Below are positions 1-64,000 of a stretch of 64,000 nt of DNA, piece after piece. Origin of the DNA: Klebsormidium nitens (taxonomy: Eukaryota > Plantae > Klebsormidiophyceae); contig DF236952.1 in the NCBI GenBank assembly GCA_000708835.1, forward strand, positions 459,623 to 523,622. Reading direction: 5' to 3'. Numbering within the stretch: the first letter of the stretch is position 1; every line of letters starts with the position of its first letter. A program made the position numbers and the translations under genes. Under the pieces are notes generated by a model that was not told the origin of the DNA, ran no database searches, and saw nothing but the letters and a program-made list of their open reading frames with translations.

Positions 1-222
1 CCTTTTTCATTGGAAATATCAAACACATCAGCACCAGCTTCAGTTTCACAACAAGAAGATTGGCAGAGCAAGCTACGTCTACGTCTTTCGCTGTGCCTTT
101 GCGTAATTCTCCTCATCCGCTGCATCCGGAAACTCAAAAACTTTCGCTCATCAGACACAAGTCCCCCGTTTTCTAACACGGCCGTCTTGCGCAATGCAGT
201 TCCCGCCTAACTTGAGGCGCAG

Positions 223-623
223 ATGTCCGTTCTCCGCTATCGTAACAAGGTACGACCTCTCAAACTGACTTTCCAAACCAGATTGTCGATTTGTTGCCCC
301 GGAAAAGAAATCCTGAACAATCCTCAAGGGTTAGCAACTTCGGAGTTTCCAGACGATTACATGTGCTTGAAATGCTGATGCGGGTGTCAATCTCAGCTTT
401 GTGAAGCCCCGACTTTATCTACGTGCTGACGAACGGAAATGTCAACGCCCTCTCTATATAGCTGAATTTCTCCGTAAGGTCAAGGGTTCCCAAAGCCCTT
501 CATCCGAGAGATTCTGCAGTTTGAACCTTTTGCTTTTAACAATCAACAAGACAGAGAGGATCCTTTTCTGCACAGGTGTTGGAGGACTGGGCGGCCTTAA
601 CAAAGGCGTTGAACAGTTTCTAG
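223..623 (+). CDS. Probable last two exons (223-249, 576-623) of a gene starting upstream of the window; encodes ...MSVLRYRNKVLEDWAALTKALNSF*; product unidentified
   Basis: Acceptor gcgcag|ATG with CCTAAC branch-like motif, donor AAG|gtacga, acceptor ttttctgcacag|GTG, in-frame join ending in TAG. No family recognised. Confidence 0.4.
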
Positions 624-3600
624 GAACTTTTAGTCCTAACTGAGCACGAGCCCGTCTTCTGGTACGTTTCATGGCTCTGTAACTCAACTGCATGAGATCT
701 GCTTTGCGTTTAATTGGCAATCAGTAAGTCTGCTAGTTCCAGCTATCTCAGATGATAAGGAAAGATGGGACGAGTCGGAGTCTAGGGCGACGTGCAGCTA
801 CAAACGAATGTTTATGTCTGGTCAAAGTCAAACGGTCAAAAGGTGTTGGAGCGTCCGTCTGCGAGATTGCGCTACGCCTCTAAGCGAAACTCATGGTGGC
901 TTTTGTTGTTCTTGAATTGTCATGTCCCGAACACTTTTTCTGCGTCTATGTTTCAAAATCTTTTTGGGGTTTGCATCAAAGCTCCTGGTTGGGGCAAACT
1001 GTTAAACGAAATGGAACGAGAAAGTTTTTGCGTTTGAGCTTCAAGGCCGATAAATTTTTCTGGAAGGACGTCTCCAACCTCATTGGAACGGGGATTTGAA
1101 GCCCTCAGACTCGAAGCTTGTCAGGCCGAAAATCCTGTATGTTGTAAATTTTCGAGTCGAAAACTCTCAAAGGAGCTGAGAGACAGAAAGACAGGCTGTG
1201 ATCAATATGATTCGCTTCAATGTACTGATAAGTCCCAGCTCTATGCACGCTTTGGTGACACGCTGATTTGATATGTAGGGCGTCTTGCATAGTGCTCGAG
1301 TCGTCGAGCTCATTACGTACTTGAAGCGAGAGTCCTGGAAGCTTCCTTGCTTAGCTGGAGCTTCAAGGCACCTGCAGTAACCAATCACAATGCACGTATG
1401 ATCATGATCATGACACGCAAGTGTACTCGTGGATCGGATGTATCTAGCCATTCACAAGCATGCATCATCGATCGTTATCGTCTCATGTAACCTGAAGTCT
1501 CGAAGCACCTATGCTCTTGTCAAAGTCTAGAGACGCATCCAACATGTGCAGACCTGATGCCTGCCACCGTCCGGCGAAAACTGGTTGCCTCTAGTTGCAT
1601 TAGCTAGGCAGTGTTTGGTGTCCTGGTCGGTTGCTTGGGAAGGCTGCACAGTTCTTCTGCCAGCATCGTACATTTATATATGCAGAGACCATGATCTGCC
1701 GGACAAGCTCGCAACAGGCCAGGCAACAAGCTTCGGTGAGGGCATGGTGCCAGAAGCTTACAGCAGTCACAGGCAGGCGCCCGAACAGGGGCCTGATCCA
1801 CTGGCTGTGATGGGCCAGTGCAGTACTGCGGCCTGCCGGTACGATGTCAGAATGTCACACATTCCGGTCGGAAGTCGAGGCGCCGGAAAGCCTGACAACT
1901 CATCCGACCACACATCCGGTGAGAGGCCCCGGTGTGAACCCTGACGACGTGGAGCGACACGGAAGCCTGCCGCTCTGCTCCTCTGTCGCTGAATTTCTCG
2001 GTCACAAGCGACTGCTGGAAGTGACCGGTTGATGACGTTGCATCTTCGGACGGCCTTAATTTCAAACCGACCGTACCAACCGTCCGAACGAACTTTCGAG
2101 ACTCGGGTTGGACATCAGGTTCCGTTTTATCAACCGGGCAGCTTTTGAGTTTTTCCGGGGTTGCAGATCGCGGTTTACTTGGTACCTAGCGGCTAGCCAC
2201 CTGGTGACGGTCAGTCACAGGCAGGGGAGTCGGGACTAACCCTCAAAAGTACAGCTCAGGTTGGGAGTGCCCGATCATATTGCTTGTTGGCGGTTCCGGG
2301 TTGAAAAAGCTCCCATGCACTAAAATGTACGCGTAAGCTTTTATCCTGCGTCCGCATCCGTTTCCGACGGGAATTTCGGCTGCATTGTCCGTTTTGCCCT
2401 AAAAACGCATGCATAATGCACTTTTGAACGCAGCCGAGGCTCTGGATACCTACATCAAAGACTACAGTCTTCCTTCCTTTTGGAATTTCTGCAGGAACCA
2501 GGATTCAGGAATCAGGAGCATTTGATCTTTGAGAAACTCTGCATTTTGGTGGCTGCCCGTTTCCTGGCACCTTCGTGGAACGGACCCGTGGAAGTTGAAG
2601 TTGGAACCGGAGGAAGGTTTGCGTGACAAATCCAACGCAGTCAATTATAAGACTCCATGCCAATGGCTTCACTAGTTGCGCCTTCATCCCCATAAGACTT
2701 CAACTTTCAGGCAGCAGAATCTCCAAAGCCGATGGGAGGTCCAGCTGGAACAAACCCCTCGGTGGTAAGGTGCGCAGACGTCTGCTGTGCAGTTAGCAAA
2801 ATGATTCATAAGTCTCTCTTTGGTCACATCAAGCTTCACGGAAAGCTTTGGAACCTTCTAGTCTGAAGTGTGTTGCAATCGCTTTTCTAGAAGGCCTCGA
2901 ATGAGAAGGGGCAGGAAGTCTTTTGGTGGTTGCACTTGCAATAAACGTAGAGATGTGGCATCCTAATGAACGCTGGCGAGAAAGGGGTCAACTTTGTGCT
3001 CATCTACAAGTCGGCAGCGTCAAGAGCATTCAAAGTGTTGCACATGCTACATTTGTTTGCAAGTTCAAGTGGCCATGGCAGGTTTACCATAATAAAAAGC
3101 CATCCGTGTTGCTAATGAACGTCCGCAGGGGTCTGTTGACATTTGAAAAGCATTCTGTCTAGGCTTGAGATGGGCAACAACTTAGCAGCAAACGCTCTGT
3201 TGCACTATTTAGCTTCCAGCAGGTTGTGGGATCAGTAAGTAATGTGACCCCCAGCGAGAGATATTGTTTTTGTATTTTCAGCAAGGGACTGAGATCTCTA
3301 CCCGAACATCGTTTTTAGGCAACCACTTTCTTCCATCCTGTAGCATCAAAGTGACACCCCAATGTCAGACGGAGTTGCTTCTGTGGAAGGCCTGTTCGCC
3401 AAGTTTGGTACTCTAGAGCTTGAATCGGATTATGGAATTCAGTACTCAGAAAAATCTCGCTGAATTTCAGCATTTGTGACCAACTAAAATCTCTGCCGCT
3501 CTCTCAAGTTATGCTTCTTCATCACTGCAGTATTCGAGAAGGGAAACAACACCTCTGGTGATGCCCTGACCTACGCCCTGCGCTGAGCTCGCTCCACATC

Positions 3601-4016
3601 TGGCACTAGCAAATCGGGATCGCGCACCTTGGCGGTGTTGTGATGCTGGCATGGTAGCATCAAGAATCGAGGGGAATCGATGGGGAATGGGGATTGAAGC
3701 TAGAATGTTTCCCGCTCTCTTTTCAATGCCTCCTGCGGCTAGGAAAGTGCAACTCCATCCTTCTGCCGCCCCAGCAACTGAGCATTCAATGTAAGCAGAT
3801 TGGAAAGTTCCACACTCAGCTTGAACACTCAGCTTGACATCCCCCAGATTGGGCGCCAAAGTTCGCTAGAGGGTCTGCATACAGGAATTGTTGCTTCCAG
3901 AAAGCCAGTCAACAAAGGAGCAGGATCCAGCAGGCCCCAGCAAAGCAAGCCTATAAACTGTAGTCAATTGAGAAGGGGATAAGCAGGGAAGTGCTCAGAC
4001 CGCTTCAATAGCCGCC

Positions 4017-7000
4017 ATGTCTCCTGACCGTGAGCCCAGCCCCACTAGTGTCATCCCTTCTGCCCGAAAGGACAATGGTCTAAAACGAGACACCAATCTC
4101 ACCGCACTGTCAGCGAAGTCCCTTCCTGCATTTGCCGGGGACTTCATCATCTCCCCCCGGGACGGCCCAGCAAAAGGGGAAGGAGAACTGGCCCCTCAAG
4201 GCCTTGTCAGAGCAGACCTCGCATCCCTGTCCACTCTCGACCGGCGCGCACACCTTGAAACAGGGCCTGCCGAGAATGGGGTTCAGGTTCTTGGGTTAGG
4301 GAAAGCCTGGAATATTGATCTCGATGCGGTGATGTGCATGAATCTGATTGCGTCGGGGGCATTTGGGTCCGTGTACTATGGGCGGTACCGGGAGAAGGAG
4401 GTTGCGGTTAAGATCCTTAACCCACCGTCCGAAGTTTCGGACGCTGTGATGAAGGAGCTGGCGGACAGCTTCCAGAGCGAGGTGGGGGTGTGGCACGGGC
4501 TGAGTCATCCCAACATTGTACAGGTGAGCGCCAGCTTTGATACTTCAGGGTTTTGGAGGACGTGCGACCCGATTCTCAAAAGGGGCAGGTGTTTGCATTT
4601 TGAATACGTCGCTTTAGCTGCTCAAACAAGGGGCCAACAAGCAGGGTTTTGACACAATCAAGTTTTGAGTTAGCTGGTGAGAAGATTTTGACGCGAGGTC
4701 GTAGTCTGACACAGGCTGAGGCACATTGTGCAGGTATGGAGTTATTCAGTTTCCTAGCTTCTATAGCAGTCAGTCAGATGTTGGGCGCCAAAGCTGATGA
4801 AGGGCAGCTAGCCAGATTGTATGGGCTTAGCCTGTTTCAAGCATTTGCGAGCCTGAAGATAGAGCTGGACTTGGTTAGGAGACGCGACCTGAGCGCGGGG
4901 GCCGTAAACGTTTGCTCGAACCATGTTTGAGTTCAGTGAATGAACGATGAATCCGGCTTAATTTCGTTTGGAGGTCGTCCTTTACGGCATGGGATTGGTG
5001 CAAATAGTCACATTTTTGGCTGAATGTTCACACAAACTGACGGTAAGTCTGACTGCAGGATATTGGTGACTGTTGATTATCAATGATCATCGAGAATGTC
5101 TGCTGCACCAAGGCGTACAGGCAACCAATATTGTAACAGGGAGGCACTCCGCGTGTGCTCCGCAACTGTTTGTGATACTCCCCACTTCCAATACTAAGAG
5201 TCTGGACTTCATTGTTGAGATACAAGATTCTTGCAGATTTGTCGTTTCTGAACCCCATAAATTAAGATTTCCAGACTCAATCTTGAGCTTCAACAGTTTG
5301 CATCTTAAACATCTCGTCACCCCTGCAGTTCTACGGCGCCTCCGCCGGCACTGTGAAGACAGCGGTGAAGGGCGTCGAAGGACAGAAGCCGGGCGCGCCT
5401 GTCTGGGCGATCGTGACGGAATATCTTTCGGGGGGGACCATCAAGGACCTGCTCAAGAAGCAGCGGCGACACCCCTGGAAGGTCGTGGTCAGCATCGCGC
5501 GGGGTATCGCGTCAGGGCTCGAGTAGGTTCTTCTTTCACTATGTTTACCCCTGTTCGTCACGTTTTTGCCATTCTGTTTCATATCCTTCGGGAATTCTTC
5601 GTCACGTAAGCGCTCTGCCGTCGGCCTGGGACTTCCTTGAGGGCGTGCTTTGTTGCTGTTTGTTTCCTGTTTTTGAATCAATCTCTCCACGGAACCCCCG
5701 CTCTGAACACCGCGCGCATGTAGGGTTTTTAGTAAGCCTCTCTGCCGCTTCAACCATTGCGCAAAGATTGCCCTTGGGAGTCCCTTGTACTTGAGTAGTA
5801 CGCCACCTGAAGTGCACGAAATGCGAAAAAGCGGTATGTCACGGGACTCCGAGAAGGAGCCTACTGAAAGTCTGCGGGAAGCAGTGCAATGGCACTAGCA
5901 ACCTTCTTTCCATGGTTTGCAAACCCAGTCCATCATCACTTCAAGCTTCGCAATCTCCTAGCTTGTGACAGAAGCCCAGACCTTGTGCCACTGACACGTG
6001 TCGTCCTCTGATACGCAGGTACCTCCACAGTCAAGGGATCGTACATCGGGACATCAAAAGCGACAACCTGCTCTTGGACTCGCACAAAAACGTCAAGATC
6101 GCGGACTTTGGCGTGGCGCGCATCGAGGCGGCGAACCCTGTGGACATGACCAGCGAAACCGGGACCGTCCGGTGGATGGCGCCCGAGGTACGTACTGTTC
6201 CGCGTTTCGGTCCACTGTGGCTCTTTCAGGTTCCGCAAGTGTGTTGGTTGATGCCAGAAAAGGTGTTCGGACCTTGCCTGCCAGCCAAATTGGAAGCTTC
6301 AAATTAGGACGGCCGTCCGAGACTCGAACGATCATTGGCTTTTGATTGCCGTGCACAGGGTCATATCTTTGAGGCCTATAGCCAGCGCTTCTAGCTGCAT
6401 TCAGGCACTCGCGACTTGACTGGAAACTTTAACTAGCTCAAATGTTGTGCTGATCAGACAGCTGTCGCGTCTTCAGAGCTTTGACCCCTAGCCATGCGCG
6501 CCTCCTTCCGACGGCTTGGATTCGTTCTTCTGCGCTGCAACTCGCAGCGAATGCTGGCCAAATCAACTAGTTATCGTCGGAGTGTTGAGTAGCGGCCGTG
6601 CCCGAGAGTTTTGACCGCAATCTCACAGCGTCACGCATGACGTCGTCATCGCATGAACTGATTCCATGTGGAACTTGCAGATCATCGACCACCAGCCGTA
6701 TACGAAGAAAGTGGACGTGTACTCGTTTGGGATCGTGCTGTGGGAGCTGTGCACGGGGGATCACCCTTTCCGCGAGCTCACCATGCTGCAGCTAGCCTAC
6801 CAGGTCGTCAACAAGGTGGGCACATAACATGCACACTTTCTGTGCTGGAGTGGGGCATCACAGACTTTTAGTAGGGATGACAGTTTCGTGTTGCGATCGT
6901 ACTGTTGGGTATCCAAATTCGTTCTCTGGGAATCTAGGGACCAGAATTATTTCAAGGCGCCTCTGCTGAGGGTGCTGTCTTGTCTCCGGTTGAAGAGCGG

Positions 7001-7368
7001 CAACTCGAGCCCATGTGCGACTGATTCAATCTGCTTCTTGGATTCATCAGAGCCCCCCACATCTCGTTCTCAGGGCCTCGTCCACAGGCGGGGTAAAGTT
7101 GAAAACCGCATTCACGCAGACTCGAGCCCTGACTAGCAAGTCTCCACGTTTCTGTCCACAGGGCCTCCGCCCGCGCATCCCCGAGTACGTCCCAAAAGAG
7201 CTGGGCGCGCTTATGCGGCGCTGCTGGGACCAGGAGGCGTCGAGGCGCCCGGATTTCGCGGACGTCATCAAAGAACTAGACCGGATTGACCGGGGGCTGG
7301 GGGAGGAGAAGGATACCCGGGCCCCGCTGCAGAAGCTGTTCGGGGCCTGCTTCGGGGGGGGCAAGTGA
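4017..7368 (+). CDS. Raf-like (group C MAPKKK/STY) protein kinase, MRK1/CBC-like. Exons ~4017-4523, 5329-5522, 6019-6187, 6681-6815, 7162-7368
   Basis: GCCGCCATG start. Spliced motifs [81 protein letters not shown]. All introns GT-AG and in frame. Confidence 0.95.
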
Positions 7369-9135
7369 AACCGTGTTGAATACGGGGGTTGGAGGGAGGG
7401 AAGGGATGGAGGACCGGCTGACTTATGGACACGTCGTCAAGAGGAAGGGTTTCAGAAGAGGAGCGTTTGAGGGGAAGAGGATGGACGTTTGAGTTGCGGA
7501 TCCGCATATGGGCGGCGGTCTATTGTGCCTCCGCTTCGGTCGACTGGGTGTTAGCGGCCGTCGAAAGTGCGCCTCAACGAGGGACGAACGAATGGGTTTG
7601 AGGCGAAGGTGATGGCGTCAAGCTGACGTGGCTGCAAGCGGTGGCCAAGCGGCACGTGGGGCATCCTAGAAAGGGAGGGGGCCGCGAAAAACTGCATTAC
7701 ATTATTGCAACCTCCTAAGGGTCTGCAAAAACGTGTTGATGATTAAGGAAAGGAAAGGTCCGCAGGACCTCTTTACGCGTTAAGTAAGGGTGTAAATAGT
7801 TGGGGGCTAGCCAGAAGCATATCTATTTATGGTGACTTGTGCGGTGTAGTTCATCATGTTGCAGTTGCGGGGAAGCCGCAGATGCAGTCTTCTCGGATAA
7901 TCTGAAGAACCTGTTGCCGTGGCTCCCGACTTCATTCTTTTGCGACTCTGCAAACAGCCCGAGGTTTTGAGAATCGATCTCGCTAGCCATCCGGAAATAT
8001 TATACATGGTCCTCAACAAAGACATCAGACATGCACCAGAAAAGTTCGGCTGTTCGTCGGAGTACGGTACTGCGGGCAAAACCAAACGACTTCCAAAAGA
8101 CATCGACATAGGATAGGTATATGTCACCGGGCAGGCTTTCTAATGTAGCAGTATGGTATATCAATATTAGATTGGGTACCGGCCTCCATCGTCGCCATTC
8201 AGGCCAATAAACGATGTTTGGACACTTTTGAATGGCGAGCCGGGGACCTTGCAACAGACGCGGTTAATTGTGCTTGAACATGTATTGCAGCGCAGCTTTG
8301 GAGAGCAGGCTTTCATTTATTGCATTGCATGTGGCCGCGCATCGGACCGTCGGACATGGAGTCAACTCAACAGAGTTGGCTGCATGGATTTCATAAGTGG
8401 GAGCTGCGGAATATAGCAAGGTCTTGAGCTTTCGCCAAATGTATAAGAACTAGTTCCGATGATGTATAAGATCCTACAGCATTTTCTTGAAGGTTGTGCC
8501 AATACGTATGGGGATGGGGGCATGCTTTAGATATATGATGATGATTCTTACGAGCTTCATAGACAAGCTTCTCATCGGTGTGATTGACTTATCAATTAGA
8601 GGCTTATAGGTAGTTGACTTAATCGGGCCGAGTTAATTCAGATAACCCTTCCCCTTGCACTCTTGCCATGCCTTCTCGTGCCTGCACACGCGGTCAATGA
8701 TGAGTCGATTGTAAACCAGGAAAGCGGTAGCTACCGCTTCTGCCACTGTATAGAACCACTGAACGCTTTGTCTCGTCTCATACGGTATGTGCGCCTCGTC
8801 GCTATCCAGTCATATTGCCAACTGTGCTGATCGAACTCTGCCTTTCTCTGCTTCAATCTGGCAGCATTTGCCTGGCCCTGTTTCTTCGCGCAGGGATCCC
8901 TCTGGTGAGAGTTACGCCACGTGTCGATCACGAAAGTTGCCAGGTCAGTAAACCAATGGCACACGTCCCTCGTGAGCAGTACTGCTCTGGATTGTGCCGC
9001 TGAGGCATAAGAACAGATGCAACAGCAGTGGACAAGATACCGTAGGTCCTAGATCAGCCCGCTTGTTTTCCTTGCAAAAGCAGGGGATTCCAAGCGACTC
9101 AGGTGTGCTGCAGGGAGCCATTTCCCGTGGTTAAG

Positions 9136-12100
9136 ATGCACAGCATGGCTTCATCTCGGAGCGCCCAATCCTCGGCAATGCTTACACAAGAACTGCGTCA
9201 GGCCGTTTACCAGTCTGGTGGGGACCCGCTTCCGCGATGGGACGTGTTCAACACAATAGCAAGAAGAGCACCTGTTTGTGCTGCATGCAGGCGCAGGGAC
9301 TCATTTGCGGTCTTGGCTACACAGAAGAGACACCAGAATCTTGCTTCTTGTTCCCCTCTTCCAAAGGGCCCAGATCCACGTTTTCCCTCAGTCAGAGCTT
9401 CCACCAGCAATGCGGAGGCAATAACGCCTGCTAGCAAACCTGTTTTGAGGAGAGCCAGGTTGCGGCCACCAAAGAGCACAGCTGTCGACCGGGGGGCAAC
9501 CACAGGTGCACCTGGGTCTGTCGAAATTAGGGTTTCCAGGGGGGTCGAAGACGGGACTGGATATGATAGCGATGTGGAGGTGGGGGATGCGCAGCTGCCG
9601 GCCGAGCAGCCGTGGGGGGGGGTGCATCCAGCCGTCCAGTTTGTGGCGGAGTTTCTGAGGGTGGAGCTGCCAAAATTCTTTGCGGAGGAGGGGCTCTCGA
9701 CTGCGGTCTATGCAAAGGACGTGAGTAATGTGCTGTACGCATCAACAGCCGTTGGGCGTAGCTGCAGCTTGCTTAAGTCAGGACACCTTTCAGCAATGTC
9801 TTTTGCTGAATGGTTTTGCTAGTATATGAGCGTATTTGAGGATATCGTCTTTAATCAAGATTTAGTTCTGCTAGCTGAATGTCGGAAGTTGGCATAGGGA
9901 GCAATGCGAGCTTCTGTGGCCTCGAGTCGTTTGATGCTCCTGCGTTGTACTGTTGAGCATTGTGGATTTTCAAAGACTCTGCCAGATTCTGCTGAACCCT
10001 TGCTGATAGGGGCTTTGGCAGGGGCTCCATAAGATGAATTGCTACGCTAGCGGCACCAGTGGTTCTACCGTGACGTGCTCTTGGTTGCCAGCATGTAGGC
10101 CACACATGCTGCAGTCTGCAAGTGGGACCCTTCTGGAGGCAGTTAAGAGTGCCTAAGTGCAAAACCAGAGCCCCTCACCCTTCATTCTGTAGTCCCTGGA
10201 CTGTCTTTCTCCAGTTACCCCCAATTAGCTCCTCCTCCAGTTTCCTTCGATATGCCTCACTACAGCTACACTGCTTTAATCTCAGGCAATTTGCAGCTAA
10301 CGCACTCAACTCCGTTTCTCAAAAGCAGCTCTATTTCTGCCTTGACTTGAATGGCCTCAAGGCTTAGAGTGTGGGCCTCGCCTGCTCTTTGAATCGAACA
10401 CCCCTTCCTTGCCAGGTGCATTTCAGAGACCCCTTGATCAGCATCCGGGGAGTCCGCCTCTTTGAGCTAAACGTCTTCTTCCTGCGCCTATTGTTTGCTG
10501 GGGGCCAGTTTATCCTCCACGATATCGCTGCGGCAGGCAGAGATGAGGTGGTGGCGCGGTGGACGTTTGCGCTACCAGCGAGGTTTCTGCCTTGGTGAGG
10601 GCTTCAAACATTTCGTCTGGACTCATCCAAATGGAAAAGAAATCTTCGTCGCCCAGAGCATTCTTGAGGGCTTTCGCTTGTGGAGCAGTTTGAGGTTGCT
10701 GCTGATTGACGGGTTTTCTTACGGTGAGGGATCTGACGCTTCGGGATAGAGATTGGTCTTGAGGGGTCTTCCCAAGGAGGGCGTAATGATTGGAACTCGA
10801 AGAGAGTGATACAAGTGGTATGCCGCTTCTGGAAACATCTACCGCAATTTCAAGTGACAAAATCCTCTCATGTGTGGACTGGTTCGACGACATGCCCTTG
10901 ATGAAGGGCAGTTTTTGAAGCGGGCATGGGCGTTTGTACTGTAACATCGATGCCATCCCGTTCAGAAAGTGCAGCCTCTTCTCTAAAGTCGGCTGCAGCC
11001 TTCTGGCTCGACGCACCGAAAGTCAACACTCGACCAAATTTAACCGAACGCAATGAAAGATGACAGCTGGCAGTAGTGCTACAAACGCCTCAGGAGGCAG
11101 CCGCCTCCGAAGACGGCCTTTCAATGTCACGAGCTTTGATTGCCCGCAGATTGATCCCCCTTGCCAATCCTGGTTTGCATTCTTATGTGTTCTTACTTTT
11201 TCTTCGTCGCCAGGCGGCCAGTGGTGTTCTTCACAGGCGTGTCAAAGTTCGGAGTCGATCTTCAGCAAGCGAAGCTGACGAGCCACTACGACTACTGGGA
11301 TAACCTGGGAGGCAAGCAAGTACGTAGCAACGTTCACGCTTTGGTTATCCACGGTCGTTTCAAAGCTCTTCTCGCTCCTTTTTCTGTTTCTTCCTTGAAG
11401 AAAAGATTGTCTTAGGATTCTGACGTAGTAAACAAACCGTGTGCGCTGGGATCCTCAAATTTTCGCGGGAATCGTGCACAAGGCCACACATATAATTGCA
11501 GACAATCTAGTCTAATCTTCTCGCCATTCCGCCATCAAACGAGCGATTGGCCTCCCGTTTGCAGAACGAGCCCCCGTCTTTCGCCGCCATCGCAAGCATC
11601 GCCTCTCAGATCCAACCGCTGACCGCCTTCAACCGACCGCTGGACCGGCCTTATTTGTTGCTGAGACGGGCCCGGGATTACGACGTTAGGTGAGGGGGAC
11701 TTGTCTCAGATTGCCGGTTCCCTTTCCTTCATCAACAGGGCTAATGGAAGCTGGGCGTTTGTAGTTCGAGGTTTGACTTCGTGCAAGAGGTCCTTTGATA
11801 GTACTTTGCTGGTACTTTGATGGTATTTTGATGGTACTTTGATGGTACTTTGACGGTACTTTGACGGTACTTTGATGGTCGTAAAAAGTACCTTTCTGAT
11901 GGTACTTTGAGGGTACTTTGATGGTATTTTGGTGGTCGTATAAATTACCTTTTGGTACTCTTCACGACCATCAAACAAGTTGTTCGGGCTGAGCTGAGTT
12001 GTTCTCGGCTTCTTTTTTGTCTTCAGGCAGTACGAGATAGCGGACAACTCGGAGTGTGCCCGGACAATCGCTGTCCGTAGGGGCAACGCGGACCTGATAC

Positions 12101-13576
12101 GGGCGCTCGAGGACGATAGGATACGGTACGTGCCTTCATAAGCGACGTCCGCCAGGCTTCCTTACCTTTCTGGTATTATTGCTTTCGTAACTTGTCACCT
12201 TTCAGCGGAAGCGTGGTGTCCGTGGCCGATAACGCGATATTTTTGGATTGCGGGTAAATCCTGAAGCACTAAACGGTGGTTAACGCACGAAAGTCATGGA
12301 TACGTAGTCAGTTTGAGCACCGAATGTTTTGCTTCCTCCAGGCGTTTCTCGGAGTTGGGCTGTGCTTTTACGGCTAACCCCGCCGATTTCACATCTCCTT
12401 CAACAGTGTGTCACACCTTGGTTGAGGTGGCGGGGCATCTTTAGCAGACCGGGACTTCGTTCTCACCCTCAGTTTTTCTAAACCTGCGCCGCGTGACCCG
12501 AGCTGAATTGCATGAGCCAATTCCGAAACGTAACCCAGTACGCAGAACGTGTGCTGTTCTGATAGGGTGCATCCATTTCCAGAAATCCTGGACTTGTCCA
12601 TGAGCTGGATGCAGCACACGTTTCTGTCGCGACACGCTTTGCGAATTGGACCAAATGTAACGTTCGGGTCAAGTCAGTCTTGGTCAGGCGGCCGGGTTAT
12701 ACCGAACCCTAGTAAGAGGGTGTCTGGGAAGCTAGTCCGTAGGCGACCACGTAGCGGAGGCTCCGTTTTGATTGTCGCTCACATTGGCACGTGCTTGCAA
12801 ACGGCGGCGACAGTCATTGATCCGTTTCGTCGCTCCAAAAGCTGCGTGTCGCCAGGGACGCACGTGGGAAGATGCTCTCTTTCAGAACCGAAAAATTCGT
12901 TGGACCTTAACACCTGGTTTCAGAAGGATCTCCTGTGATTCCCCCATGGTAACCAGTCCTCAGTTTGAAATTTAATTTGAAAACCAGTGGCGGCCTGGGA
13001 TTCTTTCGCAAGGATATTGTATCGAACCTGGACTTTCAGTTTGACCGCTTGTTCACTGCTGCGTGATCCGTCAAACCTGGCGGCAGAATGTGCGATGTGC
13101 GATAATTGCAAAGGGTGATCTAACGGCTCAGACGTAGTTCTGCCACCAGCTTGAATTGAAATGGGGTCAACTTGGCGGTTATTCTTGACAGAATGCTGTG
13201 TATCCTAGGAATCACCGATTAGGGTTGTAAACTCTGTCAGTCTTCACAGGGCGCCTTGGCTTCAAACCGGAGGGGAACCGGGGACGAACCGGGGCGTTCC
13301 GCTCCGGAAAAGTGGCGGACGAACCGGAGCTGGCCCCGGTTCGAGGCCGGTTTGCTAAGAACAGGAGCTGGTTCTTGCAGTCCGGAGCCGTTTGGCATGA
13401 ACCGGTTGTGACAAGCTCAAGTAATGCCTGCTTTCTTTGGTTGCAGGGTTGAACGGACAGAATGCTCTGTCCGAATGGTGCGGACAAGCTGGCCGCATAA
13501 GGAATTGCGAGAGGTCTACGTTCCCGTGGCTTACGTTCCAGTCGTCGAGGAAATTGACAAAGGTGCGAACACGTGA
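9136..13576 (+). CDS. DUF2358 (NTF2-like) plus divergent SOUL haem-binding-like protein, probably plastid-targeted. Exons include ~9136-9720, 10416-10594, 11214-11319, 11565-11689, 12028-12125; later exons and the 13447-13576 terminal exon are uncertain
   Basis: Ser/Arg-rich N-terminus. DUF2358-like VHFRDPL...VVARWTFALPARFLPW|RPVVFFTGVSKFGVD...SHYDYWD. Then PYLLLRRARDYDVR|QYE, resembling the SOUL start motif (Y..L.R...YEVR.Y). Architecture recalls plant DUF2358-SOUL proteins. Confidence 0.7.
11789..11975. repeat. Intronic 11-bp minisatellite (GGTACTTTGAT, ~11 copies) with an internal 22-bp imperfect inverted repeat
   Basis: Read directly: ggtactttgat/ggtattttgat/ggtactttgac units. 11871-11892 tttgatggtcgtaaaaagtacc matches the reverse complement of 11954-11975 at 20/22. 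Confidence 0.9.
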
Positions 13577-15075
13577 ACGTCCTGACATGGCAGCTCAGAT
13601 ACGTTGATTTAAACGTGGTACATAGGTAGTTAGGAAAGACTGTAGTACGGTAAGCGAGAATTGATGCAGCTTAAGTGTTGAGCCCAAGATTTGAGGCGTT
13701 TGTTTCAATCTGTAGAAAGTCGCCGCTCGACCGGTTTGGGTTCCTTCGATCCATTGAAAAGGTGATGCTTGGAAGTGAACAGAGTAGGCGCGGTTAGCGA
13801 CGACAGTTTGCAGGGTGTTCGAGAGTGAGCGTCCAGAGGTATAGCTGTTTGACGGACTAGTGTGGATTGCGTCCTTAGTAGAAGGTTTTAGAAGGACAGC
13901 TTCATGTTGACGAAATTGTGTTGTTGATTGCGTTAGGGACTATCTTAGACAATAATTGATTAGTATAATCCGGTGGATGGGGTATAGTACATCTTATTGC
14001 AACAGCCTGTGGCGCATGAGATTGTGGTTAATTGGCACGCCGAAAGTTGCGTGGTACCGGCACTTGGATATATGGGGTATTCGTACATGCATGCATGTGG
14101 GTTGCGCCTAACCTCTTGGCCGCAGCGGGCTAGGTCCGACCATGTGGCCAATGGCCAAGCTTAGTCTTTCAAGGGCCAATTGTTGCATGCAGTCACTTCT
14201 TTCTATACACGCAGGCTTAGGCACCCATGGGCCCATGGCGCAGAAACAAGCAATAATTCCGGAGTTCGGGCTTCATCGAATTAAATGCATCAACTCCATG
14301 ACCTCTATGTTGATTGGTCTTGAGACCTATACATTCCAACACATTGGTGACATGCAGTGCGACTGACCGAGCTCCAGCTCAAGCATCAGATATGTACGCA
14401 ACCGTCAGAAATTGGCGACAAATCTTAAACTTTGGTCGTCAACTATTATGTTCTTGCTCGCACTGCATGCATACAACGGCCAGCTCGAGCCGCCTCGACT
14501 CAACGACTAACTAACTTCACTCGTTTCATGATTCTTGCTGTTAGCTTCAGCTTGGGACTTTCGGAAAGCGCGAGTAATGATAGTGCTTCCGGCTCTCAGT
14601 GCCATGATTCGTATAAAAGTTTACTGGATGCAGATTTAGTATATATGTCCCGTGACTACTTGTTGCCGCGTCGAGTGGCCCTGGGCCGCGCGGGCAAACC
14701 AGCTTACACGCAACATGAGCGAGTCCTAGCATATTGCACAACACATCAAGCCGCGGTGCATCAAATCCGACCAACTACGGTCGATCTGAACATTATGGCA
14801 TAAATTCAAAGGGTCTCCAAGGCCGCCCCTACTAAAAGAGGTGCATGTTATACCGTATCCTGAGGCCTTTTGCACACATGGAGTGGGAATTATATTGGGG
14901 TGCGCAGGTGGAGATTGGCTGGCCGCTTAATGGCTGAAGGACTTTATTGGCTCTCAAATACAAACACTGCCAGATTTTGGTCTTTCGAGCTACATTTCTA
15001 CAGGGTGATAAGCGAGCTCTTGTTATCACCACAAATCAATAATGGTTTCCTAGACCTATGCATGGCGTTCTCTGT

Positions 15076-18000
15076 TCAATCAAAATCGTCCTCAATCTGG
15101 CTATGCTCTGATCGGCTGGTGCTATCCTCCTGCTGTTGCCTCCACCGCCGGTAGCGTACCCCCAGCTTATCATAAGCAACTGGATGGTTCCACACGTTTG
15201 CCCCTCGAATCATCCGGTCCTGCTGGCCCTCTACCAACCGGAGGTCCTCCGATAACACCTGCAGTTGAGTAGCAAGTGGTCAGCACTCTAACAAAATGGC
15301 CGACTTTGTGAAGCAATCAAGAATAAAGACAACAGCTGACACTAGAAGAATGGATGAATGCAACCAGTCGAGAACAGACAGAACAAAGTTCAAGTCGAGT
15401 CGCAGTTGACGACTCTAAACGTTTGGATTACTGTCTGGTCCAAGAGCAATAACAGGGATTGACCGTCAACCTGCTCAGACCAAAAACCGGAAGCCCGTGC
15501 TCACAGCATTGGGTCGATTTACCAGCTTATTAAGGGCACGGTACTACGCCAAAGAGCAAAATCCCTGCACCCCATGCGCCTCCAAAACCAAGCTACTCAA
15601 AGTACGTTTCTGTTTGGAAGGACGTCATGGGACATGTCCCACACGGAGACTCGATGCCCGGGATTCAACTTCCGCAGTCCCTCCCGATAGCCATGTAGGC
15701 CGGTGTTCAAGCGACGGGCAGTCGATGCACGGATATCGCTCCAAGCCACATGGGGTAGACGGCCCCCTGAAACCAATAAAAGTGTGTGCTCACCTGGTTG
15801 GCCATGTACTCCCACAGCTTGTGGATGAAGGGCACGTACTTCGCCCACCAGGCAAAGTCGAGCGACATGCGGTACAGTAGCCGGGTCGTGCCCGTCTTGG
15901 ACGGTACACACACATGGAGTTGGTGCAAGTGGTTAGGGCAGTCCTGCAAGGGGAGGCGGTGTCAATAAGGATGTATACGAAGGACCTCGGTTGGTGATCT
16001 GAGTTATTTGTAACAGACGAGGCATTTTGCTTCAGAAAGAAGAAGTCGGTTTTAGCATGGATGTGCGGACTTGTAGTTCGGGAAACACAATTGCAGTCTA
16101 CACCAGCCTTGGCGCACAACAAAACTGCATGAACCGAGATAGGAGCCTTCCCTTGCATAAAATCTGGATCCCCTCATTAAAACAACCAAACATCACCTGT
16201 TCGTCAACGCCTGATATCGAACGATTAACCCCTTATGAGATGAAGGTACTCAAATCTTTTTTGGGTCTACAACTCAATGATGGCACCAAGACCCGTAGAC
16301 CTGCCAGAAAAACCGCGAAAGGCAAGTACCGTACTGCTACGTAATTTCGGCAAAAATTAAATAATTATGTGCCCTGCCGAATTCCGCCGAGAAATGTTTT
16401 GGAGCGATAATGGTCGATAATGGTATGTTTTAGCAGGTAACTCTAGGTCTGCCGAAAAGATAGAAAGTTTCATAATTAATTTTTCGGCGTCGAAGTTGCC
16501 GAAATCAAATAGCAGTACGGTACTTTCAAATTCGAGCACACAGGACTGTGGCTCACTTTCGTGTTAGTGCCGGAGAGCTTCCCAGGCTGCGAGAGCCCAA
16601 TAGTGGAGAACACCATGCAGGGGGGGCGGAACTCCATGTCGATCGGATAGGGGTCCCAGAAACCGCTCAAAGCGGCAGCGGCAGCGGTCTTGAATTTGAC
16701 GGAACTGCAGTCAGAAGAGGAGGCACGACAGAAAGTTAGCACAGTTGGAGGGGTTGTAACTCTCCCTGTCTGGTTGAACAGCAATAAACTCGGCCTCTCA
16801 AACTCGGCCTCTCAGACAAATGGCAATCTGAGCGATCCAAGAACCTTGAGACCCCCGGAGCAATCGGTTCACCGTTTGGGAAGAGCCGTACTTGCATTAC
16901 AATCCTTCTCTCAGCGCGCTTTGTTTGCGATACTGGTCCTTCCTTTATCTAGGGCCAGTCAACGAATTACCCCATCTGAGGACCAGACTGTCACACTATC
17001 AACAGAAGTTATGCAGGCCTTAAGCGGGCGTTACATAAGAACCAAGGTCAACGTATGTAATCAAAGAAGACTTTCGAATAAACACCCAGTTTGAAGATCG
17101 GTTTGAATCGTCCAGGTTGGGATATACCAATCGAAACGAACTTCAACAGCACATCTGAGACGGTCCATCTTGTCCGAGTCTGGAATTCGGCAAGGGGTTT
17201 GCACTTACTTGGGCACTGGCCAGCCCTTGGCGAAAGTGGTGGTGTGGGTGAAGGGGGCGTGCGCCAGGTCCAGCAGGTTCTCCACGAGCAAGCCGTGCTC
17301 AACGGGGACCTCTAGAGTGATCTGCAATCACAACAGCAGGCTGACGTCAGTAGCTGTTCTCAGGGATTGAACAAGCGCAGAGTACTGCAAACCTGCTTCG
17401 GATGGGACAGTGGCGAGCGGGTCTTTATGGCTTTTCGCATTGTGTGGACGACTTTGCTGTCATATTGCAAACACATACCAGCAAGGACTTGGGGTATGCT
17501 CTTGCACAGGAAACGGCTTTTCAGAACATGGTCGGCAGAATGCTCCGAGGGGCTGTTCGCACCTTCCTTTCAAAGGAGCAAGGAGCACATCAATACCTGC
17601 CCACACCTTTTCCACATGTAACAATGACACAACTCGTCAAAGCATGAACAAGAATGATTGCGAGAGAGAAACGGGAGAAACCCTTACCTGTGCATGGATG
17701 GTGTAACCAGAAGGGGGGCTCAGGTCAGGGAGGGTGGCCTCCGGCACTTTGTCCCCGGGCCAGATCCAGATCATGCCGTCTTGCTCAACGCAAGGGAGGG
17801 CGCGGACAGAGGTGGGGGCCTGGACTGTGGAGGGCATGTGGGTGCACTCGCCGGAAGTGGTGTACTCCCAACCTGCAGAAAGGGTTCCAGAACAGGGTCA
17901 GGAATTTGGTTATAGAGGGTTCTGAGTCGGTTCTTTGACTTCAGGACTCTTCGGGGCTTCCATTGGGAAAGTGCAGGTCAACCACGCAGCGGACAGATTA

Positions 18001-21000
18001 GAGGTTGCTTTAACAGTCCCAGGAAAAATAACACGGAACAAATCCAACCTTTGATCAAACTTTTGATACTCACAAAGGGGGCCACTACGATGACCAACCT
18101 TGCAGCAAAACGATGGGAACCTGATCCACAACCGAGACAGCATCATTCCAAACGAAAGATTCGTAGAAGCCTCCTCACCATGGTATGGACATTGCACTTT
18201 CCCATCTACGAGCGCCCCCAAGGACAGGGGGCAGGCTCGGTGCGCGCATTCATCCCTGATACACCCCGCTTTTCCGTCCTGATCTCGGAAGATGACCCAA
18301 GGCTCGTTGAAACAGTCTATTGGTACCTGTAAATGGACAAACAAAGGCTGCTGAGAAAAGTGATCATAAGGAAAAGGCGAGTTTTGTTGAGCTCTACGTC
18401 CGTACTGTATAAGAAAGGGGCTCTTTGCTCGGCCTTGGCCCCAGATGCAGAGGCGCTGCATGCTTCTTGCCAAAATCTGTCGACATGAATGTACATGACG
18501 CAGAATTCAAAAAGATGAGGCCTGCAACTCTCCAAGGCGATAAGGTTTTCTACCGCCACATATCCGCCTCTGGTGTGACGAGCTCACCATGGTCTTACTG
18601 TCCACATTCTCAGAGAAAGCCACCGGGTACCAGAAGTTTTTCAGCGCTGGGGAAACCTTCGGCTTTCCCGACACATCGAGAAAACTCTTCTGCCCTGCTC
18701 GCCGTTGCCGCCGAGCCACCTGCTCCGACAAAAAGCGAGGCGTGAGTTGGCCGACCAATAGTAGTCAGTTGCCTTGCAAACTTCGCTATACTCTGATTGA
18801 CATGGTCCTGCATCCATAGTCCTGCATGAGGCCATAAGGATTTGCCTCCAGGTGGATCTGAGTAAGAAAAGGCTGCACTCCAGTCCATGTCAAAGACATC
18901 TAGTTCGTGGCGCCTATGGTCCGCATCTGAATTCCAAGCAGCCATCAGCTGCTAACCGCCAGTCCGACCCTGCATGGATCAGACGAGATGTCGACGGCGG
19001 GCAGCGACAAATCAGCTCAAACCGCAGTTCCATCACCAGACATATGCGTACATATTTCTCAATTCACTCGGCATCTTTTCAGTCCGAAGACTCGGGCTGA
19101 AACGGTTGTCAAAAGCCGACAGTGACAAAAGCTTCCCGAGCGCACCTCCTGCTGAACCTCCTCTGCAATCTCCCTAGCCTCCGGTTGCGTGCGGGGCAGC
19201 TCTTGCGTCTGCGCCTGTGACCGCTGCTGGGGGGGCAACGTCTCCATCAGCTTGTCCTCCATATCCGTGAGTTTGCTAAGGGTGTGCTCGACCCTCGCCT
19301 CCGATACATGTAGCTGGCACCAACAAAAAACCCAGGTTAGTATTAACCTTCCTCCCAAATCTGGTTAATCTCACTGCCAAGCGTCAATGACCTAGCTTTC
19401 AACTGTGCCAGATGCACTCACCTAAAGCAAGTCCTAGCCCCAGCAAATGGAACGATAACCTGGTCTGGACGGGCGAATTGCTTGCTCTCAATAAGAAAGC
19501 CCTCACGCACACAACAATGTGGCAATATCATGCAATTTGTGCTGACATGTCATCACTATGCTCTGAATACAGCTGCAATTCTGAGCACGGCAAGAGGCGT
19601 TAATGTTCAGCTGCAACAACAGCCGCAAATGCAGATTATGAAATCGGTCCGACGCCGACTCTTCTATCATGAGTAGGGAACCTCAGAAATGGTACCCTCT
19701 CTCTGCAACCAGTGAATCAAGTGAAACCCAAGCCCCCATGCTCAATAGAACAATGCCCCCAAGGATTGGCCCAGTTCGGATGCAAGGGTTGTTGAATCTT
19801 GGACACACACCAATCTGCGCGGGTACTGTTAAACCCATGCTCAGCAGACGAGATAAGCCATCTTGTGCTCTGCGTCAATCTTGGCCCACACACTCTGCAC
19901 AGACTCCCCGAACCAGCTCCTATAAGCTGTTGGGCCAGTGCAGGCAGAATCGGTTTGCAGTTTACAACCTTTGACATTTTCCCAACGCTTGTCTCCTCAC
20001 CTGTGCATGGGCCTTTGACAGCTCATCTTGCAGCGCAGCAAGCTGGTTCTTCAGAGTTGACACCGACTTGTGCTCACGAGCGACCGGGTTGAGTGTCTCT
20101 ACCACCTGCAGAGTGGGGCCAATTCGCTTTTCATAAAATAGTCCATGTGTCCCAAGGTGCAATGATTTGCTCTAATCCCTATGCTTGTGAAAACCAACGG
20201 ACCAAATCCCCCTCAGACATCGGAGTGTACCCTCCCACAAGAAAGCTGAGGGAGCTTGGTTGACTCATTGCCGGAAGGTAGCTCAAGAGGAGTGCCACGA
20301 TCCAGGGCAGCATCTCTCACAGGTTGGCTTTTTCTACTCCATTTTCAACCATTAACCATTGGTTTGGCAAGGAACTGAGGCACGTCGGTTCTGTCTGATC
20401 CCAAGCGAGCTCCAAGCCACGTAAGAGTGACCTATGTGCTTAAAGTACAGGGCAGTCTTCTCACATTCAGACCCCAAGCGTCGGGTCACCATGTAGGTAG
20501 TAGGTTTCCAGCTCCTGTGGAGCTGGCAACAACTCTTGAAAGCCTATAATCAACTATTCATCAATCAAAAGCGGTTGGCATCAGACCCCGCACATTGACA
20601 TGCCCAAGGAGCTAGCACTGAGCCAGATCTGTGTCCTTTGCCAAACTTGTAAGATTTCAGGATACTTTGTAGTGATGCATTTGTCTACCAGCATTGTGCA
20701 CTTCCAAGCAACTTCCATCACAAAATTCCAGGCGGGAAGGTGAATACCAACAGGCGGATACCGCATGCCAGAGACCACAATTGGGATCCGCTTCTACTAA
20801 GGGAGCTGGCGTTACTTTGAGTTCAGCTTTGACATGTGCAGCTCAGACATTGAAGTGTCGGCGCATGTTTTCAAGGCTTCAATCTGCAGTGCATGCGCAG
20901 GGGAGTGCAAGATTCGATCTAATTAATGCTCTGTTGGGAGCCACATGCTGCCGTCCATGGCACTCTGGCTTCCTATCTTAGTGAATTGGCCAGAGTCGCT

Positions 21001-21747
21001 CCACCCGCACTTGAATTAGCTGGCCCAGTATCTCTCTTACAAGCGCAAACCCCATTGCGTCAAACCAACCTTCTGTTTGTAAACCAGAGGATATGTGCAG
21101 ATGTAATGAGGGCAGACAAGGCAGGCAGGAAAGCCAGCAACAGCTGAAAGATACAAATGTGCTACAAGCCAAGCTCCGAGTTCAACGGAGTCTACATGGC
21201 TGACATGACATGCCATATGCCAAAACCAGGCGCGATAAAAAAGTCAGCACACCCTCTAGAGAAGCATACCTTCTGCAAAGGCATATGACAACAAAAACCT
21301 GCTGACCTTGTCATGAGCTGCTTTTATTGCATACACGTCCTGCCTCGCCCGCCAGTCCAGGTATCGCACGTCATTCAGCACGACATCCCAGTTATTCTTG
21401 AGCCTGCCACCCTGCTCTCTTGGGTCCGGGACCTGAAAGAGCTCCTCCCACCCCCCATCGTCCGGCCCATTCCGTGACTGCCTAGGTGATATATGCACAC
21501 ATTGTACAGCCGATCGCTTGCCGCTCTCCCTGTCTAGTGGAACCCTCTGCCCTGCAAACTCTCCTAAGCTGACTGTACCCTGCTTGCGCGCCTTCCTTCC
21601 TACTGGTCTCACGCTCTTCACAAGAGCCCTCACAGCCACCCCATGGCTAGAAGGATCGGTCAAGGCCCGGCAGCTCGCCCGTGCATGCAGTCCCCCAATA
21701 GGACCCTTTGCCAAACCCTCAACGCTTACTGCCGCTCCTACCATCAT
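15076..21747 (-). CDS. CAO: Chlorophyllide a oxygenase (chlorophyll b synthase), ~10 exons
   Basis: [12 protein letters not shown]|[35 protein letters not shown]|[17 protein letters not shown]. Rieske [11 protein letters not shown]...CPYHG|WEY. Mononuclear-iron [60 protein letters not shown]. Confidence 0.97.
16329..16520. mobile_element. MITE-like element (~192 bp) in a CAO intron, with CCGTA termini and flanking TA (Tc1/mariner/pogo-type target duplication)
   Basis: Left gTA|CCGTACTGCTACGTAATTTCGGCAA versus reverse complement of the right end TTGCCGAAATCAAATAGCAGTACGG|TAc (CCGTACTGCTATTTGATTTCGGCAA): ~22/25 identical. AT-rich non-coding interior with further internal symmetry. Confidence 0.75.
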
Positions 21748-22159
21748 ACTAGCCTGCTGTTCCGCCTGTTCAACCTGTTTCCATCAACGCAGCATGAGCG
21801 ATCTCAAATGCACACCTGTTTCCTTGTCCTTTGCCAGCCTTCAAGCCTCGAACATCAACGTCGCTCTACCTGTCCACCCTACAGAGATCCTTTCCTTCCG
21901 AAGTGTTCCCCTCAGCATAAATCAGCAACCAGCACGCTTCTCGCGACAGGGCTGCTCAAACCAGCAGGAGTCAGCTGTTGCTTCAGAAAGACATAGGCGG
22001 TCACATGCGCCATGAGGAAGGCGAATCCGCGGCACACGATGTCCTGCGCGAGCGCACCAGCAGAATGTGCAATCTAGTGTAGGGAGCGCTTCCTTTTTGC
22101 TTGGATTGAAGATTTCGTATACTCTGATTATTTGCAAATTTCCCACCCCACACTTTCAG

Positions 22160-22640
22160 AAGTTTCAGCCAATCCAAACTGCGGCTTTTCTGTGGCGCGG
22201 GCACCGGCAAGCCTATCGAAGTGGCTGAATCAGATTCTCTGATCATGGTCGTGGCCGCGCCTGGGCCCGCAAGCGGGCGACGTACCGAGAGGCGAATCTG
22301 GCTTTCAGCCAATCAGACGCCAGCATTTGATAAAGTGAATCGCAGATATTACAAGATAATAGGAGCCTGCGAGCTTTGATACCTGGATAGCGCCTCGGTA
22401 GATAGTCACCGGCTGGTCGATTTGACTTGCTTCTGGGTCGTTCTGGTTGGAAGTACGCCCGGTTCTCTGATTCCGCCTGTTTTTTCCTCGGAAAAGTCCA
22501 TAACCGTCCAAGGCCCAGGCATGTTGGACGGTTTGTAATCCGTCGATACTGCAAGTTACTTATAAGCAAAAATCGACGGTCCAAATGCCCTCAAGCAATT
22601 CAAGCACTATAACCGTCGATGGCAGCGGCCAATGCGGCGG
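22160..22640. promoter_or_regulatory. Probable CAO promoter region with several CCAAT boxes
   Basis: AGCCAATC at ~22168 and ~22307 and GGCCAATG at ~22628, 0.4-0.9 kb upstream of the CAO ATG. Motif match only. Confidence 0.3.
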
Positions 22641-23731
22641 ATCTTGATTGACAAATGAGCTCCACGAGCTAAGCTGGCCGCCCTCCTAGCCTGAGCTCAT
22701 AGCAGTACGGTAGTTCATCTGCATGACCGGACAAACTCACTGAACCAGAGTCCGTGTGTTCCCCGTGTGATGACAACCCTTAGTAAGCTTCAAGCGGCAA
22801 CAAGGCAATTGTTCACTTTTCAGAATGCACAAAATCACGGATGCCAGTCATCTTGTATTGTACCCCGGCCCAATGCATTATTCACACTGGCCGCCGCCGG
22901 CATGCAATCATGGTGACCGCAAGGCCGGCACTGCAATATGTGTTGTCAGTGTGCATAATGCAATGTACATGGAATCTCTATCGCATGATCACCATTGCTT
23001 CCTGCGGGGCCAGAAGTCTAATGACGTGACTGCATGCTAGCTTTCACACGCGTTTCGCTTGTAGTATGATATACATGTGGGGTTGACAGGTAGTATATGG
23101 GACAAAAGCCCGAATCATCGCGAATGATTAAGCGGGTCACAGTGCAGAAGTCCATCAGCCTAGGATCTGCAGCAGTGCAAGGTGTGACGGCCGCCCCGCC
23201 TAGACGCCCGACGATCGTACACTTTCGACGCTCCGGTGCCTCTTTCATCGTAATGCGAGAGGCCAGTTCACCCGACCACTTGCAAGTCTCCCACTCTGGA
23301 TGCGTGGACTTCAAGCCTGGCTGGTGATGCGACCTGACGAGGTCATCATTGATCAAGTTCAACGCCACGTCATTTTGTAGATTCAGTATACCTCCGTCTC
23401 TTTCCTAGCGACCCACTCGAGATGTCCAAAGCTCTATGCAATGATGGATGCAATGTTGCAGCGTCGTTGCTTATGCTCAAGCAACCTTCTATCCAAAAGG
23501 TTTGAGTCGTCAGTCTCAATGTTCCAATGCGAGTGTCCCTACATGCCTGCACTGTCTTAAAACTAGCGCAGGTCGCAGTTTCTGCCGAGACCCTTGGCTT
23601 GCTGCGACCGTGCTTTATTTCTAGACTCGCTCGGGAATCTACTAAGGCTAACTTTCCAATTTTGACAGGAAAGAATTGTTTCGATTCGAAACTAGAGAGA
23701 CCGCCTCAACGCTGTACACTGTGTCCGTCGA

Positions 23732-26700
23732 TCATCGAACAAAAGGTAGCAGGAAGTACTCCGCATAGAATAACTGCAGTTGGGAGAGTAGCGTCAGTAA
23801 AAGTACTGACCAACACACAAACCTTTGTAGGACAAAGGACGGCCTTTCATCAGGATATGACGAAGGCGGGTACAGCAAGAAGGAGCAAGTCCGATGTCAT
23901 CGGAAAGACTGTAACCAAGTGGTGAAGTGTCAGGCGCGAGAACGGCCAAAGAAGCGCACGAAGGGCTTACGGTTATTGGAAAGCATGGTTGGGGGAAGAG
24001 TACGCCCCGCGAAAGAAGCACAATCAGAGCTAACGAACGACCACAGAAGAGAGGGAAAGATGGACCGAGCAGAACGAAAGGCCGGAGCGGGAAACAAAAG
24101 TGAGAACGGCTGACGGAAGCAAAAGTCGACGGATAATGTGGATCGAGCCAAGCTGGACAAGCGACGGCTCGGACAGACCGAATGACAGGCAAAAACAAAG
24201 AGAGAAGAATAAATGGGACCGGAGGAAGAACTGGCAAAGGACGGAACTAGAGACGAGAACGGCCTACCTTCCACACAAACATGTAGAAGCCGACAATGGA
24301 CGCCTTCTTGGCGAAGTCCACGTGGCGGGCCCTATGCCACAGGATGCCCCCAAGCGCCGCATGCGCGCCAACTGTCACCACCTTGCTCCACAGCCGGGAG
24401 CACGTGAAGCCCACTCCGATTGCGCCCACGTATGCAGCGCCCAGAAGGCTGACGCAGATCCAAAACATCTGGGGGGAAAGGACGAGGGAAGAGATCATTT
24501 TAGAAATAGGCGCCAGTCGGTTGTAACTTGAAACAATCCCAATCCCCTGTGCCTATCCGCTTTCTATGAAACATCTCGTTTAGGGACTGCGGTAGCGGAG
24601 TCTTATCAAGGAAGCTCGCACCCCGATTTGGGGCAGATATTGTTTCCACCGGAACGACTCAAGCGGGTCGGATAAATGATTGTGGGGGTTTTATGCTCAA
24701 TTAACTCGTGCTCCAATGCAGAAGGACAAGTTGGCAAGCCCATTCTAAACCTCGACTCCTTCGGAAAGCACGCATCCAAGAATGAACCGCCGAGAGCCGC
24801 TCGTCGACGAGGAACAAGACAGAAGTGGTTGAATCTTCGAAGTCTCGCGTTTTGCGATTTACCATGTTGGTGCGCAACAGCGCAGAAGAGAAAAGCAGAA
24901 AAGCAGCACACGCAGCATAAGCTGACACCGGAAATATCCCAGCAGAGAGCCATGGATCTCGAAGAGAGGGAAAAGCGAGCGCGCCATTACCTTTTGCTGC
25001 CCCATCCGCACGGTAAAGGACTGAATGTTGAATTGCCGGTCGCCCTCTAGATCAGGAATGTCCTGTAACAACGGACAATTCGCTTAGCTACAATCGTATG
25101 CTGCAGAAATTTCTGAGTTCCTGTACTGCATCCTGAAATCCCGCAAGGGCAAGAAAAACCCCAAACTCAAAAGGTGCACAGATTTCTGTAAACGCAGAGA
25201 AGCTTCGCTTTCAGCTTCCTCTTTGCTCTCTTTGCGTTTAACGTCACAGGGACGCTTTTGCAATCCAGGCGCAGATGCGACCAGCCAGTCCCGAATGCCA
25301 CTAAAGGCTGTTTACCTCTGGTGCAATATCGCAATATTGTTCTAACCCAAGTCTGAGAAGCTGACATGTGGAGACTTCCAAGGAACAGCTACTGGCTCGC
25401 CACAACACACATGGCGCACTAATATTCTGGGGGCCATTCACACTGCCTCCGACTCCTCACCTTGCAGAAGGCGATGACGAGGGAGAATACGCTCATGAAG
25501 GCGGTGCCGAAGAGGACGGGCCGACTCAGCACCGCAGTGCGCTTGAGGACGGACACCTGGACAGACGACCAACTTTTGTCCCGTCTCTAGTTGTTCCGCA
25601 AGCCTTAAAATGGAAGAGGGTGGAACCGGGCTCGTAGACAGGTCGCTTGACTGCCCACCTCCCGCAATCTACGACCTTTTGCCATCGACAAAGCTTAGCA
25701 GGCGAGAATCGGACGGGGAACACGCCTGTCATTTTTGCCCTTCTGATGAACCTTGTGATTGAGAGTACGTTCTCGCAGCTTTGAGAGGCCGTCTCAAACA
25801 AGTCATACCACGAATACACAAGTCGTGCGCTCTCGCTTGGGTTGAGTAAACATACTTGTGTAAGCGACTCATGCGCTCCAGTCATCAAACCTTGTTAAGA
25901 AACCTTTTGGTGCATTATTTGAAGGTCGAAAGAAAGGGATGGGGCCGGAATGGGAGAAAGCTGTGCAAATCAGAGCAGTGCAAAGCGTGCTTAGCGCACA
26001 ATGGAAAACGGTCAAAGAAGACTCTGTGCACGACGAAGTTGGGCCCCTGACCTCCCCAGGAGACTCATAGCCCCTTGGAAGCAGCGTCACTAACGACTAG
26101 TCGGACGAGTATGGTTAGAGAGCAGTCACCCTTGGGTTACGGCCTGGTCACCTGCTCTTGTCAACGTAGACTCACGCTGATTGCAACCTACAAACGAGCC
26201 GAGAGCGCAAGTTTCATAATTCGCAGGCTTGCTTGACCACTTGGTTTCCATGCTTAACTGGTACGTTTGTTAATCGTAGTCAACTGGCTTAACTAAAGGC
26301 CGGGTTAGACCACGGTTTGGGCATGGTTACCTGCATGTGGAGGTAGAACCCGATTTGGACGAGGACCGCTCGGACCGCGAAGATGCACCCGGCAGCGAGG
26401 ATGGGGTACTTCTTCCACCGCAAGAAGGGGAGCTGCACCCGAAACACGACGACTCAATATGCATAATATGCTAAAAGCGGCCTTCAAAAGTTTAGAAGGT
26501 CTGAGCTCAACTTCAGTTTCTCATAATCCGACGAGGACCTGAGATAGTTCAGGTCTCGTCGTACAACTATGGCGAAAGAGCTTTGAAAGGCGGATCACAA
26601 GGAAGACCAGATCCGCGCACTCGCTTTCATTACGGTACGCAGACCTCAGCAGCAGTCTGATGAATGGTGAATGTACTCGTCTGTTTCGCAGTTCAGAGAA

Positions 26701-29700
26701 TTGATACTCGGTGGAAAAAGGCCTCTAGTAATCCAGGTCGGTAAGCAAAACTGAGGTGTGCCAAAAGAGACCGACTGAGCAAATTCTTCTCTGAGTTCAC
26801 TGGCGCACCAGCATACCAGAAACTCTGCTCAGTTTTAGAACCCCGACAGGTACCTGATTAGAACGGCCCAGCAAGTTCTTAAGTAAGTGACCTTTCAGGA
26901 GTCGCATCTCATTTTGCAGAATTGCTAACAAGCTAACTGACGCAGAAAGTGAACCAAGACAAGTCGTTCGCTGTTCTCGTAAAGTCGAACCGAACCGGAG
27001 CCGCCTTCGAGCGAGGCAAGTCCGGCCGCAGCCCAGAAAAACGTGAACGAAATTCTGCAAAGATTGCGCCCCCGCAACGCTCTTGCAGTCCCTCTTCCTA
27101 GAGCATCAAATATCACGCTCACCAAATCTCACGCTATTCTTAGGCAAAACTTGCATGCGTACGTTCCTGACTTATCCACGCAATGACGTGGTTCTTCAAA
27201 CCCAGATCCCCGGCCCTCTGACTGCAGATCACTCCGGCGGTTTCTTAAAGAAGACAACCACATCACACTCACGTCGGTCGAGTATGCAAAGCCGAGCAGC
27301 AGGCTCAGCGAGAGCGTCCAGAGCAGCGGCTGAGACCCGACTGCCAGCCCAATGAGCAGACTCGCGATAGCGGATGCGGCGACCAGGCCCACGCCCTGCG
27401 CCACTGAAAATTCGCCGGACGCGAGCGGGAGCGTCGGCTTGTTGATCTGCGCGACAAAAGAGCGTGATGAAGCGGTTTGGAGCTACTTCCGACGTGCGAG
27501 ATCGCCACAAGACCGAGAAACTCGATTGAAAACATGTAAATATATTCGTCGACGGTTGTTGGACGCTTCTCAGCTGTACGGTGCGCATTATGTACGCGAG
27601 CGAGTGTGCGGACATCCGGAGTGGGTGCCAACAATTCAGGAAGAAATCATCTGAGAAGTCCACCTCGAAGGAGCACACCCCTCGAGACTTCTACCAAAGG
27701 CCTATCAAATGCGACAAGCCCATGCTGGAAACAAATGTCAATGTTATCCATAGTCCTGAGGGCTCCGTTGGCAGGTCAAACCGTCAAACGAGTAAGAAAG
27801 GAAACCCACTCATCGCGTGATAAGGGGCGCGTTGGAAGGTTTCACCTTAAGAACCGGTCCCAGAGGAGGCAGTCTAAGACCCAGGATTGTACGATAGACG
27901 TTCGTAACATGAAACACAATAGGATCCCTATCCAATCCCTCCTTCGTGATGACCTCTCTTCCAAGAGTTATAACCACAGGAACGAGGGAGCCTTACAGGT
28001 AATGGTCATCGACCAACACGTCAAGACCTCAGAAGATCTAGGGTCAAGCTTCTTTCCAGGAATTGCACCCACCTTATCGATCTCGATATCGTAGACTTGG
28101 TTGAGCCCCACGATCGCCACATTCGCTTGCAGGGCCGGAATGAGAGCCTGGAGACATGGGTAAAAGAAACGTCAGAACGAACACAAGGTAAATCAGCAAG
28201 TCAGCCCCAGAAGAGGAGAGCAACAGGCGTTGTAGGATCTTCAATGAGGGTAGACTAGATCGGTGTTTGTAGAAGCAACCGCGACAGGCAAAATGCATAT
28301 CGGAAGTGATACCACTGATCGATTGGGGCCTGTGCTGACACTCGACGGCTTGCAGTCGCGTGCTTCTTTCTTGTATCCTTTCAGAACGCCGAACTTAGAA
28401 GCACTTTGTCGATCGTGGCCTAATATTGCTCGCTTCCTGACCATGCATCGTTCTCAAGTCCCGACTCATACAAAAAGTAAGCCGCTGTAACAGCGAAAAA
28501 ATCGATTGCACGTTTACATACGAGCTTTTGGAACTTTCTATCATTTACCACAACCTGTTCTACATCACTTGACCTCCCGTGTACCCCTGGATGATAGCAG
28601 ATTCCAACCCTCGAAGTACAGACGGGGTAGAAAAGCGAAAAGAGGCAACGATCGAAGCTCTCACTGAGATGGGTGTTATCAACCAGCCGACAAGTCCGCA
28701 GCAGCTTCGAAGTTCTATCATAAACATAAACAGCGCTGAACGAGCCGAAGGAAGCTGTACGTTTTCATCCTGATACTCAAAGATCAACACAGAAATCTAC
28801 AGTACTCGGTATCTTTTGAAAGCCTCGGGCGTACCTGTAGAATTCCGATGAATGCCTTGTGACTGAAGTCGGCGGGACTGGTCATCGCGAGCAGGGACAC
28901 CGAGACGATGCTGAGAGACTGGGGCAACAGGCAAAGGGTGTCAACTCGATGCTTCTCGAGGTTGGGATGTAGTGCACTCTTTGCTTCGATGCAGGACTTT
29001 GCTTGTTACCATTGATCGGGCATAGTTAGTACCTCGTAGGCAAGTTGCAGACTACCATATTTACTAGGGACTTGATAAGTTGCCCTTTTCCGTATCAACT
29101 TCTCTGATGTCATTCTCGAGAGTGCTTGAACAAGCTAGATCCTTGACATTGGGCTCGTCCATTCACCCAGCAAGGATGGCTCTGCGAAAATCTTCGGATT
29201 CTGGTTCCTGTTCCTTCCACACAATGAGCACAGTCCAACAGGACCCAATCCCATTGTGAAATTGTCTAGCGGTGACTCTTGCGAATGGCCCTCCCAGGCA
29301 ACGAGAAGCTTCACACGTTGCCTGGTGATCTGAGTCGAGGATGAAGCATGAGCAAAGGACACCAAAACGACCCGCTAAGGAGCTAGTTGTCTGCTTGCTT
29401 GTTACTGAGACAAACAGCTGAGAACAGATGGATCAGACGTCTCTCTGCTGCCGAGCCACCTTGCTCTTCTCGGGAAAAACTGACTTATTTGTTTTTCCAA
29501 TTCTCCATTCTCCTGCATACCGCATTCTCCTGAATACCGCTATCCCGATACCCCGCAAACCGAGGCAGTCAGTGGACTTTCTGAAGGTGGGGTTCCACTC
29601 GCTTGGGGTTGAAAAAGAGTTGAGTATCCAAGCTTGAAACGACGTCTCACCGTGCCAATGATTGTATGGGGTCTCGCAAAGCGCACAAGAGCGTCCGAGA

Positions 29701-31612
29701 ATGCAGTCACCTCGTCCCATGCTCTTTGTAGCCCAACCTGCGTGTACAATGGGCATCAATGAGCCCCCAAAAGGCTTGCTGAAAGTCCTGCAACATTTCC
29801 TGGTTTCCCGCTTACTACTTCAGGTCAAAATGGGCAGTTTCTCACTTCTGAGCGCACCTGCTGAGACGCGATCGCAACCTTCCCTTTCCTCATTCTCCTG
29901 ACTCAATGTCGGGAAGAAGGTATGAGCAAAGTAAAGTCCTGAACAGGGATAGTAATCCTTATTGATAAAGTGGGTATGGAGCAGTCTCGTCCAAGAGTTG
30001 ACGTTCAGGTTAAGGCTTACTAGTCCTAACGCTTATTATTCCCACTGGAGGATCACGAGTAGAGTCTTCACCTTCTCGGACCCGATAAGAGCCTCCCCAT
30101 CTTCTACGTTGAGGTGCCCGGCCGTCGCTTGCGCAACGCCCGTTCTCGCCCGCTTGGCCCGCTGCTGCCGCTGCTTTTGCAGGGGAGTGTCCAGCTTCTC
30201 GCTGACGTCAGCATCGTCTCCCCCGTCGATTGCCAGGGACGACGCGCGAGGCCCCTGGCGGTGGCGCTCATTGGGAGAGCGGCGCTCTGCAGGTTGGAGT
30301 GCTTGTCAGTGGAGGATTTGGGATCAACCAGAAAGTGTTTGAATCTCCAGCGTCTCATCTCCAGATCAGGAATACTCCTCCGGCGGCTGACTTCGAAAAA
30401 GTTCAAAACTTCCTGATCCACATGATGCCTCTACATGGTTGTGAACTGATCCAGAGGACCCCTCATGAGCTGCACTTTGATCCGGAGGACGCGTCATCTG
30501 CCGACAAAATCCAAGCGAACAACTCGTGAAACTTTCTGAGATGTAGGACATGTACAACCACGTCGGGAAGTAGTGAGAAAGGCCAGGAGAGCGGATGAGC
30601 ATGCAGCATTCCGAGCGGACAATAAAGCGAGAGAGAGAAGCCTCGGAACATATTCATTGGCAACCCGGGTGGTGCGTCTTGTGCACTATCCTTGACACCA
30701 CTTGTCAGATGCCAGTCTCTGGTTGAGGAAGAGTTGGCAAACATAGAAAAAGTGATGGGAGAAATTGTGAGGTTTGGGATCCACTGGGCAGCGCTAGGAT
30801 GTGCAAAATGCGTCAGCTTTGAAGCGATTGCGATGATATCAGCCCGACAAATCAGCAATGTGCATGGGTTTCTATGTCTCAAGAAAAGCATCCCTGTGTG
30901 TTGTCTCCATAAAATCTCTGCTTTGATCCAACCTCCGCAGTTGATCAGCTAGCAACATTCAGACAAGTCTGCTGGTTAATGTGGACGAATGCAGGAGAAG
31001 CGGTTTCTCACAGCAAAAGCTACATGCAATTTACAATCACCTCATACATTTATTTGTCAAGATCAGCAAGTTGACCAAGGCTTCCGTGATTCAACACTTG
31101 CAAACACGGCAATGCATGCAGCATTGGAAAATGTAATCCTAGAAAGCCATTGTCTTGCCTTTCTAGGCCTCATCTCTTGTTCATGCACTGGCAGACTAAA
31201 AAGCACCGGCACCATAAAGAACGACCTAGACAATTGTGCAAATTCCAACTTAGCGCACACTTTAACCAAAACACAATCATACCAAACAGAGCACTCAATA
31301 CCCCTGACAAAACTGTGAGTTCGCTTCAAACGAAACGCAAATCTGGGAAAGCTGCTGTTTACCTGCTTCCTTCGATCCATGCAGCCGCGCCGGAAAGCTC
31401 CTCACTCCTAGATCTCCAGACAAAAACCTCCTTCTCCCGTTCCCATGCGGACAGCAATCGCTGATCGCAGCTGATTTCCACACAGCAGTCACCGATTGCT
31501 GCTTTGCATCGATCGGGAGGGCTTGCCTGGGACTATTTGACGAATTTTGCAAAGACCGCGCTGCAGAAAGGAGTGGTTGAGTGCCCCCATGGCAGGCGGT
31601 GAGGGCACCCAT
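23732..31612 (-). CDS. VTE2: Homogentisate phytyltransferase (UbiA family). Exons include 31612-31363, 30286-30072, 29737-29651, ~28925-28835, ~28135-28075, ~27450-27275, ~26430-26330, ~25570-25465, ~25070-24980, ~24465-24270, ~23773-23732
   Basis: DALVRFARPHTIIGT, NVAIVGLNQVYDIEIDK|INKPTLPLASGEFS, LPFLRWKKYPILAAGCIFAVRA, DIPDLEGDRQFNIQSFTVRMGQQKV|FWIC, FYMFVWK|LFYAEYFLLPFVR*. The C-terminal motifs resemble HPT1/VTE2 more than HST/PDS2, judged from recalled sequences. Exon 1 looks like a transit peptide and splices in frame. Confidence 0.9.
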
Positions 31613-32499
31613 GCGTGGTCCGGAAAGGCTGATCTAAAACTCGGTTGAGTAGAACCTTTTTCTTCTTGTGCTGCCACAAATCGAATCACACAATCGCATT
31701 CGATTCAGAAGGTTGAACCGGAATGATGTACTGGCATAAACGCTCCCAGCAAATTGGGTTCAGGGTGCAAGGATATGGATGCTGAAGTGTGCAGCTTTCA
31801 ATCTGTGCATGTACAGGGTGTCTGATGATCAACCACGGCTGAGAGGACTGCGCGTCGAGGAAGCAACAGACGCCCCAGCTCGGCAAAAGCAGGCTAGCCA
31901 CTGTAGCTTTCAAGTTTCCTTCGAGTTCAGGCAGAGCTAGACTTGAAGTTGAAGTTGAAAGTTGAAACCTGATTGAAAAGCTGAAGTGTGCGTCTGCCCA
32001 GAAAAGCATTTTGATTGGCCGGCGAACCCAGCTTTTTGGAAGTATCCCGTCCACGTGACACATTCGTGGCTTTACATTGGTAGGAAGCTGGGGCCATTTA
32101 ATGCACCATGATGCCAGGTGGCAGCTTGAACAGTTGGAACCTGGACCTTTTCGCGCGCATTCTCACGCTTTGCCCCGAGCAATTTATCCCGTCTGGTGTC
32201 AATGATGAACACCAACGTTCATTACGTTTACAGGAGACACACAGACGAAGCAGAGCCGCCCGGGACTTAGCAAGGGGTTAGCGGGGGTTTCTGCCAGCGC
32301 ATGCTGGCAGTGGAAGAAACATCATTCTTTCAGCATGCCCGGGCCCTCGTGTGCTTCATCCGTCACCGTTCTCTTCAGCAGCATTTTGTTGTCCAGATTG
32401 AGTTTTGTCTGAAAGTTGTCGAGAATCAGTTGCAGCGTCTGAGGAAGAATCCGTTTTCAGACCTTGCTGAGGGCTTGCTGTTCAGGTGGGCAAAAGTCA
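31613..32499. promoter_or_regulatory. 887-bp divergent intergenic region (candidate bidirectional promoter) between VTE2 and VTE4
   Basis: ATGs point away from each other at 31612 (-) and 32500 (+). Central G-box CACGTG at 32052-32057, ATTGG (reverse CCAAT) at ~32013 and ~32077, and a TTGAAG-type run at ~31943-31980. Confidence 0.65.
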
Positions 32500-35400
32500 A
32501 TGGCATCAGCAAAAGCCCTCCTGTGCAGGAGCTCCTTCCAACCGCTTTCTCTGACTGAAAGCTGCAGCAGCCTGTCTCTAGAACCCAAAAGCATTCAGTG
32601 CAGACTGCCACTCCCAGTCTCCAAGTCATTTCGACATAGATCTAAGGATTCCTTTGGTTCCTCTAGCAGCCTGACGTTCGGCAGGCAAGCACGGGTAATC
32701 TGCGCAGTGAGCACGGTTCCTGAGAGGACCGTGCCTGAGTTGAATGAGGGGATCGCGGGGTTCTATGATGAGTCGTCAGGCGTTTGGGAGGAGATCTGGG
32801 GCGAGCACATGCACCATGGATACTATCCCAAGGGTAAGCTGGTCTGGCTGCTCGAGGCTGCTCTGTCCTTCTGATCCTGGTTGCCCATCTGCTCAGATTT
32901 TTGGCATTGAGCAGGCAGTAATTTCTGTGTGCTCTGTTTCAGTAGAATCTGGACTTTGACACAAATCTCACTGGCCGGGGTTCCTGCGATCACTAACCAA
33001 CAATCGGCGCCTGGAATTACAAACGGCACAGCTAGAGGTTGCCGGACAAATTAGCAAAGTGCTTTCGAAAGGAGGTGCCTCCCTGGTCGATATCATGGAT
33101 AGGTATTTCCTCATCCTGACATAAGTCAATGCCAGCATCAAAAGGAAGATCACTGAGAGTTCTCAGAACTGGTGTTTCCCACCTGATCTCAAGGAGGATG
33201 CGAGCATGTTGGGTTTCAAAAGCTGACAGCAGTACCCTTGTGGAGAAGGCTGATTGATGGTCGCACAAAGTCAAACGCAACAGAAGCAGGGGATGGTAAT
33301 CCATTTGGCTATGCTGGCATCGTTGGCACCCAAGGTCTTGCTCAAAGCTTTTTTTTGCGCTGGTGCAGGAGAGAAGAAGGATCACAGGGAGGCGCAGATT
33401 GACATGATTGAGGAGACCCTCAAGTGGGCGGGTGCAACAGGTGAGCCTTGGAAGCTGCAGTTTTCCTCGAGCCTCTCCTTTTCGTTGTCTCTCCTCCCTT
33501 TTAAGTGCAGCCAAGCTGACTTTGATCAAGAGTTAGGTGACAATCAGACCTAGGGGATGGGATAAGGAGGGGGATTGGAGGGGTAAGGTTGCTGAGCAGT
33601 CACTTTTGGGGGTTAGGAGTACCTGCTTTGCTGCCACATCAATGATCCTCAATTTTGTGAATCTGATCGTGGCATTGATCAAGCCTGACCCAGTCAACGC
33701 CAAGTATCCAACCTTAAGCCCCTTCTTCCAACTACTGGTCTTATCGGTGTGTCAAACAGAGGTCAGACACATGGAAAACGAGCAGCACCTTCCGAAAGAA
33801 CCCAGGCGCATAGGCAGTCACCATTCATGAATGTTTATCGAGACTTCTTTGGAAACTTGCCAACTCTGGTATCTCCAAGCTTCCAAGCCTCAAACAATGA
33901 TGCAACGATGATGAGATAGGTTTCCCAATGTCCAAAATACATGTGTGAGGAAGGCCCGTCGCTGTCTTCAGTTTCAACTGCGACCATGTGGTTCACGTCC
34001 GAATGCTTCTGCACAGATGCGGAGGGAGTCTCAGCAGGTGGAAGATTTGCTTACGCTGTTCGGAAAGCCCTTTATCACAAGAGGTGATGAACTGAGTGAA
34101 GAGTCCTCCTCTGCTTTCTCTCGCAGGCGCAGGAACCCCCGCTCCCAAAACCGTCGTGGACGTCGGGTGCGGCATCGGCGGAAGCTCACGCTATTTATCG
34201 CGGAAGTTTGGGGCAAAGGTTACGGGAATCACCTTGAGCCCGGTGCAGGCTGCCAGGGCCGGAGCGCTTGCTCGGCAACAAGGGCTTGCCGACAAGGTAA
34301 GAACCACTGTTCGCTTCTGGCTTCAAGAAAAGACAAGAAGGACTTGCAAGGATCGGCACGAATTAACACTCACGTCTGTGTAATATTCTATCAGGAACCC
34401 TGACGTTGCAACCGAGCTGTTGCAGGCATTGTCGAACTCGGGTAGGACCGGGAATTTTTTCGGTCGTCAGGAAAAAGCAGAAACACTCTCTGAAAGGAGA
34501 GCTTCTGTTGAGTTCCCCTCTGGAGGCCGTTAGTTGCCTAGATTGCCCCTTTTGCCCGCGTTACAGTATGTCCGGTTCTTGTTCCACTTAGCTCCGACCA
34601 GACGTCGCATTTCTTCCTTAAGTATTCCCTCTCGATGTAACGACCCCTCCCTTTGCTTGCTGGTAGGAAGGTGGATCGGTTCGCTTGACGGACGGGACTG
34701 CAAAGAGCATGACCTTGCATTTTCATGGCAAGACTCTCCCCCGCTGAATTCCAATGGTAACACGTACTTCTTTCAACCATGTAGTATCGCTTATCCCCTG
34801 CTCTTATTCAACGCGTGCAGGAGTCGTTTTGAATGTCGCAATACAAGCCCTCAACCTCTCGAATATGGATCTCAGTCTTTTCGATAGGGGAACGGTCTCT
34901 CCTGCTGACTTAAGCTCGGTCCAACAGCACTGTCTCTCGGCGCTCAAAAATGAGGACAACAAGCCTCGTGTTAGCAGCTTGGCTAATTTGCGATTGGGCC
35001 CGCTTTGCAGGTGTCGTTCCAGGTAGCCGACGCATTGAACCAGCCATTCGACGACGGACAGTTCGACCTCGTGTGGTCCATGGAAAGTGGGGAACACATG
35101 CCCGACAAAACGAAGGTGAGAGGCGAAAACCCCTGTGCAAACCAGTTAAAAGGCCACCCGTCGTTCCGCAGCTTCCAGCGGATTGGACCTTTGCATCTCA
35201 TGCAGAAAGTAATAGCTTTGATGGACAACTTCACTCAGCCGATCCAGCCTTCCGCACTCTTGTTCCCAGGTCAAGAATTCTCAGCCGCTCGCTCTTACCG
35301 TTCGCATTTCATGAGTTCAGCACTTCGTTCCCTCGCAACTTTGAGAGCATACGCGTCAGATGATAAGGAAAGCCTGTGCCTGCTCTCTACATCTGACGTC

Positions 35401-38087
35401 ACCCGCTGCATAAGTCCTGACTGTGACGTCTTCCGCCCCCCGCAGTTCGTGAACGAGCTCATACGTGTTGCCGCGCCAGGGGGCCGCATCATCATTGTGA
35501 CGTGGTGCCACCGGGACCTGGCCCCAGGGGAGACGGGGCTCCAATCGGACGAGTTGGTAAGTACAGAGGGATCCCTTTCTGATGCCCGTACTGATTTTTG
35601 AATTCGACCCCCAGCCGGACGAGCTGGTAAGTTTCCAGTTGAACAGAGGGATTGCCCCGCGGGCCCGGATCGAACCGTGATGTAGACGCTCCAACTGGAC
35701 GAGCTGGTAAGTCGCCACGTGTTTCAGAGGGATCCCCCTCCAGTCGCTTCAAATGAATAGTAGATGAGGTTTCGATCTTCAGCGTCGCTCTGCGTTATGA
35801 GGTCCCAGAGGCGACAGGTGCTCTCTAAGGCGACAGAGCAGCAGATATGCAGCTTTGCAAGACCGCCGATGGTTTGCACGTTGCAAGAACGTGGAGGTCA
35901 TCGAACCCTGTAGCGCAGTTTCGGAGCATGCATGATCGTCAGAGTGTGCTCAGCAACGGGATCCGTTCTATCTTCGCGCAGGACCTTTTGGCCAAGATCT
36001 GCGATGCGTACTACCTCCCGGCCTGGTGCTCCGCTGCGGACTACATCCGAATTGCGAAGGCGGCGGGGTTGCAGGTAAAGGACTGAGTTTGATCGCACCT
36101 GTCCTTACTTTTCGTCGGCGTCGACCGGTGTGACAGCGCATCTGCAGTCCCTCGAACCAATGAGACTGCTTCAATCGATCACGTAAATCTGGAAGACAGA
36201 CTTGGTGTGCCTTTTAGCTGGAGAACATAAGACTACCTGCATGTACGTGGACCGGAGGATGGAAGCTGGAAACCCGAGCATTGTTGGTCGAAGCAAAGTC
36301 TTAAAGCTGCTTCATCTCAACGGCCCTTCAATTCCGGCTTCTTCTCTTTTTGCCACGACACCTCCCGTGACACGTCGCCTCCCATGGTAGCCTTCTCTTC
36401 TTCGGTCATTTGTTCTCGTTGGGCGGTTGTTGCTACGCCGGAAGGGGACGTCGTTTCTGTTCCCGGTCGAAACGGCCGGATGACGTCAGCAGTTCGTGCG
36501 ACCATAACGTCCTCGACCGACGTGCTAGTAGATTGTTTTTGTAAAGTCGTTTCGCTTCGTGTACGGCTCCTGGGCCGACTTTTTCTGACCCTTTGAACGT
36601 GTCTCACTAGAGCTATAGACTTCAGACGGACAGGATGGGTCGCAAATCTTTCAAGCGGATGTAGCACGTCCCTTATTGCACTGATCTTTGCGGTTTGTAT
36701 TCCTGCTCTTCCTATTCTCTTCTTTCTTGCCTCTGCTTCCTTCTTCGGCTCTTACGGATCTTCAAGCTCAACTGTCTGGCCCACGCCACCGACTCTCTCA
36801 ATTGCTTTTTTGCAGACCCGCCTGACACAGTTTCAAAGTCTCATCTCTTTATTCCGCCACCAACACGTTCTCGTTCCTTGCAGGCCAGCCTGACATTCCT
36901 CTGTTTCTCCCTCTTAGAATACTCAGTTGCCCCTAGTGACCCGCTACCGCCATACTCTTTTGTTGACTGACGAACATGATTTGAGTCGTAGTTCAAGAAA
37001 GCCGCCGTCAACATTCTCCTTCTTCCGGAACATCCTGTGAAGTGACTCATTCTAGACAGCCCGGTCACCAACAGTGTTTCGTTCGTTGCAGAATGTCATC
37101 TCCGATGATTGGTCGGAGCGCGTGACGCCCTTCTGGCCGGCCGTCATGGCGTCTGCTCTCAGCTGGAGGGGGCTACTGGGGCTGGCAAAGTCGGGTGAGA
37201 TGTCAAATGCCCTCCGCCGTCCGTCTCTTTCTCGTCTCTCTTCCTTGCTTTTGACTTTTCTTAACATTCTCTCTCTCATCGTTGTTGGTCGACTTGACCG
37301 CCTGTGCTTTCTTCTTTCTTCGTCATTCATTTCCAGTGTGCTCTAAAACCTCTTCTTCAGGGCTATCCTAAATCTTTCGTCCAAGTTGCTTCCATTCTGT
37401 CTTTCTGAGCGCTGCCTCCTCTGTCGTAATCTGATTGGACTTCTCCGGAGCGGTCTTTGTATCTCCACACGCTCGAAATGTCCTTGAATTTGCTCTGCTG
37501 GTTGTAGCGACTGCTGCCTTGCTTCTGTGGCCCAGAGGTTTCAATGTTGCACGCATCGAAGGTAGATGAGCGCACGTGGATCAGAAGGCAGCTTTTAGAA
37601 AGAGATTGTGCCTTCGCGTTTGGCTCGGAAACAACGGCGAGGGATTGCCCTTGCGACCACGGATGGCGGCCCCAGCTTATGGCCCCTTACTCGTGGGATT
37701 AGTCGGTAGCAAAAGTATTTCGCAGCGTGTTGCCGAGTCCAAGTCTCGGAGCGTCGGGCTCCGTAGACCTCGCCAGATACCGAAGCGCCAAACTGTCTCT
37801 GTCTCGCCTTTTGTTTCCTCCATTTCTCGCTCTCTTACTTTCGCGTAAGAAGGATTGTGAGAACCGCCATGCAATCTATTTGATGCTACCTACTACGAAG
37901 AGCCTATCAAGCATGATAATAAAGTTTTTTCAGTGGTAGTATGCGTGTAATCTGACATCTCCTGCAACGCTTGCCTGCAGGTTGGACGACGATCAAGGGG
38001 GCCTTTGCAATGGCGCTGATGATTCAGGGCTTCAGCCGTGGTCTGATCAAGTTCGCGTTGATCTCCGGTACGAAGGCTAGTCAATAA
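32500..38087 (+). CDS. VTE4: Gamma-tocopherol methyltransferase. Exons ~32500-32833, 33368-33440, 34127-34296, 35011-35115, 35445-35556, 35982-36075, 37090-37194, 37981-38087
   Basis: Transit-like N-terminus. LNEGIAGFYDESSGVWEEIWGEHMHHGYY, HREAQIDMIEETLKWA, SAM motif VVDVGCGIGGSSRYL, FDLVWSMESGEHMPDK, RVAAPGGRIIIVTWCHRDL, ICDAYYLPAWCS, DWSERVTPFWPAV, GWTTIKGAFAMALMIQGF..GLIKFALISGTK. Confidence 0.97.
35541..35740 (+). repeat. Three tandem copies of the VTE4 exon-5 end plus 5' splice site
   Basis: CCA(A/G)..GGACGAG(T/C)TG|GTAAGT with the GT at 35557, 35627 and 35707. Each is followed by a CAGAGGGAT motif. Confidence 0.85.
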
Positions 38088-39175
38088 TGATAGGAGAACC
38101 GTAAGGTGATTGGTTCTTTACATTGCAGAAATCTACACGCCTCCATGTGCAGCATCCTTCTTTAGTTACGGTCGGGTTGGTGAATAGTACATTCTTTCAG
38201 AGCCTCTCATTGAGGCCGCATTGAAATAGCATTTTGTGCAAGTCCCGACAATATGTATTGACTCATTATACCAGGGAACAAACTGTAGAATTTTCGGCGC
38301 TGGCTTCCATTGCCAACTTTCGTGACCGCGAAGTCATCAAAGCTCCACTCATAAGTTAGACGAATCTCGCTTCACTGCATGCGTCATTGCACGGAGCGTG
38401 TACGGGCCCAGGTACATGTTGGCACACAACAGTACATATATCCAATCTAGCTAATCACAGGCATGTAGTACAAATCTGCATGCTGGGAGGTGCCGGCCAT
38501 ACATGATGAGAACCAAGTGCGCTATACCAACAGTATACTTTTAGTGCATACGCAACATTTTGTGATCAGCTAGGCCGAGCTTTACAAGCTGGTGATTTGA
38601 GTTTGCCTTCGGCATAAGAAGGTCATCATTCATGCCAGCGCCTCAAGCAGCGCGCTGGCACGTATGAGCCTTCACCTCATCTGGTAGCTGGAACTTAGCG
38701 CGGGAGTCCCGGTGGCGCCTTCGGGTTGGACCGCGTTGATTTTGCAAGACACAGTCGCCCGACGTCCGAAATGTATTTCTGTGCATAATCGTCAACACCC
38801 TTGCTGTCACTACAAATTATTTCGTATAACAATGACTCATTGCAACTTAATTCAACTGGACACCTGTAGTCTGGCCGGACGGTTACCAATGAGTGTCCTG
38901 GCATGGATGCATCTGGTGTCAGTTGCGATCCGTCGGCGTCACTTATGCTATCCGCCGCCTGTTTCAACTCAAGGAGGTCACTTGGCCAATGGCCATCGCA
39001 TAAAAACGTGTTCAGCAAAGTTGGTTTTTGCACATGCACCCGACGGTACAATCAGCGTCAATCTTCCAAGCAGTACTGAGACGGTCGACTCGTACCTACA
39101 GGTGGCTACATCAATGGTATTTGAAATTCAAGTTGAAAGTTGGACAAGGCCCTTTTACTACAACCATAATTTTGA

Positions 39176-40324
39176 CTACTCAACCCAACTCGCATTGTAC
39201 CATAGGGTAGACCCCTCGTGAAAGCCTTCCGAGTCTTCCACAAACCCAAGCGACTGCAACAAGGGCGGGATCTCGTCCCTCCTCTTCCCGCTCATCTCCA
39301 CCATAAGCACATGCAACTCAATCTTAGACCAGTCCATCGACTCCAGTATCAGCATCTCCGCTCCCTCGACATCCAGGCTGAAGAAGTCGATCCGCGTCAC
39401 GCCCGCGAGGTTGATGTACTTGCCGAGCGGCCCGCACGGCACGAGCACGGAACCATTCCCGTGCTCACCCGCAAAGTTGTCCAAGAAGTGCTCGGTCATT
39501 TGGGACCGGTCGCCGGACACCGCCGACCCCCGCGCCGGGAAGGAAAGCATGCCCCCGTCCTCCGCGCACCCGGCCATCCAAAGCCGGCGCGTGCCCTCTC
39601 GGTTGCGGTTCTTTTTCAGAGTGAAGAAATTGTCCGGTTGGCCTTCTACCATGACTCCGCTCCACCCGAGACACTGCTCGTAAAAGAGGCTGTTGCTGAA
39701 ACTGATCCCGTCCAACCCCCCCATCTCAAAGAAGACGCCGTCGCGCTTGATCGCGGGCTTGCTAAAGAACTTGGTGAACACGTGCTTGTCTTCTCCAAAC
39801 TGGCTCCCACCGGGCCCGGCCAAACAGTCCGGGAAGGTGATGCCGGGAAACCGGCGCGCCACGTTCTGGGGGTCCCGCACGACCTCCGCATAGAGCTCCG
39901 CAGTTTTCACAAGGCTGGAATGCACGACTTCCAGGGACTTAGCCATCAGCGCGCGCTCGCCCTCAATCCTTGCCTGCAACTCTAGCAGCTTTTGCACCTT
40001 GGCCCGTCTGCTCGTCTTTGCACTCTGTAGAGCGGTCACCTCCAAAGCTGTCCCCAGGGTCGTCTTACACCGCATGTCAGGTGAATACGCGACCTGGCTG
40101 TATACGCTGATTTCTGGAGTGACCCAACGAGTGAATCCGATGCAAACTAGGATGACCAGGCAAAGGGCCGGCAGAGTCCAAATCTGTTTGGATGAGGAGA
40201 AGGCCCGCCCCCAGCGAGAAGGAGAACGGGGATGGGAGCGCTCCATTGAATCTGCGTTGCGTAATGCCAGGATTGCTGAGGGAGCCGGTGAATGCTGGCC
40301 TGACCCTTTATAAACGATGCTCAC
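39176..40324 (-). CDS. FkbM-family (Methyltransf_21, Star-like) SAM-dependent methyltransferase with an N-terminal TM anchor; single exon, 382 aa (start could be a later Met)
   Basis: Uninterrupted GC-rich ORF. TM segment LPALCLVILVCIGF, motif I FFEMGGLDGISFSNS, WSGVMVEGQP, and IDFFSLDVEGAEMLILESMDW..IELHVLMVE typical of FkbM proteins. Confidence 0.88.
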   Translation of the reverse strand: MSIVYKGSGQHSPAPSAILALRNADSMERSHPRSPSRWGRAFSSSKQIWTLPALCLVILVCIGFTRWVTPEISVYSQVAYSPDMRCKTTLGTALEVTALQSAKTSRRAKVQKLLELQARIEGERALMAKSLEVVHSSLVKTAELYAEVVRDPQNVARRFPGITFPDCLAGPGGSQFGEDKHVFTKFFSKPAIKRDGVFFEMGGLDGISFSNSLFYEQCLGWSGVMVEGQPDNFFTLKKNRNREGTRRLWMAGCAEDGGMLSFPARGSAVSGDRSQMTEHFLDNFAGEHGNGSVLVPCGPLGKYINLAGVTRIDFFSLDVEGAEMLILESMDWSKIELHVLMVEMSGKRRDEIPPLLQSLGFVEDSEGFHEGSTLWYNASWVE

Positions 40325-42136
40325 TAACTTAACGGATCTGATACAAGAGTGTCAATAGAATCTTGCTAACCATACCACTACTCTATAGATAACGGGCTGA
40401 TAGGCAAGACGGTGAGCTTGTCACAGGTGGTTCAGCAGTGAAGACAAAGCTGCAGACTGCTTCCAATGTGCAGTAGCCACGATCCAGAAGATCAGTGGGT
40501 TTCCATTGGCAGTACCCCAATGCTTGCCCGTTTGCTGATATACTAATTCTTGCTTAGGAACCAGAAAAAGACCCAGAAATCACAGAAGCGGTGTGCACAA
40601 CATCCAGCTCGCGGGCCTGCAAGCATCGACAGTTGGCAATTGAACCAACGTGACCCCTGATCGATGCCGCGCTCTCTAAGTTGAACTTGAAGCCTAGCTT
40701 TCTCTCTTGCATAAAAGACGTATCCTCGCCTGAAGTGGCCAGCCTTTTATGGATTCAGCAGCTGCTACTACAGTGCTAGGAGAGCCAGGATGAGGCTGCG
40801 GCGCGCAGGCAGCTGTGCGTCACTGTGAACAGTCACTGTCGGTGTTACCGGTACAATACGTGCACTCAATTGTACACAGATGTACAAGGAAAAGGTGTCT
40901 ATCCGACTCGCCGATCATAGGCACCGGGGTCCGGGGCCCGGGGCGGCCGCGGGGTGTAAAATTGCGGCGCGTCAAATATTGCAATGATTGTGCGCCGAAA
41001 CCTCGGTGCCAATAATTGGTCCATACCGTACCTCCACAATCAGGTACTCGCGTCCTGGCAGTGGAAGTGAAGTTGATCGATGGACCTCTACCGGGATTCC
41101 CGTGAACCAAAGGAGATTGCTCTAGAGCTTTTGCAAATTTGCGGCATGCAACATGTGCAAGGCCTTTGGAATTCGTTCTAGTATCTGATTTCGGTATTTT
41201 TGTGCTTCGCCCACGAAAATTGATTGATGAAACGCGGGCCTTCGCAGAACTTATGCGTTACCCACCAAAGAGAGCCATCATAGTTAATCCGCGCCTTAGA
41301 ATAGTGATTGCATAATACCTACTTAATAATAATAGTACTGACAATTTCAGTAGGTAACCCGATTTGCTGACGTTTTGCTGCGTTTTGCCCTGAACATTTT
41401 GCACATTATCCTACGGAATGAGTCGGAATGACCCATTAGGCTATCAGCAGCAGGCCGCCTCAGCCACTCATGTCAGTACCGCCGTACCGGTACCTACCAC
41501 TGCATGATGTACAACGTGCGCTCCTTGAACTTTCCTGCTGCCGAGGGGTGACGTTGCAGATCGCTGTCGACACACCAGCGCCGCATTCATGAGCAAACAG
41601 GAAGCTCCAGTCTCCTCCTCCTACCTACCGCGGTACTCGAAAGCTCTTCAAATGCCTCGACGGCCCTGAGGCTGTAGGCCTTTTATGAGCTGTCCTCTCA
41701 TAGAGTGAGGCGGGCTTTTTTGCTCGCTTTGATCGTTGAGCTGTTGTGCATAAAGTTGTAAATAAGAAGCACGTTTCGCCGCCTGCTGATTCAGAGCAAA
41801 CCAAGAGCCGTGTTGCGACAGAACGCTCTCGTGGCTTCCACCCGGCGCAGGAGTCGTCCATCACAGCAGCCTACACAACATGGGTGCAAACGCCCTGTGT
41901 GGACGTCAGATCTAGCACCAGACTGCCCTCCACTCTAAGGACCTTGGCTCTCAATAGAGATCTGCAACAACGGAGTTGCAGAAACAGAAAGCATTCTGGC
42001 ATCTGGCGCGACTTAGGACGAATGAACCTAGCTACTGCACTGGCAAGGTATCCGGTTCGGGGGTCCATTTAGCATTTCCCTTGTTGGAGATTGAATCGGA
42101 TATCCAGACTTACCAACGTTCGCAAGCAGAAAGACC

Positions 42137-45100
42137 ATGGTGTATGTTTTGGACAGCAATTTCTTGGCCATTACGGCCATTGTTACGGTGAGCCCAGCTC
42201 CGGCGCCTCACTCCCAGCTAATTAGGGTTAGGGTTTTGGTGGCGGTTTTGGAACCAACAATCAAAAGTTTGCAGGTTGATTGAGACTTAATGAGGTTCGT
42301 CTTGCGGATGCTGGGATGGGGCCAGAATCGCAAGCAAGTGAAGCATGACCAAGATTGTCGTTTGAGTACTGCCCCGGCATCGCCAATCTGGTGAAGGAGA
42401 AGGTCCCTGAAAACACAGATGTTCCTGTGACCTCGTTGATCAAACTTCTGCTGTTTGAAAGTCAGGGTGGTAGCTCTGTTGACGAGTTTGAGCAGAGCTG
42501 CAGTTGCTGAGCTCAAGTTTTTGGAGAGCTTTCGTTTTTTGTTCCCTCGGCTGATCACAGTTCAGCCAGCTTTCGATGACCATAACCAGAGCCTGATTGC
42601 TGACAAGCGTGTTCAAAAAGGCGGGCTAGAAGTTGGCCAACTTTCTGTCTTAATGCAAAGATGTGGCGAACTCTCCAATTGATTTGACGATCTACCACCA
42701 TTTTGTGAGAGCCCTCTGACCCGAGAACTTGTGAACTGATGGAGGTTTGGTCTTCCTTTGGCCACGATGCTTTTGCCTTCCGCTTTCAGCTGCCCTTCGG
42801 CCCCTTTTAAGGTAGGCATACCACTTCAAGTCTTGAAGATCTGTGGTGTTCAGATCATCTGTGAATGTCGAGGAGATAAACACAAGCGTTGCGGACCCAC
42901 TTTCAAACGAAGGGCGTGTTTTTAGCACTCACACATGAGTCCTTTTCCACAGGTTGCATACCAGGTAACTTTTTTCATCATAGCCTGGAGCTTCAAGTTC
43001 GACAAAGTCACAGACTTTGCAGGTAAGCCCCATGGGAGGCTCCTTGAAGATACCCATTCTTAGGACTCGACCACGTATCGCGCAGTTGTCGCCAGCTTAT
43101 GCCAGAACGAAGATTCTTTCTATTGAAGGATGGCCGTTCGCAACCTCCCTGGGTATGACCAGAACCCTTTCTCAGTATCCCCACAATCGTCAGACAAAGC
43201 TCTGCGCGGCTTCATGAGGCGCAGAACAGGTCTTTTCAAAGATGTCACAGCAAGTGCACAACTCCGCTGTGCACTGCTTCCGGATCTGACAGAAGCCCCT
43301 GCTTTCTCCTTTCACACAGCCTGCAAGCTATGGAGACAACGTGCCTACACGAAAGCACAGGCTGGTCCATATGGGGATTCAACTTGTGGTAATCTAATAT
43401 TGCTCCCCAACAGGCCGGGCCTGCCACTGATTGAACTAGCTGACTTCTAAGGACATGCCCAAGGAAATATCTCTTCATGTTGCTATCATCTCTTGCCTAA
43501 GGCTTGTTCTCCTCCGATCCAGGTGGTACCAATTTCGTTGTTCTTGCAATCTTGACCTTCTTCCTGGGGGCAACGTGGCATGCTCGTCAGGTGAGCGCCA
43601 GCAGCAACTATTCGTATTCAATCCTCTGGTCTTCTCTCAAGGCTTTTGCCTGGCATGCTATGGTAGTGCCAGTCCGGTCTTCCCTCTTTTCTGCAACGCT
43701 GCTCAAAGCGCTGTCGCCAAAGCAGCCGGAGACAAAGTGATGTGGACGCGATTGCCTGAGTACGAGATGTGTGCTTCCATCATCATTACAAGATTCCTTG
43801 TTGGGTATTGTCATTTCAATCGGGTTGTGCAAAATGCATAATGTGCATGAGTTCTGGCCTGTGTTACAAGGGCTGGTAGCCAAGACGGGTCAGGACTTAT
43901 GGCAGATACACGTTTTCCGATCCCGGATGCTGTCAGATCAGATGAGTCAATACAAAAGCTTTCGTTTTCGTCCCCTAACTCGTTGGTGGCCGCTGTGTCT
44001 GTTTCGGAAATGAAAGCCGAGCATGGTCGTACTTCCGAGCAAGTTGAAGTAGACACCAGATCTTGTTACTTGTGAGGCTTGTGCTGATTGCCGTGCTGTT
44101 CTAGTCTCCAAAGCACTTGGATTAGTGAGAGTCCCAGAAAGATCTTGATCTCTCGTGAGCTCAAATGCGAACTGACTTTGTTCCAACGGCTTCGTTTTCA
44201 TAGATTTTGATCGCGTTGGTTCGTGCTGAAACCCATGCCTTTCGATTCTGCAGATCGTGTTGACTCTGTTTGTCATCGTGTGGGGCGTTCGGCTAGGGGG
44301 CTTCCTCCTAATGCGGTGAGTGAGCTCTGGGGTGTTTCTTTGCAATAGAGGTTTGCTTTACCCCAGTCGGAATGTCAAGTCCCTTTATCAACAAAAAGAC
44401 TACTGGGATAGTGGCTTGTACCAATCTGAGCTCGCTGTGGGGGGGGAAATTCCGACCTTATATCGGTGTGGGGGGGTGATTCCGAACTTATACACCACAG
44501 TCTGTTGACCACCCAAGTGGGTACTGAATTTCAGGTGAAAGGGCTGCCCGAAGTTGCATCTTCTCAGTCCCAGCCTAATGACCTTACAAGGGCAGCGAGC
44601 CGGATTTAACACATCATATGAGGTGTTTCATGAACGTTCAACGTGATGGAAAGTAGCATTTCGACTCGGTTTGGCGAACGCGACACGGATGAAGAACGGT
44701 GGTTCTGATTCAGGGTGCGAAGATTTCAAGACTTCTACGGTTTCTGTGCATTGGTACTTTTGATCTCAGCTCCTGATTTATCTCTTTTTTCTTGGTGTTC
44801 CTTTTCAGGGAAACGCTCTTAGAAAACAAATTCATCCTGTAAATCCGCAAAGTTTCAGCTGTTTATAGACCCCTCCGACACTGGCAACGGACTCACCGCG
44901 GCTTCTTTGGTGCTTGTGCAGGATCCTTCAATGGGGGGCGGACACCCGCTTCGACGAAACCCGAGAGAACTTCTGGAAGTTTGCGGCTTTCTGGGTGTTC
45001 CAAGTACAGGCCCTGCGCCTCCTTTCTCGCCCAGCCTACTTCTTCTTTACCCTCGGAAGTTTAGAATCTTGGGGTTTTCGTACCATTTTGGAGTCAGGAT

Positions 45101-48100
45101 TATCCGCACTTTGCTGGTCGGTACCAGTCTCGCAGGTTGGGAATCGCCGTCTGACGGCGGGCAAGGAGTGGGCTCTTTCACTTTCCCGCCTAATGCGGTT
45201 TCGATCTGTATCATTACAACACTTCTCTTTCTCTGGCGTCTTGTGAATACGCTTGTCAGCGTAGGTAGTTTCTTCCCGGACGGAATCGGGCAGACATGCA
45301 AGTCCAGCGTACTGTAGCTGTCAACTGCGTCGTGAATCCCGATCACACTTGCCAATCGTATTTGTAATTCTTCTATCGGTTCCGATGACGTCAACAATCA
45401 CTCAGGATATCGTCGGCTGCCGCTGTTGAGTTGTTTGACGGTTACTGGGATGGCTCCAGCAATAGTCAGCACCCACCCATCAGTCAGTGTTCTTTTTATG
45501 CCGTAGAGGTGCTGACCTTGACCTTCCGTTCGGTTCGTTCTAATTCTAACGTCACCTTCCCTTAAGATCGCTCATCAGCACGTCGTCGTCGGCTCGCACC
45601 GGAACTTGAACACCCTGCGGCGCAGCTGGTGTTGATTCTCGCGGCTTCTTGACGGTCATGATTCGCTTTTGGAAATGACACCTTGTCTCTTCTACCTGAA
45701 GCTCTGTCACTTTCCTTCGCCTGGCTACGAAAGCCGACTGTTTTTACCACTTGATAGGTCCAATACCCACCTCCTGAAACCTTCGAAATCTTTCTCTTTC
45801 ATTGCACAGGCCGTCTGGGTTTGCACGTTTTCTCTCCCCTTCACCATCGTCAATGTCAAACTTTGCTTAGCTGGCACTCAACCCAATCAAGCTCCAAGTC
45901 CTGTTTACGAAACCCAACTGTTCTTGACCATATTTGCCCTCAAAAACCGTTACGTTTGCAAACGTTGAAAATATTTTTCCTCAATGCACAGGCGATCTGG
46001 GTGTTCACTGTTTCCCTCCCCCTCACCATCGTCAACGCCACGCTGCGCAACCCTAGCTTGGGCGCAGCGGACTACGTGGGCTGGGTCATGTGGGGCGTGG
46101 GGTTTCTGTTCGAAGTGTTCGCCGACCAGCAAAAGCTCAACTTCAAGAAGGACCGGGCCAACAAGGGGCGCTGGTGCGACGTCGGCGTGTGGGGCTACTC
46201 GCGGCATCCAAACTACTTCGGCGAGGTGAGCATCGAAGGGAGTAGTGTTCGAAGTTTTGGGAAAGTCTGCGGGGCTTACTTCACCGTTTTCCGAACGGTT
46301 CGAGCCCTTTCTTCTATAATCACTCGAATGGCGGTAAGACTATTTCAGCTAGGTGGGCTGTGACCGGAGCGCTTTTCGTGTTGCGGGCCCTTGTTTGGGA
46401 GCTGCTTGTTGCAGGATTCCGGCCTTTTGTTCTCGTTCTACTCTCGGCATCCATACTACTGGCGAAGTGGGCTCTACACAATTTGTTGCCCACAGTTTTT
46501 GGCAGAGGCTGCGGGTTTAATCTGAAGGTTTCTAGATTTCAACCCTTCCAGCCTTTGTGTCTGTGTCCGGCCTTGAAGACGCCGCGGAACGAGTAGTGAT
46601 TCAGCGTTCTTCGTTTGAGGGGCTCATACCCAGATTGAGAGGACGCAGAAACGTCTTCCTCTGCCGATGCAACGCTGACAGGAAGCACCAGGAGACACAA
46701 AAGGTGGCAGCAGAAGACTTTAAAGAAACTCTGAAAACTGGCGGTTGGCTTCTGGCATTGCCGGAACTAGGTTTCGTGCTCTGCTTTCGCAGCTCAAGAT
46801 ATGGTAATGCATCTTCCTCTCCAGCACGCGAAAACGGAAGGAAAAACTATCAATCAACCGTGCTTTGGTTCTAGACTCCGCTGACTGGATATGTTCTCTT
46901 CTCCCGCAGCTCATGATGTGGTGGGGCATCTTCGTCTCGAGCACGCGCGTGCTGCACAAAGGCCAGTGGGCCGCGGTCCTGGGTCCTATCACCATCACGA
47001 TAATCTTGCTATTTCTCAGCGGTATCCCGCTGTTAGAGGTGAGCCTCACGATGGGCCTCTTGGATTCCGGGCGCTTCCCTGGGCTTCTTTGCGGTTCACA
47101 ATCTTTTCGATTTTGGGGTGTAGTCCAAGGTCTGCTTCACGACTTGCTCATAAGAACTAGCCTAAGACTTTGTCTAGGTTCTGGCGTGCGAAAGATCGTT
47201 GTGTCGTTCCCAGGAACCCAGATTTTAACAGACAGCGAACGCTCCGAAGAAGGTTGAACTCCAAACCCGATCGGGCATCAGACATCTAACCCTAAACGCG
47301 TAGGGCTGTCAGTGAACATAAGATAGCTAACGGAAGACGAGTCTGCAAAGAGGTCCCGTCCTCAACGAGTACGCAGTCTCCAGTGACTCGCGCAGCCGAA
47401 GTTGACGTCAGCCTGACGGGTACGCGTCTTTCGTACAGGCGTCCGCGGACAAGAACCACGGGGGAAAGCCGGAGTACGCTTTGTACAAACGGCGGACGAG
47501 GTGAGTAGATTTGGAAGCTTCCAGCCGTTGATTCGAGATTTTTGAATGCTCCTCGTTCAGTATTAACGAAACCGTGTCGATTCTCCTCAAGATGTCACAA
47601 GGATTTCGGATTCGGAGTCTGCCAAGGGCGTTCGTTGCTCGGTGTCGCTGTTTTCCGTAGGATGACGCCACAGAGTTGCAAATCTTTTGAGCACCTTGGT
47701 TGAAGGCCCGGTTTTCAAGATTAAGAATTTTGGCAAGCTGGAAACTCTGAGCGCTTTTACTGTGATGAGTTTCTCCACTCGGGTCCAGCCGTTAAATCGA
47801 AGTGCTGAGCTAGCCGTTGAAAACCACTACAAAAATCTTAAAGAAAATGGGCCGTGAATTTTGAATTGTCAGGTTTACACTCACTGCTTTGTTTCCTTGC
47901 GGAACAGGCGACTACGAGAGCTTTGGGCCGCTTGAGAGGGACGGAGGAGCTAGGTTTCTCACTGTCCTCAGCGGACCCTATGGTGTGGCGTGTCTTTCTT
48001 GTGCCTTCCCCGGCTTTGTCCCTGATCACACTCTTCGCGCTGTGAGCCACACGTTTAATCGCCGGCTGACACCTAATTGCGAACAAGCATGGCTCCTAAC

Positions 48101-48308
48101 ACTTCTTCCGACTGACTCCCGCTTACGCCAATTGCATCTGACGTTGTGTCCTCTGTGTACTTGCAGTCCGTTGATACCCCTTCCCCCGGCACTCTACAAG
48201 AGACTGCCTGGCTGGGCGAAGCTCGTCTTCTTGTTTGAGCTGCCGTTGTACAACTCCAAGCTTGAGCCAACAAAGGAGTCGCTCCAAGCGGGAGGCGACG
48301 CCGTATGA
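42137..48308 (+). CDS. DUF1295 / steroid 5-alpha-reductase-like integral membrane protein, ~9 exons
   Basis: MVYVLDSNFLAITAIVT|VAYQVTFFIIAWSFKFDKVTDFAG|GTNFVVLA..WHARQ|IVLTLFVIVWGVRLGGFLLMR|ILQWGADTRFDE..FWVFQ|AIWVFTVSLP..ADQQK..GRWCDVGVWGYSRHPNYFGE|LMMWWG..SGIPLLE|ASADK..YKRRTS|PLIPLP..LFELPLY. The WxYSRHPNYFGE signature is present. Confidence 0.92.
45801..45870 (+). pseudogene. Intronic degenerate duplicate of a DUF1295 acceptor site and exon start (pseudo-exon)
   Basis: tgcacag|GCCGTCTGGGTTTGCACGTTTTCTCTCCCCTTCACCATCGTCAAT (AVWVCTFSLPFTIVN) lies 182 nt upstream of the true tgcacag|GCGATCTGGGTGTTCACTGTTTCCCTCCCCCTCACCATCGTCAAC (AIWVFTVSLPLTIVN). The copy runs into a stop at 45966-45968. 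Confidence 0.8.
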
Positions 48309-50667
48309 CAAGTGGTGTATGTTTGTGCATACATCTGCGGACTTTGCGCAAGCTGGTTTCCGCAAGATCCAGATAAATCTAGCGCTAAATCTATGGGTAC
48401 AAAGGAGGTAGATTCAGGCACATTGTCTGAGCATTGACATGGTTCATGCACTTACGCATGTGACTGTAGCGGCGTTAGTCAAAAGGTAATTCTTGCATGA
48501 CTTGACGGTAACTATGCATTTTGGCGGTAAGTTTTTGTATCCCGGATGCCGCATGCGTACAGCTTAGTAGGTGGCAGTGAAGCGAGTTGAAGCAATTCTG
48601 GATGATCATACTGGTGATTTCGACTCAGAGGGTCGGATCAGTGCACTTTCTGAACAAGGAAGGCTACGTACGGCTGACTTCAAGTTCCATCCTTTAATTG
48701 GTCATGGGAATCGTCGTGCAGCTTCTCGGGGCAAGCTTGAAGGCTTACCATTTTCCCGTGGCCTCTTGAAACTTTCTCCTAGCTGTCTCAGTCGATTGGG
48801 AGTCAAAGGATTCATATCAGCCTTTCATTGTTGTCATGATCAGCCAACTGCTTTCATTCTCCTTGAATGTGCATCTGCTGGAAATTCAGCTTCATATTTG
48901 GCCAGGGCCATCATGCATTTGAATGGAGCGTGGAATAAACAAGGGGAGAGGATCGTATGCCTCCCTCTTCTAACGATCATAGAGCAGTTTACTACAAAAG
49001 TGCGCCTAGCTGCCGCTAAAGGACTGCGTGGGGGTTCTCAGTGCTAGATAGCCTGCCCTCCGCCTATAGAGCCCCTATTTCAATCGGCGCCCGGTCTGCC
49101 TACATGTTTGGCCGTTTATACACGCTTATATGTTAAGAGACCGAGTGTGTCAGATCAATCACTGAGTTTTAGGGTTTTCTCTTGTGGGGCGTGCATTTAC
49201 AAGTTAGCCCCTCAGTAGCCGGATATGGCCCGAGCTTCTGTCCAGCTTTGAGTATGTCTAGACATGCTTTATTGGCATGTTGGCAGTGCCTGGCAAGAAC
49301 TTGACAAAGCTTGCCCGCCCACGAAGAGGGAGCGAAGAGGCCTCATGTGAGATGCAGGAAGGCTCGAGTGGGCTCGAAGGCGCCTGAGGGCAGCCCTCGA
49401 ATTTACCGAAAAAAGGATAGTCCGAGCTTTGCAGGAACGGAAGCTGACTCGCGAGTGATGGAGTGAATTGCGTCTCAGGATCAAGCGTGCGGCTTTGGTA
49501 GCATGAGTATACAATGACGTCAGTAGGACATGTGAAAGCCGTCGATCGGAATGGTGAAGCCAATCGGAGGGCTCCAAGTTCCAATCTCGAAACCGAAGTC
49601 CGAAAAGATTGGAATCCGAAATCCGGCTCAATGATTGAAAGCTGCAAAATTCCAACCCTGACTCAGGCTGGCAAAGCCAAACGAAGTCAAACAGTCGAGC
49701 AGCTGCCAGCAAGCCTCGATTACTTCTTGCCTGATCTGCTAAGTAGTATAATGTGTAGGCCAGTGCCTTCATAAAAGCAGTCTCCGGCATATGCAGCAGT
49801 AATCGCAGACGGGCAGTCGGTCTGTTGCGCAGTCCGCACCACAAGTTTGAGTCTTCTCCTCAATTCGTCTTTCCCTCACGCTAACACGATCAAATCAAGG
49901 ACTTGCCAGGGCAAGCTGAACGCCCGTCAATATCGTCGAAAGGTGAAAGCCATGCTGCAGATTGTGCTGGAAGCAAGAGAAAATTGATTGTGCTTCACTG
50001 CTTGCCTCATCTTTTTCAGTGATTGCCTGATTCCACAACATTTCTAAAGTTGCTTGAAGTAGAATGGCTGCAGCATGCATCTGGTGCCTGTCATCTGCCT
50101 CTGAGTTTTCCTGCTGCGGAACAGTACACTGGTTGAGACTTGTAGCTTGATCAAGGCCACACTAGTTGTGGCTGAATGCATCAGCTAGAAAGCTGACCTC
50201 CTTCCAACGAGTGGTCGTCCTTCAATCAGAGCTTTTGTCGTTCCAGTGTGTATGAAAAGTACAAGCGTCTCAATGCTTTCGAATCATGGTCCTAGATTGT
50301 ACATATCACCAATACAAGTACAGTTTCTATGCGCTCGCAAAAACCTCAGGGACAGAAAAAGTCCCTTTTGGAGCTGCATCGGAGAATGTGTCTCCATTTT
50401 TTGTGAGAAAGGACCCGCAATGAGTCGCAAATCTACAGGAGTCTTGTATCATTGGCTTCGGAGTGCCTCGGACCATGTGCCAACGTCACATACCAGAAAC
50501 GGAAGCATGCTGTGGCACCTATTCTAGCGCATCAAGTCAAGCTTAGAAAAACCGCTCATACTCTGCGTCTTCCATATGTTTCACGGTCTGAGACAGGTGC
50601 CATGTCCTTTGGACAGACATGAGCCCCTGACTCTCCTTTTGAAGTCTCATTTTCACAAACTGCGGAA

Positions 50668-50823
50668 ATGCTTCCATCAAAAGTACATGCTTCTAGTACA
50701 TGCTTCTAGTACATGCTTCCATCAAAAGTACATGCTTCCATCAAAGTACATGCTTCCATCAAAGTACATGCTTCCATCAAAAGTACATGCTTCTAGTACA
50801 TGCTTCCATCAAAAGTACATGAT
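50668..50823. repeat. Minisatellite with variant units CATGCTTCCATCAAA(A)GTA / CATGCTTCTAGTA (~9 units), ~50 bp upstream of the SnoaL-like gene ATG
   Basis: Units of 13, 18 and 19 bp read directly from the sequence. Confidence 0.9.
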
Positions 50824-50871
50824 CTGATGCCCTTCCATCCTTCCTTTTTTTGTCTTCTTGCAGCAAAGAAC

Positions 50872-51921
50872 ATGGCCGTGCGAAGTCGCTTCCTCAGCCA
50901 GACACGTGGCAGCATGTTGCTGACGTTCTTGGTGACAGTTTCTCTCATCCTGACGGATGGGGTCGCGAGTGCAACTTCTGGTCCTACCGACGGAGAAAAG
51001 ATCCAAAGATTGGCTACGATGTTCCGCTACGCCATGGACGGGGACATTCTGAACTTTCAGGCGGGATTCGCGGACGACGCACTGTACCAGTATTCAGGTG
51101 GTCCAGGGCTACCTTATACTGGCCCCTTCAAGGTGAGCCGCCGGAGAAGAGTCGAATGTGATACAAATTTGTGAAGCCTTTCAGCTTTCGAAGGTGTCCC
51201 TTGATGACTGCGACCTGCAAGGAACGGATTGACTCGAAAATAGTGAGATCCAAGGATGTGGCACTTAATGAGTGCAAAGAAAGGGATCAGTTTCATGACC
51301 TTCGAGTGAATCATGTGAACTAGTCAGCAAATCCGTTCTGCCTGAACCTGGAAGCTCGACAGACTGGCTGATCTGCTTCGCATCCACCGAGAATTATGGA
51401 ATAACCTTTCCCAACTCGAGTGGAGTCCCTTCTCTAGTCTTCAATCAGTCTCCTCTACTGGCTAGTAGAACGACATGTTCGTTCTACTTCACGCTTGCCC
51501 TTTGTTCTGCTCCGTTTGATTCTTGAATGAGAAGACGGACTTCGTCTTTCTGGTCATGGCTTGGTCCACCTAATGTTGTTTTTGATTGGTTCACTTGTCA
51601 ATGCAGGGTCAAGACAGCTGTGTGCGGGCCCTCGAGACTTACAGCACCCTGTTCAACTTCACCTTACGCTCTTTTGACATTGCGATCAGTCCCAGCTCCG
51701 GCAAAGCGATCACCCAAGTTGATGTGGGGCTTAAGGGTCTAGAAACAGGGGTGGTGGTTAATGAAAACTGTTTTCTCTACATTACTCTGAACGACAGTCT
51801 CCTGGTCACCGAGATTGTTGAGAGCTGCAACTCGCTGGCTGAATTTGTTGCCCTCCAGTCCAAGTCGTGTGCGAAGAAGATTCAGGAGTGCGCAAACCAG
51901 CACGACCAAATCGCTGAATGA
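50872..51921 (+). CDS. Small putatively secreted SnoaL/NTF2-like (ketosteroid-isomerase-fold) protein; exons 50872-51132 and 51607-51921
   Basis: Hydrophobic signal-like segment LLTFLVTVSLILTDGVASA. Then FRYAMDGDILNFQAGFADDALYQYSGGPGLPYTGPFK|GQDSCVRAL, matching the SnoaL_2 pattern GD....f.DDA......lP..G...G. GT-AG intron is in frame. Confidence 0.72.
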
Positions 51922-53333
51922 AGGACGCTCGTCCCGCAAGAGGGGACCAGGCCAGAATCTCGCATAGACGGTCGTATATTTGAAAAAAATAGTACAAGAA
52001 GACTAGATTTCACCGTTCTGGTATCCTCGGGTATAAAAAAATCCTCAGAAGCAGGCAATCGGCTGATTACGAGAAGCATGCAACGTGGCAATGGAGACTT
52101 GAGCTAAAAGGCGTCAGAAGATCTTGACCCGGGAATATCCAGTCTATATCCATCTTGTCGGATCCAAGGCGTCCTATGATAGTGGACTTTCAGAGCGCGT
52201 GTATACCGTGAAGTTGGAAATACTAAGCTCGACCCTGAAGCGCGCGGCTGAGATCACTCACTGAACCTGATTCGTATAACCCGTACGGTTGATCGTATAA
52301 CAATCGGACGGGCTGCAAGGAGCCCGCGTCAGCTCGAGCGACTCATGCTTGTATATCGCTTCGATCGTCCAACTGTCACTGTCCCATGTCGTGTAAAGCC
52401 ATCTGAGAATTACGATTGAAGAATTGTGTATTCGTGTCCGGCCCACATGCAGATCTCAAGATTTCTAAAACGTATACCGTTATTAGACTCTGGCCAATCT
52501 GAACGGCCTCATATAATTCAACTCGAGGGCCTAGAGGTAGTCGGAGGGGTTCGACGAGTTGCATGCATCGCGAGCATTTGCGCAGCTCAGGCTTCCGACT
52601 TCATGTAAGGTGTAAATCCGAAGGCCGGCCGAGCCCGTGCAAACGAGAATATGTACGTGCAAGTCCGGCAGTGTTGTGTGCACGAGCCTGAACCAATCCA
52701 ACATGGCAGTACAATTTTTTGAAATGGCCGGATCGCTCTCAGCAAGTACGCGGCCAATGCACAATCAAGCCTGCTCGCGCTATTTAAGTATTTATTGAAG
52801 GCAACTTACAAGCCTGTATCGCGGGCTTGTCTTTGGAAATATGTTCGGCTTCATGGGGATTCTCAAAATCGGTATACAGATTCAGATTGCTTGAAAGAGC
52901 CCGGCCCGCATGCACTCGGCTACTATGGTGCGATCAGGCTGGGCGGAATTCGCTAGGCCGTGACATACTAAATGTCACCATTGAAGCACGCCGCGGTGCG
53001 GCCACGATTGTGATGCGTTCGAGCTCTGAACTAACAACAATCAAGTATGCCGCTTGTCTAAGTCTGTAGTCGTAAATTGAAGCCAATCGACCGCTACGGT
53101 TTAGGATCTCCCACCCGCAGAATGCAGGTTTGTCAGAACTTGTGGCTTCAGTGCAGAGGCTAGCTTGAAAAGCGGCCCGGACTCTCAAGCATCAGCATGC
53201 GGCGGAGCTTGCTTTGCTGCTTCTAAGTTTTGACTGTCCGCTGACCAAGTGAAGCTAAGCTGACACTCGTGTGACGCCGAATCAGTTGTCCCTACATGAC
53301 TTGTATCTATGTAAACTCAGGATTGCGCGTAAA

Positions 53334-56300
53334 CTACTCTTGACGCCATTCTAGTTGTTGAGTTGCCCCGGGCTCTTCGGCCTCGAATGCTCTCAAGCCG
53401 TCGCGTGACAGCACGTATGGTACAGACTCGCCGCACGCCTGCAAAGAGAAAGAGCAGCGTCTCAAGTTAAGATTTAAAGATGCGCCCATCGAGAGGAGTG
53501 TATTCCTGGAGCACAAGTGCGGGGTCGACCGCAAACAGAAGCGAAGCTTGAGACGAGGCAGAGTCAAACTGAAGACGACATCAGTGTTTTGAATTGCGAC
53601 TCCTCTTGTTTGCAGGGAGACACCAGACGCGACTTCTCCATCTGCAAACCAACCCTCCAGGAGCGCGATGGACTCGGCTTCAAGGCGTCAGCCGACGTGG
53701 CTGCTTACTTGAATGACGACAATCCCAATAGGCTACCTTGCAACGTATTCATCAAAGCCTTGCCATAACTTTACGTCAACCTGGGTCAACAACCGTGCAA
53801 GACATTCGCGATGACCTTACGGTGCCAGAAATTCATACATACGAGGCTTGCAGTCCCATCCAACCGCCATCTTTCGAAAGTACGATCTTTCCAGCTTTAC
53901 GAACGGCGGAGGGTTTCGGGAATGTAGCACGAACAAAGCTGTGCGGACGTACCTCTCAAAAGCTGCTAACGGCTTACAGTCCTGAACATGTTCCAGATCA
54001 CAGTTCATAAGCATGCTCACGGACGAAAGACTATGATTCGGACTCTGCCACGTGTCCGAAGCTCACCCCGATGGTGTGCTTGGTGACGGTGGCGGTACAG
54101 CAGTCGGACTCGTCCTCTCGGGCCAGTGCAAGTCGGACGCTGGGTACGGACTTCCAGCTCTCGCCCAGCGCGGGCTTCGGACGGCCGCCCTCGCCGGACA
54201 CTGTGTGGTTCGTCACCTGTCCAAATCGGACGGTCAGCTTTGAGTCCAGCTAAATATCTACGGTCCAGCTGCTGACGGATTCAGATCCTCAAAAGGAAGA
54301 AGCACTCGCCGGACACGGCGTGTCTCGTCACCTGTCGGACTCGGAGGGTTAGCTTTGGAACCAAAACATATTGTGAACCGGAAGAGAGATCCAGCAGATA
54401 GAGGTGAACAGAAAAAGATGGGCTGCGATCGCCAACGAACGGATTGAAAAGGCCGCCGCCTTCGCCGGACACCGTGTGGTTCGTCACCTTTCCGAATCGG
54501 ACGCTCAGCTTTGGAACCAAAAAGTGTTGTCGTTGGAGTGATCCAGCAGATAGAAAAGAAATAAGATAGGCTGCAATGAACAGATTGAAGGACGCCGCCC
54601 TCGCTAATACGGTGTGGTTCGTCACCTGTACGAATCGGACGGTCAGCTTTGGAATCAATACAATTTGTTCTCGGAGTCAACGGAGAGGAAAAAACCCCAG
54701 CAGATAGAGTGGATAAGAAGAGGTGAGTGCAGTTGCCAATGAAAATATTGAAAGGACGCCGCCCTCGCCCGGACACCGTGTGATTCGCCACCTGTCCGAA
54801 TTGGACGGTCAGCTTTCAATCCAGCAGAATCTCTTTCGGTCCAGCCGCTATTGGAATCAATCAGAAAAAATGGATGGAGAAAGAAGGGAAGTTCGGACGG
54901 CCTCCCACCGGACACGGGTGTGGATGGTACTTTTGTATGATTCGGACGCTTGACAATTGTTCCAGCAAAAATTTACGAGAGAAAAGAACGAAAAGACAGA
55001 CGTCGATTGAACTTACAATTGGACCTCAGGACTCCAACGGTTGCCGCCACAATTCGTCACCTGTCTGCCTTGAACGCCCAATCATATGGAACGAAGCCCA
55101 CGCTTTGACGAAGCTTCCGGAAAAGAACAAGTTTCAAACGTACACGGAGAGGTGAATCACCTCCGCGCAGATCGGAGGCTCGACTTACTCGGTCAAGAAT
55201 TCAAGGCACAAACGGGAGGGGATTATAGGTGCTCTCCAGAAGAAGTCTGCCGAACGGTCGCTCTCGCGCAAAGGCACCAAACTGTGCGCAACTAGTAGAC
55301 CGAAAAGCGCTCACACAAGGCACTCCCGCACGCACGTTTGCAAAGGCAACAGATCCTTTTCGGTCATCCAAGACCTGCTTCCTCGGCCTGCGTTCGAGAG
55401 GAAAAAGAAGGAATGACGGACAGGGAGGTACAAATAGAGGAAGGAAGGCATCAAAAAGGTGCTCAACCAGGAAAAGAGCCGACGTCAAGAGATGCAAGGG
55501 GACGGTACGTACCAGGACCGCGATGTTGTGCTTGAGCGCGATTTGCCGCAACAGCCCGCTCAAACTGACCATCAACGCGTGGCCTGCACAAGAGACGAGC
55601 ACACTGCCCGGATGAAAAACATGTCACCGCGAATGATTACTAGAGCGCTCCCACAAACTTTTCCAGCTTTCCCGTCATCCGCTGCCGTCAAGGTCCTTTT
55701 AGAAGTGCAGTGTCTTCATTTTATTGAATCTATTATGCAGCACCTTCTTTACTTGGGACCCAAGCTTTGCGCGTTGATCACAAACCCTGGCGGTTTCTTT
55801 TGCCACATGCACCCTCGACCCCAAGAATGCCAGCGCATAACTCTCTGATGGAGGAGTACGGGTCAGCTGACACCGAAAAGAGAACCTCAGACAACAAATT
55901 AGCAAACCGCCGACAACGAAAGGAACACGGCAGATTACAAAAAGCAAAATCGCGGCAGCCAATCAACCCACCTTGGGTGTGCGCGCCCCCCAGCACCGGG
56001 GAAATGATCGCGGATGCCGAGTCGAGAATGAGAAGCTGAAGCTTCTGGAAAAAGTCCTGTACAAAAAGACCCGCTCTTCCATATTTTTTCCACCCATTGA
56101 CCGTAGCTCTGTCGAGCTCAGAGGGATCGCCAGGTCGTCCTCGTTTGAAGTTTGTTTCCAAACCAATCTGAGGGCTCGCCGAGAAGCAAGATCAAAAGTT
56201 CATACTGCAATCTCGATGCCTCAGTTGTGCTTCTCGCCTTATTTCCGGGTGCCACCCTCTCTTGTTCCCAGTCTCTTCGAGATGGTGATTAAGACGATGC

Positions 56301-59300
56301 AGAAACGGAAAGCAAGTTCCTCAAACGCAGATATACATATAGCCTGACCATCTCACGGCAATCGCATGTGGGGAGCAAGAAAAAATAAAGCTGCTCGAAT
56401 CCCTCACGGCACTCACAAACGCGATATAGGGAAGGGAAACGCACCCCTTGGTTTCCATCGCCCCCCCTCTTGGATTCCGCTCCGTCCATATGTACAAGGA
56501 GATCGTCCAGCAGCCGAAGCGCCGTGTAGATGTCGAAGGCCTTGAAGCAGAGCACGCGGCGCGCCACGTTGCGCAGCTCCTGCTTGTGCTCCTGCGTCAA
56601 AGCCACGAACAGGGCCTCGTCAACCAGTCAAAGACCTAAGACCTGAGATTCCAAAATCCTACAACCTTAAATCCGAAACCTTAAAAGACATTTCAACTTG
56701 GCTGACAATTGTGATATAGTTCTTGCATAGAGGGTTGCGCTGCTCCTGCTTGTTCTTTGAGACAAAACCCCCAACAGGGCCTCATCAAACCGGGTCGAGT
56801 GATTTGGCGGAGGAAACGAGAGGATGCATCTCTGCGAAGAATTTGGTTGGTGAGCCGCGTGCCGTCACGCGCAACCCTGCTTAAAAGAGAACACTGTCCT
56901 TCAATCCTGGAAAGTTGCGAGTGGCGCAGCTCGGGATTGTCAGACCGAGAGGATGCCAAAGCCTCCAACTACACAGACGAGGAACAAGCGTTGAACTAGG
57001 AGAAAATTGATTTGTTGCTTTTAAGCGCCTGACGCACGATGAGGTCCTCATCAACTGAGGAATGACGAACGTGTTTCCGTGCAAGAAGAAAGAAGCAGGT
57101 GGGGAAAGGATCGCTCACAATCAAACCGATGGGGAGATTATCAATTTCGAACAAGGTGCAAAAACGCCACGCTAAACCGGCTGCTGCGGGTGGCAATCTG
57201 CTCACCACGAACTTGTCTTTCCCGTGCAGTCCCGTAACGATCTGCGCCAGCCGGTGCGCGGAGAAGGAGTTGGATGTGTCGATGAAAGCGACGCTCGCGC
57301 GCAGCTCAAGGGCCGCCGCTGCGGCCGCCTGAAGGCAGAGCTGCAACAGGAAGTTGTTGTTTCCTTCAGATTTTGCCACCCTTATCAAGGTCAGAAAGAA
57401 GAAATGCAAATCACGAAAGATGAGCTTTGGCCTCCTTCGCAATTTCAAACATCTTTAGAGATGAGACAGCTGCGGCCGCCTGAAGGCAGAGCTGCGCAAA
57501 GTAAGTTCTCGGATGTGCGACTTCTATTCCGTTCCGAAAAGACGAAGCGAGTGGAGATGTAGATCTGCAAAAGTGAAGAAATCCGACTTTTCGCAATCTG
57601 ACTGGACCTAGAGAAGGGCCGCTAGAAGGCAGAGTGCAAAAGAGGACGTTCTCGTAACATTTGTTTGTTTTCGATCTAGAATAGTGACAAAGCGAGACAA
57701 GACGTTGGTAGACTGCGGAGATATCTCTTCTGACTTCTATTTGCATTCCTGACCGAGCCTAGAGAAGAGACACTGCGGCCGCTTGAAGGCAAGATTACGC
57801 AGAGGAAGTTTCGGATGTACACTTCTCATAAGGTTCCGAAGACAAAGTGAAGGCGGATGCGAATCCACAGAAGGGATTCTCGACTTCCATCGACACCTCT
57901 TCAATTAACTTAAAGAAGACACAGCGTTGACGTAAGGAAATGTCAAATCAAAAACCGAGGAGTCTCGCAGGAAGTAGGAACGAGGAAAAAAGGAATGGAG
58001 GGGTTTGAAAGAGGTGGTTGATCATTTCCTCATGTCGAGCTTGCCAAGGACTTCGAAGAGCATTTCACGAATGTGAGAAGCTATGCAAAGATAGTACTGG
58101 ACGTGATTACGGCGAAGGGTTCGAAAGCCGATGCTTTAACGGTGAAAGAATGAGGCTTATGCACCCGTGTCAAAATCTAGCTTGTCGCAGGTAGCATCAA
58201 GAACAAACAATTTCTATACAAGGCCAACGACGTACTTGCGTCTTCCCCGAAGCGGAGGTGCCGACTAGTTCCGTGATCGTCCCGGGTCGAAGACCACCCC
58301 CGATGACGTCATCGATGCTGCAAACGAATTGCAGTGTCAAACGGCGATACTCTTGAGAACGTCGATCAGTATAAAGGCCAACGACGAGAATGTTGCTTCG
58401 AGCAGGATTCGAAGTCAAGCGTACCTGACCTCAATTGCAGGCAGAAAGAGCGCACGATAGGCGACGTTGTCAAGAGCTGCTTGTCTGGGACAAAGCCGTG
58501 ACAGGCAGCCAATTCTAACAGTTGCCTCGGACCCTTTTTGCCCGTCGAGTTATGTCAGAGCGTAAAAATGAAGACGGTTCTCTCAATAATTATCGGAAGC
58601 TCCTTGTTGGACGATGAGTACCGCAAGTCCTCACAAGGCCCGACCCGAAGGTTTCCAAGCAGTGGGAATGCACTGAACGTGCAGACCCATGTTGTGGCAG
58701 CAAGCGCATGCTCGTTCCTCTACGAAGGGCGCCAAGAGAGACAAAAAGTTCGAGATGCGGAATGCAGCCTTGAAAGAAACAACGTGCTGGGAATGTGCGG
58801 GGTTCCAGCACTGTTTGTTTGTATGAGAACGCAGGGAAGTTGAGCTTTGTGCCGGCCTGCCCCTAATGACATCCTCAAACCATCAAACCAACATCTGTTG
58901 CTTCGAAGCTTCTCTAGTGGTGGCAATGTAGCTCGATGTACAAAAGTAGGTCCAGTGTTCGGGGGAGCGAAGTAAATCCGACTACGTACCTAGGACAGCC
59001 GGTCGAGACAAGGGTCGTGCTTGTGGTGAGGCGCTCGAATAGCGTTGCGCCATCTGTCCAGGTGCAATTGGTCGTGGCAGCCACATGCTGGAGGAGACCT
59101 GCTATCACCTGGGCCAACGCAGATTGTAATCAATCGCTAACTCTGGTTTACATGACCTATAATCTAGGTAAGTTGATTCTAGGTAGGATGTAGTCATGGT
59201 CCGGAGAACGGGTGAGGTTAGGGTGGGGTTAGGGTGGGTACTGGTGCGGAGCGGGTACATTTGTCGGTGAAGGTTGTTTCCCCCCGGGGACTGTTACTAT

Positions 59301-60395
59301 CCTACCTAGAAACTATCCTACCTGAATCATAGGAGTATCTGGCTTTGAGGGTTTGAGAGGTTGTCTATGAAGTGGCGGCTGACATGCAGGCAACTTTTTG
59401 AAATAAGATGAAGCAAAGATTATCAATCATGTCGGGAAAGTGGAGGCCAGCATTTTTGGCAGGGAAAAAGTCAGCAAACCTGTTTCCGTCTAGGTGTGGC
59501 TTTAATTCGTCTCTACGTGTAAATAGATGATGCATAGAATCCTGACTCTAAAGCAGTCAATTTCGCAGGCAGGGGCAAGGCAGTGTGGATAAGGTGAGGC
59601 TCTGATATGTGACATGGAGGAAAGAGTGGCAGGGGCCCAGGAAAATGCTGAATTCCGAAATGTCTAGGAGGAAGTCAGAAGAATGAAACCTGGGGCTGTT
59701 TCTGTCTGATAGTAGGGTGTTACACCCGTACACACCAGGATTTTTGAGATATTGCACTTGATTCGACCCAAAGGGCTGGTGGCTGTGGAAAGTGGTATGC
59801 ATTTGGTTGGGGCTTTGTGGGAACTTCTAATCCCCCCCAAATCGTTCTCGCTGAGCAGCAGCAAGCACAGTTTTCAGCAGATTTCGATTGTGGCGATGGT
59901 GAACTTGTGTGCACATTTGAAGAGAAACTATTCCAAATCATTTTCTTCAATTGGTCAGTGGTACTCTGGCGCACTCCAGCAATGCAGCCCGTAAAAGAAG
60001 GTAATAAAAACGGCCCAACCAGAATCGTGTGCCTAAGTATGACGAGATCCACCCACCTGTTTCTGTAGCTCGCCATCTCCGAGGCGGTACAAATCATATG
60101 CAAGAAAGTCTTCCACTGCAGCCAGCGACAAGAACGGTTCAAGAAAAGATGAAACCACCTGTATATGCCAGGCCTCTCGGCTTCAATGCTTCTATCAATG
60201 CCTATATTGCAAGATCAGAATGCAATGGGGAGCAATTGGGGACAGACGAGCTGCATTGCGTATGCAGCGAATGCATTTGACCGGCGCCTAAACGGAGATC
60301 CAAATCCACTTACCAGTGTAGATACCATGGCCATCCAAAAATGCAACTGCTTCCGCTGTCAAGCAAGGCAGGCCCAGCCTGCTCAGCGCCCCCAT
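53334..60395 (-). CDS. RAD51D: DNA repair protein RAD51 paralogue D, ~10 exons
   Basis: [27 protein letters not shown]|[19 protein letters not shown]|[28 protein letters not shown]|LCLQAAA (Walker A). [34 protein letters not shown]|HALMVSL..AVL|[31 protein letters not shown]. The KPALGESW and SFSAxR motifs are typical of RAD51D. Confidence 0.93.
54180..55070 (-). repeat. Tandem array (~7 degenerate units, 115-170 bp) of the RAD51D VTNHTV exon start plus acceptor, inside the preceding intron
   Basis: Repeated ccggacac..gtggttcgtcac|ctgtccgaatcggacggtcagcttt, with boundary positions at 54216 (true), 54331, 54487, 54625, 54791, ~54930 and 55060. Confidence 0.88.
57320..57900 (-). repeat. Tandem ~150-bp duplications of the RAD51D LCLQAAA exon start plus acceptor (3-4 units)
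   Basis: gcggccgcctgaaggcagagctgc at 57321 (true) and 57472, with degenerate copies at ~57617 and ~57776. Downstream gttccgaa..gac.aag.ga motifs are shared. Confidence 0.8.
59156..59333. mobile_element. MITE-like element (~178 bp) with ~38-bp imperfect terminal inverted repeats in a RAD51D intron
   Basis: Left cctataatctaggtaagttgattctaggtaggatgtagt versus reverse complement of the right end cctatgattcaggtaggatagtttctaggtaggatagt. No clear target-site duplication seen. Confidence 0.55.
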
Positions 60396-60878
60396 GCCAG
60401 CGAACGCATCATCACAGAACAGCTGAGAAGCTAACAGTGAGTGTGCTGCTGCAGCACTGAAATCGTGCGTATTGTAAGACTAATAGTAATAGTAATACAG
60501 CGGACTTTGAACTTGAACTTGAAATTTGGCAAGACACAGAAGGCCGATCACTTTCAGAAACGGCAGCCGTTTCGCCCTGGACAACAAGAAACGGCTGGGA
60601 ATCAGGGAGGAGTCAACTCAAGCGAGCGGCAGAAGAGCCGGTTTTGGCACACAAAGCAGGCAACAAGCATCCATACCTACATTATAACCGATCTGTTACC
60701 GCGTGCTTTCCGGGTGGCTTCAGCAAGCACCATGGCAGCATTTCTTCTCTGAAGCTGGTCATGCCAATGCAGGCTGAGGTGCCCCCAAAGCTCAACCTGT
60801 GAGCCAGCTGGAACCAACGCGGATCGGTCTCATCAATGAGGTAGCCTGACCGCCTTTGAGCATTGTGCCCCAGAAAAG

Positions 60879-62563
60879 ATGGCCCGCACAAAGAAGCAAG
60901 CGCAGCCAAAGTGGAAGAGGGAGCAGGCTAAGAACCCACAGGCGCAAACACAACACAATGGAGACGCCATGGAAACAGACAGCACAGCGCCGGCAGAAGA
61001 GATTGCTCAGGTTGCCACCGAACACAATGATGCAAACGAGGGAGGGGAGAGTGACGCGCCGAAGAAGGTCTCCCTGGGGAAGCTAAAGAAGAAGCAGCGG
61101 TGGGAGCAGAAGCAGCTGAAAGTGAAAGTTACGAACCTGAAGAAAGAAAGGTGAGCGTGTCGTAAACACTTTGTGGGGTCTCGCCTGTGGTTGTTTGATG
61201 AGGGCTTGCTGTTGATGGAATGGTGGTGTGGCTGTTTTGTGTGCTTCATCGTCCGCCAAATAATTTGATGATATAATGCTCGCTTGTGGGAGTTGTCTGG
61301 GGACCCTGCCCCAATGACACAACCAGATCAAGGATACTTTTTTGTGATAGTCAGGCACATTAAACTCTTGTGGGACCACGAAAGGATGTCAACCAAGTAC
61401 GCTCGATTGTGTTGCTATATGTCGCATTTGGAGCTGATGATGTCTTCACTCTCAGAACTGGGTGACCTGCGCCTGCCGTCACAATCATTGAAACCTTCAT
61501 CACATCAGAATGTGGACTCTGAATTAATATGGAGCTGAACCTATTTCATAGAGTGTTTGTTTGGCTGCTCTTCAGTACGGCACATGTGTTGGTTCACATT
61601 TCGTCCTTTCAACCATTTAATTGACAGTGGTCGGCCTTCTTCTTTCCCCTTTGTTCGTATGAGATCATCACAGGCTAATGCTGTCTTGGATTGATGTCGA
61701 GCCTGCAATCCGAGCCTGATTTCCAGATCCCTGTTCCCTGTTCCAATTCCCTGTAGATTCTATCCTAGATGCAAAGCTCAGCCTAATTCTCAAAGTATAA
61801 CTGCAAAAGATGCAGTCAAGGGAAAAGCTTGTCTCAGGTGTGCCGCCTGATTTCTGTAAGAGGTCTGACTGCTGTTTTCTTGCAAAAGTATTGCAAACGA
61901 AAAGGCAGACTCTTTCCGGTCTTGGATGTTCCAGAGGCGGAATCTTTTGATGGAATCAGATGGATTAGCGTCGTGACGCGCTGCTTCTTTCCCCTGCTCA
62001 GGTTGAAATTGGGCAAGAAGAACCCAGAACACAAAGCGGATCGGAAAGCTTTGACGAAACAGATGAAGGCAATGCTTGCGGTGAGGATTTTGTTGCGACT
62101 TACCCACTTTGCGGTCTTGTATTGGGCTTCTCGTCCGTTGTGCCAAAGAGAGGTTGCTTTCCCATCTCAGAAAAACAGAAGTGCAGCACCGTTCAATCGT
62201 GGTCAAAGCAAGGACTGTATCCTCATGCGGTCACCAGTTCTGACCGCAAACCCCTTCTCAAACTCTCAAACGATTGGCGGACGACATGTCTTGTTCATGA
62301 TTGAAGCCGTCCAGAGCTACGGTCCCAAAAGAATCACAGGATTTGGCGCAATTCGCATGAATGCGTTTCAGGCGCCCTTTGCCCATGCTTAAGATCTGCG
62401 CCGTCCGGATTGATTCCTCTAGCTCGATGATATACTATCAAATCGACATCCTGGATTGATTCTCAAGTGAAGGAGAAGGCGAGATGCGGTGACAAAAATG
62501 ATTCAGATGTTTGGGTGTATTTGCAGGAGCAACAAAAAGCCCACACGGAAGAAATGCAAAAAG
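60879..62563 (+). CDS. Small Lys/Glu/Gln-rich coiled-coil protein of unknown function; exons 60879-61150, 62002-62080, 62527-~62563; 3' end uncertain
   Basis: ATG ORF with canonical in-frame GT-AG joins: ..KKKQRWEQKQLKVKVTNLKKER|LKLGKKNPEHKADRKALTKQMKAMLA|EQQKAHTEEMQK. Divergent from RAD51D, with ~480 bp between the ATGs. Confidence 0.65.
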
Positions 62564-64000
62564 GTGGGCCGACAACCCACATCCTGACATTCCTCTGGCT
62601 GTCGACCGGGGATGATCATGACCAATTGAATTATCATGCTAAGTAGTTTGTTCCCCAAACTGACAGTGTAAGCGAGAATTTGGGACGAATTATCTCCATA
62701 TCACCATGCAGACTTTTTTTCTCCTTTGCGAACAACATTGAATCAGCGATGCCTTGGTCCCGTTACTGACGTCACTTAGTTCAGCCTGATGAGTGTCGCC
62801 CTCGTGGTTTACGGATGATCCCACTACCCAAGGCCATAGCGGCTTCTGACGTTAATCCAGTTATGTGCTCGGGTCAGGGCAGATCTGTGCTGCCACTAGG
62901 CCGTCGTTCAGTAAGATTTTCTCTCTTTCCGTCGGACTCGTGTCGCCTATTCCCTGTGGACCGACTCTCTGCAACGACGACGTTGAATCTTAGCGCCAGC
63001 TGCAGACGCTTATGTTGCAAGCTTTTGTCGCAACTACTCATTCCACTTTGCATGACACTTGCCGTCTGTTTCTGCAGGATTGTCAGTTGCATAGTTGCTG
63101 ACGCAAGATGCTGGATAGCGCAGATGGTCTGGCGAAGGTGCTGCCGCCACGCCATAGCGCCTTCTCAAAGCATCGCTAAGACAGATACTCGACAAGCACA
63201 CGCCTGCAGACTGTTCTGCGGACGTGTCCTTGAGGATTGCCGTGAATCTAGTGAACATTCTCGAATCAGCAGACGCAGCAAGATTGTCAAAGCCGCAGGC
63301 AGACTCGAGCCCCTCGTGCACTGGAGCAGCTCAGAGAAGCTGACCTTCCACTTTGTGCCCGGAGAATGGGCGGACTTCAAAGTCGAGTCCGCTGGTAGCG
63401 CTGGAAGGCGCAGCGTCTGTGAAACCACAATGGTGAATGGAGAACCACTGAATCTTATGCTTGCTTGCATGATTGATTTTGGACTTATATGGGTTTGGTT
63501 CATGGCACGGATTGTGATTATCGAATACTCGATTTGAACTGACGTTACATCAAAACCTTCGAGTACGATCGATATTGTGGACCGCTTCAACGCCTATCGA
63601 GCAACCTGCCGCCCGCAAGAATCTGAGGTCGTGAATGAGCGGAAAATCGAAGTCGTGAATGAGCAGAAAGGAAAGCCGAAATTACAGAGGTTTAACATAT
63701 TGTCGTCGCACGTAATATACCGTGGTTGGATCGATGCTAATTAACTAGATTGCTTCACCGTCGGACTAATTAAGTCGACTTCGATCGTCAGTCTCATGCC
63801 CATCTAGTGTATGTACACCCGGGTCAACAAGTTTTGTAACCAAACCCGGATGACGTGGCAACTCCGACAGGTTATGGTTACGAGATTAAATGGTTATTCA
63901 TAAGACCTAACCCACGGCTGAGCCAACTCTATATTAGTCAAAATAATCCCTCAATGCGCCAGCATTAGCGCCAGTGTTGTGCCTTTAACGCCTTTGCCTT

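Follow-up and report, generated by a model that had tools for sequence, protein, structure and literature searches.

A putative bidirectional pair of tocopherol genes in the Klebsormidium lineage

The genes for HPT (VTE2), the first committed step of tocopherol synthesis, and for gamma-TMT (VTE4), the last step (the final methylation), lie head to head in Klebsormidium nitens, HPT on the minus strand and gamma-TMT on the plus strand, with 887 bp from ATG to ATG. The pair was found in a window of 64,000 nucleotides whose GenBank source is K. nitens scaffold DF236952.1. Our comparisons point to a conserved bidirectional pair of genes of the same pathway that appears to be limited to one lineage, and we hold with moderate confidence that a bidirectional promoter with a common core couples these two vertically inherited genes. 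Both genes were known already. The preliminary description of the locus had suggested that the pair may be undescribed; this stands for the pairing, for which our literature searches found no paper, but not for the HPT gene, which is annotated by name in GenBank.

Layout of the locus

The features of the two genes are as follows.

23732..31925, minus strand: HPT (VTE2) gene, 11 coding exons, 5' UTR to at least 31899-31925
31612-31363, 30286-30070, 29735-29651, 28918-28835, minus strand: HPT coding exons 1-4
28147-28073, 27446-27273, 26432-26331, 25556 (or 25541)-25461, minus strand: HPT coding exons 5-8
25062-24991, 24468-24268, 23773-23732, minus strand: HPT coding exons 9-11
32323..38087, plus strand: gamma-TMT (VTE4) gene, 8 coding exons, 364 aa
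32500-32832, 33368-33437, 34124-34294, 35009-35113, plus strand: gamma-TMT coding exons 1-4
35444-35556, 35982-36074, 37092-37194, 37981-38087, plus strand: gamma-TMT coding exons 5-8

The gene models confirmed the start codons proposed earlier (31612 on the minus strand for HPT and 32500 on the plus strand for gamma-TMT) as well as the coding ends, with the stop codons reaching 23732 on the minus strand and 38087 on the plus strand. Spliced transcripts of both genes are seen in contigs of four studies, which we presume to be RNA from their exon-only coverage and spliced GT..AG joints. They cover HPT exons 1 to 3 and the start of exon 4, the remainder being homology-guided GT..AG models, and gamma-TMT exons 1 to 5, with exons 5 to 8 modeled by homology. 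The physical linkage in head-to-head orientation is borne out by the coordinates, and both genes are expressed, judging from these presumed RNA contigs. Contig depth was rejected as a proxy for co-expression since depths are no measure of expression.

The 5' ends of the contigs from the four studies fall at 31899-31925 for HPT and at 32323-32339 for gamma-TMT, which marks the transcription start sites only approximately. With this approximation, the divergent start sites lie less than 1 kb apart. The preliminary description had proposed a divergent promoter of about 0.9 kb; that figure fits the distance between the ATGs, but the contig ends leave an untranscribed gap of about 400 bp. The gamma-TMT 5' UTR, beginning at about 32323-32339, has one upstream open reading frame of 25 codons at 32335.

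The neighbors of the pair are a Rieske/PaO-family oxygenase, to which look-ups in the Atlas and PDB gave no specific identity, and an FkbM-type methyltransferase, and no further tocopherol genes were found within 10 kb. Plant metabolic gene clusters, such as those for avenacin, thalianol, and DIMBOA, comprise three or more genes, make specialized metabolites, and are often co-repressed at the chromatin level. The K. nitens pair resembles them in linking nonhomologous genes of one pathway in a eukaryote but differs in having two genes, a conserved pathway, and neighbors without a demonstrated role in it. With two genes only, it falls outside the usual definition of a metabolic gene cluster, and the earlier term "mini-cluster" is not supported.

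A conserved block in the spacer

The same head-to-head HPT/gamma-TMT pair, with 835 bp between the ATGs, is present on a metagenome contig (L174) from a fairly distant Klebsormidium-like relative, which was reached through a single-exon protein fragment. The exons of the relative are approximately 80% identical to those of K. nitens, while its downstream flank differs, such that one flank is rearranged relative to K. nitens. A related-locus search of metagenomes for Klebsormidium relatives gave bacterial homologues only. The features of the spacer are listed below.

31926..32322, no strand: spacer between the transcript 5' ends, covered by contigs of none of the four runs
31993..32181, no strand: conserved non-coding block, candidate shared promoter core, 189 bp, mid-spacer, matching L174 1394-1578
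32009..32019, minus strand: CCAAT box GCCAATCAAAA, ATTGG at 32014-32018, 11 of 11 bases identical in the relative
32052..32057, no strand: G-box CACGTG, central in the spacer, CATGTG in the relative and so not conserved
32076..32080, minus strand: second CCAAT box (ACCAAT), kept in the relative
32111..32121, no strand: ATGCCAGGTGG with E-box CAGGTG at 32115-32120, 11 of 11 bases identical in the relative

The introns, like the remainder of the spacer, have diverged too far to be aligned between the two algae, and the 189-bp block is the only non-exonic match in the approximately 10 kb of shared locus. Between 31993-32181 and L174 1394-1578, 129 of 182 ungapped positions are identical, and the local alignment score of 50 compares with 12.5 ± 1.4 (maximum, 19) for 300 dinucleotide shuffles (z of about 27). 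The block lies entirely inside the gap without contig cover and holds both CCAAT boxes and the E-box. It is single copy in the window and hence not a repeat, and a hidden RNA gene was also rejected, as there was no Rfam match to the block or elsewhere in 31926..32322.

The motifs that had been noted in the spacer are present, with ATTGG (reverse CCAAT) at 31753, 32014, and 32076 and CACGTG once. Two of the CCAAT boxes are conserved, but the G-box is not. Neither motif is enriched: CACGTG is found 14 times across the window, where shuffles predict 14.1, and the 3 CCAAT boxes compare with 1.9 expected, counts that are not above chance.

Possible coupling and origin of the pair

Conservation of the arrangement in the relative, and of the 189 bp of non-coding DNA at the center of the spacer, makes a shared control region more plausible than the sequence alone allowed. 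In the mechanism that we favor, each gene is transcribed outward, with about 400 bp between the two start sites, and the central block of about 190 bp would form the common core of a bidirectional promoter, probably bound by NF-Y-type CCAAT factors together with a bHLH or bZIP factor. This core would drive or tune both genes and thereby couple entry into the pathway (HPT) to the final methylation (gamma-TMT). The block is, we infer, a promoter that serves both genes, which would then be co-regulated, although it could serve one gene only or be two abutting promoters. Bidirectional promoters driving two genes of the same pathway are known from yeast GAL1-GAL10 and from divergent histone gene pairs. 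As in those systems, the K. nitens genes face outward from a compact conserved region and have less than 1 kb between them; unlike for those systems, we infer the shared regulation from conservation alone. If true, this would be a compact case of both ends of a conserved plastid pathway being wired to one control element of about 190 bp, in a streptophyte alga near the base of the land-plant lineage, and the pair could be useful for studies of tocopherol regulation and for small bidirectional expression cassettes in algae.

HPT/gamma-TMT adjacency within 10 kb was absent in Closterium, Bryopsis, Myrmecia, and Selaginella (by tblastn) and in Marchantia, Monoraphidium, Skeletonema, and Physcomitrium (by called genes and Pfam families), a set made up of chlorophytes, a zygnematophyte, bryophytes, a lycophyte, and a diatom. 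The synteny comparison therefore supports the pair in one Klebsormidium-like relative but in none of these eight eukaryotes, which suggests a feature of the lineage and not a streptophyte-wide module. Nothing found here ties the pair to terrestrialization, for which it had been thought relevant.

Such a restricted distribution is also what would be expected if the adjacency were neutral, having arisen when an ancestor of this lineage underwent a chance rearrangement, with the short spacer keeping the genes together without functional coupling; the block would then act as promoter for a single gene or consist of two independent promoters. We regard this as possible but rather unlikely. Eukaryotic genomes commonly contain head-to-head pairs with less than 1 kb between them, and a short spacer offers rearrangements little room to break it, so the survival of the pair in one relative is only weak support for selection to keep the genes linked. 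Motif counts at chance level fit a neutral origin as well, and the unconserved G-box speaks against the shared promoter. The K. nitens genome is reported to hold about 16,000 genes, and we estimate that with this number there are so many pathway pairs per genome that some neighbors from the same pathway are expected. However, the chance of any immediate-neighbor pair within a pathway of about 7 core genes is roughly 0.3% by our estimate, the pair has outlasted at least one nearby rearrangement, and there is a single compact conserved block situated midway between the 5' ends and not beside one of them. These observations argue against neutral adjacency.

The intron positions that the K. nitens genes have in common with those of Closterium, Marchantia, Physcomitrium, Monoraphidium, and Selaginella indicate vertical descent, and by this evidence both are ordinary nuclear genes, vertically inherited. 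Recent transfer of the pair from bacteria was rejected because of the shared intron positions and because both proteins branch with eukaryotic orthologues.

An older bacterial origin of the linkage would be the transfer of a cyanobacterial TMT-to-HPT operon from the plastid ancestor to the nucleus during plastid establishment, with one gene later inverted and the linkage kept by the Klebsormidium lineage alone of those sampled. Of 24 cyanobacterial HPT loci, 18 (in Nostoc, Calothrix, Cylindrospermum, Aulosira, Microcoleus, and Phormidium) have, immediately upstream of HPT and in the same orientation, a gene for a methyltransferase 50 to 55% identical to the K. nitens TMT; in one of them (L094), only 3 nt separate the two homologues. 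At least 11 loci of Bacteroidota have the same co-directional order. The two enzyme families adjoin in bacteria as in the alga, the algal proteins have their closest prokaryotic relatives among these bacterial proteins, and the cyanobacterial methyltransferases form the sister clade of eukaryotic gamma-TMT, in a tree without a labeled cyanobacterial MPBQ methyltransferase paralogue (Sll0418 type). The bacterial genes, however, are co-directional, intron free, 3 to 600 bp apart, and presumably on one transcript, while the algal genes are divergent, intron rich, and transcribed separately. As none of the eight other eukaryotes shows the linkage, an operon relic would also require repeated loss together with retention in one lineage for more than 1 billion years, and we consider this origin very improbable.

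Synechocystis has other tocopherol operons, slr1736-slr1737 (HPT and tocopherol cyclase) and slr0089-slr0090 (gamma-TMT and HPPD), such that tocopherol genes are paired there as in K. nitens but with different partners. A pan-genome study reported that HPT, the cyclase, and HPPD co-occur but are never close together in the strains examined, and it does not mention a TMT-HPT pairing (PMC5862535). The TMT/HPT operon, a side finding here, may matter more than the Klebsormidium pair itself, and it raises the question of how often operon partners become re-linked in nuclear genomes. In non-photosynthetic Bacteroidota, the TMT and HPT homologues share an operon of four genes with a geranylgeranyl reductase and a further methyltransferase, raising the further question of whether some Bacteroidota make tocopherol-like compounds.

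Identity of the two enzymes

The methyltransferase is shown by homology to be gamma-TMT, predicted to methylate gamma- and delta-tocopherol. The 364-amino-acid model is identical to GenBank P0426, which is labeled as a SAM methyltransferase only, and both the exons and the whole product match the class I SAM methyltransferase domain (Methyltransf_11, Methyltransf_25, and CMAS). It is 59 to 68% identical to the Perilla, Oryza, Hibiscus VTE4, Selaginella, and Camelina proteins. In a tree where the eukaryotic clade has a support of 100/99, it branches as the sister of the land-plant clade. These results uphold its initial assignment as a gamma-TMT-type orthologue.

The initial assignment of the UbiA-family gene to HPT holds in the same way, and its product is predicted by homology to act on phytyl diphosphate and homogentisate. 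The GenBank protein P0309 ("homogenitisate phytyltransferase [Klebsormidium nitens]") scores 317.6 bits against the HPT equivalog NCBIfam NF009525, where the cut-off is 226 and the next family reaches 61 bits. Pfam PF01040 (UbiA prenyltransferase) is recorded for the gene product and also matches one exon, and the model has both Asp-rich motifs, NQxxDxxxD as NQVYDIEID and KDxxDxxGD as KDIPDLEGD. Identity to named HPT1/VTE2-1 proteins is 52 to 62%, comparable to the 60% reported between the olive and Arabidopsis HPTs (PMC11911349). Named relatives among 150 cluster representatives and 120 profile matches were all HPT1, HGGT, or HPT-derived flavonoid prenyltransferases; there was no genuine HST among these or the 30 named clusters, and neither enzyme has a structure in the PDB. 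Salix proteins named "solanesyltransferase" were rejected as HST, being about 70% identical to angiosperm HPT1; they are HPT1 orthologues, and their label is the name of PANTHER family PTHR43009, to which HPTs are also assigned in a published HPT study (PMC10617047).

That the gene instead encodes an HST (for plastoquinone synthesis) or another aromatic prenyltransferase, whereby the pair would not be a tocopherol module, is very unlikely: the UbiA tree was built without any true HST reference and placed the K. nitens protein in a basal grade of algae with poor resolution, but the equivalog score, the identity to HPT1/VTE2-1, the HPT-clade membership of all named near relatives, and the nature of the Salix proteins, the only matches named as solanesyltransferases, stand against it.

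Our HPT model is 99% identical to P0309, and the sole difference is 5 residues at one splice acceptor, where the sequence of the relative favors the annotated position, 25556.

Gene models and expression of the pair

The preliminary description had placed the coding sequences of the homogentisate phytyltransferase gene (HPT, a UbiA-family gene) at 23732-31612 on the minus strand and of the gamma-tocopherol methyltransferase gene (TMT) at 32500-38087 on the plus strand, and tblastn, spliced contigs and homology-guided models agree that these coordinates are exact. With plant gamma-tocopherol methyltransferases as queries, tblastn recovered eight coding exons of TMT (32500-38087, plus strand), and UbiA homologues located the conserved exons of HPT within 23735-29740 on the minus strand. 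Contigs from four runs, each a separate study, defined the precise 5' exons of both genes; we presume these runs to be RNA, since the contigs cover exons only and are joined at GT..AG splice sites.

Exons of HPT and TMT on contigs presumed to be RNA
31363 to ~31925, minus strand, HPT exon 1
30070-30286, minus strand, HPT exon 2
29651-29735, minus strand, HPT exon 3
28918, minus strand, start of HPT exon 4
~32323-32832, plus strand, TMT exon 1
33368-33437, plus strand, TMT exon 2
34124-34294, plus strand, TMT exon 3
35009-35113, plus strand, TMT exon 4
35444, plus strand, start of TMT exon 5

The models finished by homology-guided splicing encode a UbiA protein of 460 aa and a methyltransferase of 364 aa. 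As the annotation reference we used the K. nitens NIES-2285 scaffold DF236952.1 (GCA_000708835.1), to which window positions 13732-41612 (27,881 nt) are 100% identical. Both genes were already publicly annotated, one of them by name, and our UbiA model differs from the GenBank protein P0309 ('homogenitisate phytyltransferase [Klebsormidium nitens]') only by five residues at the exon 8 acceptor. From the contig exons, the completed models and the GenBank match, we therefore conclude that the coordinates are exact and that both genes are expressed and spliced, on contigs presumed to be RNA. HPT exon 8 has two candidate acceptors 15 nt apart (25541-25556), which yield proteins of 460 or 465 aa. 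L174, a metagenome contig from a Klebsormidium-like relative, keeps the extra residues of the annotated form (VSVLK), and this favors the acceptor at 25556.

The 5' untranslated region of TMT holds a 25-codon upstream open reading frame (32335-32412), which lies within the longest contig of one run (X1) and at or beyond the contig 5' end in the other three, and that of HPT holds three short upstream ATGs (31810, 31737, and 31699).

Identity and descent of the two proteins

The UbiA protein carries both Asp-rich motifs in the sequence of the model and scores 317.6 bits on the curated NCBIfam homogentisate phytyltransferase equivalog (cut-off 226), with the next family at 61 bits. Its identity to proteins bearing the names HPT1 or VTE2-1 is 52-62%, similar to the 60% published for olive against Arabidopsis HPT (PMC11911349). 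Wherever a relative in the top 150 cluster representatives or the top 120 profile hits had a name, it was an HPT1, a barley-type HGGT, or an HPT-derived flavonoid or coumarin prenyltransferase. Two Salix proteins labeled 'solanesyltransferase' were rejected as homogentisate solanesyltransferases (HST); they are ~70% identical to angiosperm HPT1, and the label is the name of PANTHER family PTHR43009, a family also given for HPTs in a published HPT study (PMC10617047). The UbiA tree, built without any true HST sequence, placed the K. nitens protein in a weakly resolved algal grade within the HPT group and outside the bacterial clade. The N-terminal region is unusually long, with ~170 aa ahead of the conserved core, and exon 2 (30070-30286) encodes a highly charged stretch that is only ~48% identical in L174.

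The TMT protein is 59-68% identical to plant gamma-tocopherol methyltransferases, and in its tree K. nitens is sister to the land-plant clade, inside a eukaryotic clade with 100/99 support. Intron positions, approximate since they were read from tblastn match boundaries, are common to Closterium, Marchantia, and Physcomitrium for HPT and to Monoraphidium and Selaginella for TMT. Both are old nuclear genes of vertical descent.

The shared spacer and its conservation in a relative

The two ATGs are 887 bp apart. Contig 5' ends fall at 31899-31925 for HPT and at 32323-32339 for TMT, leaving ~400 bp between them without contig cover. The G-box (32052-32057) and the reverse CCAAT boxes (32014 and 32076) highlighted in the preliminary description are really present, but such motifs occur here in numbers expected by chance. 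Rfam matched nothing in the spacer, and no repeat of note is present.

The L174 contig (Ga0590114_0005148, JGI metagenome, 38.5 kb) came to light through a one-exon protein fragment with 80% identity to HPT exon 10. Its exons share 61-88% DNA identity with the window (73-88% without HPT exon 1), and the introns are unalignable; its source is a separate Klebsormidium-like alga.

Features of the pair on L174
2046-11038, plus strand, complete HPT gene
1210 down to 821, facing away from HPT, TMT exon 1
183 down to 109, facing away from HPT, TMT exon 2

The two genes are again head-to-head, with 835 bp from ATG to ATG. The only non-coding match in the ~10 kb of shared locus is a central block (window 31993-32181, L174 1394-1578) with 129 of 182 ungapped positions identical and a local score of 50, against 12.5 +/- 1.4 and a maximum of 19 in 300 dinucleotide shuffles. 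The block is single-copy and sits entirely within the stretch that no contig covers. Inside this block, L174 preserves unchanged both CCAAT boxes, an 11-mer with the E-box CAGGTG, and several further short runs; at the G-box position it reads CATGTG.

The L174 gene 3' of HPT (13214-15290) is a homologue of the K. nitens gene at 60938-62564, which lies ~23 kb off on the far side of TMT, the place after HPT being taken in K. nitens by a Rieske/PaO gene. This shows a local rearrangement of the flank that left the HPT-TMT pair intact. The Rieske/PaO gene (15076-21747, minus strand, downstream of HPT) encodes a 590-aa oxygenase with annotated Rieske, VanA_C, and PaO Pfam families, and its exon peptides (e.g., HLHQLHVC) suggest a possible chlorophyllide a oxygenase. 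Tail-to-tail with TMT is an FkbM-type methyltransferase gene (39176-40373, minus strand; Pfam Methyltransf_21, 306 aa as annotated), for which we know of no tie to tocopherol synthesis.

Within 10 kb on either side, TMT was missing near HPT in Closterium, Bryopsis, Marchantia, and Physcomitrium, and HPT was missing near TMT in Myrmecia bisecta, Selaginella, Monoraphidium, and the diatom Skeletonema; partner absence was re-checked by tblastn in the loci of Closterium, Bryopsis, Myrmecia, and Selaginella, and the comparison left out Chlorokybus, Mesostigma, Chara, red algae, and glaucophytes. In Arabidopsis, the two genes are on different chromosomes. The best-supported account, which we consider probable, is that HPT and TMT form a lineage-limited bidirectional pair around a promoter core that is both shared and conserved. 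It is quite possible, though we think it the less likely case, that the adjacency is neutral and the promoters are unshared, as head-to-head pairs are common and a short spacer is seldom broken. Two genes do not amount to a metabolic cluster, and nothing ties the pair to terrestrialisation. Our searches turned up no published account of the pairing, of its conservation, or of the conserved block.

Bacterial neighbors of HPT

In 18 of the 24 cyanobacterial loci sampled, HPT is immediately preceded on its own strand by a TMT-like gene, with gaps from 3 to ~600 nt; the sample is biased by its recovery through peptide patterns from the algal protein. The shortest gap, 3 nt, is in Aulosira (L094 9101-10879, among the bacterial loci L086-L128). 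These neighboring methyltransferases are 50-55% identical to K. nitens TMT and form the sister clade of eukaryotic gamma-tocopherol methyltransferases. We found no description of a TMT-HPT operon in the literature. It would be attractive to see the algal pair as left over from the cyanobacterial operon, but this is very improbable given an orientation unlike that of the bacterial operon and an adjacency absent from eight eukaryotes.

In Bacteroidota, a co-directional run of four genes, some with overlapping ends, encodes a geranylgeranyl reductase, a UbiE-type methyltransferase, a TMT-like protein, and an HPT-like protein. Its hosts are non-photosynthetic: Saprospiraceae and Chitinophagales genomes and the cultured Phaeodactylibacter luteus.

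Bacteroidota loci with the four-gene run
L126 6819-10924, Phaeodactylibacter luteus KCTC 42180
L106 195-4053
Also in L108, L110, L114, L115, L118, L120, and L123

Pfam revealed neither a cyclase nor HPPD near the run, and P. luteus has a divergent HMG-CoA synthase gene upstream of it. The four-gene run suggests that its product in these Bacteroidota is a methylated phytyl-quinol or a lipid resembling tocopherol.
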